Shown: positions 1 through 64,000, counted from the stretch's first letter. The stretch is 64,000 bases of DNA from a virus (IMGVR_UViG_3300028840_002104:21819-85818); one strand, 5' to 3'. Notes: a model not told the origin generated them from the letters alone. Made by a program: numbers and translations.

Positions 1-876
1 ATTCAGGCTGTGGAGTGGGCCAGAACTGCCGACGACAACAACTCCTTGCAAAATTCAGCCGACTTATACGACGCCGAAGGACTGGCCCCTCCGCCTTTTC
101 TCTTTCACGACGAAGTTCCTTCAGGAAACCTGAAGAGAAGGGACGCACTTAGAGCTTTTCCTCGAATGGCTGAAGAAAGGTGGGGAGATACTTTCATTAC
201 CAAGATGGGGGGCATAATGCTCCCCTTCACTCCGCACCTCTTTGGTTTGAACAACCACGGATTTTGCCCTCCCAATTTTGTAGTGGGCAAGCTTCACGAA
301 AACTCACGGTTTGCATCAGGAGATTTTAGGCAAGATCCTGACGCTGAAGAGGAAGAGCCTCCTTACGGAGAGGCGGCTGAGCAGAGATCCGACGACAGAA
401 TTATACCCATTGACTCAGCAGTTATTATGTTTAGCGGAGACTGGTCCATAGGACAAGGTGTGGTTACTTTTGGTGGTCTTGATGATGGCTCACCAAGCTC
501 CGCGACAGCAGGAGACTACGCTGTTGGGGTTGTCACCGCTCGTCTTGAGAACGGTCTTTATCTAATCCAAGTCAGCGGAGTTTGCCGAGCTTTTGGTTGG
601 GTAGAAAATCTTGTGACCTATTCTGAAGGCACGGAAGACGAGGTTGTAGGCTCTGAGCCCGGTTATGGTTCTACGACAAGAGTCTATCCAAAGCAGTACT
701 CAAGTACGGGATTTTTTACGCCATCTGCTTTGGGTAATGCTATTCCTGTTATTGCCGCTTTCTACCCTCCAGAGGAGTACGAAGAGGGCAAGTATCGTGT
801 TCCTCTCTTGGTTAGTCTAGGAGCTTCTGGTGGTGGAGGCGGCGCTAACTTCATCTCCTTTTCGGAGTACCCATGA
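1..876 (+). CDS. Putative virion structural protein, 5'-truncated by window edge
   Basis: Frame is open from base 1; acidic, Gly-rich; first gene of the tightly coupled 1-9.5 kb block. Confidence 0.5.
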   Translation: MQAVEWARTADDNNSLQNSADLYDAEGLAPPPFLFHDEVPSGNLKRRDALRAFPRMAEERWGDTFITKMGGIMLPFTPHLFGLNNHGFCPPNFVVGKLHENSRFASGDFRQDPDAEEEEPPYGEAAEQRSDDRIIPIDSAVIMFSGDWSIGQGVVTFGGLDDGSPSSATAGDYAVGVVTARLENGLYLIQVSGVCRAFGWVENLVTYSEGTEDEVVGSEPGYGSTTRVYPKQYSSTGFFTPSALGNAIPVIAAFYPPEEYEEGKYRVPLLVSLGASGGGGGANFISFSEYP

Positions 877-3341
877 GCTATACGGTTCATCCACCCTTTT
901 ACTTGTTTGACTACGGCACGGATATAGATCTCATGGGCTGGAACGAAAACAGAGGCTTGATTTTCAACTCTACGCCTCTTAAGATAGCCTACCCAACGGA
1001 TCTTTACAGAGGTCGTGTTCCTTTGTGGTCTAGTCACATTGAGCAAGTTTTCAACTACCACAATGATCTTCGCCTGGCAGCGGGAAGAGACCCTTATGAG
1101 TTTCATGCCTACATAGACGCTTTCCACTCGGATGTCTACGCGGCCAGAAATGGCTTGACCATGACTCAGGCAACGCTCTATGGAAGCACCGTTCATTTTG
1201 GTGTCTTGGAAATTGTACCTTTTGACTGCCTCTGGTACTCTCGTTGGCGCAGATCTAGTATCCAGGAAGTTCCAATCATTCCTTTCTGCTATTTTCCTGA
1301 AGAGATGGGCAGAGAGCCAAAAGAGCTTGAGTTTTTTGGGGGTGGCAGGCTTCCCTGGGAAAACATTGAGGTTATTGGCTTCAACGGAGATGTTGACTGG
1401 ACAAATAATGATCCTGACTACAGACGAATCAATGGTGTCTGGGAAGGTCTTCTTTTCTATCGCAGGCTCCGAGATTCAAATGGTGTTGAGAGAGACCTAA
1501 TTTCCATCAAGCAGCTCTACACAACGGGAGACGAGCGTGGGGATGAGTTTTGGTATTGGCCAAATAGTTTCTACAGACAACTCTTCTTTGGAGCTACTCC
1601 GAGCTACAAAAGACCTGACATCTACATTGACCGTCCTTATCCAGGCTCTCGGTCTAGGGATACTAGACCAGAGTACGAGTATTTTGAGACTCAGCCTCGT
1701 TGGGAGACTCCTGCCTACTTGGGTCCGTTTAAGAACACACATTTCGATCTTATTGAAGTTCCAGAAGAGCTTCCTGAAGGAACAGAGTCTTTTGAAGTTG
1801 ACGTCCCTGTTAGAAGTTCTGACGGCGCAGACTTAGGGATTTCCTTAACACTTAACTTTTCTCGTCCTGGTGTAGATCAGGCAATCTTCTATGTTGGTTT
1901 CCGTCTCCTTCGGACAGAGCCTTCTTTCTTTGAAGAGCATCTGCCTTTGGTTGGTTCTCCGGATCTTTTTAATGAGAGGATGAACTTCCACATCATGCAG
2001 GAAAGGCATCTGACAGAAAGAGGCGGAAACATTAATCCTTCTGATAACGCCATCTATAGCTACTTAGAAATAATTCCGTTTTCGGAATACGCTTTGTTCT
2101 CAATGGGGCGAAACACGATCTTTCCGCGCTTCAGTCATTCCTATCTTGACGGAAGATCTAAGGCGCGAAAAATAGTTGCCCATGTTGATTCGATGCCAGC
2201 AGAAAGTCGTTTCTCTTTCAAACCAGGAGACAACGTTGCTTCTTTCGAGGGAACGCCTACACTGACAGGCTACGCTTCAAACTTTAGGGATTACTTTGCC
2301 GAAGCGCGGGAATCTCTAGAGGGCTTGATTGAAGACGGCTTGATAGTGAGAAAGAATGTAGGCGGAAACGACACCCCAGAGATTGGTTCTTTGCCTGACT
2401 TTCTCCGAACTAAGTACACATCCGAAGGAGAGAGAGACGAGCTATGGAGTGAACAGCCTTGGCCTGATCGTACCAAGTTTGATGAATGGGAGCATGAACT
2501 TTCTGAGATAGGAACTAAAGTAGTTGTTCTAAAGCCTGAAGATCCGGAGGTCTATGATCTTAGAATAGAAGTCTTGAGAGGGCCTTGGGACATTGATCTA
2601 GATGAAGTTGCTTTCCGTTCTTTCTCAGTTCCAAGACTTCATCTTAGGCTTGATTGCGGCACGGGCCTCTTGGCTTACGATACTGTTATATTGGCTCCCG
2701 GAGGCTCTGCGTGGGCTCCAGGAGTTTGGCCTCTAGGCCCACATAATCTAAATTGGTCTCCTGGGGATACTCTCGAAAGTCACGTATACTATAATCGGTT
2801 TCCTGAAGCGTATGCTCTCTTGGAGTCTGAGATCTTGTCGGAAATAGACTCCAACCCTTGGACTGTTCTTGATGCGGCGGGCAGTAGTGCTCAGCCTGAT
2901 CCAACAACTCCGCTCGGAAGGCAAGACTGGTTTGACTCAGAAGCTATTCAAAGCGGCTTGGATGCCTATAAGAATTTGCCAGGCAACGGAGGAGGTTACA
3001 CTTTTTGGTACTCTCTTGAGGACATTCTCGGCAAGCTACACTTTAGCGCGTATACCTGGTCTGGCTACGGCAGCTCTGACTGGACAAGAATTACGACCGG
3101 TATTTCTAGGAATATCATTGGCGGTCATATTGTCATGCTTGTGTCTGATCCTTGGATATATCGCATGTTCGGCCAGGATATTACAGGGGACCCTTTCGCG
3201 GAGGGTTGGCTTCTTCCTGCTCTTGGAGAGGGTCTTGCTAGAGCAGGCATACGACTTGACGTTTTAACCAGAAGCGAAAGTGGCGCGGAAAGAATAGAAG
3301 AGCTTACTGAACCTACAGGCGGTAAAATACTAGTTTTCTAG
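873..3341 (+). CDS. Large hypothetical protein, probably virion/tail
   Basis: 822 aa, ATGA overlap with upstream gene, aromatic/acidic composition; no recognisable motif. Confidence 0.5.
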   Translation: MSYTVHPPFYLFDYGTDIDLMGWNENRGLIFNSTPLKIAYPTDLYRGRVPLWSSHIEQVFNYHNDLRLAAGRDPYEFHAYIDAFHSDVYAARNGLTMTQATLYGSTVHFGVLEIVPFDCLWYSRWRRSSIQEVPIIPFCYFPEEMGREPKELEFFGGGRLPWENIEVIGFNGDVDWTNNDPDYRRINGVWEGLLFYRRLRDSNGVERDLISIKQLYTTGDERGDEFWYWPNSFYRQLFFGATPSYKRPDIYIDRPYPGSRSRDTRPEYEYFETQPRWETPAYLGPFKNTHFDLIEVPEELPEGTESFEVDVPVRSSDGADLGISLTLNFSRPGVDQAIFYVGFRLLRTEPSFFEEHLPLVGSPDLFNERMNFHIMQERHLTERGGNINPSDNAIYSYLEIIPFSEYALFSMGRNTIFPRFSHSYLDGRSKARKIVAHVDSMPAESRFSFKPGDNVASFEGTPTLTGYASNFRDYFAEARESLEGLIEDGLIVRKNVGGNDTPEIGSLPDFLRTKYTSEGERDELWSEQPWPDRTKFDEWEHELSEIGTKVVVLKPEDPEVYDLRIEVLRGPWDIDLDEVAFRSFSVPRLHLRLDCGTGLLAYDTVILAPGGSAWAPGVWPLGPHNLNWSPGDTLESHVYYNRFPEAYALLESEILSEIDSNPWTVLDAAGSSAQPDPTTPLGRQDWFDSEAIQSGLDAYKNLPGNGGGYTFWYSLEDILGKLHFSAYTWSGYGSSDWTRITTGISRNIIGGHIVMLVSDPWIYRMFGQDITGDPFAEGWLLPALGEGLARAGIRLDVLTRSESGAERIEELTEPTGGKILVF

Positions 3342-3351
3342 GAGGTTTCCA

Positions 3352-4353
3352 ATGTCTAGACCTTGGGATTTAGGTTTCTATCACAGTGGCGCAGGAGACG
3401 ATGATCTTGGTGGAGCAATAGGTAGCAGGATAGACAATGCTGACATGATCTCTTGGACGTCTCTTGTGAATGTTACAGGAGTTACGATCATTGATGCTGC
3501 TTCATTTCATGCTTTGGACCTAGACGAGAATCCTCTAGGAGTACTTGCTTATGAGAACGCTTCAGGTTCGCTAAAGTGGCAGCCTCCAGGAGAAGCTGTC
3601 TTTGGTTCTCTGGTGGATGTGGGAGCTGGCGGTCTAAACTACTTGTACGGACCTTATGATGACTCTCAGTATCTCGCTGTCGAAGTTCAGGCAGGCAGTC
3701 TTCCAGGAAGTGACCAGCAGGATAATGTGAATTTCTCCTACATCAGCAATGTGATCTTCGACGACGTTACTTCTCAGGAAAGCGAGACCGGGGACATTGA
3801 GTACAAGGGCTTTTTTATCAAGAACGAGAGCGGGGATTTTCTAACTGGTCTACAAGTCTATGCGGATGTTTCCTATGTTGATTCCGGTGCTCTTGTTTCA
3901 GGCTATGGTAGTTCAGGAAGTGTTGAAGTAGACATGGGAAGTTATCTTGCCGATTTTCCTGCATCAGGCTTCATGTATAATTCGGAAAGAAGTGAGGCCC
4001 TCTATTACGCATCGAAGTCTATAGACGGTACGAAGGCTCTGGTTTCTTCCGCAGGAAGAGGTGTCCGAGGAACGGCTGCTGCGGCGGGTCTGGCAGGTGA
4101 CGGCATTAACTACTATGCTCCCATTGACCTGGGATTTGAAGAGCCCTCTGGTGGGAGTATCCAGACAATAGCGAATGAAAGCACAGCTCCTTCGGGAGTA
4201 AGTTTCAACTACCACGGTCTTTCTTCAGTCAAACTGCTTGGTGGCCTCGGTCCTCTAGAAATGTGGGGAGTCTGGCTCAAGAGATTTGTTCAGGTCAACT
4301 CAAGGCCCCTTGTTGGCCAGAGAGGGTCACTTCGGTTTGTCTTCGACAACTAA
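3352..4353 (+). CDS. Putative tail/baseplate protein (paralog of 6748-7782)
   Basis: SD GGAGG; shares N(V/I)FDD.T..E.E.G..Y, PID.G and WL.R blocks with 6748-7782. Confidence 0.55.
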   Translation: MSRPWDLGFYHSGAGDDDLGGAIGSRIDNADMISWTSLVNVTGVTIIDAASFHALDLDENPLGVLAYENASGSLKWQPPGEAVFGSLVDVGAGGLNYLYGPYDDSQYLAVEVQAGSLPGSDQQDNVNFSYISNVIFDDVTSQESETGDIEYKGFFIKNESGDFLTGLQVYADVSYVDSGALVSGYGSSGSVEVDMGSYLADFPASGFMYNSERSEALYYASKSIDGTKALVSSAGRGVRGTAAAAGLAGDGINYYAPIDLGFEEPSGGSIQTIANESTAPSGVSFNYHGLSSVKLLGGLGPLEMWGVWLKRFVQVNSRPLVGQRGSLRFVFDN

Positions 4354-4363
4354 GGAATGACAC

Positions 4364-5956
4364 ATGGCAGATCATTACGTCAATTTTGACGCTACAAACA
4401 ATGGTGATGGTACTACTTGGACAGATGCGGCTGCTCCAGGAGGGGCGGGTGCTTGGAATCAGTTCACAGCCGCTGAGCACGCTTCTGTTTCAGCAGGAGA
4501 CTTTGTTTGGTTCAAGCCCGGAAATTCGACAAGAAAGTCTCTGTCACCGAAGGCGGGGAGTTTAGGTAGCTGGATTCATTACTGCTCTTGGCCCTCTGCT
4601 AGCCATCGTTACTATGAATCTAGGCCCTCAGGTCCTAGAACTACTTGGGACCCTCTTGGTGAGTGGGCAAATCTTCTTTCCTTAGTCGCGGAAAGCCATA
4701 ACTGGTACTCAGGTTTTAACATTGCTCAAGGTTCTGATGGTTTTAAGATCAATTCCAAGGAAGATGTCTATGGGGAAAGAATAGATTCCACTCAGTACGA
4801 TCCTTCCACGTCCAAAGGAGGGCTTCAGATTGTTAGTTCTAAGCAGATCTTTCTCTACAGTTGCTGGTTTAGAGGTAATTCCACAGTTTCTGGCACAAGA
4901 AACGGCATTGACATTGATTCTGCGGAAGCAGTTACCCTGTCGTCTTGTCAAGTAGAAGCAGGAACTTCTGATGCATGGATGGTCTACTGTTTAGATAGCA
5001 AAGGTGTTCGTCTCTTCACCGCTTCTCTCACAGGAACTGAACCTGGCTACGGAATGGGTTTCGTGGGCTGCTCTCGTTGTTCACTGCGTAATTGTGAGAC
5101 TAGCAAGATCAGAAGTAGATATAGCTCGGACCTTCACATGATCTTTTGTGAAACAACCGAAGGCTCAAGTGACTACGGTCTTGAGATTATGGATATTACA
5201 GATTCTGACGATGATTCGTGTCATATTGTCGCGGACTCTTGTATCTTTGAAGGAAGCAGTGCCGACGTGTACCTTCCTTCGGGAAACCTGAAGGGCTCTA
5301 TCATTGGCTCTGAGAACACTTTTGACCTTCCGAGTTTGACACAGGATCCCGACAACAAGTTTCTGATTTCCTTGTCCAACCACAACAGCGTTGACAATAA
5401 TTTCATTCAGCGAAGTTGGGCGGGAGACATCAGCGTTTCGCCTGTCAAGCGAGAGGGCCACTATTGGTTTAGTTATTTGATGTCCCCTAGCTCTGCTGTC
5501 GGCACATCTGGCGGAGTTGACGGCCTTGTCCTGAGCCCTCCAGGTCATGAGACAATGAGAGTAGTTTTTCCTGAAGTTCCTTGGTACGACGGATACGCCA
5601 TGATTAAAATATACGGAGCTTATTCTTCAGGCTGGTCTTCGGGAGAGCTAAACCACCACACTCTCTGGGCAGAGGGCGAGGTTCTTTTGGAGTACACCCG
5701 AAGAGCCCTGATTCCCATGGTAAATCAAAGGCATTATTTAAGCGGCCTGGACGAAGATATAGGAACAGGTAGCACAGAAGATACGGCGTCAACTTGGTCT
5801 GACGGAACCGTAACTCCTTTTGTTTTGACCCTTTCCTGCTTTTTTGGCTCACTAGAATTTTTGGACAGAAGAGCGCAAATAAGGGTCTATTTGGCGAATT
5901 CTGGTGGTCTCGTATACATTGACCCTGTTCCGGAGGTTGCGAGGTACTATTTCTGA
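4364..5956 (+). CDS. Putative tail spike / right-handed beta-helix (pectin-lyase-like) protein
   Basis: N-terminal YVNFDATNNGDGTTWTDA motif typical of beta-helix proteins; repeated G(I/L).I..S..V.L..C rungs. Confidence 0.55.
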   Translation: MADHYVNFDATNNGDGTTWTDAAAPGGAGAWNQFTAAEHASVSAGDFVWFKPGNSTRKSLSPKAGSLGSWIHYCSWPSASHRYYESRPSGPRTTWDPLGEWANLLSLVAESHNWYSGFNIAQGSDGFKINSKEDVYGERIDSTQYDPSTSKGGLQIVSSKQIFLYSCWFRGNSTVSGTRNGIDIDSAEAVTLSSCQVEAGTSDAWMVYCLDSKGVRLFTASLTGTEPGYGMGFVGCSRCSLRNCETSKIRSRYSSDLHMIFCETTEGSSDYGLEIMDITDSDDDSCHIVADSCIFEGSSADVYLPSGNLKGSIIGSENTFDLPSLTQDPDNKFLISLSNHNSVDNNFIQRSWAGDISVSPVKREGHYWFSYLMSPSSAVGTSGGVDGLVLSPPGHETMRVVFPEVPWYDGYAMIKIYGAYSSGWSSGELNHHTLWAEGEVLLEYTRRALIPMVNQRHYLSGLDEDIGTGSTEDTASTWSDGTVTPFVLTLSCFFGSLEFLDRRAQIRVYLANSGGLVYIDPVPEVARYYF

Positions 5957-6234
5957 TGGATGTCTGGAATCGTTTCGGCCTAATCCGACAAGCTGACCAA
6001 AAGTATTGGACTCCCCACGGTCTTTTGATCCACGGGAATCCTCAGAAGGTCCTTGGTCTTGAGGAATACGAGATTGAGGCGTACATACTCTCTTCCCAGG
6101 CTCTTGATAAGTGGGATATCTCAGGTGTCAAGGGTCCTAGAAGTAGAGTGGGTGCTTCTCCAGGAGTACCTTCTACTGCTACAGGGAGAGACAAGGCAGC
6201 CAAGCCTTATGTGACGCAAGGAGGTTTCTTGTGA
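5956..6234 (+). CDS. Hypothetical protein
   Basis: Coupled to both neighbours (TGATG, GTGA). Confidence 0.5.
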   Translation: MDVWNRFGLIRQADQKYWTPHGLLIHGNPQKVLGLEEYEIEAYILSSQALDKWDISGVKGPRSRVGASPGVPSTATGRDKAAKPYVTQGGFL

Positions 6235-6737
6235 ACGTCACTTATCGTTTCTGGGTTTCAAATGCTGGTTTCATGGCCGAAGGACTAAGCCCTGATTTTG
6301 AGGCGCTTCATCGTGAGTCTGACGGCTTTGATCTCATAGGTTCCGCTCCGTCTATCACTGAGATTGGCGGAGGCTGGTACAAGTTCACCATTCCACAGAC
6401 AGACATGCCTATAGTAGGCGTGGTTGATGCAGATCCAGGAGACTCGAACAATCTTGACAGCAGGGATCGTTACATTCCTGTGTTCATGCATGAGGATGAC
6501 TACAATCTGGACTTGCAGCTCTCTTCGCTGAACATCTCGGCCTCTCAGATTGCAGATGCAGTTTGGCAGGAACCAATTGATGACCATGATGGGGTGTCCG
6601 GCTCTGCTGCCCAGTATCAGTCTGTTCTCCTGCGCGGTGAGTGGGAACTAGATGGCAGTACCTTGAAGCTAAAGACTCCAGAGGGCGTGACCTTCCAGGA
6701 ATTCACGATCAGTACGACAGCTCGAACGCCAACGTAA
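6231..6737 (+). CDS. Hypothetical virion-associated protein
   Basis: SD GGAGG; ITEIGGGWYKF and IADAVW motifs of the kind seen in tail-region proteins. Confidence 0.5.
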   Translation: MNVTYRFWVSNAGFMAEGLSPDFEALHRESDGFDLIGSAPSITEIGGGWYKFTIPQTDMPIVGVVDADPGDSNNLDSRDRYIPVFMHEDDYNLDLQLSSLNISASQIADAVWQEPIDDHDGVSGSAAQYQSVLLRGEWELDGSTLKLKTPEGVTFQEFTISTTARTPT

Positions 6738-6747
6738 GGAGACTCCA

Positions 6748-7782
6748 GTGTCTTTGGATATTCGTTTCTTGCGAACAAATAGCCTGGCAACTCAGGATGG
6801 TCAGGCTGGCTACAACATGCGTGGTGGTAGGTACTCTGCTGATGAGATAGTTGATGTAATTGCGGAGCTTCCCTACGAGCTGACAGGAGTTAACTTCACC
6901 TCCGCTTCTTCGAGAAACCTCAGAGGCGGAAGAGTAGGCTATCTGAACTTCAACTACGATTATGGCTATTTCAACTACTCTTGGAACTATCGACACCAGA
7001 TGTCGTGGAAGGCTCCCGGGTCCCCTGAGTTTGGACCTACTCTTGATGTCCCCCTTGATCCCTTTGATATTTCCGCACGCATAGAGCTTTACGACGGATA
7101 TGATCCTGACAAGTATCTTCTTGTCGAAGTAGCCCAAGGCGAGCTTCCTCTCCAGAACTTCTCGGATCTTCCAGTCATGCTTCTTCCGAGCATCAACAAC
7201 ATCTTCGACGACGCCACGCCCCTTGAGGCGGAAGAAGGTATGACTGACTACAGATGCGTAGTTGCTCGAAACGTAGGAGACTCCTCGTGGACAACAGCCT
7301 CCCTTTGGTTAGAGACCAACATCTCTTCAACCACGGTTTCCAATTTCTCAGGATACGCCACTGAGGGAGAGATCACTATCAACGTAGCTTCTACCATCGG
7401 CTATCCCAAGTCAGCCTACATTTTCAATCGGAACTACGGTGAGATCATGCTGTATGACTACAAGACGCCTACTTCTTTCCACGTGCCAGTCCTGGGAAGA
7501 GGCGCTCTGGGGTCAACGGTGACTGGCGGTGAATACGAGAACACCATTGACTACTACGTGCCTATTGATGTGGGAGTAGGTGGCTCCTATCCAACGGTTA
7601 CAGTTAGCAGCTATGAGGCCCGTCCTTTCGGAATTACCTTTGCCCATCCCCTCCCAAATTCTCCTCTTTCGGCTACCGTGGTCAACGGAGAATTTGTACC
7701 CATTTGGCTAGGAAGACAGATCACTCCTGGCATGTCTGAGGTCGGTAAATTGCGGTTTGATCTTATTCTGGAGGCGGCATGA
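6748..7782 (+). CDS. Putative tail/baseplate protein (paralog of 3352-4353)
   Basis: SD AAGGAG; conserved blocks shared with 3352-4353. Confidence 0.55.
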   Translation: MSLDIRFLRTNSLATQDGQAGYNMRGGRYSADEIVDVIAELPYELTGVNFTSASSRNLRGGRVGYLNFNYDYGYFNYSWNYRHQMSWKAPGSPEFGPTLDVPLDPFDISARIELYDGYDPDKYLLVEVAQGELPLQNFSDLPVMLLPSINNIFDDATPLEAEEGMTDYRCVVARNVGDSSWTTASLWLETNISSTTVSNFSGYATEGEITINVASTIGYPKSAYIFNRNYGEIMLYDYKTPTSFHVPVLGRGALGSTVTGGEYENTIDYYVPIDVGVGGSYPTVTVSSYEARPFGITFAHPLPNSPLSATVVNGEFVPIWLGRQITPGMSEVGKLRFDLILEAA

Positions 7783-8579
7783 GACGAAGCCTTAGTGGAT
7801 CTTACGGCATCTGTAGGACTAAACGCTTCAATCTTCGAGAAGGCTTTGCTGTCTGGAATACTTCCAGAACCCTCGTGGATGGCCATAAGATTATGACCTT
7901 TGGTTACTTCCAGGATGATCCTGTCAGCTTTGAGACCATGGCCAAGTGGGGATACTTTGAAAGCTTGCCTGATCCTCCAGAGATCGAACTTTTTCCCGAT
8001 GTGACAAGCTATGACAACATGCAGCTAGCTGTCTTCGGAGACTTTGGTGTTGTCATGACTATTCCTTACTACTTCTACATCCTCGGCACCAGGAGAGTTC
8101 TCCAGGTTAGGGTCTGGTGGTGCAAAGACAAAGACGATGGGCCTGATCTGGCCGATTTGGTCTTGAAGGTAAATCCTCTGGATGCTTCTGAGCTTCAGCT
8201 AGGATCAGAGCTTGCTTCATATGCGATAGCCGGTCTTACTGAGGCAACAGCGGAGTACATACCCAATGGCTTGGACATGGGCTCTATGACCACTAACAGC
8301 TACAAAGATATCTATCTCGGCTTCCATGCTCCGCCTTCGGTGCAGAGCACGGGAGAAGTATACATGAAGGTTGACTTTGAAGCAGGTATTCCGCCATCTG
8401 ACATCGGAGATGCTGTCGTTGGTGGGTCTGCTCACTATGGCGGCCAGGACGCACCAATAGATCAGATCGTTCTTAACTATGACATCATTTTGGCCGTTCA
8501 TTGTATAACTTCCCAGGAAGCAGAGAACCTCCCAGGGACGGTTACAGGCGTACCAAGCCATATTGAATGGAGTGACTAG
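7779..8579 (+). CDS. Hypothetical virion protein
   Basis: 266 aa, SD GGAGG, ATGA overlap. Confidence 0.5.
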   Translation: MRRSLSGSYGICRTKRFNLREGFAVWNTSRTLVDGHKIMTFGYFQDDPVSFETMAKWGYFESLPDPPEIELFPDVTSYDNMQLAVFGDFGVVMTIPYYFYILGTRRVLQVRVWWCKDKDDGPDLADLVLKVNPLDASELQLGSELASYAIAGLTEATAEYIPNGLDMGSMTTNSYKDIYLGFHAPPSVQSTGEVYMKVDFEAGIPPSDIGDAVVGGSAHYGGQDAPIDQIVLNYDIILAVHCITSQEAENLPGTVTGVPSHIEWSD

Positions 8580-9500
8580 ATGAGCTTTCCTACGGACTCT
8601 CACGACGACTTTGTGACCATGGTTGACCATAGGCTTACTCCTGTGGATAACTCCGAGAGCTACGAGATACCAGAGGAGCCCTCTGATCCTACGGTCTATA
8701 CGGAAGAGCGACCTACCGAAGGGACCCTCTTTGTCACAGGCTCAATCACCTTCACGGAAGTTTCATACGAGCCTACTCAGAGCGGCGAGTTCTACGTGAA
8801 CTACAATACGGGACAGATCCTCTTCCATGAGGACGATAGAACCAAGGTAGTCACCGTTGTTTACCAAGGCGTGGGAAGTGCTTCTAAGGCGGTAGACTGG
8901 AACAACGTCTACACATCCATCCAGAATACTCAGGATGAGGTAACCGTCCTTAGAGACCTTCTGCTGGCAGGTAAGGTAGAGGCCACAGATCCTGTTTCTA
9001 AGAAGGTCCAGGTCTACGGAGGCACTTTCTATCCCACAGCCAAGATCCCTGCCACCTTGACGGACACATTGGTAGACTTCGCGTCTCCCCCGTACCTTCT
9101 CAGCGCCATCACGGTTTCCTATTGGAGACCCATTCTCTTGGTTGTGGACCCTGACGGCGACCTTGAGGTAATCGAGGGAACCATTTCCGCGACTGAGACA
9201 GACTTTAGCTTTCCTGGCACCTTTGAGCTGGCCTACAGGAACTATCTTGTGATCTGTGAGATCCACGTCCGAGACAACGGCACAGGCGCTCCAGGCACGA
9301 TCATAGATATCACGGACGACAAGATCTTTGATAGGCGGCCTTTGGTTGCTTCAGGCGCTCCTATTGAAGGAGTGGCTCCTCCTGCGAATTCCGTGGTTTT
9401 GTGGCCCTCTTCGGAGACAGTTCCCACAGGATGGCTCAGAATAGGCACAGAGACGCTCTCCCTCGGAGGGGTCGAGCACTTCTACATCAAGAGAACGTAA
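8580..9500 (+). CDS. Putative tail fibre-related protein
   Basis: GEFYVNYNTG repeat-like segment; C-terminal VVLW...VPTGW resembles a tail-collar motif; last gene of the structural block. Confidence 0.5.
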   Translation: MSFPTDSHDDFVTMVDHRLTPVDNSESYEIPEEPSDPTVYTEERPTEGTLFVTGSITFTEVSYEPTQSGEFYVNYNTGQILFHEDDRTKVVTVVYQGVGSASKAVDWNNVYTSIQNTQDEVTVLRDLLLAGKVEATDPVSKKVQVYGGTFYPTAKIPATLTDTLVDFASPPYLLSAITVSYWRPILLVVDPDGDLEVIEGTISATETDFSFPGTFELAYRNYLVICEIHVRDNGTGAPGTIIDITDDKIFDRRPLVASGAPIEGVAPPANSVVLWPSSETVPTGWLRIGTETLSLGGVEHFYIKRT

Positions 9501-9520
9501 AAAATACTACGTTTATACCC

Positions 9521-9550
9521 TTGACCCCTGCTTTCCAGCCGTGATACAAT
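9521..9550 (+). promoter_or_regulatory. sigma70-type promoter for the replication module
   Basis: TTGACC-N18-TACAAT with TGn extended -10. Confidence 0.65.
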
Positions 9551-9551
9551 G

Positions 9552-9568
9552 CTATTGACAGTCAATAG
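9552..9568. promoter_or_regulatory. Palindromic operator candidate
   Basis: CTATTGAC-A-GTCAATAG perfect inverted repeat over the predicted start site. Confidence 0.5.
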
Positions 9569-9595
9569 TTTGAAAGAATGGTCACGGAGGTTAGC

Positions 9596-11053
9596 ATGAA
9601 AGAGGACCGGTCCCCCTTCCTGGCCGTAGACTGTAGAGTCCACCTTTGCAACCTACGCCCGGAGGTTTTTGAAGCCATTCAGACGTCTCTGACGTTCAAA
9701 AATCCGAAGTATGAGCAGACTAGGAAGTTCAGCCCCTACAACTTCATCTCTCCCAAGATCCCTCGGAACATCAAACTGTGGCGCAAGGTGGGAGAGGTGC
9801 TCTCTGTTCCCAGGGGATACAGTTTTGAGACTGTGGGGGGTTTTGACTTCCTTCCGAAGACGTTTCAGCAGTCGCGGAATAACTTTGCCTACGGAACCCA
9901 TCTTGCTCGTTTTCCAAAGCCTCACTATACATTAACAGGTATACAGGAGAGAGCCCTCGAAGCCTTTGTGCGGGGAGAGCCTAAGCGCCCTTTCAATACA
10001 TATCTCTTTGTGATGCCCACAGGTACAGGGAAGACGGTCACAGCGGCTGTGGCGGCGGCCAAGACACGAGAGAGAACACTCATCCTAGTCCATAACCAGT
10101 TGATAGCGAGCCAGTGGCGGAGAGACCTGGCGGGCTGCTTCAATCTGGCCAACAAAGACATTGGTTTGGTGAGGCAGAACACAATTCGTCTGGGAGATCA
10201 GTTCACCATTGCTTTTCTCCAGACTCTCTTCAAGCGCCCAAAGGTTTGGCAGGATATCAGGTATTCCTTTGGGTGCATGATCTTTGATGAATGTCACATC
10301 GTACCCGCCAGAACGTTCTATGACATCGCGGATGATTGCCCTTCCCTTTATCGAATTGGGCTCACCGCGACACCGACTCGGAATGACGGTCTTCATGACA
10401 TCATGTTTAATGTCTTTGGTCAACCATTCTACGACCTCTCTACAGACAGCAACGTGGAGTCAGAAGTTTCCATTCCAGTCTCAGACGTGATTGTCAGGCA
10501 TACAAACTTTGTACCTGATGTTCCAAAAGGAATGCCTCTAGACATCTCAACAACTGTCAAAGAGCAGGCTTTCTGTGAAGATCGAAACAGGCAGATCGTT
10601 GCGGATGTAAAGAAAGAGGTTTCAGAGGGTCATAGCTGTCTGGTTATCTGTCTGAGAAAGGCCCACGTGGAGATATTGATCCGAATGCTTGCGGATAGAA
10701 TGGTCCTCGCTCTTCCGCTTACAGGCAGCCTCACGAAGAAGAAGGTTAGGGACTATGAGGCCAAGCTTTTGGATAGAAGCTGTCGCGTTGCTGTAGCCAC
10801 GTCTCAGTTCGTGAAGCTTGGAACCTCAATCAATCCTTTGGATCGTCTCTTCATTGCTTGTGTCGTGGCTAATGAGAAAGACCTTCTCCAGCTTGCAGGA
10901 AGAATCAGGCGGAAAGCAGACTCTAAGAATGATGCTGTAATTTATGATTACGTTGACTCTAAGGTTCGAATGCTGTGGAACCATTTCCGCAAGCGGGCCA
11001 AAGTCTACAAGAAGATGGGCGTTGAAAGGTTCCGAAAAGCCGAGTTTGTGTGA
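9596..11053 (+). CDS. Superfamily 2 DExH DNA helicase (UvsW/Rad25-like)
   Basis: Walker A MPTGTGKT, DECH, LTATP, QLAGRIRR, IYDYVD; SD GGAGG before ATG 9596. Confidence 0.9.
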   Translation: MKEDRSPFLAVDCRVHLCNLRPEVFEAIQTSLTFKNPKYEQTRKFSPYNFISPKIPRNIKLWRKVGEVLSVPRGYSFETVGGFDFLPKTFQQSRNNFAYGTHLARFPKPHYTLTGIQERALEAFVRGEPKRPFNTYLFVMPTGTGKTVTAAVAAAKTRERTLILVHNQLIASQWRRDLAGCFNLANKDIGLVRQNTIRLGDQFTIAFLQTLFKRPKVWQDIRYSFGCMIFDECHIVPARTFYDIADDCPSLYRIGLTATPTRNDGLHDIMFNVFGQPFYDLSTDSNVESEVSIPVSDVIVRHTNFVPDVPKGMPLDISTTVKEQAFCEDRNRQIVADVKKEVSEGHSCLVICLRKAHVEILIRMLADRMVLALPLTGSLTKKKVRDYEAKLLDRSCRVAVATSQFVKLGTSINPLDRLFIACVVANEKDLLQLAGRIRRKADSKNDAVIYDYVDSKVRMLWNHFRKRAKVYKKMGVERFRKAEFV

Positions 11054-11061
11054 GGTGTGCT

Positions 11062-11259
11062 ATGGAGAAGTGTCCTAACTGCGGGGCTTTCGTGAGAAGC
11101 TCTGTAACAAGAATAGCTAGCGCAAAGTTTCAACTGCTGGTCAGGATTGATTTGCTTCGAGACAGGATGTCAGAAGAAGAGTTCAGGCTTCTGGAGAATG
11201 ATATTTTAGAGATTGTTGACGAAGGCGATCACAGGAGACGTTACCCGCACATTGAATGA
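11062..11259 (+). CDS. Small hypothetical protein (CxxC)
   Basis: SD GAGGTG; CPNCG. Confidence 0.5.
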   Translation: MEKCPNCGAFVRSSVTRIASAKFQLLVRIDLLRDRMSEEEFRLLENDILEIVDEGDHRRRYPHIE

Positions 11260-11271
11260 AGGGAGAACTTA

Positions 11272-11556
11272 ATGTACGGACTACCTGAGCTTGTAGAAGG
11301 CGAGTGTAATGCGATTTTGGAGATTGCTGATGACTACGGAGATAACAGCGCAACTATTCGCTGTCAGCTTGAGCCAGAGCATGAAGGCCCACACAAGGAG
11401 GTGTTTCAGCGAGACGGAATGCCCGTAGTCATTACCTGGCACGGAGATGAGCGAAAGGTCTGCTCGAAGTGTAAAGCAAAGGTGTTTGATTGGAACATAG
11501 ACACCTCTGGAGGTAAGTTTAAAGCCAAGTGTCCTGAATGTGACGCAGTTCAGTAG
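11272..11556 (+). CDS. Hypothetical Zn-ribbon protein
   Basis: C.L...H.GPH plus CSKC/CPEC. Confidence 0.55.
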   Translation: MYGLPELVEGECNAILEIADDYGDNSATIRCQLEPEHEGPHKEVFQRDGMPVVITWHGDERKVCSKCKAKVFDWNIDTSGGKFKAKCPECDAVQ

Positions 11557-11568
11557 AAGGGAGAAAAG

Positions 11569-12009
11569 ATGGGTAAGGTGTCGTTTTCTGGGAAGAAGTC
11601 AGACGGTCCTCCCAAACTAGCAGTCTTGGAGACAAAGGCAAAGAGGTATGGCCAGATCCAAGAACAGATCAATACGCTGGAAAAGGAGAAAGATGTCCTG
11701 AAGGCTGAGATGAAGCCTCTGGTCAAAGATCTAGGCGTTCCTACCAAGAAAGGCGGAAGTAAGCTCACCATTGGTGGTTGGATTCCTGAACGCCGCGCTA
11801 AGGTCGAGGTATTCCTGAAAGAAGGTGCGGAAAAGAAGCTGGAAGAAGAAGGCATCCTTGATCTAGTGACTACTCGCAAGCTAGACAAGAAGAAGCTAGA
11901 AGCCGCGCACAAAGAGGGACTCATAGACGATGATCTCCTCTTGGCTGTGGTTGATGAAAAGGTTACTTACAGCTTCTACTGTACCAAGGTTAAGGATAGT
12001 GAAAGCTGA
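11569..12009 (+). CDS. Hypothetical coiled-coil phage protein
   Basis: SD GGGAG; Lys/Glu-rich. Confidence 0.55.
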   Translation: MGKVSFSGKKSDGPPKLAVLETKAKRYGQIQEQINTLEKEKDVLKAEMKPLVKDLGVPTKKGGSKLTIGGWIPERRAKVEVFLKEGAEKKLEEEGILDLVTTRKLDKKKLEAAHKEGLIDDDLLLAVVDEKVTYSFYCTKVKDSES

Positions 12010-12784
12010 CAATCTGAAGAAGGTCAGAAAGCTTCCAGACGGATGGCTTGAGTATGTGGTTGATTGCGATGAATGCAAGGCCCTGGCCCCTCTTCCGCTT
12101 TTTCGGAAAGGCGTTTTGGGAAGCGTGTTCTTTGTGTTCTATCCTTTCTTCTACTCTCAAGACAGCGAGCTTCTGAAGAGATACATTTCACAGGAGATCC
12201 TTGGTATCTCTATCTTGATGTGTTTTCCTTTCTGCGCTCCTCTAGATAAACCGAAGATTTCAAAGCCGCATTCCAGAACGTGTCTTCCGAAGTTTCAGGA
12301 GTTAGTAGATCACTATGTTCCCGAAGCTATAGTCACGGTTGGTTCGGATTGTTTCAGTCACCTTTGCTGTGAGGGTTCTAGCCCTCCTGATATGAGGTTA
12401 CTTGCTGGCACATTTGTCTATCCCGACCAGTTTGCCCTTCAGTCAGGAAGAGTTCCTGTGGGAGTTGTCAGAAGTCCTACGAAGCTTATTTCAGAAGGCC
12501 ACCCTCTTGAGGAGGTGCTAGGCATATTCAGATCTCAGATTGGTCACATGAACGCATGGTTTGAGCGGGAGAACATTCCGACAGAGTTAAGAGAAAGGAG
12601 AATTGTTGCGGAACCTAATGACTCCAAAGAGAACCAGGAAGAGACACGTACAGCTTCCAAGCGGGAGAGAGATTCCAGTTTTCTCTATCGGCGCTCTAGC
12701 AGCAAGGATAAAGAGAAAGGCGCACACAATCAGGTGGTGGATTCGAGAAGGAATAGTTCCTCCTCCGGTCCTCGATTTAGGTGA
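11999..12784 (+). CDS. Degenerate uracil-DNA glycosylase-family protein
   Basis: CxxC, FC.P....P....C.P.F...V....PEAIVTVG pattern of family-4 UDG C-terminal half; GEAPG and HPAA motifs absent. Confidence 0.45.
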   Translation: MKADNLKKVRKLPDGWLEYVVDCDECKALAPLPLFRKGVLGSVFFVFYPFFYSQDSELLKRYISQEILGISILMCFPFCAPLDKPKISKPHSRTCLPKFQELVDHYVPEAIVTVGSDCFSHLCCEGSSPPDMRLLAGTFVYPDQFALQSGRVPVGVVRSPTKLISEGHPLEEVLGIFRSQIGHMNAWFERENIPTELRERRIVAEPNDSKENQEETRTASKRERDSSFLYRRSSSKDKEKGAHNQVVDSRRNSSSSGPRFR

Positions 12785-12947
12785 TGGTAAACGTTGGTAT
12801 ATGGCCAGAGAGATTGAGATCTATGTCACCATCGCGGAGAATGAACAGATCAAACAGGGCTCTTCAATGAAGAAGACCAACTTTTCTTCCCGTCTTCGTG
12901 CGGAGATAGCACAACTTAGAGAGGATGTCGAGAATGCCAAGATCTAG
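12603..12947 (+). CDS. MerR-like HTH DNA-binding protein
   Basis: FSIGALAARIKRKAHTIRWWIREGIVPPP...GKRWY; SD GAAAGGAG. Confidence 0.7.
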   Translation: MLRNLMTPKRTRKRHVQLPSGREIPVFSIGALAARIKRKAHTIRWWIREGIVPPPVLDLGDGKRWYMAREIEIYVTIAENEQIKQGSSMKKTNFSSRLRAEIAQLREDVENAKI

Positions 12948-13290
12948 AAAGAACACAAAGAGTGGATTGCCCAAAGATCCTGCAAAGAACTTCAAGGTTC
13001 TGAAAGCAAAGAACGACGAAATGATTAAGAAGGCTGTCGAATCCTCAATGAAGGAAGGTGACGTTGATATAGGAACACTCAACCTTTCTTATAGCCCGCT
13101 TGAGGTAGGCTTTGTCGAGGTTGACATAGGAATTAAGAATTTTGGAAATGGCGCTCGTGTTGCTCTCCGTATTCCTTGTCAGCCTGGTGAGGAGCCAGAA
13201 GCTTTCGCCAAAGCTTGGGATCTTTGTGAGAATCAACTAGGTCCAAAACTCAAGGAAGTGGCTCAAGTGGCTAAGAAGTATAAGGTATGA
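12934..13290 (+). CDS. Hypothetical protein
   Basis: SD GAGGA; coupled to neighbours. Confidence 0.5.
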   Translation: MPRSRKNTKSGLPKDPAKNFKVLKAKNDEMIKKAVESSMKEGDVDIGTLNLSYSPLEVGFVEVDIGIKNFGNGARVALRIPCQPGEEPEAFAKAWDLCENQLGPKLKEVAQVAKKYKV

Positions 13291-13919
13291 ATGACCGTCT
13301 AGTGATGCTCTTGATTTCCAGATCTTCTCTGAGCAGCGATGGCAAGGTCCTTCTTACGGAGCTTTATCCTCACGTGGAAGAAGGGTACATTCCGAATGAC
13401 AGGAACATCTCAGTTCTTCTAGGTTGGCCGCTTGATAGAGTCAAGCATACCTATGAAGAACTTGAGGATAGAGGCGTTTTCGTTGGCGTTCCTCTTATTG
13501 GCGAGCACCAGGTTTACGGAGGTTGTAGGCTGGACTTAGAGGTTTTGGCCAAAGAGCAAGGCAAGACACTCTCTGAGTTGAAGTACAAGGAGTTCTTAGG
13601 CACGTTGCCTAAAGAGGTCCCGACTCACCATTCTGATTTTTCTGACATCGGTGAGCTTTCAACTAAGGATCTGTTTACTTACTTCTCGAAGCTTCATCGT
13701 ATCGTAGAGAAAAGCGAGTACTGTTCAAAACCAAAGGACTTCCGTCAGATCCAAGTCTTACACAAGACCTATGGCTCTGAGATGGTTTATCACATGATTG
13801 GTACACTTCTCTGGGATAGAAAGTTCTACGCCTGGGGTCCTCCAACCATCGCTAATCTGTTTGAGAAACGGAAGCTTCTTTACACAGACATCCAAAAATC
13901 CCTTACTAAGAAGGTCTAG
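13287..13919 (+). CDS. Putative winged-HTH replication protein
   Basis: LSSDGKVLL...ISVLLGWPLDRVKHTYEELEDRG HTH-like N-terminus; precedes the DnaC-like gene. Confidence 0.4.
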   Translation: MNDRLVMLLISRSSLSSDGKVLLTELYPHVEEGYIPNDRNISVLLGWPLDRVKHTYEELEDRGVFVGVPLIGEHQVYGGCRLDLEVLAKEQGKTLSELKYKEFLGTLPKEVPTHHSDFSDIGELSTKDLFTYFSKLHRIVEKSEYCSKPKDFRQIQVLHKTYGSEMVYHMIGTLLWDRKFYAWGPPTIANLFEKRKLLYTDIQKSLTKKV

Positions 13920-13981
13920 AGGCCATCTATAAAGATTAAAGAATACAGAAGAGAATAAGATGGTCATATCCTATAGAGTAA

Positions 13982-14006
13982 CAACCTAACTCGGAGAGTT
14001 AGGTTG
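13982..14006. repeat. Perfect 11-bp hairpin in an A-rich intergenic gap
   Basis: CAACCTAACTC-GGA-GAGTTAGGTTG. Confidence 0.7.
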
Positions 14007-14020
14007 AATAGTCTACAGTT

Positions 14021-14581
14021 ATGTCGCGCCAGGAGAAAAAGATGGAAGTTTCTTTCACCAAAAGGTTTCTTCTTGACCACGGAGTTTCCGAGAGGTTTCA
14101 GGACAAGTACATAGAAGACTTCGAGCACATTAGGGAAAACCAGAGTCACAGTTTCATTGGTTATCTCTCCAGGCTCTTTGTTGACAAGAGACCAAGCAAC
14201 CTTTGGCTTCAAGGAAGTCCTTCTTCTGACGCAGAGCTAATGGGAGCTTTGGTTGTGAGAGAAGCCCTCTTTCATAGCTTGGAAGCTTTCATGCTCAGAC
14301 CGGGGAAAGTTCAAGATGCTCTGTACGCTTGGTGGCAAGGAGAGTCTCAGCTTTGGATGGAGTTGACCTTGGCCTATGTGGTGGTTTTCAATCTTGAGAA
14401 TTTAGTTCTGAGCAGTCAGAAGGAAGCGGCAGCTCTGACTAAGCTGTTTTTGCTTCGAGAAGATTTAGGAAGATCAATTGTTGTTATTTCTTCCGCTTCA
14501 TCCAATGCTTTGTCGGATACCTTTGGTGAGGCTTTGGGTTGTGCGGTTAGAAGGTTCCAGCAAATTGATTGTCCTGGCTAG
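14021..14581 (+). CDS. Degenerate DnaC/IstB-like helicase loader
   Basis: RF.DK.IEDF, LWLQGSP (eroded Walker A, no GKT), L..R...GRSIVVISS, ...FGE.L... Confidence 0.4.
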   Translation: MSRQEKKMEVSFTKRFLLDHGVSERFQDKYIEDFEHIRENQSHSFIGYLSRLFVDKRPSNLWLQGSPSSDAELMGALVVREALFHSLEAFMLRPGKVQDALYAWWQGESQLWMELTLAYVVVFNLENLVLSSQKEAAALTKLFLLREDLGRSIVVISSASSNALSDTFGEALGCAVRRFQQIDCPG

Positions 14582-14589
14582 GAAAGACC

Positions 14590-15015
14590 ATGAGCTTCAA
14601 TCTTGATAATAGACCTATGCCTGCTCTGTTCGTAGATGCTTTAGGCTTTGTCTTTCTTCCGATTGAGCAGACGTGGAAAGATAAGTTCCTGGGAAAACCT
14701 CAGAGGTATCAAACACTTTCTGTGGTGCGGCAATGGATGTATCAAGTAAGTGGCAGGTTTGGTCTCTATCTGTTGGTTGAGTCTGAGGAGATGGTAGAGA
14801 AGCTTAGAGAAGAGGAGTACATTCTCTTCTACAATGATTTCATCGTTGTGAAGAAACCGGAAGAGCTTATTGAATGGATGATGGTATTGAAAGCATACGC
14901 AGTGACTAATCTTCCCAAGCAGTGGGAAAAGCCTGTGAGAGGAGCATACACGTATGAAAGCATCTCCCATGCAATTAGGATTATCTCAATGCTCGCTCCC
15001 TCCAAAGGTGGCTAG
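14590..15015 (+). CDS. Hypothetical protein
   Basis: ORF within the coupled replication operon. Confidence 0.5.
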   Translation: MSFNLDNRPMPALFVDALGFVFLPIEQTWKDKFLGKPQRYQTLSVVRQWMYQVSGRFGLYLLVESEEMVEKLREEEYILFYNDFIVVKKPEELIEWMMVLKAYAVTNLPKQWEKPVRGAYTYESISHAIRIISMLAPSKGG

Positions 15016-15670
15016 CAGTCTCAAGAAGAGGCGGAAGATCCTACCCTTGATTTTGGAGTGGAATGACTGTCGAAAGTGCAACATAGGCAAGTCTAGGGAG
15101 AACATCGTTTTTGGAAAGGGCTTTGTCAATGCTCCTGTGGTTTTGGTAGGTGAGGCTCCAGGGGAAAGAGAAGACGAGCAGGGAATACCTTTCGTTGGTC
15201 CAGCAGGCCAGCTCTTAGATGAGATCTTGGATAACCTGATCGTTGGTGAGTTCTCCAGGGCTCTATCTTACAAGCACGATGACTGTGTTCCTTGGAGAAG
15301 GTGTTTCATAACTAATATCGTGGCTTGTCGTCCTAGAGGTAGGCGTGGTAATAGACAGCCTAATCCACAGGAGATATCTAAGTGTCGTCCTAGACTAGAA
15401 GCCACACTCAATGTCATCAGACCCAGGATCATCGTTGCTCTGGGAAGAGTAGCCGAAGCGAACCTAATTGGTCACGGAGGTTTGTCGTTTCCTTTGAAGC
15501 TTCAGGGGGTGCATATCTTTCAGGTTACGCATCCTGCGGCTTATCTATACGGGGGAAAAGAAAGAATGAGAGAGGACAAGAAGGTATGGGTGTCTGTTGT
15601 AGAAAAGGCGGACGAGCTAAGAGAGGGCTTGCGTCCTACTTCGATAGTCCTTCCGCTTCTGACAATGTAG
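15008..15670 (+). CDS. udg: Uracil-DNA glycosylase, family 4 (Fe-S)
   Basis: CRKC, VLVGEAPG, PFVGPAG, TNIVACRP..NR.P, C...L, IVALGR, THPAA. Confidence 0.9.
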   Translation: MASSLKKRRKILPLILEWNDCRKCNIGKSRENIVFGKGFVNAPVVLVGEAPGEREDEQGIPFVGPAGQLLDEILDNLIVGEFSRALSYKHDDCVPWRRCFITNIVACRPRGRRGNRQPNPQEISKCRPRLEATLNVIRPRIIVALGRVAEANLIGHGGLSFPLKLQGVHIFQVTHPAAYLYGGKERMREDKKVWVSVVEKADELREGLRPTSIVLPLLTM

Positions 15671-15678
15671 AAGAATGG

Positions 15679-15873
15679 ATGACCAGAGTTCCAGTTTCAG
15701 GTTGGTGGATTCCGAAAGATCAGATTGAGTCGGAGATAAGTTTTCGGGAAGTTCGTTTTCGTGTGCGTATGTCAGGATTAGACCGTCATTGGGATTGGCC
15801 CCCAATAGATCCTTACGATCCGTATGAATACGATTTTAGGGAGTATACAGATTGGGGCGCTAGAGTTTGGTAG
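15679..15873 (+). CDS. Hypothetical protein
   Basis: Short ORF filling an operon gap. Confidence 0.35.
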   Translation: MTRVPVSGWWIPKDQIESEISFREVRFRVRMSGLDRHWDWPPIDPYDPYEYDFREYTDWGARVW

Positions 15874-15882
15874 GAGGTAAGT

Positions 15883-16107
15883 ATGGCAGACTATTCTAAG
15901 TGGCATTGTCACGTAAGACCAGGGTATCACAAGGTAGAGCACTATGTATGCGTCTGGCGTTGGTTTGTGGATGTTTATGATGGCAGGGGCAAGCATGTTC
16001 GGTCTCACGTTTCTTTGGATAAGAAGTGGGCGCAAAGAAGGGCAAGGAATTTGAGAGAAGATTGGAAGAGAAGAGCCAAGGAGGTGTCAGGTGGAAGGAA
16101 AAGATGA
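15883..16107 (+). CDS. Hypothetical protein
   Basis: SD AGGAGG. Confidence 0.55.
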   Translation: MADYSKWHCHVRPGYHKVEHYVCVWRWFVDVYDGRGKHVRSHVSLDKKWAQRRARNLREDWKRRAKEVSGGRKR

Positions 16108-16333
16108 TACAGGTCTTGTTGGGTTTGAGGGACAAACGTTCTATTGTCCTGAATGTGAGGCACAGTTGACCTTATGCTTGGAGGAATTTGGTAGGAAAGC
16201 TGTTCTTCATTCTGAGCGGTCTAAGCTAGCGAAGGCCATAGAGCTGAGAGAGGAGAAGATAGCAAGCTTACAAGCGGACTTGGTTGTTTTAGTCAAGAGA
16301 AGAGAGGTTATGGAGGCTGATGGTCAATCCTGA
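16091..16333 (+). CDS. Hypothetical protein (CPEC + coiled coil)
   Basis: SD AAGGAGGTG. Confidence 0.55.
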   Translation: MEGKDDTGLVGFEGQTFYCPECEAQLTLCLEEFGRKAVLHSERSKLAKAIELREEKIASLQADLVVLVKRREVMEADGQS

Positions 16334-17678
16334 ACTAGAAGCAATTGCAGCGTTTCTTGAAGCAAGTCCTTCGGAAGGTCAAAGAGATTTTCTAGCGGCG
16401 ACCAAAAAGATAGCCCTCTTCAGACAGTTCTATGTTGAGTGGCAATGGATTGTTACCTATGTGGGCGAATACGGGAATGCTCCTAAGAAGCGGACATTTC
16501 TTGAGTACTTTCCTACAATGAAGTTGCCAGAGAAACCAGAGACCTTATCCTTTTGTATGGAGCGGCTTTTTGAGCGGGAGAAGTTCAACCGCATCAGACA
16601 GATGGTACATGATGTTCAGGAAGATCTGAGTAGTACGGATGTCTCGGCTGCGTCGAAAGCAGCAGCAAAGATCTCTGACGTTGTACTTGACCTTGACCAT
16701 ATGTGGTCTCGGAAGAAAGACATCAACGTGGGAGAAGAGGTCGAAAGAAGATACCAAAGCTATTTGGAGATTGAGAGGCAGACCACGGCTTCTGGTGTAG
16801 GTACTCCCTGGCCCACGTTGAATAGGATGATCCCTCCTCTGAGGCCCAAGAATTTGGTTGGCTTCCAAGCCAGAGGCGGTTTGGGAAAGACGTGGCTTGC
16901 AGTAGTCCTGGCAACTCATTTCTGGCGGTTAGGCAGGAAAGTCCTCTTCATCACAAAAGAGATGGGGGCCGAAGAAGTTGTGGCCAGAGTAGACAGCTAT
17001 CTCTTTGGTATTAAATGGACACCTTTCTCTCGTGGGGAATTGTCTCAGAAAGAGAAAGCACGGTTTGCCTTACTGCTGAAGAAGGCCGAAGGTCAGTTTT
17101 CAGGAGAGCTGATTATCTCAGACGAAGAAGACCTAGATGCTTTTGGCTTGGACTCATTCATCTCCAAGCTGAGCGAGTATAGTCCTGACGTGGCAATTTT
17201 AGACGGGCTTCATCTTTTGTTTGGAACTACTGAAAGGTCAAGCGGTAGAGATGAGAGCTATGTCCAATCAGCCTATGCTATCAGCAGGAAGATGAAAAGA
17301 ATAGCGCGGGCAAAGAATGTCCTCCTGCTTGAGACTACCCAGACAGGTAGAGACGCGGAGAAAGGCAAGAAAGGCTACACAGGGGGAGGAGTTACAGCTA
17401 CCCAGTGGACAGATGCTCTTCATCAGGATTGTGACTACCTCTTTGAGATCTGTGGTTATCGAGAGACCAAGTACAAGTGGAGAGAGCTGAAGCTAATCAA
17501 GGGAAGAAATTGTCCTGTTGGTGAAAGCGTATTCTACAAGTTTGAGATGGACCCTCCGGTGTTCAAGGAGTTGCCGACAGACTTCGATCCCAACGCAGAG
17601 ACGGAAAACGAAGCTACCAAGATAGCAGTGAGAAGCGTCTTTGGTGAAAAGGAGGCTAGCCGTGAATTTTCAACCTAA
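16320..17678 (+). CDS. dnaB: DnaB-like replicative helicase
   Basis: TPWPTLN, ARGGLGKT, FITKEM, ILDGLHL, SRKMKRIA, TTQ, QDCD, IKGRN. Confidence 0.9.
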   Translation: MVNPELEAIAAFLEASPSEGQRDFLAATKKIALFRQFYVEWQWIVTYVGEYGNAPKKRTFLEYFPTMKLPEKPETLSFCMERLFEREKFNRIRQMVHDVQEDLSSTDVSAASKAAAKISDVVLDLDHMWSRKKDINVGEEVERRYQSYLEIERQTTASGVGTPWPTLNRMIPPLRPKNLVGFQARGGLGKTWLAVVLATHFWRLGRKVLFITKEMGAEEVVARVDSYLFGIKWTPFSRGELSQKEKARFALLLKKAEGQFSGELIISDEEDLDAFGLDSFISKLSEYSPDVAILDGLHLLFGTTERSSGRDESYVQSAYAISRKMKRIARAKNVLLLETTQTGRDAEKGKKGYTGGGVTATQWTDALHQDCDYLFEICGYRETKYKWRELKLIKGRNCPVGESVFYKFEMDPPVFKELPTDFDPNAETENEATKIAVRSVFGEKEASREFST

Positions 17679-17931
17679 TTTTACTTTCGAGGCGAAGGAG
17701 GCCAAACAGTTCTATGTAGAATGGAACGAACCCAAGAAGTTTGGAAAGGCCAATCTTCGCGTGGTGGTTACTAAAGATGAGATCTTTCTCCAGATCAAGC
17801 ACGATCATAAGGAGTGGTCAGCTAGATTTGAGAGGGCAGAGGATCTAGATATGGTACGAACAATCATGAAGCAAGGATTGGTCTTGGTAGACGATGCACG
17901 GCGGGATTGGTTAGAAATGAGGCAACCATGA
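17662..17931 (+). CDS. Hypothetical protein
   Basis: SD AAGGAGG before GTG. Confidence 0.5.
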   Translation: MNFQPNFTFEAKEAKQFYVEWNEPKKFGKANLRVVVTKDEIFLQIKHDHKEWSARFERAEDLDMVRTIMKQGLVLVDDARRDWLEMRQP

Positions 17932-18167
17932 CTAAGGCTGAGATTGAAAAGGTAGAGAAGGACGTTGTAAGTGCTAAACACTACTGGAAGTCTCAGAATA
18001 CTGAGCGATTGTCAATTGAGGATGTCCAGATGGTCGCAAACATGAGGATGATCTGTACAGCTCTTGACTGTTTGCTCAGGAGAGTTAGTAGATTAGAGGA
18101 AATAGCCAACCATCACAAGGACTTTGATGACTGGCTCAGAGAGGAGAAAGAATGCATCCCGCACTAG
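17928..18167 (+). CDS. Hypothetical protein
   Basis: ATGA overlap. Confidence 0.45.
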   Translation: MTKAEIEKVEKDVVSAKHYWKSQNTERLSIEDVQMVANMRMICTALDCLLRRVSRLEEIANHHKDFDDWLREEKECIPH

Positions 18168-18238
18168 CGTTTGTCCTCGGTTGGATTATTGGTGTTCTGT
18201 CGCTCATGTTTTGGCTCATGTTTGGTCAGCAGCCGTGA
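18152..18238 (+). CDS. 28-aa membrane peptide (not in ORF track)
   Basis: SD GAGGAG; MHPALAFVLGWIIGVLSLMFWLMFGQQP; GTGA overlap with primase start. Confidence 0.5.
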   Translation: MHPALAFVLGWIIGVLSLMFWLMFGQQP

Positions 18239-19158
18239 ACGGCCAGGATCTAAAGAGACTCTGTGAAAGTCTGGGATTAGAGAAGCTTCACAATCGAGGA
18301 AGCGACATTACAAGCTTATGTCCTTTCCACGATGAGAGGCATCCGTCTTTCGGAGTTTCGATTGAGAAGAGGTATCATCCGTTTAACTGTTTTTCCTGTG
18401 GAGCTTCAGGTAATCTTTTGACTATGGTTTGTCATCTTCGAGGTTTGAGGAGAAAAGAGGGCCTGGCCTTTATAGAGAGCTTTGGCAGTTATTCAATCCC
18501 ACCAGTCAGCGCAGAGATTCAGCCCTATGGTGCATCCAGGCGCGGAAAAGATATCAGGGTCCCTGCGTCTCTGTATGCTCCTTATCGAATAGGCAGAAGC
18601 AAGTCCTTTGCGTGGCTCTTGGAAAGAGGTATTCCCCTGGAGCTTTCTGGAGAGTGTGACATAGGCTTTGATCCAGAAGAGAGGAGAGTCCTCTTCCCGT
18701 GGTGGGAGCCTGGCGGCAAGTTTTTCAACGGTGCCACAGGGAGAAGCATGGTGGGCTCCTCTTTGAAGTCTAAGCCTTTCTTCGGATTGAAAAAGGGCAG
18801 CCATCTCTTCAGGCCAAAGATGAGCGGTCCCTATGACTACAGGAAGACCCTCTTCGTTGTGGAGGGAGAAGTAGACGCGCTTCGAGTGGCCAGTTTTGGT
18901 TATACCAATGTGGTGGCTACAGGAGGTTTTCCTACAAGGGCTCAAGCTGAAAAGATGGCCGAAGTAGCAGGCGTGGTGATGCTTGCTTTCGATAATGATC
19001 CAGCAGGCAAAGAGATGTCTAGGAAACTGCTGTCGTGGACTGGAGAGTGGACACGGTTTGTCAAGTTCAAGTATGTTTCGGACGCAAAAGACCCTGCGGA
19101 GCTGAGCAAACAAGAGTTTGAAGAAGGTATAGACAAGGCAGAGTTTTTCTTAGGATGA
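18235..19158 (+). CDS. dnaG: DnaG-type DNA primase
   Basis: CHC2 finger CPFHDERHPSF...CFSCG; TOPRIM VVEGEVDAL and AFDND.AG; KDPAE. Confidence 0.9.
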   Translation: MNGQDLKRLCESLGLEKLHNRGSDITSLCPFHDERHPSFGVSIEKRYHPFNCFSCGASGNLLTMVCHLRGLRRKEGLAFIESFGSYSIPPVSAEIQPYGASRRGKDIRVPASLYAPYRIGRSKSFAWLLERGIPLELSGECDIGFDPEERRVLFPWWEPGGKFFNGATGRSMVGSSLKSKPFFGLKKGSHLFRPKMSGPYDYRKTLFVVEGEVDALRVASFGYTNVVATGGFPTRAQAEKMAEVAGVVMLAFDNDPAGKEMSRKLLSWTGEWTRFVKFKYVSDAKDPAELSKQEFEEGIDKAEFFLG

Positions 19159-19169
19159 AAATAAAACTA

Positions 19170-19198
19170 TTGACAAGGTGTCTGAGGTATGATAGACT
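19170..19198 (+). promoter_or_regulatory. sigma70-type promoter
   Basis: TTGACA-N17-TAGACT with TGn. Confidence 0.7.
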
Positions 19199-19326
19199 GT
19201 TATTGTATTGTCGAGATACTGTTTAGGTAGCCGATAGTGGCCCCCAACCCCAGGGAGGTGAGTACCATGTCTGAAATCCTGGTGTAGTGCTTCGATGGTT
19301 TGTTGGAATACTAGAAGGAGGAAAGT

Positions 19327-20292
19327 ATGCGGATGCGAACAAAAGAAGACAGTAGCAAAGATGTCAAGAAAACCTCTTACGAGGGAGTCTCCAGAGGGAA
19401 CATCAAGAAGATTGCCTTTGCTCTTGGCGTCAAGGTCATGACAGGCCATTCGGCCACGGATATTGCTCAGAACGTTCTCCAGAAGCTCAAAGACTACTCT
19501 GAGCTTTGGTCTACGCTTGGTGATGAGGAACAGGCCAACGCTCGTCTGATTGGTTACGAGCCTCCCGCAATTCGTGGAGGACTTCAAGAGGCTACTTCTG
19601 ATGGTGAAGACCTTCCCGAAGGAGTTCCTGTTTCAGGCTGGATGAAAACGGGTAGAGACGAGATTCAAGATGCGGTTAATGAGCAGGAACGTAGAGCCAA
19701 GATGCGGTCTGTTCCTAAGCTCTTTGTCCGAGACGGTGACACAGTGACCGTGGATGTTCTCAGAGATCCAGAGACTAGGGACCCCGGTGCTCTCTGTGCT
19801 CTCAATCTTCATGCAGTGAAGACGACAAGCGGCTGGAATTATTCTGTCTGCTCTCAAGGTACAAGAGACAAAGAGGGTAATCCTTGCCGTTGTGCTTTCT
19901 GCGAGAGCAACAACAAGAGGCTCAATCGGAAGTCTCTGAGAATGATCTACATGGTCGTGGACAGAGATGAGCGAGAGGGAAAAGACGGCAAGATCTACAA
20001 AGACCAGGTAAGGTTCTTTGAGACGGATACCAGGCTCCACAAGACGCTAGAGAGATTGGCTCAGAGAGGTATCCTAGATACGAACTCTATCGAAATAGGT
20101 AGACAAGGTGACAAGCAGGCCGCTTGGTCTGTAGTCCCCATCGGGAAGAGCGACTCTCCTGACAAGACGGAAGAGGCCAAAGAGCTTAGAGATAAGTTCG
20201 AGGATTTCTACAGGCCGCCGACTTACGCGGAGCAAAAAGAAATCATCGCTGATGTTCCTAGTTCAGGAGTTGCTGAGAGGGAGGCGAATTGA
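19327..20292 (+). CDS. gp32-like ssDNA-binding protein with N-terminal extension
   Basis: KLFVRDGD, H...C...C.FC Zn motif, YMVVDR, I.R.G....W; located between primase and polymerase. Confidence 0.6.
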   Translation: MRMRTKEDSSKDVKKTSYEGVSRGNIKKIAFALGVKVMTGHSATDIAQNVLQKLKDYSELWSTLGDEEQANARLIGYEPPAIRGGLQEATSDGEDLPEGVPVSGWMKTGRDEIQDAVNEQERRAKMRSVPKLFVRDGDTVTVDVLRDPETRDPGALCALNLHAVKTTSGWNYSVCSQGTRDKEGNPCRCAFCESNNKRLNRKSLRMIYMVVDRDEREGKDGKIYKDQVRFFETDTRLHKTLERLAQRGILDTNSIEIGRQGDKQAAWSVVPIGKSDSPDKTEEAKELRDKFEDFYRPPTYAEQKEIIADVPSSGVAEREAN

Positions 20293-20295
20293 GCA

Positions 20296-20613
20296 ATGGC
20301 TCTTATATGTGATTACTGCGAAGCTAACGTTACGGAAGACGACGTGTGCGAAGAGTGTAATGCTCATATGTGCTGTGACTGTACTTGTGTAGACGACGAA
20401 ACGGTTTGCAAGGAGTGTGGTACTGAGTGCGGCACGTGCGGTCTTCCTTTTGCAGGTCCTGACTACTGTGCTGAGTGCGGAGAAGATGTCTGCCCTGAGT
20501 GCATAGAGGACGATCTTTGCAGTTCCTGTGCTTATGCAGACGAAAGTACGGAGGATGATTTAGATGATGGAGAAAGACCCGAAGATTATCTCCCTTCCGA
20601 CGCAATCGACTGA
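20296..20613 (+). CDS. Cys-rich multi-CxxC acidic protein
   Basis: 18 Cys, mostly as CxxC pairs; acidic tail. Confidence 0.55.
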   Translation: MALICDYCEANVTEDDVCEECNAHMCCDCTCVDDETVCKECGTECGTCGLPFAGPDYCAECGEDVCPECIEDDLCSSCAYADESTEDDLDDGERPEDYLPSDAID

Positions 20614-20914
20614 GGAGACTCTTGAAGAGGAGCCCACGACGATCAGTGTCATTGTCAGATCCAGCAAAGGCGAAGAGAAGGTCCTGGAAGAAAAAGTGAT
20701 CGAATACGTTTTGGTCACTGGCACGATTGATGGCAATCTGAAGAGCCATACCAACTTGGCGATTGCAGATAGGATCTTGTTCCTGCTGGAATTGGGCAAG
20801 ACGATGCTAATCACGATACCCATGGTTCAGAAGATCTCAATGCCCGGGAAGAATAAGGTCGTGGTTCCTTCTAAGAGCGGCATAATGAACTTTGTGCGGA
20901 GAGGCAAGAAGTAA
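20564..20914 (+). CDS. Hypothetical protein
   Basis: SD GGAGG. Confidence 0.5.
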   Translation: MMEKDPKIISLPTQSTEETLEEEPTTISVIVRSSKGEEKVLEEKVIEYVLVTGTIDGNLKSHTNLAIADRILFLLELGKTMLITIPMVQKISMPGKNKVVVPSKSGIMNFVRRGKK

Positions 20915-20924
20915 ATTGCTGGTT

Positions 20925-22766
20925 ATGAATGACCAAACGCTCCAAATGGTATGTCGGGATTTACTGAAAGAGCCAGCATTCGCAATCGACACAGAGACCT
21001 ATGACCCATCAGTTACTCAGAACGCGCTTTCTTTACACAAAGCCAGGATACTGATGGTTTCGATCTGCTTTGGTGACTCTCCGTATAGAACGTATTCCAT
21101 TCCCACGTCGGCGCAGTCGCCGGATTTTCTTCCAACATATGCCGTGGTAAACGCGCTTTCAAAGGTCCTAGAAGATCCTTCTGTGCTGAAAGTTATGTGG
21201 AATGCGAACTATGACGTCAATGTCTTTTTGAACCATGGCGTGAGAACTGTTCGCTACTGTTGTGGAATGGTCATGGCGTGGTGTCTGGATGAGAACAAGC
21301 CAAAAGGTCTGAAAGATCGAAGCGTTGAAGTTCATAGGCATTTGCGGAAGACAAAGAATGTTGACTTTGAGGATACCGACGAACTAGCCATTTATGCTGA
21401 GCAAGACGCTAGAGCCACCTGGGATCTCTACCGTGCTTTTACGAAAGGCCAGATTGAGCTTTCTGAGGTTCCCAAGACAATGGTTTTGTCAGGAGTCAGA
21501 AAGAAGTTCTTTCACGAGCAAGAGATGCCTTTGGTAGATGTTGTGGTTTCCATGGAAAGACGTGGTATCCAGCTTGATGTGGACGGCATTCGCAAGACGG
21601 CCAAGAAGATGGAGAAGCGTCTAGACGATCTTGAGGATAGGATCTACACCGAAGCAGGCCACGACTTCAACATTGGATCTGGCCCACAGCTTGCCGGTGT
21701 TCTCTTTGATGAACTAGACCTCCCTGTCTTGAGGCGGACAAAAAAGACCTCTAGACCTTCTGTGGATAAGATGACGCTCTCTCTTTTGAGAAACCATCAT
21801 CCCATCGTTGACTTTGTTTTGGAGCATTCTGCTGTCAGGAAGCTCTACAGTACCTATGTTTGTCCTGAGAAGGATGGTCTACCCTGCGGTCTTTTGGCTC
21901 ATGCTGATATGGCAGGCGTTATTCATCCTACGATGAACACTGTGGGAGCTGTAACAGGCAGGTTCTCTGGGAGTCAGCCCAATCCTCAGAACATTCCGAA
22001 AGACGCGGATAGAGATGAATGGAAGATAAGGTCTAAGTTTATAGCGCGGCCAGGTCATTCTCTGATAGTCGCGGATAAATCTCAGATTGAGCTTAGGCTG
22101 CTTACGGTTTTCTGTCGTGACCCCTTACTCATGAAGGTTTACCAAGAGGGCGGAGATGTTCACCAAACGACGGCTGACACTTGCCGAGTCATAAGAGACA
22201 AGGCCAAGGCGGTCAACTTTGGTGCTGTCTACGGGCTTCAGGCTCGAAGTTTAGCGGCAAATCTCACGTTCTATGGTACTCCTACTACGGAGGCTGAGGC
22301 TCAAGCTCTCTTGGATAGCTTCTTCAACAAGACCTACAAAAAGATAGACCCTTGGCGTAAGTCTTGGATTAAGCTTCACAATGAGCGGGGTTTTGTTCCT
22401 CTGATTACAGGCAGGCCACGGCGCATTCCTGATCTTTTCTCAAGGAATAGGTTCAAGCGTAGCGTGGCAGAGCGTGAGCTGATTAACAACACTATTCAGG
22501 GAAGTGCAGCAGATCTGATGAAACAGGCCATGCTTCGATGTCATTTTGACAGAGAGCTTCGAGAGCTGGAATGTTTCATGCTTATCCAGGTTCATGATGA
22601 ATTGGTGTTTGAGGTTCCAACCGCGAATGCTGAAAAGGCGGCAAGAAGAGTTCGGGAGTTGATGTGCCAGCTTCCAGATGGCCTCATTTTGCCGATTGAC
22701 ATACCGATTGAAGTTAACGTGGCGATAGGCCCAAACTGGCGAGAAACGGAGAAATTGGCAGCATAG
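20925..22766 (+). CDS. polA: Family A DNA polymerase (3'-5' exonuclease + polymerase)
   Basis: AIDTET, NANYD, YAEQDA; TGRFS..PN.QNIP; motif A ADKSQIELR, motif B KAVNFGAVYG, motif C QVHDELVFE. Confidence 0.95.
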   Translation: MNDQTLQMVCRDLLKEPAFAIDTETYDPSVTQNALSLHKARILMVSICFGDSPYRTYSIPTSAQSPDFLPTYAVVNALSKVLEDPSVLKVMWNANYDVNVFLNHGVRTVRYCCGMVMAWCLDENKPKGLKDRSVEVHRHLRKTKNVDFEDTDELAIYAEQDARATWDLYRAFTKGQIELSEVPKTMVLSGVRKKFFHEQEMPLVDVVVSMERRGIQLDVDGIRKTAKKMEKRLDDLEDRIYTEAGHDFNIGSGPQLAGVLFDELDLPVLRRTKKTSRPSVDKMTLSLLRNHHPIVDFVLEHSAVRKLYSTYVCPEKDGLPCGLLAHADMAGVIHPTMNTVGAVTGRFSGSQPNPQNIPKDADRDEWKIRSKFIARPGHSLIVADKSQIELRLLTVFCRDPLLMKVYQEGGDVHQTTADTCRVIRDKAKAVNFGAVYGLQARSLAANLTFYGTPTTEAEAQALLDSFFNKTYKKIDPWRKSWIKLHNERGFVPLITGRPRRIPDLFSRNRFKRSVAERELINNTIQGSAADLMKQAMLRCHFDRELRELECFMLIQVHDELVFEVPTANAEKAARRVRELMCQLPDGLILPIDIPIEVNVAIGPNWRETEKLAA

Positions 22767-22775
22767 GAGGATACT

Positions 22776-23024
22776 ATGGAACGCACAAGAGAAGCGTCGG
22801 CACTAGAAGGGGAGTTGCGGCGAGAGCTTACTAGAATTAGAGGAGACCATGAGTCGGCTAAGATAGCCCTGGAGATTTTGGAAGAAGAGCCCACCCTAGT
22901 TGATGTTAGCTGCTACGAAAGTTTGGATCAAGCTCGAAGGGCAGTACTATTTCTTTCTAAGCGAGAGGAGAAGCTTGTACTGAGGCTTAAGGAGCTTGCA
23001 GACGAGAGTGAAATTGATAGCTAA
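22776..23024 (+). CDS. Hypothetical coiled-coil protein
   Basis: SD AGGAGG. Confidence 0.55.
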   Translation: MERTREASALEGELRRELTRIRGDHESAKIALEILEEEPTLVDVSCYESLDQARRAVLFLSKREEKLVLRLKELADESEIDS

Positions 23025-23027
23025 GAT

Positions 23028-23222
23028 TGGCAGCATAGGAGAAAGGCCAGCACGTGCGGCAATGGAATGCAGTAATGGATTGGACCCGCTGTAATTCGAG
23101 TCCCTGTTGGATAAAGACCTTAGTCGCGAGAGGTGCTTTTCCAAGCAGACTTGTCATAAGTCGGAGATCTTAGTGTTCTGGCGTCAAATCTAGCAAGATG
23201 TGCTTTTCTCCTACTGCTGCCA
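23028..23222 (+). ncRNA. Candidate ~195-nt structured ncRNA
   Basis: Ends pair over ~20 bp (TGGCAGCA-TAGGAGAAAGGC / GCTTTTCTCCTA-C-TGCTGCCA); several internal hairpins; no + strand ORF. Confidence 0.55.
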
Positions 23223-23239
23223 TTTGAAAGGATGAAGAT

Positions 23240-23473
23240 ATGCTTGAGAACATGAGTCCTGATGTTCGGCATTTTATTACGCCTCTTCTAGGTTATGGCG
23301 GAGGAAGACCTAGTTGTAGAACTTGTGCTTTTTGTGACGATGTTCAGGATACGCCAGGGCCTAACGGAGAGCCCGCTTTAGCTTGTTTTATTGTGTCAGA
23401 AGCGTTAGGTGTTTTTGCGACGGGGGCAGACAACTACTGCCAGAGATGGAAGGCTGTTCCAGAGACACCTTAG
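23240..23473 (+). CDS. Small Cys protein, HiPIP-like Cys spacing
   Basis: CRTCAFC...CFIV...NYCQRW; SD AAAGGA. Confidence 0.4.
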   Translation: MLENMSPDVRHFITPLLGYGGGRPSCRTCAFCDDVQDTPGPNGEPALACFIVSEALGVFATGADNYCQRWKAVPETP

Positions 23474-23490
23474 CTAAGGAGGATGAGAAG

Positions 23491-23694
23491 ATGGGCAAAT
23501 GGAAATTAGGAAAGAAGCCTCATCTAGGTATTGAGCAAGCTCTTTGGAATCAGTTTGCTGAAAATCTGGAAGAGAGTTCCGAGATAATCGGTTCGACTAT
23601 CGGAAGATCTGTAGCTGAAGCTTTGTCGGATCAACTGATGAAGACGCCTATAACCATAACCATTTCGGTGAAACCTGAAGGATTAGGTAGATAA
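23491..23694 (+). CDS. Hypothetical protein
   Basis: SD AAGGAGG before ATG 23491. Confidence 0.5.
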   Translation: MGKWKLGKKPHLGIEQALWNQFAENLEESSEIIGSTIGRSVAEALSDQLMKTPITITISVKPEGLGR

Positions 23695-23777
23695 CTTAAT
23701 GAGACCTGGTTTGATAGTTTGTTTTTGCTTGAGAGGTTGCCAACGGTCTCCAGGAGAAATAGATAGGAGGCTTGGCG

Positions 23778-24092
23778 ATGCCAACAAAGTCTACTGCTGA
23801 CATTAGGACGAAGTACAAGGCACGTTTGAGGGAAGTTAGAGAGAAGTATGGCTGCAAAACCCAGTCCGCTCTCGCGGAAAAGATGGGCATACCCAGACAG
23901 ATAGTCCAGCAGGTTGAATGTGGCCGTATCTTTCTTTCTTCCGCAATGGCGTTGTGGATCAAAGAAGTGACAGGCTGCTCTTTGGACGAGCTTTTCGAGC
24001 TTGTTGAGAAGGAGAAGCCTAAGTCTGCATCTTTTCAGTCCGCTTTGAGTTTTGGTTCAAGTCGTAGGAGAAGGCGAAAAGGTAGTGATTGA
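23778..24092 (+). CDS. XRE/Cro-family HTH regulator
   Basis: RLREVRE...TQSALAEKMGIPRQIVQQVECG...SLDELF; SD AGGAGG. Confidence 0.8.
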   Translation: MPTKSTADIRTKYKARLREVREKYGCKTQSALAEKMGIPRQIVQQVECGRIFLSSAMALWIKEVTGCSLDELFELVEKEKPKSASFQSALSFGSSRRRRRKGSD

Positions 24093-25221
24093 AGACATCG
24101 TTCTTTCGATTGAAGAGAAGTTTGGGAAAGGTGCCGTCCTTCCTGCTAGCGAAGCTAAAGGCTTGGTTATCAGGAAGTTTTCCACGGGCAGTATTGTTCT
24201 TGACTACGCGCTGAAAGGCGGCTGGCCCAAGGGAAAGATCGTAGAGATCTTAGGAGCTGAGTCGTCTGGTAAGAGTACGCTAGCCCTTATTGCTTCAGGA
24301 GAGTTTCAGAAAGAGCATCCTTCTGGAGTTGTTGTCTACCTTGATTTGGAAGGCACACTAGATAAGGCTTGGGCTTTGCAGCTTGGCGTTGATTTGGAGA
24401 GGCTCTACGTCGCGGATAACACTCATTTGGTAGGCGGTGAAGATGCAGGAGATTTCCTGGTTCGCTGGATGGAGGCGGGGAAAGACTCAGGAGAGCCCAC
24501 GCTCTTTGTTCTGGACTCTATTTCTGCTGCGGTTCCTCTTAGAGAGATCGAAGATGAGATGGGAAAAGCACAGGTTGCTCTCCATGCCAGACTGATAAAC
24601 AAAATGCTCAGAAAGCTTTTGGTCGGGATGCGGTATGACTTGTCCAGAGAGGAGCCTCCCTTTACTCTGATCCTAATCAATCAAGTAAGGATGAAGGTAG
24701 GTATGCCAGGCTACGGCAATCCCTACATCGGTACAGGCGGCCAAGGCAGGAAGTTCTTGGCTTCTCAGCGCATCTACTTGGTTAGAGAAGGCTTTGTTAC
24801 CTACCAGACGAAGGTTGAGGAAAAGACAGTCAAGCGAAGTATAGGGATAAAGGTCAAGTTTCGCGTCGAAAAGAACAAGACTGGTGGCCAGATGGGAGAA
24901 GTAGGTGTCTTTTCATTGTATACTCAGAAGAGAGGCTCTCTTCTTCCAGGAATGATTGATAACGGGAAGGAGATCATTCCTCTTCTGAAAGACCTTGAGC
25001 TGATTGAGAAAAAGAAAGGAAAGCTGATATGGGATGGCGTTCCATTTTCAGAAAGAAAGCTGACAGAACATTTCAGGACGAGTCGAGAGAGCCTTCAACG
25101 CGCCCGGTCGGTATTGTTAGGCGAGATAGGCCAAAGCCCAGGCCCTTCCCAGGAAAAGAAGGCGAAGAGGACGTCCAAGAAATCTCCCCAGAAGGGGAAG
25201 CCGTTGAAGTTCAAGCATTGA
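24085..25221 (+). CDS. recA: RecA/UvsX-family recombinase
   Basis: IEEKFGKG, STGS..LD.AL.GG.P.G, GAESSGKST, D.E..LD, VLDS, INQVR.K.G, TGG....F.AS, KNK. Confidence 0.93.
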   Translation: MIEDIVLSIEEKFGKGAVLPASEAKGLVIRKFSTGSIVLDYALKGGWPKGKIVEILGAESSGKSTLALIASGEFQKEHPSGVVVYLDLEGTLDKAWALQLGVDLERLYVADNTHLVGGEDAGDFLVRWMEAGKDSGEPTLFVLDSISAAVPLREIEDEMGKAQVALHARLINKMLRKLLVGMRYDLSREEPPFTLILINQVRMKVGMPGYGNPYIGTGGQGRKFLASQRIYLVREGFVTYQTKVEEKTVKRSIGIKVKFRVEKNKTGGQMGEVGVFSLYTQKRGSLLPGMIDNGKEIIPLLKDLELIEKKKGKLIWDGVPFSERKLTEHFRTSRESLQRARSVLLGEIGQSPGPSQEKKAKRTSKKSPQKGKPLKFKH

Positions 25222-25700
25222 AGGAGGACGCCTCTTTTGAAGACTTGGCCGAGTTGATAAAAGGTCAGGATATCTTCGAGGACGACAAGAAGGGCAGGAT
25301 GATTACCGCTCTGGTAGCCCTCCTCCAGGATTTCGGCAGAAGAGCAAGTGGATGCCTCACGTTTGACGGCTTGATTGAGAGCGTGGTTGTCAGGAAAATC
25401 CCTGCCAATGTGACGTTGACAACTGTTGCCTCAGCTTTCATGGAAGAAGGCGAGCATCGAATTCTTCTCAATATCATCTTTCTGCGAAAGGTAGACGACA
25501 AAGAAGAGACCGTCAGGCTGGAGAGATTGCCTTTGTTGGATGATGTCATTGAGGTAAAGCAGACGGCAAGGCAATTTAGGTTCATTAGGATAAATAGGTT
25601 TCCTTTGGTGGCTAGTGGGGCTCACCTGCTTGAGTTTGTGCTAGATGGTGAGTTGATGGCCAGGTATCCGTTTAGTGTGAGAACGGGGAGTCCGAAGTAA
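25218..25700 (+). CDS. Hypothetical protein
   Basis: TTGA overlap with recA; start uncertain. Confidence 0.5.
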   Translation: MKEDASFEDLAELIKGQDIFEDDKKGRMITALVALLQDFGRRASGCLTFDGLIESVVVRKIPANVTLTTVASAFMEEGEHRILLNIIFLRKVDDKEETVRLERLPLLDDVIEVKQTARQFRFIRINRFPLVASGAHLLEFVLDGELMARYPFSVRTGSPK

Positions 25701-27049
25701 TGCTTTTCAATGAAGATGTGGCCTTTGCTCCTCCGGTTGACCATGTTGTGGAGAAGAAGATTGTCAGGGTTCCTTCCTTTGCCCAAGGTGCCTATACGAG
25801 ACTAGGCGCACGTGTCCGAGGAGAGGTCAGTGGGGTCAAGAGGTTTCATTGGGGAAGCTACTGGCATACTCGTGATGGTTACGGCCAGTCTGCTGTCATA
25901 ATGGCGGAAGAGCTTCACAAGCGCGGTTATGAGATGGAGCTTCGCGATACCGGCAACGAATACCAGACCTTAGATTGCGCGGAGTCTCGATTGATCCAGA
26001 AGCTGCGGAAGAAGAGAGTCTCTGATCCTGATTTTGAGTTTGCTTTCTGCATGGCTCCAGACATGGGAATGTTAGATCTTACCTCGCCCTTCTTAGTTTT
26101 CTATTCGATGTGGGAAGCTACCGAACTTCCGAAGACGTGGATTCCATTTATTCGAGAGGCAGACACCATTATCACGCCTTCGGAGTGGGTAGCTTCCGTT
26201 TTTCATGCTGCGGTCAAGAATCTGAGCATTCCTGTTGTGGTGGTGAATGTCCCTCTTCGCTCGGAAGTCTACAAGTTTCGGGAAAAGGCTTTCCTCAAGA
26301 GAATGTATAGGACACTTTCTAAGAGGCGGCCTAAGCCTTTTAGGTTTCTTTTCGTGAGCACGCCCGTTAAGAGAAAAGGAATAGATGTTCTGATTGAGGC
26401 ATTTCAGCAGGCGTTTCCTGTTGAGGCTTTGGATAACGTGGCTCTCCACCTTCATATGCGAACAGGCCCTTTGAATAGGCACGTCTTTCCAGAGCAGGAT
26501 AAAGTAGCGGCGCGGGTTGAAGACGACTACAGAATTACTTACAACCTCAAGCCCATACCGTTGAGGAAACTCCTGAAGGTATATGACAAGCATGATTGCC
26601 TAGTTCACACTTCAAGGTCGGAAGGTTTCGGTCTCACTCCTTGTCAGGCTATGGCGTGTGGCTTGCCTGTGATCTGCACGAACGCTACAGGCTGTACGGA
26701 ATACGTGATGTCGCCTGAGCCCTACGCTTTTCCGATCAACATCTCAGGTTGGGAAAGCTGTGACCACGCATTCTACAAGGAAGGCGAGTGGTCAACTCCT
26801 GACGTGGGTCATGCGGCACATCAAATGAGGTATGTCTATGAGCACAGAGAAGAGGCCATGGATAGAGCCAACAAAGGCTCAAGGTGGGTTCTCAAGAATT
26901 TTGGCCGAGAGGCGACAGTAGCAAAGCTGGAAAGGGCGCTTGAATGGTCAAAAGCAGTACACAATTTGAAGATGAGGTCGCTGAAGAATTCGGCGGGAGA
27001 AGACAACTCGCATCAGGTTCCATCCCAGGTAGTCCGGGTGACGTTGTAG
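25700..27049 (+). CDS. GT4-family glycosyltransferase
   Basis: GYG, WEAT.LP, PS.W, RKG.DVL..AF, SRSEGFGL...QAMACGLPVI. Confidence 0.9.
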   Translation: MLFNEDVAFAPPVDHVVEKKIVRVPSFAQGAYTRLGARVRGEVSGVKRFHWGSYWHTRDGYGQSAVIMAEELHKRGYEMELRDTGNEYQTLDCAESRLIQKLRKKRVSDPDFEFAFCMAPDMGMLDLTSPFLVFYSMWEATELPKTWIPFIREADTIITPSEWVASVFHAAVKNLSIPVVVVNVPLRSEVYKFREKAFLKRMYRTLSKRRPKPFRFLFVSTPVKRKGIDVLIEAFQQAFPVEALDNVALHLHMRTGPLNRHVFPEQDKVAARVEDDYRITYNLKPIPLRKLLKVYDKHDCLVHTSRSEGFGLTPCQAMACGLPVICTNATGCTEYVMSPEPYAFPINISGWESCDHAFYKEGEWSTPDVGHAAHQMRYVYEHREEAMDRANKGSRWVLKNFGREATVAKLERALEWSKAVHNLKMRSLKNSAGEDNSHQVPSQVVRVTL

Positions 27050-27306
27050 TTTCGGATGAGTACCTGATTGAGTGCAAAGAGACAGATAAGACTCAGTTCA
27101 TTCTAAAACGAAGTATTTGGGGAAAGATAATAAAGGAGTCTCTTAGTCTGGGCTTGGTTCCTGCGATAGCTCTTCGATTTTGGGGTTGTAATCGAACAGG
27201 ATTTAGGCGAAGAGATCTTATCATTCTAGACAGACACGAGTTTCTTGCGTTGTTGGACGAACTCAGAGAGTACAGGGAGAGCGAAGATGCCAAGAGGCAT
27301 GAGTGA
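26944..27306 (+). CDS. PD-(D/E)XK nuclease, Holliday junction resolvase-like
   Basis: FE..VA..FGGRR..ASGS...PGDV....LIECK.T. Confidence 0.75.
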   Translation: MVKSSTQFEDEVAEEFGGRRQLASGSIPGSPGDVVVSDEYLIECKETDKTQFILKRSIWGKIIKESLSLGLVPAIALRFWGCNRTGFRRRDLIILDRHEFLALLDELREYRESEDAKRHE

Positions 27307-27538
27307 GATACGGAGAGCAGCCAAAGAAGGTCGTAAGGTCAAAATTCGTTATCTTCGGAAAGGTCGCGGTAGAGACAGAGATCGAATGGTCACCAGAACT
27401 GTTACCGGCTACGAGCGGAAAGGCCGCTACTTGTATGTTGACCACAGAGGCAGAACGAAGTCGTTTATTGCCTCTAGAATTCAGTCGGCGCGGATTGCAA
27501 AGACGAAAGCAGAACCTAAGTATCCAGTAAAGCTTTGA
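27287..27538 (+). CDS. Stand-alone WYL-like domain protein
   Basis: KVKIRY..K......RTV.GY......LY......KSF..SRI. Confidence 0.55.
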   Translation: MPRGMSEIRRAAKEGRKVKIRYLRKGRGRDRDRMVTRTVTGYERKGRYLYVDHRGRTKSFIASRIQSARIAKTKAEPKYPVKL

Positions 27539-27550
27539 AAGAAAAATAGA

Positions 27551-27766
27551 ATGCGAGAGAAGGAGAGGCTGAGAAATTCGATAATGCACCACGAGTTGTC
27601 AGATAATCAGGAGAACGACGTATCTGCGGTGAGGCAAGATGCCTACGATCTTGGTGAGAGCCTCTTAGCTTATTGCCCTGAGTGTAGGGAAAGGTCTTTG
27701 GCTATGACAAAGCTGGAAGAGTGTTTGATGTGGGCAGTTAAAGCAATTGCTTTGAATGAGGAGTAG
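27551..27766 (+). CDS. Acb2/Tad1-like helical-hairpin protein (putative immune-signal sponge)
   Basis: H......VR.....L......CP.CRERSLAMTKLEECLMWAVKAIA. Confidence 0.7.
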   Translation: MREKERLRNSIMHHELSDNQENDVSAVRQDAYDLGESLLAYCPECRERSLAMTKLEECLMWAVKAIALNEE

Positions 27767-27781
27767 TGAAAGGAGTAGAGA

Positions 27782-28309
27782 ATGGGAGAATGTTTCATGG
27801 TTTTGATCTTATGGTCAGATGGTTCAGTTACTCAGAAGGCCATGACTATTGATGATCTTGAGGACTTTTTCCGAAAGCAGAAGACAGAGGAATCCTACAA
27901 AGGCTCCCGGGTCTTCAGGTATGTCGAGAAAGAAGATGTCATAGGAGACTTTGAGGAGCTAGTGAACGGCAATTGGTCTGAGTTAGATCCTTCGAGAAGA
28001 GCTATTCAGGCAGCGTTGTCAAGTCTCCAGGAGGAAAGTCCCGAAAAAGAAGAAAGGACTTATCTGATCTTTGGTTGTACTTCTGGCCAGATCTATGTAG
28101 AGCAAGGATTAGTCTTTGTTCCGAAGGGAACAGAAATCCTTGAAGTTACAGGTTCTCAACAGGTAGTCCTCACGGATGTTGATCCTAGTACGATTGCTCG
28201 GACTTCGGTTCCTGGCGTTGGCCGCTGTATCTTTCTCCCGAAGGAAGCTTATAGGGATGTAAGAGCTACTGACTCAGGCACGCCTGCTCCGGTATTGAGG
28301 GGGTACTAG
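27782..28309 (+). CDS. Hypothetical protein
   Basis: SD AAAGGAG. Confidence 0.55.
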   Translation: MGECFMVLILWSDGSVTQKAMTIDDLEDFFRKQKTEESYKGSRVFRYVEKEDVIGDFEELVNGNWSELDPSRRAIQAALSSLQEESPEKEERTYLIFGCTSGQIYVEQGLVFVPKGTEILEVTGSQQVVLTDVDPSTIARTSVPGVGRCIFLPKEAYRDVRATDSGTPAPVLRGY

Positions 28310-29287
28310 ATGAGCTTGAAGGATGCCGTGGCGAGGGCTTCAGCGAATAAAGGACTACTTGTTCCTCTCATGCGAGACTTTATCGCGGCTGAAGAGCAAG
28401 CGGTCCTAGATGGTAGAATGAAAGGCTGGAAGATAGCTGCTCACGAGAGAAATAGCCTCTTAGAGCTTTTGGCTATGCAGGAAGACGAAGTAAAGAATGG
28501 CCAAGACAAAGGTATTGTAGGCAGAAATGATTCTGATGGAAATCCCCTTCTGCATCCTTCGCAGATGATGAAGTGTCTGAGGCAGCAGGCGTATAAGTAC
28601 TTCAAAGCTCCAGGACAAGCAGGTTCTTCTAGAGAGGTCTTCGAGGGCCACCAAAAGATGTCCAATGGTACTTACTTTCACTATCGGATACAGTCATTGT
28701 TGATGCGTATGGGCATCTTGGTGGCTCCGGAGATCCTCATTGACGGGTTTCTCGGTCCCTGTCACGTGGTAGGCCATGGTGATGGCATAGTCGTGGTCTC
28801 GGAAGAGCACTTCCCCAATTTTGGTGGTGTCTTTGGTCAACGGTATCTTCTTGAGCTGAAGAGCGCCAATGACAGGAATTTCTGTCTTTTCGCGGGAGGG
28901 AAGATCTACGAAAGCTATCTTTACCAGGTGCAGATTTACATGCACTTTGTGAAGGCCAAGGGATGTATTCTTCTCTTCGAGGACAAAGATAATCAGAGAA
29001 AGTTGGACATTCTGATTGAGTACAACCCAGAAGTCGTTGACAAGGCTCAAGAGAGAATGTCGGATCTTCATTTTGCCCTGTTGAATGGTGAATTGCCTCC
29101 AGCAGAGAAAGCTTGGACATGCAAGTGGTGTCCTTATGGCCTTCTCTGTGCAGATGAGAATGAAACAAGGAGATGGCTAGATGAAGTTCACAAAGAGTCA
29201 GGAAAAGCTGACGCACTTCGAGACTCAGGCAATAAAACGAGTGGAGCAAAAGGGCTTCGCTTTACCCCCGCGTCCAAGAAAAACTGA
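28310..29287 (+). CDS. Cas4-like PD-(D/E)XK exonuclease (stand-alone phage type)
   Basis: HPS...CLR, G...H, GHGDG, LELKS, Y..QVQ.YM, C-terminal CKWCPY..LC. Confidence 0.8.
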   Translation: MSLKDAVARASANKGLLVPLMRDFIAAEEQAVLDGRMKGWKIAAHERNSLLELLAMQEDEVKNGQDKGIVGRNDSDGNPLLHPSQMMKCLRQQAYKYFKAPGQAGSSREVFEGHQKMSNGTYFHYRIQSLLMRMGILVAPEILIDGFLGPCHVVGHGDGIVVVSEEHFPNFGGVFGQRYLLELKSANDRNFCLFAGGKIYESYLYQVQIYMHFVKAKGCILLFEDKDNQRKLDILIEYNPEVVDKAQERMSDLHFALLNGELPPAEKAWTCKWCPYGLLCADENETRRWLDEVHKESGKADALRDSGNKTSGAKGLRFTPASKKN

Positions 29288-29657
29288 CAAGTATCAGGAT
29301 CTTCCTGACAACATCACAGAGATCTCCTCAGAAGAGCTTGGGGAACGCTATGCAGCTATGGTTGCTTGGTGGGCTTATGCTGAGGCGAAGCTAGGTCTAT
29401 CCCAGGCGCGGCTTGTGGAAACGGCCAGAAACGTCAGCAGCAGGGAGACCTCTCTCTTAGCCCAGTGTACTTCTAAGGAAAAGTGGCGCTTCGAGAAGTA
29501 CCTCTGGACTGATGAGATCTGGTTAACGCTCACCAGTGATAGGGATAAAGATTTGGCCTATCACAATCTCCTCCAGCAGTTAGCGAAGCGGTATGAGAAG
29601 TTCGCTTCCTGCTTGTCCAGGGAGATAACCAGAAGGGGGATAGCTTTCGATGCTTAA
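29181..29657 (+). CDS. Helical hypothetical protein (possible recombination mediator)
   Basis: Coiled coil ending SREITRR, next to the exonuclease; function inferred from context only. Confidence 0.4.
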   Translation: MKFTKSQEKLTHFETQAIKRVEQKGFALPPRPRKTDKYQDLPDNITEISSEELGERYAAMVAWWAYAEAKLGLSQARLVETARNVSSRETSLLAQCTSKEKWRFEKYLWTDEIWLTLTSDRDKDLAYHNLLQQLAKRYEKFASCLSREITRRGIAFDA

Positions 29658-29841
29658 AGATGTGTACGTTGTTGAGAAATGGGAGCCTCACGAGTGCTCT
29701 GAGATTGTTGGTGTCTTTGCTGACAAAGAGGACGCTTTAGAGGCGGGGAAGACTTATGTGAATCCTGATCGTTGCTGCTGGGCTATTACTAGATATCCGT
29801 TGAACAAGCGATTTCACGGGCAAGTTATTTTCAGAAGCTAG
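29650..29841 (+). CDS. Small hypothetical protein
   Basis: VYVV......EIVGVF..KE.A motif common in small phage ORFs. Confidence 0.55.
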   Translation: MLKDVYVVEKWEPHECSEIVGVFADKEDALEAGKTYVNPDRCCWAITRYPLNKRFHGQVIFRS

Positions 29842-29849
29842 GAGAAGAA

Positions 29850-30083
29850 ATGATAGAAGCTGAACGAGAGTTTCAAATGTGCAGCAAGTATATCTCAGAG
29901 CTTCAGTTTCTCAGAGGAGAGCTTCACGGTCTTCTCAGAATGATGGACAACAACAAGCGGATAATTGAACATGCTCTAGAGCGTGTAGAGAAGGCTACAG
30001 GTTTTCCTATGACCATGGAGACCTGGCAGAACGCTTCTCTTAGGCAGGCTGAAGAGCGGCATCAAAGGAAGAGAGATGCCTAA
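29850..30083 (+). CDS. Hypothetical protein
   Basis: SD AGGAG. Confidence 0.5.
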   Translation: MIEAEREFQMCSKYISELQFLRGELHGLLRMMDNNKRIIEHALERVEKATGFPMTMETWQNASLRQAEERHQRKRDA

Positions 30084-30537
30084 GTACATACACACGGACT
30101 ACAATCCTCTGGTTACATTCGATGAAGAGCATGGATGGTTTTATGAGGTCAAACCGGGCTCTCCTGATGAGGTTCTCGATTTCGCGCCTAGCTGTTGGTT
30201 CTCTCTCAGGGAGTTTAGGTGTCCTTGCTGTCAAGCGGTGATTGTTTCCTCAAAGTTGATTAACAAGCTTACGCTTTTGAGGGAAGAGCTACAGTTTCAG
30301 GTAACCATTTCGAGTGGCTACCGTTGTGAGGCGAAGAACACGGCGGTAGGCGGAGTTCCTAACTCTCAGCACTTGAAGGGTACGGCAGTAGACATCCCCA
30401 AGTACACTCAGGATGTTGTTGTAGTCAGAACTATGAGGGCTGCTCTTGAGAGGCGATTTGCTCAAGGCGGCATGGGCGAGTACTCAGGACATTTTCACGT
30501 TGATGTGCGTGGATTTCGTGCTCGTTGGCGGAAGTAA
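30076..30537 (+). CDS. Peptidase M15A Zn peptidase (putative endolysin)
   Basis: FS..EF.CPC, SSGYRC...N..VGG..NSQH..G.AVDI, FHVDVRG. Confidence 0.88.
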   Translation: MPKYIHTDYNPLVTFDEEHGWFYEVKPGSPDEVLDFAPSCWFSLREFRCPCCQAVIVSSKLINKLTLLREELQFQVTISSGYRCEAKNTAVGGVPNSQHLKGTAVDIPKYTQDVVVVRTMRAALERRFAQGGMGEYSGHFHVDVRGFRARWRK

Positions 30538-30563
30538 CCCCACATCTGGTATACTTTGGATAG

Positions 30564-30908
30564 ATGACGGCACGATCTACATGGAAGGCGAATGAGCGTA
30601 AGGCAGCAGGTTTCTTTGGCTCGGTTCGTAACCGATGTTCTGGCTCATCGGGAAGGTCAGACCTTAGCCGTTCTGACTCCACGAATGAGCGGATCTACGT
30701 TGAGACGAAAACTTCAAAACGAAGCAGTCTTCACACTCTTTTCCGCGAGACAGAAGACAAGGCGGCCAAAGAAGGAAAAATCCCAATCCTCCAGATATTC
30801 CGTACTGGTGATAGACGAGGCCCCCTGATTACGCTTAGACCGGAGCACCTTCTCTATGTTGCTTTTGAACGATTGCTTGCTATGCTTGAGGAGGCTCTAG
30901 ATGAATGA
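30564..30908 (+). CDS. PD-(D/E)XK nuclease, resolvase-like
   Basis: WK..ER..A..FG..R...SG.......D......VE.K; KAA.EGKIP. Confidence 0.65.
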   Translation: MTARSTWKANERKAAGFFGSVRNRCSGSSGRSDLSRSDSTNERIYVETKTSKRSSLHTLFRETEDKAAKEGKIPILQIFRTGDRRGPLITLRPEHLLYVAFERLLAMLEEALDE

Positions 30909-31308
30909 CGCTGAATCTTTCTATCCTGAGTACACTGTTGGGGAGTTAACTCTCAAGATCAAGGGGACGACTAGCCCTCAAGGTGCTGCTCAGTTTGCCG
31001 TTGCGCGGTTGCGCGAAGGCGAGTGGTATGTGGACTTTGTTTTCATGGGGGGCAATGCTGGCCAGCAGGCAGACAAGGCTTGTTATGCCGCCCACAGGAG
31101 TTTGGTGATAGAGTGGGGCATTGATGCCTTCTTTATTCCGCTTCGATTTGTGGCCCAGACGAGACCAGAGAGAGATCCTCAGACAGGAGAAGTTACTCGT
31201 CCGCTGAAGGACATCTTTGTGTGGCGGCTTTGGCGTTCGGAAGCCTACTATGACGTGGCGGCGGAAGAAAGAAGAGCCCCTACAGCAGCTAAGCACACTG
31301 GGACGTAG
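30901..31308 (+). CDS. SpoVS-like (Alba-fold) protein
   Basis: LKIKGTTSP..AA......GGNAGQQADKA......GID...IP.F parallels SpoVS. Confidence 0.55.
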   Translation: MNDAESFYPEYTVGELTLKIKGTTSPQGAAQFAVARLREGEWYVDFVFMGGNAGQQADKACYAAHRSLVIEWGIDAFFIPLRFVAQTRPERDPQTGEVTRPLKDIFVWRLWRSEAYYDVAAEERRAPTAAKHTGT

Positions 31309-31367
31309 AATTTGCAGTTTTTGGTCGATTCGTTCTATGAAAGCGTGTATTTTTGTCAGTTGTTTCG

Positions 31368-31397
31368 TTGACAGGCGCTTCGGATCTCCCATAGCAT
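31368..31397 (+). promoter_or_regulatory. Putative sigma70-type promoter
   Basis: TTGACA-N18-TAGCAT in an intergenic gap. Confidence 0.45.
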
Positions 31398-31449
31398 AGT
31401 GTATAGAAACACTATTACACCTCAGTTACCTTTTGAAAGGAGGTAGATT

Positions 31450-31662
31450 ATGGGAGGTGGCGGCGCAACTTACACGATGGTAGAAGCTGATGGCACTAGG
31501 ACTCCTGGTCTCACGTATGCCGATGCCCGACAGTTCGTAGGACAGAGAGGTATCCGAATGGAAACGGCGACAGGTCGAGAGTATAGGCCGAGACCTCGAA
31601 GAGCAGCGGCTACAGGAAGACGGCGAACGGCTTTTGAAGCACAGAGAGCCTACGCTAGGTAA
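31450..31662 (+). CDS. Small Arg/Gly-rich protein, monocistronic
   Basis: Strong SD AAAGGAGGT; flanked by a promoter and a terminator. Confidence 0.7.
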   Translation: MGGGGATYTMVEADGTRTPGLTYADARQFVGQRGIRMETATGREYRPRPRRAAATGRRRTAFEAQRAYAR

Positions 31663-31720
31663 GTTCTAGTAATGATACAGAAGTAAGTAAATGTAGCCCT
31701 AACTTGCTTCTGGTCGGTGT

Positions 31721-31749
31721 GGGGAGGTCGTTTCGGCCTCCCCTTTTTT
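31721..31749 (+). terminator. Intrinsic terminator
   Basis: GGGGAGGTCG-TTT-CGGCCTCCCC followed by T6. Confidence 0.85.
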
Positions 31750-31765
31750 GAATGGAGGTATGACA

Positions 31766-32533
31766 ATGGATGCTAGAATTAGGGCGCTTCTTCTCTTTTC
31801 AGGTGGTCTTGATAGCACAGTAGCCTTGTGGCATATCCTGAAAGACCACGATCTTCGGACAGTCTGTCTTCACTTTACCCACGGGCTGAAACCTACTCAC
31901 CATATCACCGATCTATCCGCAATCATCAATGAAGCCAATGATGAGTTCGGAAGAAACAGTGTCACTCTTGAGGTTGTTCATCTTCCCGACTTTTGGCTAG
32001 GTCTTGAGGACTACCAGCCTGAGTGGAGACTGAAAGCAGCCGAAGGCCCTACCAACAGGGAAATTCTCCACGCTCGAAACCTGGTCTATCTGTCTCTTGC
32101 TGTTCCTTACGCCATCCGTTTTGGGGCCAACAATATTTTCACAGGATTTCTCGCTGGTGTTCCTGTCGTCCCACCTGACGCGACTCTTCAGTTCTCGGAA
32201 ATGGCAGAAAAGGTTATCCACGAAGCGATAGGCGAAACTCTTCTAGAGAACTTTGGCGGCCTGGCCGTCATTTCTCCCATGATAGCTATGGATAAGCTAG
32301 ATGTCTGGAAACACGCAGATCAGTTTGGCATTCTAGGTCTTGTCAAGGATCGTGCGTCTAGTTGCAACGCATTCTTCATCAATGACCCTGATCTCCTTGT
32401 TGCGGAGCATTCTTGGGGATGGGGTTGCGGTAAATGTCAGTCATGCGAAGAAAGGGCGAATTCCTGGGAAGCATTTCAGAAAATCAGAAAGGTCGGAGGC
32501 AAAGGTGAACAGCAGGGAGAGACAGAAGGCTGA
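31766..32533 (+). CDS. queC: 7-cyano-7-deazaguanine synthase
   Basis: LFSGGLDST, ARNL.YLS.A, PD....F, P....K, SC...GCGKCQSC..R. Confidence 0.92.
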   Translation: MDARIRALLLFSGGLDSTVALWHILKDHDLRTVCLHFTHGLKPTHHITDLSAIINEANDEFGRNSVTLEVVHLPDFWLGLEDYQPEWRLKAAEGPTNREILHARNLVYLSLAVPYAIRFGANNIFTGFLAGVPVVPPDATLQFSEMAEKVIHEAIGETLLENFGGLAVISPMIAMDKLDVWKHADQFGILGLVKDRASSCNAFFINDPDLLVAEHSWGWGCGKCQSCEERANSWEAFQKIRKVGGKGEQQGETEG

Positions 32534-33104
32534 GAATGCCCTTCGGCGGATGTTCTCAGTTTACCGCGACAAGGACGATATTCCGCACATAGAGTTTAAG
32601 ACGACCAGTACGAAAGACACTCCCGCACGTGTAGTTCGTATGTACGAGGAGTTCTTCTCTGCGGAAGAGCCTGACTTCACAACCTTTTCCGCTGATGTAG
32701 ACACTCTTGTCGTTGTTCGGGATATCGAGTTTGTCTCTGTCTGCGAACATCATCTACTCCCATTCTATGGCCGCGCCCATGTAGGCTACCTGCCAGACGG
32801 GAAAATAGCTGGCTTGTCAAAGTTTGGTCGTGTGGTTGACTTCTTCGCCAAGAGGCCGCAGCTTCAGGAAAGAATGACTGATGAGACTGCGGAGTATCTT
32901 ATGAAGAAGCTCAAGCCACGCGCTCTGTGTGTTTATGTGGAAGCCAAGCATACTTGCATGGCTCTGCGCGGAACAAGAAAGCTCAATTCAACTACGGTTA
33001 CTCATGCAATTCGAGGGAATGAAGAGAAAGTGCGTTTCGAGGTGAAGCGTGAATTTCTCCAGATGCTAAAAGGAGGTCTGAGTAATGGTGGCAACAGTTA
33101 TTAA
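32505..33104 (+). CDS. folE: GTP cyclohydrolase I
   Basis: TPARV, SVCEHHLLPFYG, GLSK..R, RPQLQER, H.CM..RG; GTG start after GGAGG. Confidence 0.95.
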   Translation: MNSRERQKAENALRRMFSVYRDKDDIPHIEFKTTSTKDTPARVVRMYEEFFSAEEPDFTTFSADVDTLVVVRDIEFVSVCEHHLLPFYGRAHVGYLPDGKIAGLSKFGRVVDFFAKRPQLQERMTDETAEYLMKKLKPRALCVYVEAKHTCMALRGTRKLNSTTVTHAIRGNEEKVRFEVKREFLQMLKGGLSNGGNSY

Positions 33105-33564
33105 GCAACTGAAGTCTCTCTCCCTTGCCCACAAGCTCACTTCTCGTAAGGCGGGAAAGTGTTGTCGTCTACACGGGCATAACTACCAAATTACGGTTTT
33201 CTATGAGGACGAGGTTGATGAAGAGACTGGCATGGTTCTGAACTTTAGTGAGTTCGACCTTCTTGAGGAGTTTATTTCTTGGCTTTTTGACCACAGAGCG
33301 GTCAAGAAGGCTACCAGGCACACTAAGGATTACTTGGCTTTTCCTTTTGAGCCTACGGCTGAGATGCTGGCCGCCACTATCGCTTACTCAGCTTTTCTGA
33401 CGCTCAAGCCTTCAGCTCACGGAGCGATTATGGTGCAGGTGTCTGAAACAGACAGGTGCGCTGCCAGATATCGCTTAGCTTTAGGAGGGCTTCCGGAGAA
33501 GCTAGAGGATTGGATTGTAGACATGCTATCTCGTTTTAGAGTAGGGGGAGTGGCACATGAGTGA
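33085..33564 (+). CDS. queD: 6-carboxytetrahydropterin synthase
   Basis: AH.L....GKC.RLHGHNY, G MV.NF, FDH, PTAE, VSET. Confidence 0.9.
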   Translation: MVATVIKQLKSLSLAHKLTSRKAGKCCRLHGHNYQITVFYEDEVDEETGMVLNFSEFDLLEEFISWLFDHRAVKKATRHTKDYLAFPFEPTAEMLAATIAYSAFLTLKPSAHGAIMVQVSETDRCAARYRLALGGLPEKLEDWIVDMLSRFRVGGVAHE

Positions 33565-34195
33565 GCGGCTGAAGATTAACGACATCTTTCTGAGTATTCA
33601 AGGAGAAGGTCAGTATGTGGGGACTCCGATGGTCTTCATCAGATTCGCAGGATGCAATCTTTCCTGTAGCTGGTGTGATACGGACAAGTATGAGCACTAC
33701 TGCATGACAGCGGAGCAGGTCTTTAACTATATCAAGACTCTTTGTAACTATCCTAGTTCTATTCCTGTCTGTCTTACAGGAGGGGAGCCTCTTCTTCAAT
33801 GGGGATTGGCAATGGAAGAGCTTGCCAACAGGCTTATAGAGAAAGGCTCAGGACTTCATCTTGAGACGAACGGTCTTCTGCTCGACGGAGAGATTGGTCT
33901 AGGTGTTTTTGACTATGTTACGGTTAGTCCTAAGCCCCCCTCTTCAGGCTGCGAAACTCTTGACTACTGGGATAGCTTAGCTCTCTCTCGCGCTGATGAG
34001 TTTAAGGTTGTGATAGCAGATCAGGAGGACTACAATTGGGTTGTTCAGAATGCTTGCTGGTTTGTTGATCGTCCCCTTTTTCTCCAGCCTTGTGACGGAA
34101 GGTCTTCTTTCTCTGATCTCTGGGAGATGTGGCAGAAGAACCCTATCCCCTGTCGGATACTTCCTCAAGTCCACAAGCTCGTGGGCGTCAAGTAA
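33557..34195 (+). CDS. queE: 7-carboxy-7-deazaguanine synthase (radical SAM)
   Basis: F.SIQGEG..G, FIRFAGCNLSCSWCDT, LTGGEP, ETNG, VSPK, QVHK. Confidence 0.95.
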   Translation: MSERLKINDIFLSIQGEGQYVGTPMVFIRFAGCNLSCSWCDTDKYEHYCMTAEQVFNYIKTLCNYPSSIPVCLTGGEPLLQWGLAMEELANRLIEKGSGLHLETNGLLLDGEIGLGVFDYVTVSPKPPSSGCETLDYWDSLALSRADEFKVVIADQEDYNWVVQNACWFVDRPLFLQPCDGRSSFSDLWEMWQKNPIPCRILPQVHKLVGVK

Positions 34196-34224
34196 ATTAC
34201 TGTCAAAATACCTGCCATATCCTC

Positions 34225-34254
34225 TTGACGCCCCTCTCCTATGAATGGTACAAT
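34225..34254 (+). promoter_or_regulatory. sigma70-type promoter
   Basis: TTGACG-N18-TACAAT with TGn. Confidence 0.65.
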
Positions 34255-34335
34255 GATAGTGCAAAATGCGAGAATGAATGTATGATTCGGAGGTAACCAC
34301 AATGGGCGTGGTTACACAGATGCAAGGAGGTCAAG

Positions 34336-34674
34336 ATGACGCGGTTATTGTCAGAATCCATGCCTTTTGAGATGAGGCCATTCCTCTCTCCACAAGAGCT
34401 GGAAGAAGCCATCTCAAGCAAAGAGGGAATGGACGCTCTTCTAGCCAAGATGCAAGAGCATCATGGTGCCAACGAGGAGCACCAGAGATCCTTTCTCTCT
34501 AAACCTATGTCTTTTGTAGGTCCCGCCCATGCGATTCTCTACATGGTGCGCGTATCCAAGGAGCTTTGGCCAGAGGCGCGTATCACGGTCAGAAAGATCA
34601 CAGTTCGGAAGAATGACATGGGGTCTGGGTTCGTTCCAGGCGTCCTGAAGGCGTTTGTTACTTTGAAGTCTTGA
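34336..34674 (+). CDS. Hypothetical protein
   Basis: SD AAGGAGG. Confidence 0.6.
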   Translation: MTRLLSESMPFEMRPFLSPQELEEAISSKEGMDALLAKMQEHHGANEEHQRSFLSKPMSFVGPAHAILYMVRVSKELWPEARITVRKITVRKNDMGSGFVPGVLKAFVTLKS

Positions 34675-34684
34675 GGAGTGTGTC

Positions 34685-35137
34685 ATGGGTTCGCTCAAGA
34701 TGGTCACAAAGAGGCGTATTCGCCGCCCTATTTATAGGTATCCAGAGCTTCAGGCTTTGGTAGAGAGCGCGGATATTCACAAAGGGTCCAAGGTTACGAG
34801 GGTCGATAGGTGGAATCGAGAGACACAAGTTCTAGATTTCACTACAGTCGTTGGAGAGCCCTTGTCCCAGGGAAGGAGGTTCAATACTGTCAAGAGGTTT
34901 CTTGTCGAAGTGCCTGTGGTTGTGGTCGAAGGAGATGATGGTTTACCAGTAGCCGCGACACTTCAATCGTTTCCGCCGGATTATCGTCTGACAGAAGCGA
35001 TCATTGTGCCATGGTTAGTCCAGAAAGCCGAGCGCCAGGCGAAGAAGGCGCGGAGGAAAGACCTAGACATTGGTTTGGTCAGCCAACCGTTTGGGGTGAT
35101 TACCGCTCAGTATCCAACGTTTGCGAAAAGGAGATGA
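34685..35137 (+). CDS. Hypothetical protein
   Basis: SD GAGGAG. Confidence 0.55.
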   Translation: MGSLKMVTKRRIRRPIYRYPELQALVESADIHKGSKVTRVDRWNRETQVLDFTTVVGEPLSQGRRFNTVKRFLVEVPVVVVEGDDGLPVAATLQSFPPDYRLTEAIIVPWLVQKAERQAKKARRKDLDIGLVSQPFGVITAQYPTFAKRR

Positions 35138-35139
35138 AA

Positions 35140-36234
35140 ATGGTTGAAAAGAAAGATGTGGCTAACATTCTTAGTGGTATTATCACTCAGGCTGAGACAA
35201 TCAAGGATCAGGCTGAGTGGCTTCTCTCTAAGTTTGGTGGCAGCAAGAAAGAGCAGAAGGAATCGCCTGGCGCGAAGTCTGAAACAAGTCTTCAGGATGA
35301 GATGAGAGTCTTTCCCAAGCCTGACGTCATCAAAGAGATGGGCAGAGAGAAGTGCCTGGAGTGGTTTGACGCTCTTGGTCTCAGCACGGCTGAGCATAAG
35401 AACGACTCTCCGTCCAAGCTCCGAACGGATCTCTTGGTCATGGCGGTTGCCATAGATGGTGACAGCTCTTCAAGGCATCATAAGGTGACTGTTGCTCAGG
35501 TGGCCGCGCTCCTGGAATGCGAGGTAGAAGATGAGGACAATAAGACGGTCCTTCTTACCAAGATTGGTGAAGCAATATCTCAGCGCCTGAACAGCGGACA
35601 AGAAGTTGAGGAGGGTCCTGATGAGGAAGAGACAGAAGAAGGCCCTGAAGAAGAAGAAACGCCTTCAGGCGAAGGAGAAGAAGAGACAGAGGAAGGTCCA
35701 GACGAAGAAGAGGAAGAGACACCTGATGACGGCGAAGAGGAGGAAGGCCCAGAAGAAGGCCCGGAAGAAGCGAACTTAGGCGGAGATTTTGTCCTGAAGC
35801 CCAAGTTCATCAAGAAGGCCAAGGAGAGCATAGCTGAAGAGGTGGAGAAAGACAGCAATGCTGTTGCGGAACTAGCTGTTGAGGCTAAGGTCAACTGGGT
35901 TCCCTTCCTGCCTGAAGATGTCCAGAAAGCCGCGCTAGACATGAGCGACGAGGACTTAGTTCTCGCTTTTGAGTGCGCCTTTGTTGATGATGAGGGAGAA
36001 GATCATGACTGGGATGAGGCGTATTCTCATAACGGCACGGTGTTCTGCAATGGCGTTGATGTCAAGGAACATGAAGGTGATGAGGACTTCACTTGGCATT
36101 CAAGCGTAGAGTCGCCGCCAGAGGGCATTGATCCCAGTGACTTTGGAATAGGCGTTTCTCGTGGTTCCGATGAGACTCACTACTTCATGATCCATGATGG
36201 GAAAATTCTTGAAGTAGAACCCGTGTCAGGCTGA
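35140..36234 (+). CDS. Highly acidic protein with EEGP(D/E)EEET repeats
   Basis: SD AAGGAG; low-complexity acidic linker ~35600-35770. Confidence 0.65.
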   Translation: MVEKKDVANILSGIITQAETIKDQAEWLLSKFGGSKKEQKESPGAKSETSLQDEMRVFPKPDVIKEMGREKCLEWFDALGLSTAEHKNDSPSKLRTDLLVMAVAIDGDSSSRHHKVTVAQVAALLECEVEDEDNKTVLLTKIGEAISQRLNSGQEVEEGPDEEETEEGPEEEETPSGEGEEETEEGPDEEEEETPDDGEEEEGPEEGPEEANLGGDFVLKPKFIKKAKESIAEEVEKDSNAVAELAVEAKVNWVPFLPEDVQKAALDMSDEDLVLAFECAFVDDEGEDHDWDEAYSHNGTVFCNGVDVKEHEGDEDFTWHSSVESPPEGIDPSDFGIGVSRGSDETHYFMIHDGKILEVEPVSG

Positions 36235-36257
36235 ATTTTCTGGCTGACCGTGGCCAC

Positions 36258-36291
36258 GAGGAGGAAGTCTCTCTTTTGGGGCTTCCTCCTC
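36258..36291 (+). terminator. Strong hairpin upstream of the pentamer array (terminator or processing signal)
   Basis: GAGGAGGAAGTCTC-TCTTTT-GGGGCTTCCTCCTC (14 bp incl. 2 G-U); no U-tract. Confidence 0.55.
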
Positions 36292-36336
36292 ACCCCCTAA
36301 AAGTTATGCTCAGAGTTATTGCATTTGTTCATAAGG

Positions 36337-36648
36337 GGTTGGGCTTGGCGTGTTGAGGTTGGTTTCGTTCAGGCACGTTTAGGTTGGTTACGGCTAGGTC
36401 TGGTTAGGTTGGCCATGGCGTGGAAAGGTTAGGTTGGCTGTGGTTTGGTAGTGCAGGGTTTGGTCCCTAGTGGGGTCTGTTGGGTTCAGTTTTGGTTAGG
36501 TCTGTTGGGTTGAGGTATGTTCAGTTCTGGCCGGTCATGGCGCGTTGAGTTGCGGTTTGTTTCGTTAAGGCGGGGCGAGCTTAGGTGTGGTTTGTTTTGG
36601 TCCGGTAGGGTCGGTTTGGGTTGGTTGGGTTAAGGTTTGGTATGTCTA
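36337..36648 (+). repeat. Non-coding G(G/T)Y-NN pentamer array, 61 units in two blocks (candidate guide RNA locus)
   Basis: 36337-36466 = 26 units, 7-nt linker, 36474-36648 = 35 units; 34 GGY, 22 GTY, 5 variants; last two bases variable. Confidence 0.9.
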
Positions 36649-36666
36649 CTTGAAAGGATGTGAGTT

Positions 36667-37290
36667 ATGCCAGCAAAGAAAGTTGCAAAGGTGTTAGGTC
36701 CTGAAGTTTCTAACGGTGCCAAGGTTGCTATTGAGTCAGGAATTCCATTTACGCTCAGAGCAAGGGTGCGGGGTGTTTCTCCAGGTCTCATTATGCATGC
36801 TTGGAACTGTGAGGCAATAGCTAATCTTCCAGGCAAAGGCGCAAAGAAGAAGGATGATCTTGAGACTTATGTTCGGCGTGATGACGAAGGTTATCTTTGC
36901 ATTCCAGGTGAGTATTTTAGGGGCTCTATGATTAATGCGGGCAGATCCAGAAAAGATCCCAGATCTTCTAGGAAATCCATGATGGATCTTTTGAAGGCGG
37001 CAGTTATTCCTCTGACCTATTTGGCTCCTATTAGTCCTAAGTCTAAGGAGTGGCCTAAAGTGCATAAGTGCCGAGCGGTCATTCAGCGTTCGGCTATTAC
37101 TAGAGAACGTCCCTGGTGGCCTGAAGGGTGGGAAGCTCAGATAGACCTTCAGTGTATTATGCCTGAATACGTGAGTCCCACGGTGTTTCACGACATCTTG
37201 GTAGATGCGGGAAGGTTTGTGGGTGTGGCTGACTATCGTCCTACTTACGGTCGTTTTCAGGTTATTCACAGCGAGATTCTTGAGGACTAG
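36667..37290 (+). CDS. Stand-alone RAMP/Cas7-like RNA-binding protein
   Basis: beta1 RVRGVSPGLIMH; IPGEYFRGSM (cf. RAMP IPGSSLKG); C-terminal G-loop GRFVGVADYRPTYGRF; SD AAAGGA. Confidence 0.75.
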   Translation: MPAKKVAKVLGPEVSNGAKVAIESGIPFTLRARVRGVSPGLIMHAWNCEAIANLPGKGAKKKDDLETYVRRDDEGYLCIPGEYFRGSMINAGRSRKDPRSSRKSMMDLLKAAVIPLTYLAPISPKSKEWPKVHKCRAVIQRSAITRERPWWPEGWEAQIDLQCIMPEYVSPTVFHDILVDAGRFVGVADYRPTYGRFQVIHSEILED

Positions 37291-37314
37291 AGGTGTCTTG
37301 GTTGTGGCCAAAAC

Positions 37315-37350
37315 GGGGAGAGGGTCGCTTGTGAGAGAGGCTCTCTCCCC
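37315..37350 (+). terminator. Hairpin downstream of the RAMP gene
   Basis: GGGGAGAGGGTC...GGCTCTCTCCCC (12 bp) then ACCTCCTATTTT. Confidence 0.55.
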
Positions 37351-37375
37351 ACCTCCTATTTTAGAAGGGAATATC

Positions 37376-37654
37376 ATGGCTGCGAAAGCGGGTCTGAAAG
37401 CTAAAGAACACCTGTGGCGGCATAACTACAGGAAGCTTAGCCCTCGTGAGCAGAGGGAAGGGCAGCCTCCGTTCATTGAATGTTTTCTCTGCGGGAGTTA
37501 TACTTCTGTTCAGGGTAGAGAATGGGTTCAGATGGCCTCTTTGTCTCCTCGGATGTTGAAGAAAGAGGGTCTAGATGGGTTTCCTCAGACTCACCTTTTG
37601 GTCTGTCGTCTCTGCGAGAGGGATCTTTTGAGATTGGAGAAGTCCTTTGCCTAG
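37376..37654 (+). CDS. Hypothetical Zn-finger protein
   Basis: CFLC...CRLC. Confidence 0.5.
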   Translation: MAAKAGLKAKEHLWRHNYRKLSPREQREGQPPFIECFLCGSYTSVQGREWVQMASLSPRMLKKEGLDGFPQTHLLVCRLCERDLLRLEKSFA

Positions 37655-37669
37655 AATCAGGAGAATCTC

Positions 37670-37924
37670 ATGAACATTGAAAGCTTGAAAGATGCAGAAG
37701 CTCATGTGAGGGTTGCTCAAAACATTCTTACGGCTCAAAGGAAAAAGTGTCCCGATGATGGGCCTTACGAAGATTTAGACAAGGGAATTAAAGCCTGTTC
37801 TTGGGTCCTTTCGTCTCTTGAGGATGTGCTTAACGATTTTCCTCGCAAGTACACGTGCTCTGTTTGTGGCGCTATCTTTGAGCCCTCTTGTCCTGTTTGC
37901 GCGATGTATTTGGACGAAGGTTAG
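37670..37924 (+). CDS. Hypothetical Zn-ribbon protein
   Basis: CSVC...CPVC; SD AGGAG. Confidence 0.55.
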   Translation: MNIESLKDAEAHVRVAQNILTAQRKKCPDDGPYEDLDKGIKACSWVLSSLEDVLNDFPRKYTCSVCGAIFEPSCPVCAMYLDEG

Positions 37925-37934
37925 GAGGTCTCTG

Positions 37935-39236
37935 TTGCCTAGAATCTTCTATGCGGGAACTGATGAAGATGAATTCTACAACCTATCATGCGAGCAAGGC
38001 GTTGATGCACAGCTTGTCTCTTTCTACAAAATGCGGAAATGGCCTGCCCTACTCCGCAAGCGGAAAGAAGAGCATCCAGAGGTAGACTTCTTTGTTGATT
38101 CGGGGGCCTACACGTTTCAGCGAGAAAAGGGTCAAGAGCTTACCCTTGATGATTACGAGCTTTACGCGGAAGAGTACACCAAGTATCTAGAGACAAACAT
38201 TGACTGTATATTTGCTGCGGCAGAGCTGGATGTTGAACAGGTTGTAGGGCTGGAGAGAGTGTATAGATGGCAGCGGGAATTGTTTGCTCCTCTTGAGGAT
38301 CGCATCCCCATTGTGTATGTCTGGCATCCTTTTCGCGGTCCAGATGGCTGGACAGAGATGTGCAAGCAGCATGAGTATGTGGGCTTCTCCCGCGACGTCT
38401 CGCATGAAGAGCGCGTGAGACTGCTTGCCACAGCGCGGAAATATCTGACCAAGGTCCATGGCTTTGGTATCACTGACTCCACCTCTCTGAGAACGCTGAA
38501 TTGCTATTCCGTGGACTCTCTGACGTGGAAGACTTGTGAGATGTATGGCACTACCTACTATTGGGACGGTTCTACGCTGAAGGTCTTCGATAAGACGCAG
38601 AAAGATCAGAGGCGCAGGTTCAGAGGCCAGTTTGAGACTCTAGGACTTGACTGGGCGGCCATTGAGAATGATGAAAGGCGAGAGATCACTAGAGCTTCCC
38701 TGATGGCCTTTCGTCTCATGGAATTCGCGATGGAGAGGCGGGCGGTCATGGTCCCCTTCTGGGAGTATCGAGTCCCTCCAAGAGAGCTGAGCCCTGAAGA
38801 CATCTCGAAGTGGGCAGAGAAGTTTGGCTGGAAGAATGCTGAGTTTGATGATTCTGAAGAGGACAAGTTCTATGTGAGTCTTGTCCAGGCTGTGCAGAAC
38901 AACTGGGGACTTGAAGACTATGATCCAGAGGATCTGGCAGAAGGTCTTGGCTGGCTTCTGAAGAGTCACGGGAAAGTCACGAGTGATCCTCACGACGCGG
39001 CGATTTATGACAAGATTCGGGTGAAGATGAATGATTGCTTGGTGCCGAAGAAGACATTCGCGGTGCCGAGGACTTCAAATGAGGTATTTCTAGACAGGTT
39101 CCCAAAGCCTAGAGCAAGGTCTTTAGAACCTACTGACTACAATACTTTGGACTGGCGAGAAGTGGATAAGAACATGGCTGCGGCGCTAGATGCAGGTGTC
39201 CGCGAAACGATGGAGGATTCTGATGGGCTTTTCTGA
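37935..39236 (+). CDS. TGT/DpdA-fold transglycosylase-like protein (probable DNA 7-deazaguanine insertion)
   Basis: LVSF, FFVDSGAYTF, AELDV, YVWH, YVGFS, VHGFG, YSVDS.TW; TTG start after AGGAGG; near the que genes. Confidence 0.7.
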   Translation: MPRIFYAGTDEDEFYNLSCEQGVDAQLVSFYKMRKWPALLRKRKEEHPEVDFFVDSGAYTFQREKGQELTLDDYELYAEEYTKYLETNIDCIFAAAELDVEQVVGLERVYRWQRELFAPLEDRIPIVYVWHPFRGPDGWTEMCKQHEYVGFSRDVSHEERVRLLATARKYLTKVHGFGITDSTSLRTLNCYSVDSLTWKTCEMYGTTYYWDGSTLKVFDKTQKDQRRRFRGQFETLGLDWAAIENDERREITRASLMAFRLMEFAMERRAVMVPFWEYRVPPRELSPEDISKWAEKFGWKNAEFDDSEEDKFYVSLVQAVQNNWGLEDYDPEDLAEGLGWLLKSHGKVTSDPHDAAIYDKIRVKMNDCLVPKKTFAVPRTSNEVFLDRFPKPRARSLEPTDYNTLDWREVDKNMAAALDAGVRETMEDSDGLF

Positions 39237-39966
39237 CATGCTTGAAGACTTTCTTGAGGAAGAGGCTGACAGTAAGTTTGGTAAGCTTCTCCAGAAGTTT
39301 GCTAAGAAGCTTTGGAAGAAGTACTTCAATGATGATGGGGATGAAGATGAGCAGCCTGAAGTGCCTGGTGAGGAGTTTCACGTTCCTCGGTTCTTGCGCG
39401 TGGTTCCTCTGACTAAGGCTCCGTCTGAAGGCTCTGGCTTTGCTGTCTGTACGGAGAACTACATGGCCTACTACATACCAACGTACAAAGACAGAGGCGG
39501 TTCCATTTGCTTCATCCACGTGGAGATCCACGGTGAAGATGGCTCTGTGGAGAAGGTTCACTACAACAATATGGAGCCCAGAAACCAGTATCGAAAGGGC
39601 AAGGCGCATACAGGTTGTCCAGGTGGCGCGAAGAACTGGACAGACAATGGGGATCATCCTGGTGAGAAGAAGTCATACCTCTACACGACGGCATATCCAG
39701 ACAAAGAGGCCGGTGCTGACGGAACTAGAAGAGGCTATGCTTTCGTCCCATTCTCCAAGCCTGGTAGATACGACGTGAAGATCAGATACCGCCCGACTGG
39801 GAATAGAACCTTTCAAGGCTTTGTGGTCCTCTACTCCAAGAAGATCCGAAATGGCCAAGAAGAATGGGCGGCACACTGTTACTCTTGGAACCAGAGAGGC
39901 GACGGAATTCACAGAACGGTTACGTTGGCCGAAGGTTTCCGCTTCTTCGAGGAGATAAGTCAATGA
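39223..39966 (+). CDS. Hypothetical protein
   Basis: SD GGAGG; beta-sandwich-like C-terminus (PGRYDVKIRY). Confidence 0.55.
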   Translation: MGFSDMLEDFLEEEADSKFGKLLQKFAKKLWKKYFNDDGDEDEQPEVPGEEFHVPRFLRVVPLTKAPSEGSGFAVCTENYMAYYIPTYKDRGGSICFIHVEIHGEDGSVEKVHYNNMEPRNQYRKGKAHTGCPGGAKNWTDNGDHPGEKKSYLYTTAYPDKEAGADGTRRGYAFVPFSKPGRYDVKIRYRPTGNRTFQGFVVLYSKKIRNGQEEWAAHCYSWNQRGDGIHRTVTLAEGFRFFEEISQ

Positions 39967-40748
39967 TTGTCGTGTCAGATCTGCACTTTCAGCCGTTCAA
40001 GAGAGCTTCGGAACAATCTCCTTTGCTTGAGCCTTTCTTTACCTATGTGTGTGGCAGAGACGAGCTGCTTATCTTGGATGGCGACACCTTTGATTGCTTT
40101 CCATACACCTTCTTGATGGCTCTAGAGATGTTTGGTCATTGGTTTGAGGATGTGGCTTTGAGTGGTGGTCTCATCGTTATTGAAGGCAATCACGACTACG
40201 GCATCAAGAGTATAGCTTCTTCTTTGGAGCTATCTGTCTGTTCCCAGGGAGGCTTAGAGATCCAGGATTGTAAAGGCAGGCTGTGGATGATAAAGCATGG
40301 TCATACCCTTGATTCTGTGTGGGGAAAAGAAGGTGTGTTTGACTCAGAGCAACCGAAGAAGGTCAAGTTCGGAAGAGCTTTTTTGGCTGTTTCGATTCTG
40401 CTTGAGCGAGCTATCCCGTCTTCGGATGATCGTCTTCTGGCGGCGGGGAGAAAGGTCTATCGTGCTCTGTGTCCAAAAGGTGAGGAGGTCCAGACAGAGA
40501 TCTATAGACAAGATGCTCTCAGGCATTTCTCTAGAGGCTTTCACGGATATCATTACGCCCACACTCATGATCTACACCATGAAACGGTGAGCGTTGGCGA
40601 TAGACGAGCAGTGATCCTAAACGCGAAAGACTGGACAAGTGGCTCTGAGTCCGTGTACTTTTCGCGGCTAGAAGAAGACGCAATCTACGAGTTTACCGAG
40701 GATGGTCCTCGGCTACATTGGCAGGCTGGTCAGTCAGAAACCGCCTAG
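39963..40748 (+). CDS. Calcineurin-like metallophosphoesterase
   Basis: VVSDLH, DGDTFD, EGNHD, HGH, AHTH. Confidence 0.88.
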   Translation: MIVVSDLHFQPFKRASEQSPLLEPFFTYVCGRDELLILDGDTFDCFPYTFLMALEMFGHWFEDVALSGGLIVIEGNHDYGIKSIASSLELSVCSQGGLEIQDCKGRLWMIKHGHTLDSVWGKEGVFDSEQPKKVKFGRAFLAVSILLERAIPSSDDRLLAAGRKVYRALCPKGEEVQTEIYRQDALRHFSRGFHGYHYAHTHDLHHETVSVGDRRAVILNAKDWTSGSESVYFSRLEEDAIYEFTEDGPRLHWQAGQSETA

Positions 40749-40965
40749 CAGAAGGAGGTGAGGTGAAAAGAGTGCTCAAAGTCAATCGACCCTTTGAGAG
40801 AAGACGTAATGGCAAGGATATGTCCGTTTCCTTGGACAGAATCCGGAGAGTGCAGGCCATACGTCCAGGTCTTGGCCCAGAGCTGGAGCACAGACTGCGT
40901 GAGGAGGGCAGAATTGTTGGCCGCAGTGTCTGAGCCAAGAGAATGTCAGAATGAAAGGATGAACG

Positions 40966-41166
40966 ATGGATGAAGTTAGATTTCCTGATGTGACTGTTCG
41001 ATTGGTGGGCGAATCTGGTAACGCTTTCGTCATCATGGGAAAAGTGATAAGCGCTCTGAAAAGAGCGGGTCACGCTGACGCGGTAGATGAGTACACCGCT
41101 GAGGCTGAGTCAGGAGATTATGACAACCTGCTTACTGTCACGATGAGGTGGGTTAACGTAGAATAG
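40966..41166 (+). CDS. Small conserved phage protein
   Basis: VRLVG..GNAF.IMG.V..AL..AG.........SGDYD.LL. Confidence 0.65.
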   Translation: MDEVRFPDVTVRLVGESGNAFVIMGKVISALKRAGHADAVDEYTAEAESGDYDNLLTVTMRWVNVE

Positions 41167-41178
41167 GAGGTTGCCAGT

Positions 41179-41529
41179 ATGCGTGGTGAGAGAGAGGACG
41201 ACGGCTTTGCAACAGGCGTTGTTGTCGTGATTTTGATTGTTGTGATCGGAGTAGCTCTTTTTGGAAGCGGTTATTGGTTAGCAGCAAGGCACTATAATCG
41301 AAGTCTGGATAAGATCAGAGCTTGGTATCTTGCAGACCTCAACAAGACTCCTATGAGAGTCCTAATGCCGGAAGATCTAGACGTGGACGATCAGATCAGA
41401 TTGGCCACAGCCATTCTCAACAGCGCACTTCAAGTTCAAGGATCTGTGGTTGATGTCACGGTCACGCCTCCAGAGATTGTGCGAGGTGTTGAAAAAGTAG
41501 AAGCTGCGGCGAAAGGGATGGTAGAATGA
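41179..41529 (+). CDS. Membrane protein
   Basis: SD AGGAGG; one N-terminal TM helix. Confidence 0.6.
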   Translation: MRGEREDDGFATGVVVVILIVVIGVALFGSGYWLAARHYNRSLDKIRAWYLADLNKTPMRVLMPEDLDVDDQIRLATAILNSALQVQGSVVDVTVTPPEIVRGVEKVEAAAKGMVE

Positions 41530-41840
41530 AGACAAAGACAACGTTGATCGGACCAAACGATGGCCTACCTACCTGGGTTACGTTCAAAACGCTTTCGGGT
41601 AGAGAGATCGAAACCATCGGTCCCGCAGGAGAGATCAAGCTCCAGGAGGAAGATCGAACCTTTGTTCGTTGTCGCGGAGAAAAGGTCATGCAGGTTCTTC
41701 AGATAGATGAAGACAAGGTGACTTATGAAGACCTTTTCAAGGAAGCGAAGCGGCAAAACCTGAAGTGGATTGTCTTTGGCAATCCTGCGGCGGTCCCAAG
41801 AGCAGGAGAAATCAAGATACTGGAACTGATAGAAGAGTGA
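41526..41840 (+). CDS. Hypothetical protein
   Basis: ATGA overlap. Confidence 0.55.
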   Translation: MKTKTTLIGPNDGLPTWVTFKTLSGREIETIGPAGEIKLQEEDRTFVRCRGEKVMQVLQIDEDKVTYEDLFKEAKRQNLKWIVFGNPAAVPRAGEIKILELIEE

Positions 41841-41932
41841 CACCTCCTCCCCTTACCGGGGAGCCCGGCGAGACCGGCAATCTGGAATTGTGCTTGCGTG
41901 GTTTTGGATTGCTGGTCTCTTTTTATTCTGAG

Positions 41933-41948
41933 AAGCTTCGCGAAGCTT
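41933..41948. repeat. Perfect 16-bp palindrome
   Basis: AAGCTTCGCGAAGCTT abutting the tandem repeat. Confidence 0.8.
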
Positions 41949-42118
41949 TGGCCTGTGGCTGGCCTGTGTCAGGCCCTGGCAGGCCCTGTGGCCTGTGGCT
42001 GGCCTGTGTCAGGCCCTGGCAGGCCCTGTGGCCTGTGGCTGGCCTGTGTCAGGCCCTGGCAGGCCCTGTGGCCTGTGGCTGGCCTGTGTCAGGCCCTGGC
42101 AGGCCCTGTGGCCTGTGG
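41949..42118. repeat. Perfect 40-bp tandem repeat, 4.25 copies
   Basis: Unit TGGCCTGTGGCTGGCCTGTGTCAGGCCCTGGCAGGCCCTG, four GGCC per unit. Confidence 0.95.
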
Positions 42119-42243
42119 TTACTCTTGTAACCTGACTACGTTTGTTACTATTCCCAGATTTTGCCTAAAATGCTTAAATACGAGACTTACGCCGATTTGA
42201 CCTGTTTTGACAGTAATGATTATGTCTAGTGACAGTACCCCTA

Positions 42244-42272
42244 TTGACAAATATGCATATACTCTGTATAAT
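42244..42272 (+). promoter_or_regulatory. Perfect-consensus sigma70 promoter (probable early promoter)
   Basis: TTGACA-N17-TATAAT. Confidence 0.9.
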
Positions 42273-42279
42273 GTGGTAT

Positions 42280-42648
42280 GCTGTCACTATGACAGAACAC
42301 AGTATTACACTGTGTTAACATTCTTTCACAACATAGGCCACAATGGCCAATCCTCATGATCTCTGGTCATGCTACTGCTAAACCAGTAAAGTCCAGTATG
42401 ACATGAGATGATAGGTTAGGCTTCCCTCTGTCTACTTTCTGAGGTATCCTCCGGTTCTCCCACAGGTACACAGATACCTAAGTAAGCACACCAGAGCAAA
42501 ACGTTGTCCTTGACGTTGAGAGTAGACTCCTAACACGGATCTTTGACAATTTTGAGTAGTGAGACTGAACCTATACTGTGGTGTATGGCAAGATACACAC
42601 GCGGTTGAAGCTAAGGTAAAGGAACTACATGGTGGTGTATATCCACTA
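42280..42648 (+). ncRNA. Long structured leader or ncRNA candidate
   Basis: Stems AACACAGT/ACTGTGTT, GTCTACTTTC/GAGAGTAGAC, AGGTATC/GATACCT, GTGTAT/ATACAC; no SD-led ORF. Confidence 0.4.
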
Positions 42649-43120
42649 GTTGACACCAGACCAGCCCACTCTTTTGAAGGAGGTTGGTCATGGCTAGAAC
42701 CTTTTCACAATTGCTTGACAGTGAAAAAACGGCTTTTCTTGAGAAAGCTTACCGTTCTAAGGATAGAGTTCTTGACCCGCAAGATTACGCACAGGCTATG
42801 TATGTTCAGGATGCCGTCAACATGAATGGCGTGGTGGCATCCTTGGCAGAGCTTATGCCTAAGATTCGTGAGGAAGCGTCGGTCAGAGCGGAAGTCTTCA
42901 CACTAACCTTAGGTGATGATGATGTTTATGGATTTCCCATAACTGAATTCATTAACAGGCATCCGATAGTGAGACTCTTCGCGGAGACCCTGTACCAAAA
43001 AAGTCACTTTCCGATGGGCGATAATTATCACTTCGCATATGAGATCTGCTCGGAACGAATGAAAGAAAGTTCCTAGCTAGTGAGATTGAAGGAGAAAGAG
43101 TGGGCTGTTCTGGTGTCAAC
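42649..43120 (+). repeat. Cassette 1 inverted repeat (42649-42674 / 43095-43120)
   Basis: GTTGACACCAGACCAGCCCACTCTTT / AAAGAGTGGGCTGTTCTGGTGTCAAC; 26 nt, 1 C-U. Confidence 0.9.
42690..43076 (+). CDS. Hypothetical early protein (cassette 1)
   Basis: AGGAGGTTGGTC-ATG. Confidence 0.7.
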   Translation: MARTFSQLLDSEKTAFLEKAYRSKDRVLDPQDYAQAMYVQDAVNMNGVVASLAELMPKIREEASVRAEVFTLTLGDDDVYGFPITEFINRHPIVRLFAETLYQKSHFPMGDNYHFAYEICSERMKESS

Positions 43121-43121
43121 A

Positions 43122-43961
43122 TGCGTCAGTATCCAATCGGCCCGCCCTCTCAAAGGAGGTTGGTCATGGATACTAACAGACTTATCGCTCTGGTAGAGAC
43201 AGTCGAGGATATTCCTGATTGTTGGTTTGACTCTAATGAGTATGTATCCAGCAAGCAGGCAGACAACTTCTTCGCCCTTAACTCGGAGAGTAAGATTGTC
43301 AACGGTGACCAGTTCTTTGTCACCGCTTGTCAAGTCGAGGATGTTCTCAGAGATAAGGCTCCTCATTTGGTTGAAAGCTTTCACCAGTTGATGCTTTACC
43401 TGGAAGATCGTGTCGTTGATGCGGTTGATACAGCAGAAGCTAATGCTGAAGAAGCCGACGATAAGACATATCAACGGAACAATTATCGAGAGATGGCAGA
43501 TTTAGGTGAGTACTTGCAAGAAAGGTACGATGAGCTGGAAGGCGAGTGTGCAGAGCTGGAAGAGGAGAACAAAGATCTTCGAGAACAGCTTGAGATGGAG
43601 GAAAGAGTTTCGCACAGAGACTCTGAGACCTTCAAGGTGCTGAAGAAAACAGGTGCCTGTTGGGAAGGCATAATGTTTGCCGATGGGTACTCAGATCCCA
43701 ACGAAGCATGGAAAGCCTGCGAGAATCCAGACTGGATGGATTGGTTTTTACAGGTCGTTATGCTTGACGGCAGTTCTGTGAAAAGAAGCTCGGATTATGA
43801 AGTCTTCAAGGTGGGCTATGACAAGCTTATCCGCTTTGGTGGCGTGACTCAGAAGCAGAAACTTGAGTATATCAGGGAATGTTTTCCGAACGTTCCAGAT
43901 TTCTCTCATTTGCTGAAGTGAGAGAATAGGTCAGAGGGCGTGCCGCTTGGATACTGACGTA
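43122..43961 (+). repeat. Cassette 2 inverted repeat (43122-43150 / 43933-43961)
   Basis: TGCGTCAGTATCCAATCGGCCCGCCCTCT / AGAGGGCGTGCCGCTTGGATACTGACGTA; 29 nt, 1 G-U, 2 C-U. Confidence 0.9.
43166..43921 (+). CDS. Hypothetical acidic early protein (cassette 2)
   Basis: AGGAGGTTGGTC-ATG; coiled coil, then L...GAC.EG...AW..C..PDWM.W.L motif. Confidence 0.7.
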   Translation: MDTNRLIALVETVEDIPDCWFDSNEYVSSKQADNFFALNSESKIVNGDQFFVTACQVEDVLRDKAPHLVESFHQLMLYLEDRVVDAVDTAEANAEEADDKTYQRNNYREMADLGEYLQERYDELEGECAELEEENKDLREQLEMEERVSHRDSETFKVLKKTGACWEGIMFADGYSDPNEAWKACENPDWMDWFLQVVMLDGSSVKRSSDYEVFKVGYDKLIRFGGVTQKQKLEYIRECFPNVPDFSHLLK

Positions 43962-44798
43962 CTCTCAGCCTTGGAAATGGCGGTCAATAGGCACAGGTTT
44001 GATCTCAACTAGAAAGGTTGGAACTATGCCTAGAAAGAAAAACGTAAAGACTACGCCCCAAACCGAAACCAAGAAGGAAACCTCGACCAAAAAGAGGCGT
44101 CCTCGCAAGACTCCGGCTGATGTAAAGGAAGATCCTAAAAAGGCTGCAAAGGCAAAGCCTGAAGACTCCAAGAAGGCGAAGCCTGAAGATGCCAAGGATA
44201 AGCCTGCCATCAGCTACGAACCCAAAGAGGTTCACATGGTTGGAGCCAAGAAAAGCCCTTGGGCTGCTCTGTGGTTCTACGCGAAGTCTCACGTGATGGT
44301 CTGCTCAGGATTTCCAATGCCCTGGTGGACTGAAAAGAGGCCCAACACGCTAGAGTCGGAAGTCAATCTTCTCTCAGGCACTCTTGACCAGATTGTGACA
44401 TTGAGAATTCAATGGCATATGTTTGGAAACAAGGTAACCACGTATCTGCAAGCCAATGTCAGAGACGGTGCAGGCAAGCCCGAGCTTTTGGCTAAGGCGG
44501 CGGAACCTGTGAGTGCGATGGACACGGCAAAGGCTATTCCTGTTCTTCTTAAGATGGGAGAAGAGGCGGGCTTCAAGATCTCTGAGATCAAGAAAGGCGT
44601 TGAAAGGCTCGATAAGATCCGCGAGCGATTGGATTTGATCCTGATGAACGCTCAGCCGCTCATCTCTATGCAAAAGCTCCTAAGAGCCAAGCAAGATCCT
44701 TACATGGAGATTGCTGAAGAGGAGAAAGAGAGCGCCTAGCGTGATTAGGACTAATTGACCAACAGTAGCTTATTGATCGCCATTTCCACGGCTGAGAG
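43962..44798 (+). repeat. Cassette 3 inverted repeat (43962-43992 / 44768-44798)
   Basis: CTCTCAGCCTTGGAAATGGCGGTCAATAGGC / GCTTATTGATCGCCATTTCCACGGCTGAGAG; 31 nt, 2 G-U, 1 C-U. Confidence 0.9.
44026..44739 (+). CDS. Hypothetical early protein with Lys-rich N-terminus (cassette 3)
   Basis: SD AGAAAGG; KKAKPED repeats. Confidence 0.7.
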   Translation: MPRKKNVKTTPQTETKKETSTKKRRPRKTPADVKEDPKKAAKAKPEDSKKAKPEDAKDKPAISYEPKEVHMVGAKKSPWAALWFYAKSHVMVCSGFPMPWWTEKRPNTLESEVNLLSGTLDQIVTLRIQWHMFGNKVTTYLQANVRDGAGKPELLAKAAEPVSAMDTAKAIPVLLKMGEEAGFKISEIKKGVERLDKIRERLDLILMNAQPLISMQKLLRAKQDPYMEIAEEEKESA

Positions 44799-44850
44799 AG
44801 CAACTAGCCTTGACCTAGCCGCCTTTCACTGAATGAATGGAGGTTCGGTC

Positions 44851-45270
44851 ATGGAAGCTGCAACAGATACGACGAAGATTCGTCTTGAGAATGACAATTT
44901 GAGGAAACGCTGTGAGGATATGGGCGTTGTCCTATCCTTAGCCGCCTCAATTGCCGACAAGAGGCACCACGACGGAGAAGGCTTTCTGGGCCTTGTCCTG
45001 CGAGAGGTGTCAGAGACAGGCTTGAAAGACGTTTTGGTACTCACTCGCGGAATATGTTTCTTCTGTGAGGATCATCCCCAAAGGGTTGTAGGCTTGATCC
45101 ATGAAGTAGCGAATTACAGCGACTTCTCGGAAAGCATTGATCCTTACGGAGAGCATGAGATGGGCGTGTTCGAGTGGTATGGTCGGAAATGCTTCTGGAA
45201 GGTAGACTTTCAGGGTGGGCATGATGGCATCAACCGAATACTTACCATCCTATTCGCAGAGGAGTACTAG
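44851..45270 (+). CDS. DUF3768-like protein (cassette 4)
   Basis: ND.LR, V.TRGI, DF....DPYGEH..G.F......FWK.D, R.LTI..AEEY. Confidence 0.75.
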   Translation: MEAATDTTKIRLENDNLRKRCEDMGVVLSLAASIADKRHHDGEGFLGLVLREVSETGLKDVLVLTRGICFFCEDHPQRVVGLIHEVANYSDFSESIDPYGEHEMGVFEWYGRKCFWKVDFQGGHDGINRILTILFAEEY

Positions 45271-45271
45271 A

Positions 45272-45505
45272 ATGGCGTGGAAAAGCGATCATCCCCTGTT
45301 TAGAAGTCTCACAGATGAAGAAGAGTTGGAAATGAGAGTTTGGGCGCGTGACAATTACGAGCTGCTATCTGAGATTAACGCTCTTTGGCATCCTGTAGTC
45401 CGAGAAGAGTGTAATCGGATGAACGATGAACATCTCAGAGATAGCACTAATTCGTTTCTGGCACAGATTGAATACATAGCCAATGAAGCGAGAGAAGAAG
45501 CCTGA
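45272..45505 (+). CDS. Small hypothetical protein (cassette 4)
   Basis: SD GAGGAG; LFR.L...EE...R.WAR.NY......WHPVVR.EC..MN. Confidence 0.65.
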   Translation: MAWKSDHPLFRSLTDEEELEMRVWARDNYELLSEINALWHPVVREECNRMNDEHLRDSTNSFLAQIEYIANEAREEA

Positions 45506-45548
45506 GTGAAGGAATGGTGAAGGGCGGCTAGTTCAAGGCTAGTTGTGG

Positions 45549-45962
45549 CAAGATTAGGTCCGATCTGGCCTGCCTCTAGATTGGAGGTTTGGTCATGAGC
45601 ATGACAGTATTCGATTGTCGAATGAGTCCAGTTTTCCGTCTTCCATTGGAACAAGCTCCTGGCGCGGAAGAAGCGATAGAGAGGCTTGACCTTGAGGATG
45701 ATTGTATGGTTGATTTCGATGAGATTGTCTGCGGTTGGGCTGAACACAACGCGGAGCTTGAAAAGTGGCTCCATGATTGGTGGCGTGCCGATGAGGTTAT
45801 CTCTGACGGTCAAATCGTCGAAATCAAAGGCCGTAGGTATGTGGAAATTGCCATGGGCATTGTTCAGATTCCGCCCTGGCGTCCAGATATCGCGAAAGCC
45901 TTGAGGTTGAAGGCCCCTAACTGACAGTATGAAGGAGGCAGGCCAGCTCGGATCTAATCTTG
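45549..45962 (+). repeat. Cassette 5 inverted repeat (45549-45576 / 45935-45962)
   Basis: CAAGATTAGGTCCGATCTGGCCTGCCTC / GAGGCAGGCCAGCTCGGATCTAATCTTG; 28 nt, 1 G-U, 1 C-U. Confidence 0.9.
45595..45924 (+). CDS. Hypothetical early protein (cassette 5)
   Basis: GGAGGTTTGGTC-ATG. Confidence 0.7.
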   Translation: MSMTVFDCRMSPVFRLPLEQAPGAEEAIERLDLEDDCMVDFDEIVCGWAEHNAELEKWLHDWWRADEVISDGQIVEIKGRRYVEIAMGIVQIPPWRPDIAKALRLKAPN

Positions 45963-46504
45963 TGTCAGAACCGACTCAGCCTATCCAGCTAGTTTGGAGG
46001 TTTGGTCATGGATAGTCTAGTCAAGGCACAAATGAGATACGTTCTTTTTCTGAGCCCTTTGGCGCGTTCCTTAGAAGCGTCAGGAGATGCTGCACTCAAG
46101 CTCTCGGCTGCTTATGGTCGTGATGAGCCAAACATGGAGGCTGAGTTTGTGGCAGAGGCGCTAATGTTCTACGTTCAGGCTATCGCTTGTATAGATGTTA
46201 GAGAGGATATTCTGAATGATGGAACGAATGACGCGCTTGTTGAAAAGGATTATGAGCACAGAAATCGGTTGATGGCCAAGATGTATGATAGTTTCCGAAT
46301 CTACCTCGATAGGTTCAAGAGGCAGAAGGAAGGCCACAGAGACTATGGTATAAAGGAGTTGGCTGAAGCTTTCGTGCAGGCGGCGAAAGGCGGAGGCTTT
46401 GACTCTGCTCACCGTTTGGTAACTATGGCTTCAGAAGAGATCTTTGGTGGTCACGTTCGGATATAAAGCATGAGTTGCTGGATGGGCTGATTCGGTTCTG
46501 ACAC
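45962..46504 (+). repeat. Cassette 6 inverted repeat (45962-45989 / 46477-46504)
   Basis: GTGTCAGAACCGACTCAGCCTATCCAGC / GCTGGATGGGCTGATTCGGTTCTGACAC; 28 nt, 1 G-U, 1 C-U. Confidence 0.9.
46008..46466 (+). CDS. Hypothetical early protein (cassette 6)
   Basis: GGAGGTTTGGTC-ATG. Confidence 0.7.
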   Translation: MDSLVKAQMRYVLFLSPLARSLEASGDAALKLSAAYGRDEPNMEAEFVAEALMFYVQAIACIDVREDILNDGTNDALVEKDYEHRNRLMAKMYDSFRIYLDRFKRQKEGHRDYGIKELAEAFVQAAKGGGFDSAHRLVTMASEEIFGGHVRI

Positions 46505-46544
46505 TCTGCCAAGAGATTTCACGGGTTTTGGTCCCCATGACCAA

Positions 46545-46627
46545 GGCAGGCGGAGAACATCTCAACCGTTATACTTAGAGAGTTCGGCCAATTTTCGGAC
46601 ACGTTCTCCGTCTGCCACCTCCTATTT
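46545..46627 (+). terminator. Stem closing the early transcript
   Basis: GGCAGGCGGAGAAC / GTTCTCCGTCTGCC (14 bp) then ACCTCCTATTT. Confidence 0.5.
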
Positions 46628-46640
46628 GTATAGGTTCCTC

Positions 46641-46669
46641 TTGACATTGACATCAGGATAGGTTACATT
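46641..46669 (+). promoter_or_regulatory. sigma70-type promoter
   Basis: TTGACA-N17-TACATT. Confidence 0.6.
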
Positions 46670-46728
46670 GGGTGTAGATAGTGTCAAACGTTGGCACTGC
46701 GGCATACACCCTTTCTAGTAGGATGATT

Positions 46729-46761
46729 GGGCGGCCTTCACGGGTCGCCCTTTCGTCTTTT
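46729..46761 (+). terminator. Intrinsic terminator / attenuator hairpin
   Basis: GGGCGGCC-TTCACG-GGTCGCCC followed by TTTCGTCTTTT. Confidence 0.6.
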
Positions 46762-46770
46762 GGAGGTCCT

Positions 46771-47034
46771 ATGAAAGTCGAAGTTGAGATAGATGAAGAG
46801 TTACTTGAGCAGGCGCGGGGATATCTGAAGAAGCTTAGAGAGGTAGACGAAGGTAAGTTTGCTGAGCAGGAAAAGATTCTTGGTCAAAAAGTGTCATTCG
46901 CTCTACTGTCAAGGCTATCAGGTACTTTCGCATCGCTAGGCTTGGAAATCACCAAACAGGTGGATGCTGATTTAGGCGAAAAGGCCGAAAGGCGTTTCTT
47001 TCCAACGCTATTAAAGCGTAAGAAGGATACTTGA
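46771..47034 (+). CDS. Small protein, possible RHH-type N-terminus
   Basis: SD GGAGG; MKVEVEIDEELLEQAR. Confidence 0.55.
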   Translation: MKVEVEIDEELLEQARGYLKKLREVDEGKFAEQEKILGQKVSFALLSRLSGTFASLGLEITKQVDADLGEKAERRFFPTLLKRKKDT

Positions 47035-47059
47035 CAGTTCTTTCCATGTCTGCTAGAAT
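47031..47059 (+). promoter_or_regulatory. sigma70-type promoter of the ArdC-like gene
   Basis: TTGACA-N17-TAGAAT with TGn. Confidence 0.8.
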
Positions 47060-47101
47060 GTTACTGTCAGATGAAATCTGAACCAAGAGAGGAGGCCGAA
47101 A

Positions 47102-48106
47102 ATGGGGAACTCGGTCTATGACATCGTTTACGAGAGAATAGTCCAGAAACTTGAGGAAGGTGTTGTTCCGTGGCAGAAGCCGTGGGCAGGTTGCAAACCC
47201 CCCGCCAGTTTGGTCAGGAAGACCCCCTACAGGGGAATCAACGTTGTCCTGCTTGCCATGTCTGGCCAGTCGTCGCCTTGGTGGTTGACCTACAAGGATT
47301 GTAGACAGCGCCTGGGTGGGCGGATCAAAGATGGCCAGTACAACAAGTGGTCAATGGTAGTCTTCTGGAAACCTCGCTTGAAGGTCAATGGCAAATGGCT
47401 GAATGATAAGCAGTTTGCCGCCTTCAATCGGTCGTCCATCGGAGATAACGATGAGGTTGAAAGCGTTCCACTACTCAGGTACTACCGAGTTTGGAACCTA
47501 TCTCAGTGTGAGGGTATCCCTGAAGACAAGATCCCTGAAGAGGTAGGCAAAGATGGTGAGCCTCTGGATCTCTGTGAAGAGATCGTTGATGGTATGCCTT
47601 GCCCTCCTGCGATAAAGCTCTCTGATGTAGGTAGAGCTTTCTATCGTGGAGGTATGTTCGATGAGGTGTCCCTTCCACGTCCTCGATACTTTGAGAACAA
47701 GGAAGCTTACTACGTGACCCTCTTTCACGAATTGGCTCATGCAACTGGCCACGAGAAGCGGCTAGCGCGGAAGAAGGCTGCGGCTGATAGTCGATTGGTT
47801 GGCTCCTACAGTCAAGAAGAGCTGGTGGCGGAAATGACTGCCTGCTTTCTCTGCTCTGAAGTGGGCATCGAATCGACCTTTGATAACTCAGCGGCTTACA
47901 TTAGCGGCTGGCTTGAGTCCTTCGACGGAGATAGAAAGATGCTGGTGTTTGCAGGTCATGCGGCACAGAAGGCGGCAGATTGGATTATGAACCGCATTCC
48001 AGATGAAAAGGTTCTTGATCTGATAGGCGGCAAAAGTGCAGGTGTGACAGGGAAAGCGTGCTATACTGAAGATGTAGATAGAGCAGCATTCGCCAATGTC
48101 AATTAA
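47102..48106 (+). CDS. ardC: ArdC-like antirestriction protein (ssDNA-binding domain + zincin-like domain)
   Basis: LE.GV.PWQKPW, YRGIN, W.TY, Y.VWN..Q, A.Y, TLFHELAHATGH..RL, Y..EELVAE, SAAYI..WL. Confidence 0.88.
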   Translation: MGNSVYDIVYERIVQKLEEGVVPWQKPWAGCKPPASLVRKTPYRGINVVLLAMSGQSSPWWLTYKDCRQRLGGRIKDGQYNKWSMVVFWKPRLKVNGKWLNDKQFAAFNRSSIGDNDEVESVPLLRYYRVWNLSQCEGIPEDKIPEEVGKDGEPLDLCEEIVDGMPCPPAIKLSDVGRAFYRGGMFDEVSLPRPRYFENKEAYYVTLFHELAHATGHEKRLARKKAAADSRLVGSYSQEELVAEMTACFLCSEVGIESTFDNSAAYISGWLESFDGDRKMLVFAGHAAQKAADWIMNRIPDEKVLDLIGGKSAGVTGKACYTEDVDRAAFANVN

Positions 48107-48305
48107 CCTACTAGAAGGAGGTGAGCCCGAAAGCCATCAATCTGTTATGCCAACACTTGCTGCTCTATTTAGACGGGATTGGCGGCCTGAACGGTGACTC
48201 TCTTGGTTGGTCTGAGGTTGGGCAGTTTCTATCGAGTGACCCCTTTGGCAGGATACCTCGCCCAGGCACTGCCCAATCTCGACCATTTGAAAGGAGTGTC
48301 AGACG

Positions 48306-49163
48306 ATGGAGCCTTCCTTTTCTGGCCATGGTCTTGACGGTTTGACTCCTGATCCTTTTAAGCTGTCAGACGATACAGTCAGAGCCTATTGGTATCTTCG
48401 GGACGAACTTCTGAAAGAGTCCCAGGTTGACCTCGCCTGCGATTGCCAACGGAGCCTCGGCTACGTTCTCCTCTTCGCCCAAAAAACTGTCTGGGCCTTT
48501 CGTGCATACGACCGCCTTCGGATGATGGGCTTTGAGTATGCCGACTATCTGAGCGCCGGTGACGGCTATCTTGGCATGGGCCAGGTTTGTCTAGCCAAGG
48601 GAGATCATCAAGGCGGAGTGAATGCGATTGAATCAGCTCTTCAGATGTACTCTAAGGCCAAGGCTGTTCACAGAGCGGGAGTTGCCAATCTCCTGCTAGC
48701 ATCCTTCTTCTGCGAGATAGGCAAGCACAAAGACCTGGGGATAAAAAGTCTCTTCATGGCCACATCCATTCTTGAGGCAGCACAAGATTCGTGCCGTCTT
48801 GTTGTGGCCAAGCAGTTGATAGCGGAACTGAAAGACGAGGAGCCCGCATGTCCTTGCCCTATAACGCTCAAAGAGTTTGACCTCTCGGACAGAGAGCGTG
48901 GGCTTTGGTCGGCATGGTCGCTTCCCGTTTTGCCTGTGGCCACGTTCTATGCTCAAGAAGCAGGTAATACCGTGGTCAGAAGGATTTCCATCCAGCCATG
49001 TCGAATGATCTATGTAAATGATTATGGCGATATCGCGGATGTTCGAGTGATTGGCGGCTATCCAGAAGTAGAGATCAAATCGTGCGAAATCTCTACCGCA
49101 GAAGGCAAAGGTCGGAAAGCAGTGCTTGGCGACACTGCGTTTAAGCTAATTGGTGAAGGTTGA
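48306..49163 (+). CDS. Hypothetical protein with TPR-like helices
   Basis: SD AAAGGAG; G.V.L..GD...G...A...Y pattern. Confidence 0.55.
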   Translation: MEPSFSGHGLDGLTPDPFKLSDDTVRAYWYLRDELLKESQVDLACDCQRSLGYVLLFAQKTVWAFRAYDRLRMMGFEYADYLSAGDGYLGMGQVCLAKGDHQGGVNAIESALQMYSKAKAVHRAGVANLLLASFFCEIGKHKDLGIKSLFMATSILEAAQDSCRLVVAKQLIAELKDEEPACPCPITLKEFDLSDRERGLWSAWSLPVLPVATFYAQEAGNTVVRRISIQPCRMIYVNDYGDIADVRVIGGYPEVEIKSCEISTAEGKGRKAVLGDTAFKLIGEG

Positions 49164-49178
49164 TGGCTTTCGTGTGCC

Positions 49179-49343
49179 ATGGTTAGAAAATGTGGACAGA
49201 AGATGGAAGTGTTCAGTAGAGTCGTAGGCTATCACCGCCCAGTATCTCATTGGAACCCAGGCAAGCAAGAAGAGTTCGGAAATCGCAAGCCGTACAAGGT
49301 TGATGAGGCTCAATTTAGAAAGGAGCCCGAAGCGAAAGGATGA
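49179..49343 (+). CDS. Free-standing NrdD C-terminal glycyl-radical domain, 54 aa (not in ORF track)
   Basis: MVRKCGQKMEVFSRVVGYHRPVSHWNPGKQEEFGNRKPY; RxxGY and WN.GK..EF..R motifs of class III RNR. Confidence 0.8.
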   Translation: MVRKCGQKMEVFSRVVGYHRPVSHWNPGKQEEFGNRKPYKVDEAQFRKEPEAKG

Positions 49344-49347
49344 AAGC

Positions 49348-49836
49348 ATGGCCTATTTGAGTATGAAAGGCAAGTCCATTTGCGAGATGTGCGAAGACTG
49401 GGAAGGTCTTGGCCAGTATGATGACTGTGATGGTGACTGCTCCAAGAAGGTCTTTGGTGGCCGCTTTGTGTTGATAGATGTCCACGAGTTTGTGGATCTT
49501 CTCAAGGCGCGGTCAAAGGTAGAGATAGACGCTCTGAGAGAGAAGCTTGCTGTTACGGAGAGGGCTCTCAAGGCGCGGCTGCAAGACGTCAGAAACCTTG
49601 AGAAGAGGTACGACGAGATTGTCAAGGAGAGAGACGGTCTCGAAGAGCAGGCTAAGCATTTACTGCGGCAGGTTGAAGACCCAGGCGGTCCTCTCCAGGA
49701 GCTTAGGTGTCCTCATTGTGGAATGTTTTCTTTTGCTGAGAGAGAGGCTGTCGCAGGCGCTCGGAGACTGCCTAACTATTGTTGTTGGTGTTCCAGATGC
49801 GTGGACGAGAAACTAGAGACGGAGCTTTCAACATGA
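49348..49836 (+). CDS. Hypothetical protein (Cys clusters + coiled coil)
   Basis: SD AAAGGA; CEMC, CPHC, CCWC. Confidence 0.55.
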   Translation: MAYLSMKGKSICEMCEDWEGLGQYDDCDGDCSKKVFGGRFVLIDVHEFVDLLKARSKVEIDALREKLAVTERALKARLQDVRNLEKRYDEIVKERDGLEEQAKHLLRQVEDPGGPLQELRCPHCGMFSFAEREAVAGARRLPNYCCWCSRCVDEKLETELST

Positions 49837-50090
49837 CTTACTCTGAGATTGGTGAATACACTGAAGAAGAAGAGAAGCCTGCGGAATTGACAAAAGTGGA
49901 AGGTCAGTTGTTCTACGACGGCTTACCCGTTTTTGAGATCCCACGCAAAGGTTACGATCATTTGGTGGATACCTTAACGTGGGAAGGTCTCCAGACGATA
50001 GCTTTCAATGGTGGTTTCGATTACATCATTGTAACCAAAGTTACAGACGCGGTAGCGGATGACCACGTGACCATCTATGAGAAAGATTGA
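49833..50090 (+). CDS. Hypothetical protein
   Basis: ATGA overlap. Confidence 0.5.
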   Translation: MTYSEIGEYTEEEEKPAELTKVEGQLFYDGLPVFEIPRKGYDHLVDTLTWEGLQTIAFNGGFDYIIVTKVTDAVADDHVTIYEKD

Positions 50091-50161
50091 AGGTCTAGAG
50101 AGAGATCTCTTAGGCGTGATTTCTGTCTTTACTCCTGCGCGGTATCGTAAGGAGGCGGCGA

Positions 50162-50365
50162 GTGAATAGAAGAGAGTTTTGGAAAAGTCTTGTTGGTGCA
50201 GGCGTTTTTCTTTCTCGCGGAGAAAAAGAAGAGCCCAAAGAACCTTCAGTTCATAGTATCTATTCAGCTCCAGATACGTTTGTTGTTGTGAAGAAGCAGA
50301 CAGGAGAAGCGGTCTCGGTTAAAGAAGTGAGCCCAAACGATAGAGTGGAGATAGTCTTTGAGTGA
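50162..50365 (+). CDS. Small protein with twin-arginine-like N-terminus
   Basis: MNRREFWKSLVGAG; SD AAGGAGG. Confidence 0.5.
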   Translation: MNRREFWKSLVGAGVFLSRGEKEEPKEPSVHSIYSAPDTFVVVKKQTGEAVSVKEVSPNDRVEIVFE

Positions 50366-50588
50366 CTGGCTCCAAGAACTTCTAGATGATGTGCGAAAAG
50401 ATTGGTATCGTGGAGATGAAGAGTCAGATACTCCGTTTCAGATTGAAGGCACGTTCTACGATGAGTCCTTTGTTGCCGAGTCTTGGATAGTTAGATGTAG
50501 GCGTTGTTATAGAAGATTCGCAACTTCTAAATGCCCTGCTAAGCTCGTATGCAGGTGTCAAGCCGATTTCGGCGGGAGAATGAAATGA
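50358..50588 (+). CDS. Hypothetical Cys protein
   Basis: Coupled ORF. Confidence 0.45.
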   Translation: MSDWLQELLDDVRKDWYRGDEESDTPFQIEGTFYDESFVAESWIVRCRRCYRRFATSKCPAKLVCRCQADFGGRMK

Positions 50589-50923
50589 TTAGACGATACA
50601 CACATGAGCCTTTTCGAGATGGCCGAACTATCTATCGTATTGAGCCTTGTCCTCTCCACGCGGAACCAAAAGTGACAGTACAGGTGATGTCTGACAATGA
50701 TCTAGACCAAGGTCTAAGAGTTGTGGATATTTCTTGTCCGAGCTTTGATGACTTCTATAATGGCGTAGGTCCCTTTTGTCGAGGATCTATTGGTGCTGAA
50801 GGTTTGGTTAACTGCTGCTTGGCCGAGTCAGGAGATGAAGAGAGCTGTCTTCTCTGGGCTCAGAAGCTGTGGCTTGAGAGGTCCGAGCCTACTACCCAGG
50901 TCGCGGAGAATAAAGATGAATAA
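50585..50923 (+). CDS. Hypothetical Cys protein
   Basis: ATGA overlap. Confidence 0.5.
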   Translation: MIRRYTHEPFRDGRTIYRIEPCPLHAEPKVTVQVMSDNDLDQGLRVVDISCPSFDDFYNGVGPFCRGSIGAEGLVNCCLAESGDEESCLLWAQKLWLERSEPTTQVAENKDE

Positions 50924-51045
50924 TGTAGCAATGAAGCTCTTCATGCTTCCTCTTGAGAAAAAGATAGCGCGGAAGAGAGAAGAATGGGCCTATTATACAA
51001 ACATGCCCTTAGATAGACCACCATCTTTAGCTAGGAGTATTCCAG

Positions 51046-51333
51046 ATGGCAGCAGAGCAGCAAGTGTTCCTCGTACTCGAAGACACGGATGATCCAGATC
51101 TTGTCTTTTCGGTAGGTCTCTTTTATGATCCTGAAGAAGACCAGGTGCCAAGGCTTCAGTTTTCTTGGTCCAGCGCAGAGGAGTTTTCAGAAGAGTTCAT
51201 TGTAGATGATGCTGTCAGCATCAGTTTTCCTGACATGGCTGAAGTAGATCTTTTGATTGACGCGCTGAAGAAAGTGAAGGAAGAACTTCTAGTATTTGAG
51301 ATGCTTTCAGGTTCTTCAACAAAAGGAAGTTGA
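51046..51333 (+). CDS. Hypothetical acidic protein
   Basis: SD AGGAG. Confidence 0.55.
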   Translation: MAAEQQVFLVLEDTDDPDLVFSVGLFYDPEEDQVPRLQFSWSSAEEFSEEFIVDDAVSISFPDMAEVDLLIDALKKVKEELLVFEMLSGSSTKGS

Positions 51334-51334
51334 C

Positions 51335-52585
51335 ATGGCAGAAGAAAAGAAAAGAAGAAGACGTAGACGGAAAAAGAATGTTGCTCCAATTGACAAAACT
51401 TTCCCTGGCGCGGAAGAACCGGCTGATAAAAGAAATAAGATAGCACTACTACTAGAGATAGAAGAAACATTAGTAGAGAAGTTATGTGTAGATAGAGAAG
51501 AAGTCCAGCAGAACTTGAGAACATTAGCCTTTGGCAAAGCTTCTAGTATACCTGAAGAAAGTCCTCCAGCAGTCAGCAAAAGTCCTTCCAGTCCTGCGTC
51601 TTTGCACATAGCCCCCAATTGTGCAGGAGTCGGAGAATGTTCCGAAGATCCGCCCCACATTAATCAATTAGGGGCGGAAAAATCAAACATTGCCGCCGAG
51701 AGTGATCTTTCTGAGGAAAACTGTGATGACCCTCCCAGTACTAATGTTTCAGGAAAGGAACTTTCGGCGGCTTCTCTTGCACTAGAAGGCGGCCTTTCTG
51801 AGGATAAAAGTGGTGAGAATGAGACTCCTTTGACAGTAAGCGCGGCACCAAATGAATTGGCTACTATAGAAGAAGATAGAGAACTAGTACCCTTTGGCGT
51901 ACCACATTTGGTGAGAGCTTGTAACAATTGCGCTTATTTTGATCTTTGCCCGGTTTCAGAAAGAGACACGGTATGCCAGTTCGTTGGACACATTCAACGC
52001 CATGAAGTTAAAAGTGTAAGTGATGCTATTGACGCAATGCGTGGCATTGCGGAGAAAGAAGCAAAGCGTTATGAAGAAAGCCTTCTAAACGAGAGGTTCC
52101 AGGGAGGGGAGTTAAGTGACAAGACGTTTAGAGCGGCTGATAGTGCTTTTAGTAAGCTCTCACAAGTAGTTAAGATGGCATCAAAGAATCAAGGTAGCAC
52201 GCCAGCAGAAGAAGTACTTACAGTGAAAGGTAAGACCGGTGTCATTGACAAGCTGTTTGAGAAGGTACTAAGCGGCGGACTAACAATAGACGTAGCTGAT
52301 GACACGTCACGTGAGGAAGCTGGAGACCAATTGAGCGAAGAGTCCTACAGAAACCCTCTTGACACGATTTCGCCAGATGATGTGCTAGCGCCACCTTCTG
52401 ACACACAGGAAGGTCTAGAAAATTTTCCAGAAGGTGATCCTGAGACAGTAGGAGTACCTGACAGTATGTTAGGAGACATTCTGGACATTACGGGAGAAAA
52501 GTTTATTGAAAGTGAGGCACAAACGAAACTGGCACACGGGGAACTACCAGAGGCAGAAATTTCCGAAAACCCATTGACCGAGTAA
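51335..52585 (+). CDS. Large acidic protein with central Cys4 motif
   Basis: Basic N-terminus, disordered acidic flanks, CNNC....CP......C core. Confidence 0.6.
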   Translation: MAEEKKRRRRRRKKNVAPIDKTFPGAEEPADKRNKIALLLEIEETLVEKLCVDREEVQQNLRTLAFGKASSIPEESPPAVSKSPSSPASLHIAPNCAGVGECSEDPPHINQLGAEKSNIAAESDLSEENCDDPPSTNVSGKELSAASLALEGGLSEDKSGENETPLTVSAAPNELATIEEDRELVPFGVPHLVRACNNCAYFDLCPVSERDTVCQFVGHIQRHEVKSVSDAIDAMRGIAEKEAKRYEESLLNERFQGGELSDKTFRAADSAFSKLSQVVKMASKNQGSTPAEEVLTVKGKTGVIDKLFEKVLSGGLTIDVADDTSREEAGDQLSEESYRNPLDTISPDDVLAPPSDTQEGLENFPEGDPETVGVPDSMLGDILDITGEKFIESEAQTKLAHGELPEAEISENPLTE

Positions 52586-52628
52586 CTGGGACTAACTGTA
52601 AGTAGTTTTACTGTCGAAGGGATAAAAA

Positions 52629-52751
52629 ATGGGAAGAACAAAAAGAGGAGTAAGAGACGGAAGTGGACCCTACAAGGGATCTTACAGGAGAAAGACCTCA
52701 AAGATTGGAAGAAGAAAAGCCTCTGGAAAGAAATGTCCGAAGAGGAAGTAG
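52629..52751 (+). CDS. 40-aa very basic peptide (not in ORF track)
   Basis: MGRTKRGVRDGSGPYKGSYRRKTSKIGRRKASGKKCPKRK. Confidence 0.45.
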   Translation: MGRTKRGVRDGSGPYKGSYRRKTSKIGRRKASGKKCPKRK

Positions 52752-52767
52752 TTCAAAAGGATGAAAG

Positions 52768-52962
52768 ATGGAGAGAAAAGATCTACCTCACGGAACAAAG
52801 AAGCTATTTGACACTTTCTGTGCCCAAAGAAAGAGGCATAAAAAGCTGTTGAGTAAAGGAGGCCACAACTGGAAAACCGAAAGGGCTTGGTTTGACCTTG
52901 AGAATTCAGCGGTAAACTTTGCTCTTGCTTTTGGCAGGCACTTTAAGGAGTTTGGCAAATGA
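52768..52962 (+). CDS. Hypothetical protein
   Basis: SD AAAGGA. Confidence 0.5.
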   Translation: MERKDLPHGTKKLFDTFCAQRKRHKKLLSKGGHNWKTERAWFDLENSAVNFALAFGRHFKEFGK

Positions 52963-53057
52963 TTGAAGGCATAAACTACATCGAACTTTTGGGAATGATG
53001 CTTTTTGCGATGATTGTTGGTTTCGTTTTGGGAGTATTGTCGAAGAGGGAAGGATGA
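52959..53057 (+). CDS. 32-aa membrane peptide (not in ORF track)
   Basis: SD AAGGAG, ATGA overlap, hydrophobic core. Confidence 0.45.
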   Translation: MIEGINYIELLGMMLFAMIVGFVLGVLSKREG

Positions 53058-53061
53058 AGGA

Positions 53062-53364
53062 ATGAGTATCCTTGTAGCTGTTTTTGGAGCGAGGTTTGGC
53101 GAAGACTCTCGTCCAGAGAAAGGCGGGATTTAGTGTCTCCCTGAAAAGGCGCGGATTGAAACGTTTGATTTAGACCCTCCTTCCGAGAGTAAAGGGGAGA
53201 CAACGGTTTTGGTCTTCTTCAACTGGGACAAAGAAAAGGCTATGGAGACCAAAAAATATCACGAGGGCCTGGACATTTGGACAATTGAACTTCCCAAAAA
53301 GGCGAGGATTGAATGTATCCAAGTCCCCAAAGAAATGATGGAGAGCCAGAATGAGAGATCCTAA
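53062..53364 (+). pseudogene. 100-codon ORF interrupted by in-frame TAG at 53131-53133
   Basis: Fills an operon gap; internal repeat LPEKARIE/LPKKARIE lies after the stop. Confidence 0.5.
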
Positions 53365-53773
53365 CAAGACCGTCGAATTCTACGACATGAAGAAAGATGC
53401 AGGAAGAAACTTTTGGGCTGAAGTCCAAAAACTTGCAAATGGGGATATCGACTGCCTGATAGTGGGTTTCAAAGAAGCTAGCGGAAAGGCTGAGATGAAG
53501 CTCTGGGAAGTGGAGGCTCTTTGGTTACGGGACTTTCTAATTGAACTTCTTCCCGTGAATGCAGTAACTCAGGCTGTCTGGGAAAGAGAAACTGAGTTCT
53601 TGAAGGGTCTTAGAAAGCAGTTTTTGAACTTCCAATCAGTGGCGGAGCAATTACTCTTCTTGACAAGTGAGGAAGCGGGAAAGGCCTTGTGTGAGCAGGA
53701 GATAAAAGACCTTCTTAAGGAACGCGCCCACGATTTAGCGGATTTGGTGTTTAAGATTAAGGATAAAGAATGA
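53351..53773 (+). CDS. Hypothetical protein
   Basis: 140-aa coupled ORF. Confidence 0.55.
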   Translation: MRDPNKTVEFYDMKKDAGRNFWAEVQKLANGDIDCLIVGFKEASGKAEMKLWEVEALWLRDFLIELLPVNAVTQAVWERETEFLKGLRKQFLNFQSVAEQLLFLTSEEAGKALCEQEIKDLLKERAHDLADLVFKIKDKE

Positions 53774-54030
53774 GGGTCGTTCGTTGGATCTTAGATCAGG
53801 TCCTATACCTTGCTTTGATGGTAGTAGTCATGGTCATGACCATTGGCTACAGGATGAGAAAATGGAGGGAGAGACGTGCAAACGTTAATCGCAAGATTAG
53901 ATACTGTGGAGAGTATATTGATACTCGTGGCGGTAGGTACGATCACATATCTAGGAATTTTAGGTATAATGGCGTGGATCGCAAGCAGGGTCTTGAAAAA
54001 GATGGAAGAAAACGAGAACTTCAAGACTGA
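53770..54030 (+). CDS. Membrane protein
   Basis: N-terminal TM helix, ATGA overlap. Confidence 0.45.
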   Translation: MRVVRWILDQVLYLALMVVVMVMTIGYRMRKWRERRANVNRKIRYCGEYIDTRGGRYDHISRNFRYNGVDRKQGLEKDGRKRELQD

Positions 54031-54062
54031 CTCCTGGTGGCGGTAGTAGAACGAGGAAGAAG

Positions 54063-54407
54063 ATGAAGACCAAGCTCATAGCTGAAAAAGATAAGGCCCT
54101 CCTGCTGGTATGTACGGAGACCAAAGAGGAAGAGGCGGGTCTTTCCATTCTTATGGAGCAGATGGCTACCAAGGCTAAGAGGTGGAAAGAAGAGATGGCC
54201 AGGACAAGAGAGAGGCTCAAGATTTTTGGCCTCGAAGATGATCCTCTTCATGTGGAGAGGTTCGTGGTCCGAAAGGGAAGTATAGCTGAAGAAGCTCTGG
54301 AAAAGATAGGTATACCTTGTGCTGGATGTGAAGAAAGGATACCATGTTCTCATGTTGAAGGTTGTGGGAAAGAAACGCGAAATACGGAAGCTCCAGAAGG
54401 CTCATAA
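54063..54407 (+). CDS. Hypothetical protein
   Basis: SD GAGGA. Confidence 0.5.
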   Translation: MKTKLIAEKDKALLLVCTETKEEEAGLSILMEQMATKAKRWKEEMARTRERLKIFGLEDDPLHVERFVVRKGSIAEEALEKIGIPCAGCEERIPCSHVEGCGKETRNTEAPEGS

Positions 54408-54493
54408 GGCTAGGGTTGAGAGACAAAGAGAGCTTCTGGAGGAACTGAGAAAGACGAAGCCTCAAGAAGGTCTAAGATACAGGGAGGTTATGA

Positions 54494-54766
54494 GTGTCCA
54501 GAGTGTCCCAGAGATTTAGGTACTTTGAGATCTTGTGGATAGTTCTAGTTCTGGCTCTTATACTTCTGCCCGGTTGCATTTCGGGCCAGGCTAGGCTAGC
54601 TTGTAAGGAGAATGCCATTCTTGCCCGTCATATGTCAGAATTGGTGAAAAAGGGAGAGACCACAAGAGAGCAGGAGCAGGAATTCATTCATGTGAATGCG
54701 GAGCTGTGGCAAGGCTTTGAGAACCTTCTCAACGCGAAGAAGGTGAAGGATGGCGATCCCGACTAA
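54494..54766 (+). CDS. Putative lipoprotein
   Basis: Hydrophobic signal ending in lipobox-like LLPG-C; SD GGAGG. Confidence 0.55.
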   Translation: MSRVSQRFRYFEILWIVLVLALILLPGCISGQARLACKENAILARHMSELVKKGETTREQEQEFIHVNAELWQGFENLLNAKKVKDGDPD

Positions 54767-55541
54767 GGCTTGGATAAAAAGCCCTGGCGCGGAGAAAGCA
54801 ATCTCTGCCGCTAAGAAATCCAAGGCTTCTAAGGCAGAGAAGAAGGTCCTAGAAGCGGGACGAAAACAGAGAGCTGGCAAGGGACTAACTGGCGCTCAGT
54901 TCCTTGAAAAGACGGGGGGTTTCGGCGCTGTTGGGGGAAAAGGCAAGGGGGCTAGACAGTCAGCTTGGGAAACACGACGCCAAAAGTATGGCCCAAGCGG
55001 GAGAAAGAAGCCAGGCAAGGGAAAGCTTCCAGGGAAAGAGAAGGGTAGAGTATCTGGCGAGAAGGCCAAAGGATTTGAGCAGCTCTCGAAGCGGGGACTT
55101 GCCAGGGCTCCAGTAAAGGGAACAAAAAGATCCAAAGCCGCTGCTAAGAAGGCTCCTGGGAAAACCGTAAGCCCTGCCCAAATGAAGAAGGCCCAGGAAA
55201 GAGCGGCCAAAAAGAAGAAGGCTACTGTTAAGCAGTCCCGGGAAAAGCACAACGGAATGCGGCAAATGGTGAGAGAAGAAGCACGAGCGGCATTCCTTGA
55301 AGTCTTCCAGGAGATGCTAGATCAAAGAACTCCCCCTGGGAAGAAGCCCCCACAGAGAAAGCCTGGGAAGAAGCCGAAGCCAAAACCTACTAGACCTTCC
55401 ACGGGAAGAAAGAGGCCAACACTATTTGGTAGACCTCTTGTAATGCCAGGAGAAGTGCCTGGTGTACTCAAGCATTCCGCGAAGAGAATAGGCAAAGCAG
55501 CCCTATATGCGGGATTAAGCTACGCAGCACTAGCGAGGTAA
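54750..55541 (+). CDS. Lys-rich basic protein 1 (AWETRR motif)
   Basis: Histone-H1-like composition; QSAWETRRQKYGPSG. Confidence 0.7.
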   Translation: MAIPTKAWIKSPGAEKAISAAKKSKASKAEKKVLEAGRKQRAGKGLTGAQFLEKTGGFGAVGGKGKGARQSAWETRRQKYGPSGRKKPGKGKLPGKEKGRVSGEKAKGFEQLSKRGLARAPVKGTKRSKAAAKKAPGKTVSPAQMKKAQERAAKKKKATVKQSREKHNGMRQMVREEARAAFLEVFQEMLDQRTPPGKKPPQRKPGKKPKPKPTRPSTGRKRPTLFGRPLVMPGEVPGVLKHSAKRIGKAALYAGLSYAALAR

Positions 55542-55577
55542 ATCATTAACGATTTTGACTTCGATCTACCCAATCTG

Positions 55578-56225
55578 ATGCGGACAGAATGTTCAATTCT
55601 TGAGCATCAGTTTTGGTTTAAGGCTATTATCGGACTCTCTGCGCTTCCGCAAGCCAAAGGAGCCTTCATAGTTGAGTTGGGCTCAAGGTGTGGCGGAGGA
55701 ACAGTGACGTTGGCTAGAGCGGCAAAGATTGCCGGTCTTCACGTTATTGCAGTTGAGAGGGATGTAGAGTTCAGGTCTCGCTTGAATAGGCTATCCCATA
55801 TCAGTAAAGAGGATCTCCTCCCTTACATTACCGTGATTAACGACGATACGCTGAAAGCGGCGAAGGTCGTGGAAGACTCTTACAAGAAAAACGTGGCCTT
55901 CCTGCACATAGACGCAGACCACACTTACCCAAAGGCGCGGGATGAATTCATTGCTTTTAGTCCCATGGTCATAGAAGGCGGAGTTGTCTGCTTCCATGAC
56001 GCTTTTCCAAGCAGCGTCTACGATACCCAGGTTTCTGAATGCTTGGATGAGCTTGATGACAGGGGTCTTCTGATGGAATGGGAAGAGCTAGAAACTCAGG
56101 AGCCCACTATCTGGGAGTATAAGCCAAGACGTGAAGAATTGCTCGCAAATAGCTGGACGACTAGAGCCTTTGTGAGGAGAACTCAAGGAGAAGAAGATGA
56201 AAGAATGGATCTTTGCTCTGATTGA
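55578..56225 (+). CDS. Class I SAM methyltransferase (Methyltransf_24-like)
   Basis: IVELGS..GG.T, FLHIDADH.Y, GG.V.FHD. Confidence 0.85.
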   Translation: MRTECSILEHQFWFKAIIGLSALPQAKGAFIVELGSRCGGGTVTLARAAKIAGLHVIAVERDVEFRSRLNRLSHISKEDLLPYITVINDDTLKAAKVVEDSYKKNVAFLHIDADHTYPKARDEFIAFSPMVIEGGVVCFHDAFPSSVYDTQVSECLDELDDRGLLMEWEELETQEPTIWEYKPRREELLANSWTTRAFVRRTQGEEDERMDLCSD

Positions 56226-56279
56226 CAAGTACGCCAAGAAGCTCAAGAAGAGGGTCTCGAAAATTCTAGGAGAGTAATC

Positions 56280-57239
56280 GTGTCAGATCCTACAGACATT
56301 TGGGCAGCGCCTTGGTTAGACGCTCCTTCAGGGAAGAAATCTTCTCGAAAAGGCGGGAAGAAAGGCAAGGCTTCCAAGAAGGCATGGGACACTAGACGCC
56401 AGAAGTGGGGTCCGTCCGGTATGCCGCCCGAACATCGGGCTAAGAAGAAGGCTAAGAAAGCCGCTCCAAAGGCTCAGAAGAAGGCGGCCAAAGCTAAGGC
56501 GGTCAAGAAAGCCAAGGATGTCCGTGGTTACAAGATGGCAGGCTCAAATGTCTCTAGAACCTTTGATGTCTCGGAGATGTCTACTCGCGACAAGAGGGTT
56601 TTTGACCGCAAGTTTGCCGCCGAGTCCATGGGTGCTCGCTTGTGGGAGAAAAATCCTGACCCCTACTCCCCTTCTTCTCAAAGGCTGGATGAAGCGGCGA
56701 GAAAAGCAGACCAGGAATTAGCAAAGAGAGGCTACAAGCTGGAGCAAGTTGTTCCAGGGAAGCCTGACAACTACAAATATGTAAAGCAGGAAAAGACCAA
56801 GGCGGCCACTCAGAAAAAGACGTCTACTTCTTCAATGGCCTCTGCTTCTGCTAGCCAGGCCAGGAAACAATATCTAGATGCTCCCATTTTCCATCAGAAG
56901 AAAAAGGCCCCGAAGGTCCATTCTAGGATAACTGCCAAGCATAAGGCTGCGGGCAAGAAGAGAAGAGTTATTGGCTCAAAGTCTGATGTGACAGGAGAGT
57001 GGGTAGACAGAGATACTACTCAAGGATATCTAGCAGAGGCAAACAAGAAGAAGCTCAAGGGAGACAAGAAGCATACCTTTGTGGCCCGAAGGATACTTCA
57101 GCACGGGATAAGTCCCGTAAACGCTTACTCTATGGCCAGAGCCCACGACGACTTAGAGCGGAGAGGCGTTCCCATAGACATAAAGGGTATAGAGAGTCGT
57201 AGGCAGCCCAAGAAGATGGGAAGATGGCCTAGATACTAA
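56280..57239 (+). CDS. Lys-rich basic protein 2 (AWDTRR motif)
   Basis: KKGKASKKAWDTRRQKWGPSGMPPEHRAKKKAK. Confidence 0.7.
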   Translation: MSDPTDIWAAPWLDAPSGKKSSRKGGKKGKASKKAWDTRRQKWGPSGMPPEHRAKKKAKKAAPKAQKKAAKAKAVKKAKDVRGYKMAGSNVSRTFDVSEMSTRDKRVFDRKFAAESMGARLWEKNPDPYSPSSQRLDEAARKADQELAKRGYKLEQVVPGKPDNYKYVKQEKTKAATQKKTSTSSMASASASQARKQYLDAPIFHQKKKAPKVHSRITAKHKAAGKKRRVIGSKSDVTGEWVDRDTTQGYLAEANKKKLKGDKKHTFVARRILQHGISPVNAYSMARAHDDLERRGVPIDIKGIESRRQPKKMGRWPRY

Positions 57240-57248
57240 GGAGAGATC

Positions 57249-57455
57249 ATGGCAGACTCAGGTTTTATCGGAGGAGCCCTTTGGGGAGGTTCCTACAAAG
57301 AGGACTTTGGTGTAGGAAAAGGCAAATCGAAGAAGGGCGGCAAGAAGGGCAAAGCCTCTCAGAAAGCTTGGGAGACTCGAAGACAAAAGTGAGGACCTAG
57401 TGGTATGCCGCCAGAGCATAGGGCCAAAAAGAAGGCAAAGAGGAGGCGTAGCTAG
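57249..57455 (+). pseudogene. Lys-rich paralog 3 with in-frame TGA at a conserved Trp position (nonsense mutation or readthrough)
   Basis: SD AAGGAG; KKGKASQKAWETRRQK*GPSGMPPEHRAKKKAKRRRS; TGA 57390-57392. Confidence 0.65.
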
Positions 57456-57458
57456 TAT

Positions 57459-58130
57459 ATGTTTCTGACAGGTCTCATGATGGTATTGAATGAGGAAGAA
57501 TTTCTAGAAGAGAATCTGGATACCCATCTTCCGCAGGTAGACGCCCTACTTGTGGCCGAAGGCGGAACAGTTTTCGCGGAGAAAGCAGGAATGTGTGGCC
57601 CGAAAGGAGAATCCACAGACAAGACCAGGGAACTGCTTCTCTCACATGAGCAGGACCTCTTTGACTTGGTTCTTGCGGAGCAACTGTGGTCTCACAAGCA
57701 AGAGATGTGGAATTGTTTACTCCAGAAGATTCCTGACCCTACAACCCACGTCGCCTTGATTGACGCAGATGAGTTTTGGTTTGGGGACTCTCTGCGTCGG
57801 GCCACCACTTTTTTTGCCGAGTCTGAAGGAGGAACAGGTAAGGTAAAACTGAGACACTGGAGCGGCTTCTACAAGAACGATCCAGACAGGTTCTTGCTCC
57901 ACGGCTATCCTTGGGACGGCTTCTTCCAGAAGCTGTATAGATGGAGTCCAAAACAGTACTTCACGACGGAGGTCAGGTCCCCATTGGTGATGGTGGATGA
58001 GCATGGTAGAACACTAACCCCTGTGATTACGATAGCCAAGGAAGACATGATCCCAGATCACTATGGGTTCTGTAGAGATAAGAAGAGACACGCGGAGAAA
58101 CAAAGGTATTACTTGCATAGAGGTTTTTGA
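57459..58130 (+). CDS. GT2-like glycosyltransferase
   Basis: MV.NEE.FL, V.EG, STDKT, IDADE, HYG. Confidence 0.8.
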   Translation: MFLTGLMMVLNEEEFLEENLDTHLPQVDALLVAEGGTVFAEKAGMCGPKGESTDKTRELLLSHEQDLFDLVLAEQLWSHKQEMWNCLLQKIPDPTTHVALIDADEFWFGDSLRRATTFFAESEGGTGKVKLRHWSGFYKNDPDRFLLHGYPWDGFFQKLYRWSPKQYFTTEVRSPLVMVDEHGRTLTPVITIAKEDMIPDHYGFCRDKKRHAEKQRYYLHRGF

Positions 58131-58145
58131 ATGAAAGGATGAAAG

Positions 58146-58358
58146 ATGAAGAAGAAGAGTCCAGCATTCGCGTTTGCTTGTAGCGTTCTTTGCCCAGGTT
58201 TGGGACATGCCTATCTTGGAAAGATGATGGATGGCATTATCTGGTTTATTTGTGCTGTTGTGGGATACTTTCTGTTTCTTGTCCCAGGGTTACTTGTTCA
58301 CTTTCTCTGCGCGGTCAATGCGGCAGTGAACGCAGGGAGAATGAACCATGCAGGATAG
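58146..58358 (+). CDS. TM2-like small membrane protein
   Basis: A...S...PGLGH.YLG....GI.W; two TM helices. Confidence 0.7.
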   Translation: MKKKSPAFAFACSVLCPGLGHAYLGKMMDGIIWFICAVVGYFLFLVPGLLVHFLCAVNAAVNAGRMNHAG

Positions 58359-58475
58359 AATAATCAAAAATACACCAGTAAGAGAACAGACTGGTTTGAC
58401 TAAAAGGAGAAAGACCAAAACAGACAAGCCTTGGAAGAGCTGCGGTCAGAAGAGAGATGACCCGTTCAGAAGGAG

Positions 58476-59042
58476 ATGAAGATGGCAAAGGGAATGCGCG
58501 GCGGTTTCGGAAAGATGGGTGCCAGTAAGAAGAAGGCGGCCAGTAAGAAAGCCTGGGATACTAGAAGGGCCAAGTATGGACCTTCTGGATCAAAGAAACG
58601 AGCGGCCAAGAAAGCTGGTCCTAAAGCTCGGAAAAGAGCGAAAGTATCGCCCAGAGAAGAAGCTCGTAGGTATAGAGTTAAGAAAACTGCTCAAGAAAGA
58701 ATAGCTCTTATGGGCGGTCCTAAGAAGTACAAGCGTACTCGAAGAGCTGTAGGAAAGCAGACTGCTGAGAAACTGAAGGGGACTCGTAGAAGAGGCTTTG
58801 CTATTGGTGAAGGTGGCGCTACTCCGATGGCACAAAGAACTCAGGAAGTTGCTCGCATGGCAAGTAGGGAGCTAGAAGCCAGAGGGAAACAAAAAGCGAA
58901 AAAGCGAGCGGCACCAAAGAAGAAAGCTGGTCCAAGGAAAGACGCTAAGATGAAGATGACTTACTCGGACAAACCGAGTAAGCAGCTCAAGCAGAAGGTA
59001 AAAGTGGCCAGGAAAAGAGGTCGTGCTCGTCCCTACCGCTGA
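58476..59042 (+). CDS. Lys/Arg-rich basic protein 4 (AWDTRR motif)
   Basis: KKAASKKAWDTRRAKYGPSG; MKMTYSDKP. Confidence 0.7.
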   Translation: MKMAKGMRGGFGKMGASKKKAASKKAWDTRRAKYGPSGSKKRAAKKAGPKARKRAKVSPREEARRYRVKKTAQERIALMGGPKKYKRTRRAVGKQTAEKLKGTRRRGFAIGEGGATPMAQRTQEVARMASRELEARGKQKAKKRAAPKKKAGPRKDAKMKMTYSDKPSKQLKQKVKVARKRGRARPYR

Positions 59043-59100
59043 GAGGTTTGCCGAGAGGGATAAGGCTCGCCAGGCTTTGGAGAAAAAGAGAACGCCTCCC

Positions 59101-59421
59101 ATGAAGATGACTTATTCGGATAAGCCTAAGAAGAGAGCGGCCAAGAAAGCAGCTCCTAAGAAGAAGATCAGAAAAAAGGACGAGTTTACTCCTTCAAAGA
59201 CAGAACAGCAGATGAGAAAAAGGCACGGAGAAGTTCCGCCCGGGTTTGGTCGTTTGAGTCCAAAGGAGCAGAAGTCTATGCTCCGAAAGTGGGATAAAGA
59301 GACGGCTGAGATAGAAGGAAAGAAAGGCGTAATGGGCAGATCTCCCAAAGAGAGAAAGAGAGTTAGGATCAACCCAAAGGAGAAGGCTCGTAGAGCAAGA
59401 GTTAGGAAAAGAAGAGGATGA
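59101..59421 (+). CDS. Lys/Arg-rich basic protein 5
   Basis: MKMTYSDKPKKRAAKKAAPKKK duplicated from protein 4; start uncertain. Confidence 0.55.
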   Translation: MKMTYSDKPKKRAAKKAAPKKKIRKKDEFTPSKTEQQMRKRHGEVPPGFGRLSPKEQKSMLRKWDKETAEIEGKKGVMGRSPKERKRVRINPKEKARRARVRKRRG

Positions 59422-60071
59422 TCTCCTTCTGCATAGGAGTAAAGAACCGTTGGCGTTGGCTGGAAAGATCCCTTCTTAGTCTTGGTATTGCTAGAGGCCA
59501 GGAAGAGATTGAGGTAATTCTGGTTGACTACGATAGTGATGACGTGGATGATCTTTTCAGTTCCGCGAAAGTCATTCTCAAAGAAATCCCTCTTACTGTT
59601 ATTCATGCGGAGGGCTACTTCGCGAAGTCTAAGGCCCACAACAAGGCTGTTGAAGGTGCGAACGGAGATATTCTCTTCTTCTCGGACACTGATATCTGGT
59701 ATCCGAGGAAGTTTGCCTGGGTGGTCAAGAACTGGACGTGTAGCGAGAGAGATGCTTTCTTTCCAATCGTTAGGTTTCTTGATAAGGACTCAGGCTTGTG
59801 TGAGGATGCTCCAGGCTTTGATGCTATCCACAGCTTCGGAATGTGCGGTATCTCAAGAGAGAACTTCGAGAAGGTAGGTCCCTGGGATGAATCTGTGAAA
59901 GGCGGTGGAGGAGAGGATAGGCTCTTTCACCAAGCTTGTGTAGACGAGGGATTATACGTCCATAGGTTCTTGGTTCCCGGCCTCTTTCATCTTTGGCATC
60001 CGAGAGACTGGCAGTGGAAGGAACAACACCACGAGCCAGGAGAAAGGTATCTAGAAGGTGCAAGACACTAA
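59418..60071 (+). CDS. GT2/GT7-like glycosyltransferase
   Basis: IS.CI..KNR, ILVDY.S.D, A.N, FF.DTD, F.KVG.WDE...G.GGED, HLWH. Confidence 0.85.
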   Translation: MISFCIGVKNRWRWLERSLLSLGIARGQEEIEVILVDYDSDDVDDLFSSAKVILKEIPLTVIHAEGYFAKSKAHNKAVEGANGDILFFSDTDIWYPRKFAWVVKNWTCSERDAFFPIVRFLDKDSGLCEDAPGFDAIHSFGMCGISRENFEKVGPWDESVKGGGGEDRLFHQACVDEGLYVHRFLVPGLFHLWHPRDWQWKEQHHEPGERYLEGARH

Positions 60072-61035
60072 TCTTCTTGTCATAGGAATAGATGCCGCTT
60101 GCTGGCCTATCTGTCAGAGAGAAGGCTTTTTCCTTCATCATGGGCAGGCTTCTAGGGCTCTCGCTTGGCCCTCCTCTTGGAAACCAGGCGAGCATCAGCC
60201 TTTGACTGGCCCGAACTGGACGAATATCTACACTGGAGTCCTTCCAGAGGCTCACGGTGTTCTTCCAGACCCGTGGATAAAAGGCCAGACTAGCTACAGG
60301 GATATCAGTAGAGTTACTGTCTTTGATCTCATGTCCAACTACGGAACGTTTCTCATGCCCATGACCTGGGGTCTAGAACCGCCAGAAGATAGCTGGTGCG
60401 TGCCAGGTTGGATATGTCCAGAGAGGTCTGATGTCGCGGTAGGCGTAGATCTTCCCACAGATTTTCGGTTTGAGGCCCATCCTTTGGGAGACAATCTTCG
60501 ATTTGAGGACTATCAGAAAGCTGATTACGAGGAAAGAGGTCTCTTCTTTAGGTATCTCCGGGATATCGCATATGAGCAGTTGACTGTCTTCAGAAACCTT
60601 CCTAAGAAGGAAACTATGTTCCTCGGGGTTCTCTACCTTGACTGGGTGAACCACGCTTGCGGCAACTCCAAGGAGCTTAGTCTTCTCTCCGCCTACGATT
60701 GGCTGGACAAGATACTCTTGGACATCATCGAAGACATCAAACCGAAAAATCTGTTGATCTGTTCTGACCACGGCATGAGCGAGAAAGGCGGAAACCATTC
60801 TGCTGAAGGTATCTGTGTGGTTAGATCTGACTTTAAGGATAATGCTCGCTTTGTGGCCGAGAGCAATAAAGATATTGCACCTTTCATTCTCGAACTTGCG
60901 GGAGTCCCGTTGAAGGATCATTTGGGCAAAAAGGCGACAAGAGAAAAGATGTCAGATACAGATCAAGAAGAGCTGGAGAAACACATCCAGCAGTTGGCTG
61001 CTCTCGGCTACATTGACTCTAAGGAGTCCGAATGA
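60058..61035 (+). CDS. Alkaline phosphatase superfamily phosphodiesterase/transferase
   Basis: GIDAA, P.T.P.W..I.TG, D...H, SDHG, GNH, C-terminal L.ALGY. Confidence 0.85.
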   Translation: MQDTNLLVIGIDAACWPICQREGFFLHHGQASRALAWPSSWKPGEHQPLTGPNWTNIYTGVLPEAHGVLPDPWIKGQTSYRDISRVTVFDLMSNYGTFLMPMTWGLEPPEDSWCVPGWICPERSDVAVGVDLPTDFRFEAHPLGDNLRFEDYQKADYEERGLFFRYLRDIAYEQLTVFRNLPKKETMFLGVLYLDWVNHACGNSKELSLLSAYDWLDKILLDIIEDIKPKNLLICSDHGMSEKGGNHSAEGICVVRSDFKDNARFVAESNKDIAPFILELAGVPLKDHLGKKATREKMSDTDQEELEKHIQQLAALGYIDSKESE

Positions 61036-61901
61036 TAGTTGCAACCTATCTTGATCCGCTTCCTCATCTTCTAGCATGTCTAGAGATCTGGGACGCTTCT
61101 TTTGGGAGATGGGTGGAAGACAGAAGAGTCTGCACAACAGCTTCTCACGTGGAAACAGTATGTGAGTATGTCAGGGAGAAAGGGCTAGGTTGCTCTGTCT
61201 ATGCAGTTCCGCGCTTCGAGCCCTGGGAATATGTTGGTGGACACTGCACAGCCTTGTACCACGTGAAGTGCGAAGACGAGGACACTCTTCTTTTGACGGA
61301 TCCAGATGTTTTGGCTATAGGCTTTCCCTGGACTCACGTGCTTGAAGCGGAGAAAAACCCTTGGTATTTCTCAGCTTTGGTGTATTCTGAGGATCAGTTA
61401 GAGCTAGAAGTGCCTTTTCATGGAAAATACAGCAAAGAGAGGTATGAGAGACTCTGGGGAAACGTATCTGAGCTTTTGGTAGGACAACGAATGGAGCCTA
61501 GATACTTCAACACAGGGGTTATTATCACAAAGGGTTTGCTCGTTCGTCTTATGAGAAAGGACTATCCTCTCTTTACACGCTATCTTTACGAGACCGCCGA
61601 AGAGCATGAGATCAGACACTGGATACAAGAGCAAGTTGCTCATGCCTTGGCACTTCAGAAACATGATAGAGTGGAGATAGACCCTCTGCCTCAAAACTTC
61701 AACATGATGAATCATCCAAAGTTCGAGACAGGGGAAGAACCAGGTTTTCTTCATTATGGCTGGAAAAACAGAGGCTTCAGAAAGTCTGAGGATCTTACGT
61801 CCATCGAAAAGTTTCTGGGGAGTAAAGGCGGAGGACCCGTGGTGGACAGAGTTAGACAAGAGGTTGAGGAGTTATTCCATGGGATTGAGTCATCCAGATA
61901 G
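61032..61901 (+). CDS. GT8-like glycosyltransferase
   Basis: TDPDV (DxD), YFNTGVI, EQ.A..LAL, LP..FN, FLHY. Confidence 0.7.
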   Translation: MIVATYLDPLPHLLACLEIWDASFGRWVEDRRVCTTASHVETVCEYVREKGLGCSVYAVPRFEPWEYVGGHCTALYHVKCEDEDTLLLTDPDVLAIGFPWTHVLEAEKNPWYFSALVYSEDQLELEVPFHGKYSKERYERLWGNVSELLVGQRMEPRYFNTGVIITKGLLVRLMRKDYPLFTRYLYETAEEHEIRHWIQEQVAHALALQKHDRVEIDPLPQNFNMMNHPKFETGEEPGFLHYGWKNRGFRKSEDLTSIEKFLGSKGGGPVVDRVRQEVEELFHGIESSR

Positions 61902-62505
61902 CTTCGCTATGTGTATGCATACAGTCATAGCTTTGAAACCAAAGTCTGTGCTGGATGTAGGCTGCGGTTTCGGAATGTTTGGACTCGGTTTCCGTATTTA
62001 CGGAGCAGCTTGGCACAACTACAAGCTGAAGATTGAAGAGAGCTATCATAGTATTCGAGTAGATGGTGTGGAGATCTGCGAAAACCATGTTCAGGCGTGG
62101 CATGACATCTTCTATGACCACATCTTCATGGGAAATGTTGTCGAGCTTGCGGGAAGTCTGCCCAATTATGATGTTCTCTACATGGGAGACTGTCTAGAGC
62201 ATTTGACTGAAATGGAAGCGAGTCTTGCAATTCCTCATTTATGGAGTAGAGCTGACAGGCTTTTCATGCTCGCCTTTCCGTGTTCTACCCAGGTATCAGG
62301 CCCGCGAAACAAGTTTGGAAACGACAGAGGCGGCCATCTTACCGCTTGGGTTCCGGAGAGAGTGGCCGAGATGTGTCCAGGAGCTACGGTGTGGAAAAAG
62401 AGGCTGCCCGGCCAGTGGTTCACGTGGCTTTGGAAAGAATCCCCCGTAGAATTGAAGTGTTGTGATGATCCTGCTTACGATTTTGAGATTGAGAGGATGG
62501 TATAA
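61879..62505 (+). CDS. Class I SAM methyltransferase
   Basis: SVLDVGCGFG..G, DGVE, YD....GN, YD...MGD.LEHL. Confidence 0.85.
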   Translation: MGLSHPDSFAMCMHTVIALKPKSVLDVGCGFGMFGLGFRIYGAAWHNYKLKIEESYHSIRVDGVEICENHVQAWHDIFYDHIFMGNVVELAGSLPNYDVLYMGDCLEHLTEMEASLAIPHLWSRADRLFMLAFPCSTQVSGPRNKFGNDRGGHLTAWVPERVAEMCPGATVWKKRLPGQWFTWLWKESPVELKCCDDPAYDFEIERMV

Positions 62506-62897
62506 TGGGCTGGCTTAAGAAGATAGACTGGGAAAAAGCGATTGATAAGATCGCAGATCAGATGGGTGATGGTGCTGGCGTTGCTTTTGGAGACTTCTTT
62601 TCTGGGGAGGATCTCAAGATCGTTGCATCTAACGTTGATCTCTTTGTGGAGATGCCCAAAGACCTGATCCAAGTGATCTTCATGAAGCTGAATAGCAGGA
62701 AGTTCGATGACGCTATTACAGCAATTGTTGAAACATACGACGCAGATCTTGTAATCAAGGCCATGCGCGGAAACATCGAAGAGACACAACTTGCTATTGA
62801 TGAGTACGCTAGGCGCTCTAAGTTTCTCAAGAGCGTGGGAAAAGGCACTTTGTATGCCCTTCTCCAGGTACTCTATCATTTAGTCTTGATGGGATAG
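62505..62897 (+). CDS. Hypothetical protein
   Basis: TAATG overlap; hydrophobic C-terminus. Confidence 0.55.
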   Translation: MGWLKKIDWEKAIDKIADQMGDGAGVAFGDFFSGEDLKIVASNVDLFVEMPKDLIQVIFMKLNSRKFDDAITAIVETYDADLVIKAMRGNIEETQLAIDEYARRSKFLKSVGKGTLYALLQVLYHLVLMG

Positions 62898-62901
62898 TGG
62901 C

Positions 62902-63216
62902 ATGAGATTTCCCGAACTTGTAGCCAACTTCCAGTATTCGTCAGGATACTACATGGAAAAGGTCATGCTGAATGCCATTGGTGCTGAAGAAGAAGGCACG
63001 CCAGCCGAAGGAAACGCTTCCAGGAATGGCAATGCCTCTTCTACAAAGGCCGTTGGTACGAGAGTGGCTCGCTACGGAGAGGGCAAAGAGAAGACGGAGA
63101 CGAAAGAATGGCGGAAAAAATCGCAATCGCAACCTATGTCTGCTCAGACGAAAGCTGCGACCTTGAGCAAGCAGCGTTCACTAAACAAGAGGATGACGCG
63201 CTCAGAGGTATTATAG
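62902..63216 (+). CDS. Hypothetical protein
   Basis: Short ORF overlapping the next gene. Confidence 0.35.
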   Translation: MRFPELVANFQYSSGYYMEKVMLNAIGAEEEGTPAEGNASRNGNASSTKAVGTRVARYGEGKEKTETKEWRKKSQSQPMSAQTKAATLSKQRSLNKRMTRSEVL

Positions 63217-63470
63217 GAAGCGAATGTCCAAGAGTAAACTGCGAAGGAATAGTAAGAAGAACAGAACCCATTCCTCTAATGCTTCCCATGCTAGAGAAGC
63301 TGGAGATTTGGTTCATTCCAGGCGACGGAAGTTTCTTAGTGCGTTTGGGACCCTATCAAGGCGATGAAGAATACAGGCAACAGATTGCCATTGACGGAAG
63401 AGAGCTGATATTCATGACTGTGGCAGACATCTTGTATCTGCTCCAAAAGATGGAGGAAGAAGGTGGCTAA
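63108..63470 (+). CDS. Hypothetical protein (Cys pairs)
   Basis: C....C and CP..NC. Confidence 0.5.
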   Translation: MAEKIAIATYVCSDESCDLEQAAFTKQEDDALRGIIGSECPRVNCEGIVRRTEPIPLMLPMLEKLEIWFIPGDGSFLVRLGPYQGDEEYRQQIAIDGRELIFMTVADILYLLQKMEEEGG

Positions 63471-63672
63471 GAACACATCGAATCTTGACGTAGCTTCCAG
63501 AGAGCGTTCGAGGGCTCCGAGGACAAGAGGCAGAGGAGATCCTTCGATCAATCACGATGCTCTTGAGTTCGACAAGGAAGACGCGGCGAGAACAGTGACC
63601 GCACGAAGAGCAAACAGAGTTACAGGAACCAATCAGCTTCAGAGGGGCTCAGGCGCAGTTCCCACAGCGTAA
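63463..63672 (+). CDS. Small Arg-rich protein
   Basis: SD GGAGG before GTG. Confidence 0.5.
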   Translation: MAKNTSNLDVASRERSRAPRTRGRGDPSINHDALEFDKEDAARTVTARRANRVTGTNQLQRGSGAVPTA

Positions 63673-63684
63673 AGGAGGAAACCT

Positions 63685-64000
63685 ATGCCTTTGGATCTGA
63701 GAGATATCCAAGGCGGAGAACTTGAACTAAGTGCCTACGGGACAGATTGGGTATACGTTCAGGATAGAGAGACTCCGCTGATGGTGGTGGCGAAAGTGGG
63801 CTCCGTCTACTTCGGCCTCGGAAGAATGCCGGGTAGCGACCCTCTTGTTAATCCCTACATCATAACGGGAGAGACAAGAGTCTTTGGTGGAGAAAGACAG
63901 CTTCCAGACAAGGTAGGATTTAGAGCTGTAGGAAGTTCCGCGACTCTGCGGGTGATGCAAGGCCCTTTCGTTAGTGGAGCCTCTGCCGGAAGCGCGGGGG
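63685..64000 (+). CDS. Hypothetical protein, 3'-truncated by window edge
   Basis: SD AAAGGAGG; MPLDLRDIQGGELELSAYG... open to the end of the window. Confidence 0.6.
   Translation, partial: MPLDLRDIQGGELELSAYGTDWVYVQDRETPLMVVAKVGSVYFGLGRMPGSDPLVNPYIITGETRVFGGERQLPDKVGFRAVGSSATLRVMQGPFVSGASAGSAG

Follow-up and report, generated by a model that had tools for sequence, protein, structure and literature searches.

Six abutting long-range helices that each enclose an early gene of an uncultured phage: candidate processing stalks for protein-coding messages

In bacterial rrn operons, the leader and trailer sequences of 16S and 23S rRNA pair over long distances to form stalks, several in series on one transcript, and RNase III cleaves these flanking duplexes (PMC8708148). 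Each stalk loops out 0.4-3 kb of RNA through a helix of more than two turns, and the units are released co-transcriptionally. The same enzyme processes the early mRNA of phage T7 at the sites R0.3 to R1.3, of which R1.1 has become the model substrate (PMC8708148, PMC3867540). There, the host polymerase makes a polycistronic early transcript from strong promoters, with one site per gene pair, and irregularities in the T7 helices steer the enzyme towards single-strand cuts, which leave protective structures behind. The idealised substrate of Escherichia coli RNase III is a helix of 22 bp, or two turns; mismatches in the target site restrict the enzyme to one strand, and single-strand cuts can leave stabilising 3' hairpins (PMC3867540). 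The PeSL (promoter-early stem-loop) cassettes of T4-type phages, in turn, are standard frames placed round small early genes that are unrelated, non-essential and located in a plastic part of the genome; the DNA unit, which carries a promoter and a local terminator, recurs in near-identical copies that recombine among themselves (Arbiol et al. 2010, PMC2839356). Finally, the 5' and 3' UTRs pair in the protein-coding icaR mRNA of S. aureus and are cut by RNase III, an enzyme to which the paper gives extensive treatment (PMC3868564).

Here, we describe six neighbouring early gene cassettes, each lying between two complementary flanks, in the 85,818-bp genome of an uncultured marine-sediment phage. 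Coordinates (Table 1) are those of the analysed window, a stretch of 64,000 nucleotides from this genome (IMGVR_UViG_3300028840_002104:21819-85818). An earlier note on this DNA had reported six consecutive cassettes, each closed by its own inverted repeat, and all six arm pairs were recovered where it had placed them. With G.U pairs allowed, stems 1-6 measure 27, 29, 31, 32, 30 and 28 bp and close loops of 360-780 nt. The spacing between successive stems is 1, 0, 1-2, 1-3 and -1 nt; in other words, the stems abut almost perfectly, as had been claimed. Each stem encloses one ribosome site and one gene, with the exception of cassette 4, where the two ORFs noted earlier are indeed present. The arms are wholly non-coding and fill every intergenic gap: the 5' arm ends 3-9 nt upstream of GGAGG (in cassette 3, 33 nt before the ATG), and the 3' arm begins 9-28 nt downstream of the stop codon. 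The perfect sigma70 promoter described upstream of the array was also found; it is closely preceded by a terminator-like hairpin (41871-41918) and by a tandem repeat of 40 bp x 4.2. At the junctions between cassettes, the + strand carries neither promoter-like sites nor terminators, and the lone weak promoter match (9/12, at 44395) falls inside the cassette 3 ORF. The structured tail behind cassette 6, which precedes the next promoter (46641), is a candidate for the transcript end.

Table 1. Features of the cassette array and its surroundings, in window coordinates.
Feature	Coordinates	Strand	Remarks
Early promoter TTGACA-17-TATAAT (12/12)	42244..42272	+	sigma70 consensus match
Leader, about 370 nt, moderately structured (z -2.3), no convincing ORF	42279..42648	+	no Rfam match
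Stem 1, 5' arm, C.U mismatch at 42661	42649..42675	+	
Cassette 1 gene, 128 aa, no known family	42690..43076	+	start region GGAGGTTGGTCATG at 42679
Stem 1, 3' arm	43094..43120	+	duplex -46.4 kcal/mol
Stem 2, 5' arm, U.C and C.U mismatches	43122..43150	+	
Cassette 2 gene, 251 aa, coiled coil	43166..43921	+	no relative among 5.8 billion proteins
Stem 2, 3' arm	43933..43961	+	duplex -49.2 kcal/mol
Stem 3, 5' arm, U.C mismatch and two G.U	43962..43992	+	
Cassette 3 gene, 237 aa, lysine-rich N-terminus	44026..44739	+	diverged start region AAAGGTTGGAACTATG
Stem 3, 3' arm	44768..44798	+	duplex -53.3 kcal/mol
Stem 4, 5' arm, C.U mismatch	44800..44831	+	
Cassette 4 first gene, 139 aa, DUF3768	44851..45270	+	PF12599, E 5e-12
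Cassette 4 second gene, 77 aa, unknown	45272..45505	+	
Stem 4, 3' arm	45515..45546	+	duplex -55.6 kcal/mol
Stem 5, 5' arm, U.C mismatch	45548..45577	+	
Cassette 5 gene, 109 aa, unknown	45595..45924	+	
Stem 5, 3' arm	45934..45963	+	duplex -54.2 kcal/mol
Stem 6, 5' arm, C.U mismatch	45962..45989	+	
Cassette 6 gene, 152 aa, unknown	46008..46466	+	
Stem 6, 3' arm	46477..46504	+	duplex -51.5 kcal/mol
Structured tail of the unit (z -4.0)	46510..46640	+	start-region-like remnant as small hairpin, then 14-bp hairpin

A scan of both strands of the whole genome (85,818 bp) returned these six inverted repeats and nothing comparable; the runner-up repeats had 22-nt arms with 3 mismatches, and no further copy of any arm was found elsewhere in the genome. 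Thirty local shuffles of the genome gave 0-2 repeats each at the same threshold, and these were never clustered. Six abutting helices are far beyond chance expectation. Two candidate extra stems further downstream (46711-46730/48099-48118 and 48128-48143/49157-49172) were no better than chance chains in other loci and were excluded from the array.

Formally, a gene between inverted repeats of 26-31 nt is arranged like an invertible or mobile DNA segment, and the cargo of unrelated ORFans resembles that of cassette arrays. The repeats might thus work on DNA, through inversion, cassette exchange or transposition, as in Hin/Gin, shufflons, integron cassettes or mobile units with terminal inverted repeats. 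The mismatches within the arms, however, tell against this. Read on the + strand, the core arms contain 12 non-Watson-Crick positions, namely five G.U and seven C.U or U.C, and A.C or purine-purine pairs account for 0 of the 12. By the symmetry of duplex DNA, A.C and purine-purine pairs would be expected as often as G.U and C.U. A spectrum limited to G.U and C.U/U.C on the + strand therefore means that selection acts on the sense-strand RNA, not on the DNA duplex. Moreover, the longest perfect Watson-Crick run in the stems is at most 13 bp, which is short for homologous recombination, since perfect runs longer than this are needed for the process to be efficient. Because the six pairs differ in sequence, they have no single enzyme site in common, and gaps of 0-3 nt between stems leave no space for target-site duplications. 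Neither a tyrosine nor a serine recombinase is encoded by the phage (PF00239 and PF00589 were searched), and in place of the one shared site of an invertible segment we found only a weak core. Likewise, there is no integrase, the two arms are separated by the gene and so do not resemble an integron attC site, which is a local imperfect palindrome at the 3' end of its cassette, and the target-site duplications and transposase-linked repeats of MITEs or mobile insertion cassettes are missing. The phage was found in only two sequencing runs, both of DNA and none of RNA; they show one orientation, with no variants or strand-changing joints, in contigs that are identical and perhaps from one data set. 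DNA inversion, which the earlier note had named as the alternative, thus finds no footing in the recombinase searches or the assembly contigs, and we regard any DNA-level role as very improbable.

As to how distinct the six pairs are, the claim that they differ in sequence holds in so far as they are mutually orthogonal, but they are not unrelated. The likeness among the 5' arms is above chance (p about 0.005), and a C.U mismatch sits roughly at the centre of each stem, within a weakly shared core, CCGA-Y-C..RGCC. Five cassettes also have a common start region, GGAGGTT(N)GGTCATG, which is absent from the rest of the genome. To judge from these sequences, the shared core and the array-only start region, placed round unrelated cargo, constitute what appears to be a standard frame kept by compensatory change. 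The matrix of duplex energies gives -46 to -56 kcal/mol for cognate arms versus -9 to -29 kcal/mol for non-cognate arms, and a 3' arm pairs weakly with the adjoining next 5' arm (-10 to -23 kcal/mol), so that the predicted avoidance of cross-pairing is borne out. When cassettes were folded singly, each was closed by its own stem. When the entire 4.4-kb transcript was folded, five of the six stems were present in the minimum-energy structure and stem 4 was displaced by other pairings; this agrees with the beads-on-a-string fold proposed earlier. The arms, in short, form thermodynamically dominant and mutually orthogonal helices in a common frame round unrelated cargo. Pairing over 360-780 nt must nevertheless compete with ribosomes and local folds.

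Based on these results, we propose, with a probability of roughly 0.55, that the six repeats are helices of one early transcript that starts at the sigma70 promoter at 42244, and that they serve as rRNA-style stalks cut by host RNase III. Each helix would join the sequence ahead of a ribosome site to the sequence behind the stop codon, and since it spans from one flank to the other, each gene would have its own loop, with the helices standing side by side. The double-strand-specific enzyme would most likely cleave each helix around its midpoint, just as it cleaves the 16S and 23S stalks. This would free six individual messages, each with its 5' and 3' ends still joined by the inner 13-21 bp. 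Such a clamp may keep exonucleases and 5'-end-dependent RNase E away from the message ends, and it would keep the stop codon beside the ribosome site of the same gene and uncouple the gene from its neighbours. With 27-32 bp and one or two mismatches, the helices exceed the 22-bp, two-turn criterion for E. coli RNase III, although the enzyme of E. coli may not be that of the host. Bacterial promoters and Shine-Dalgarno sequences indicate that the host is a bacterium, and the phage genome itself contains no gene for RNase III. To our knowledge, RNase III has not been described as responding to a C.U mismatch in a conserved core; the mismatch could be the mark for a different enzyme, or for no enzyme at all.

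The structural evidence for RNA helices also fits a reading in which they form but stay uncut, as clamps or insulators within a polycistronic message. In this role, they could stop 3' exonucleases and scanning by RNase E, shelter intergenic RNA from Rho, prevent misfolding across genes, or promote ribosome re-initiation by holding the stop codon beside its own ribosome site. In line with this, 9-28 nt separate the stop codon from the 3' arm and 3-9 nt separate the ribosome site from the 5' arm, so that both lie at the inner end of the helix, and the central mismatch could be an antideterminant that weakens RNase III (PMC3867540). However, regular helices of 27-32 bp are generic substrates of bacterial RNase III, from which one mismatch is unlikely to protect them (PMC3867540), and the abutment within 0-3 nt is better explained by the release of units than by insulation. 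We therefore consider uncut helices rather unlikely.

The same abutment means that central cuts would free linkers of defined size, each combining the outer halves of a 3' arm and of the 5' arm that follows it. This raises the question of whether the by-product is the purpose, with linkers of 25-30 nt or short dsRNAs acting as regulators or as decoys against host RNA-sensing defence. Strict abutment would indeed yield such linkers, but the six differ in sequence and have no evident target, nothing downstream needs them, and the frame is built round translation signals; we give this idea very little weight. Cutting would also leave both ends of a unit side by side in the helix, and in archaeal pre-rRNA, paired ends held in this way are circularised. 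The earlier note had entertained circles, in which ligation of the cut ends turns each gene into a circular RNA. The ends left by RNase III have a 5'-phosphate and a 3'-OH with a 2-nt stagger, and we know of no case in bacteria in which such staggered ends are a ligation substrate. Given that the host signals are bacterial, that the phage has no gene for RtcB or an RNA ligase, and that nothing in the sequence requires circles, circularisation seems scarcely credible.

Returning to the proposed cut stalks, we compared the array with the systems above. Unlike the rRNA stalks, its loops are protein-coding messages with ribosome sites and contain no stable structural RNA, and a Rfam search of 41500-47500 gave no family. 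Six stalks stand in a row, 0-3 nt apart, with C.U in a shared core, and the cutting is what we infer from the likeness. As in T7, the predicted sites lie between the cistrons of an early transcript from a host-type promoter. The T7 sites, however, are local intergenic hairpins, so that each T7 message keeps only a 3' hairpin, whereas in the array the two halves of a site flank the whole gene and both message ends would therefore be clamped together. No local hairpin with an internal loop of the T7 type was found, local pairing of the arms being far weaker than cognate pairing. The icaR message differs in being a single gene; its 3' UTR reportedly pairs with and masks the Shine-Dalgarno region and so represses translation, while in the array the helix does not include the ribosome site, which remains free. 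In contrast to PeSL cassettes, the array has one promoter, no terminator for each gene, and private arms that would not recombine. In a literature search conducted largely outside the subscription journals, we found no published description of gene-enclosing helices in phage operons.

Next, we looked for relatives. When the 5-kb region was compared by blastn with 50,697 phage records, there was no match, and nothing was found in IMG/VR with single queries of the cassette 2 protein, the major capsid protein (MCP) and DpdA. No stem arrays were seen in relatives of ArdC (29 loci, 0.43 Mb) or of DpdA (80 loci, 1.33 Mb); a four-member stem chain in one locus (L024) was AT-rich noise within ORFs and was discarded. 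The array is also absent from the whole genomes of the two closest relatives, G001 and G002 (MCP 54-56% identical). In G001, the nearest relative, each small early gene, including a homologue of the DUF3768 gene, has its own upstream unit of terminator hairpin, promoter and leader, which is PeSL-like. By this comparison, per-gene messages seem to be the goal in the lineage.

A search of IMG/VR with the start-region motif returned mostly single chance matches. One of the matches, L216, has gene-enclosing stems: it is a fragment of an unrelated phage with three such cassettes, the cargo of which has no relatives in IMG/VR. In a near-identical contig, two substitutions fall within an arm and both still pair as G.U; since the close JGI relatives of L216 have nearly identical stems, these two are the only informative substitutions. 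We tentatively suggest, as a possibility we hold with some doubt, that unrelated phage lineages use a general 'expression socket', in which a private long-range helix and a standard start region turn any insert into an autonomous, nuclease-released and end-clamped message; in the present array, the C.U core may be the recognition mark of the enzyme. If this is true, the socket would be a post-transcriptional counterpart of the promoter-terminator (PeSL) cassettes. If the helices are stalks, phages would have transferred the rRNA solution of looping out, cutting and keeping the ends paired to protein-coding genes, and many small accessory genes could be expressed from one promoter as independent and stable messages. 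Annotation of phage early regions, in which anti-defence genes are concentrated, would then also gain a new class of signal. The C.U-marked core offers a specific, testable hypothesis on nuclease site choice, and a compact orthogonal part for synthetic operons might be derived from the array, which already holds six helices of equal strength that do not cross-pair.

The cargo proteins are mutually unrelated. Those of cassette 2, cassette 3 and the first gene of cassette 4 gave only self-matches in large protein collections, the cassette 3 protein had no relative in 1.8 billion representatives, and sequence searches of the PDB and the ESM Atlas returned nothing usable for the cargo. With related frames round unrelated cargo, it is plausible on sequence grounds that the genes are swappable modules, as the earlier note had supposed. 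The neighbours in this early region include ArdC and a DUF3768 protein.

All six arm pairs described in the earlier note were recovered at the positions it named. With G.U pairs allowed, stems 1-6 measure 27, 29, 31, 32, 30 and 28 bp. A scan of the whole genome on both strands found no further comparable inverted repeats beyond these six, and shuffled genomes searched at the same threshold gave 0-2 repeats, which were scattered. The helices abut, as had been claimed, with spacings of -1 to 3 nt, and the arms lie entirely within non-coding DNA. GGAGG is located 3-9 nt downstream of the 5' arm end (in cassette 3, the ATG is 33 nt downstream of the arm), and 9-28 nt separate the stop codon from the start of the 3' arm. 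Both ORFs ascribed to cassette 4 are present, as is the perfect sigma70 promoter proposed upstream. The six-stem feature is real and strongly non-random.

We also folded the transcript. Each cassette folded alone was closed by its own stem, with 26-30 of the 27-32 expected pairs in the minimum-energy structure, and the fold of the whole transcript (4,368 nt) retained five of the six stems, in agreement with the suggested beads-on-a-string arrangement. Duplex energies were -46 to -56 kcal/mol for cognate arms and only -9 to -29 kcal/mol for every one of the 30 non-cognate combinations. The arms are therefore strong, alike in strength and mutually orthogonal, in line with the avoidance of cross-pairing that had been proposed.

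Read on the + strand, the core arms contain 12 non-Watson-Crick positions, five of them G.U and seven C.U or U.C; A.C, purine-purine, C.C and U.U are absent from these 12. Selection on duplex DNA is blind to the strand, so that A.C would be as frequent as G.U, and purine-purine as frequent as pyrimidine-pyrimidine. The spectrum therefore points to the sense single strand as the target of selection; for a phage with a double-stranded DNA genome, that strand is the transcript. The array is almost certainly an RNA-level design. The alternative raised in the earlier note, DNA inversion of the cassettes, is unlikely given this strand asymmetry and a phage genome that encodes no tyrosine or serine recombinase. 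The cassettes have one orientation in the assembled contigs. The longest perfect Watson-Crick run in the stems is ≤13 bp.

The six arm pairs had been described as different in sequence. This holds in that they are mutually orthogonal, but they are not unrelated. In all six helices a C.U or U.C mismatch lies 9-16 bp in from the outer end, with a second one in stem 2. The context of the mismatch is alike in five of the six, roughly 5'-CC(R)GA-Y-C(N)NRGCC, and the six 5' arms resemble one another more than do segments that were shuffled or drawn at random from the genome (p about 0.005). A start region common to five cassettes, GGAGGTT(N)GGTCATG, is absent elsewhere in the genome, and cassette 3 has a diverged version of it. 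Two of these details, the central C.U mismatch in the shared core and the standard start region, are particular to this phage. None of the seven cargo proteins is related to another; DUF3768 is the only known family among them, represented by a single protein, and the three that were tested have no relatives in large collections. Roughly half of the arm positions differ between frames (stem plus start region), with complementarity maintained within each frame. Related frames with unrelated cargo and maintained complementarity form the pattern expected of compensatory evolution of a duplicated socket, and the maintained pairing argues for selection on pairing.

Bacterial RNase III cuts helices longer than its idealised 22-bp, two-turn substrate, mismatches in the target site can limit it to cutting one strand, and 3'-end hairpins left by single-strand cleavage can act as stability determinants (PMC3867540). 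During transcription it cleaves the duplexes on either side of 16S and 23S rRNA, and T7 early mRNA is likewise matured by it (PMC8708148). Processing is the best supported reading of the array: we infer central cuts in the helices, which would release six messages whose ends would remain paired through the inner 13-21 bp. The inner end of each helix brings a gene's stop codon near its own ribosome site, which would also favour re-initiation. The array would represent processing stalks, or intercistronic RNase III sites, carried over to phage protein genes. Since RNase III domains, dsRNA-binding domains, RtcB and RNA ligase are all missing from the proteins that the phage encodes, any enzyme would be the host's, and the circularised messages considered in the earlier note are without support. 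The nearest published systems are rRNA stalks, T7 RNase III sites, the promoter-early stem-loop (PeSL) cassettes of T4-type phages and the 5'-3' UTR pairing of icaR mRNA. The literature searched, which lacked most subscription journals, yielded no account of phage operons with helices enclosing genes, and an older description is possible.

The collections searched contained no close relatives of the phage. Two IMG/VR records have capsid proteins 54-56% identical and DpdA about 40% identical to its own, and the stem array, which the earlier note had suggested seeking in related phages, is absent from both. The complete one (IMGVR_UViG_3300017991_000072) has at least eight small early genes at 4100-12300, each preceded by a repeated unit consisting of a terminator hairpin CCCCCAGAGAAAAAAATTCTCTGGGGG, a TTGAC-TATAAT promoter and a C-rich leader before AGGAGG. 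These units resemble PeSL cassettes (PMC2839356), and one of them contains a DUF3768 homologue of the first gene of cassette 4, at 10045-10413. Similar cargo is thus carried in per-gene transcription units in this relative, the nearest complete one, and, as we read it, in per-gene processing units in the array phage. A motif search also identified a GC-rich, unrelated phage fragment (IMGVR_UViG_3300025325_001470), in which three successive small genes at 5294-6448 are each enclosed by a separate long-range inverted repeat, of 33, 28 and 35 nt in turn; the core CTGAACGT is common to stems A and B. A nearly identical JGI contig carries three substitutions relative to this fragment over 1.3 kb; two of them fall in one arm and keep both pairs as G.U. 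This evidence, though small, agrees with that from the array. Separately, a DpdA-bearing IMG/VR contig has a 28-bp long-range helix (7317-7344/7900-7927), with only G.U exceptions, that encloses some 550 nt containing no ORF on the + strand and may be a large structured RNA.

The window spans bases 21819-85818 of the virus record (85,818 bp), which has direct terminal repeats and is rated complete, with all genes on the + strand. They include those for terminase, portal, major capsid and tape-measure proteins, DnaB-like and other helicases, a family A DNA polymerase, a glycosyltransferase, a DpdA-like transglycosylase and an ArdC-like anti-restriction protein. A 207-aa protein (36667-37290), proposed from sequence alone to be RAMP/Cas7-like, matched nothing in Pfam at E up to 0.1. 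The whole stretch is present in two DNA runs, labelled sediment metagenome and seawater metagenome, whose 85.6-kb contigs are identical, with the tandem repeat as the sole break.

Features surrounding the array
Feature	Position	Strand	Remark
Tandem repeat, perfect, 40 bp x 4.2 copies	41949-42118		Between the preceding operon's terminator and the early promoter; break point of public assemblies
Perfect promoter TTGACA-17-TATAAT	42244-42272	+	Downstream of terminator-like hairpin and tandem repeat
Tail directly after stem 6	46505-46640		GGGTTTTGGTCcccATG, similar to shared start region, folding as small hairpin UUGGUC/GACCAA; 14-bp hairpin next
Promoter (10/12) and leader	46641-46770		Hairpin in 5' leader
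GC-rich terminator-like hairpin with T tract	46729-46760		Directly upstream of 87-aa ORF with weak VapB-like N-terminus
Weaker long-range pairing, 20 bp	46711-46730/48099-48118		Would enclose 87-aa ORF and ArdC
Weaker long-range pairing, 16 bp	48128-48143/49157-49172		Would enclose next 285-aa ORF

The tail 3' of stem 6 is strongly structured (z -4.0) and ends before the next promoter; it could represent a seventh socket that has decayed, or else the terminator of the unit. The hairpin in the leader that follows could be an attenuator. The two weaker pairings downstream, a possible continuation of the layout, are separated by a 9-nt gap, and chains as good as these arise by chance at other loci.
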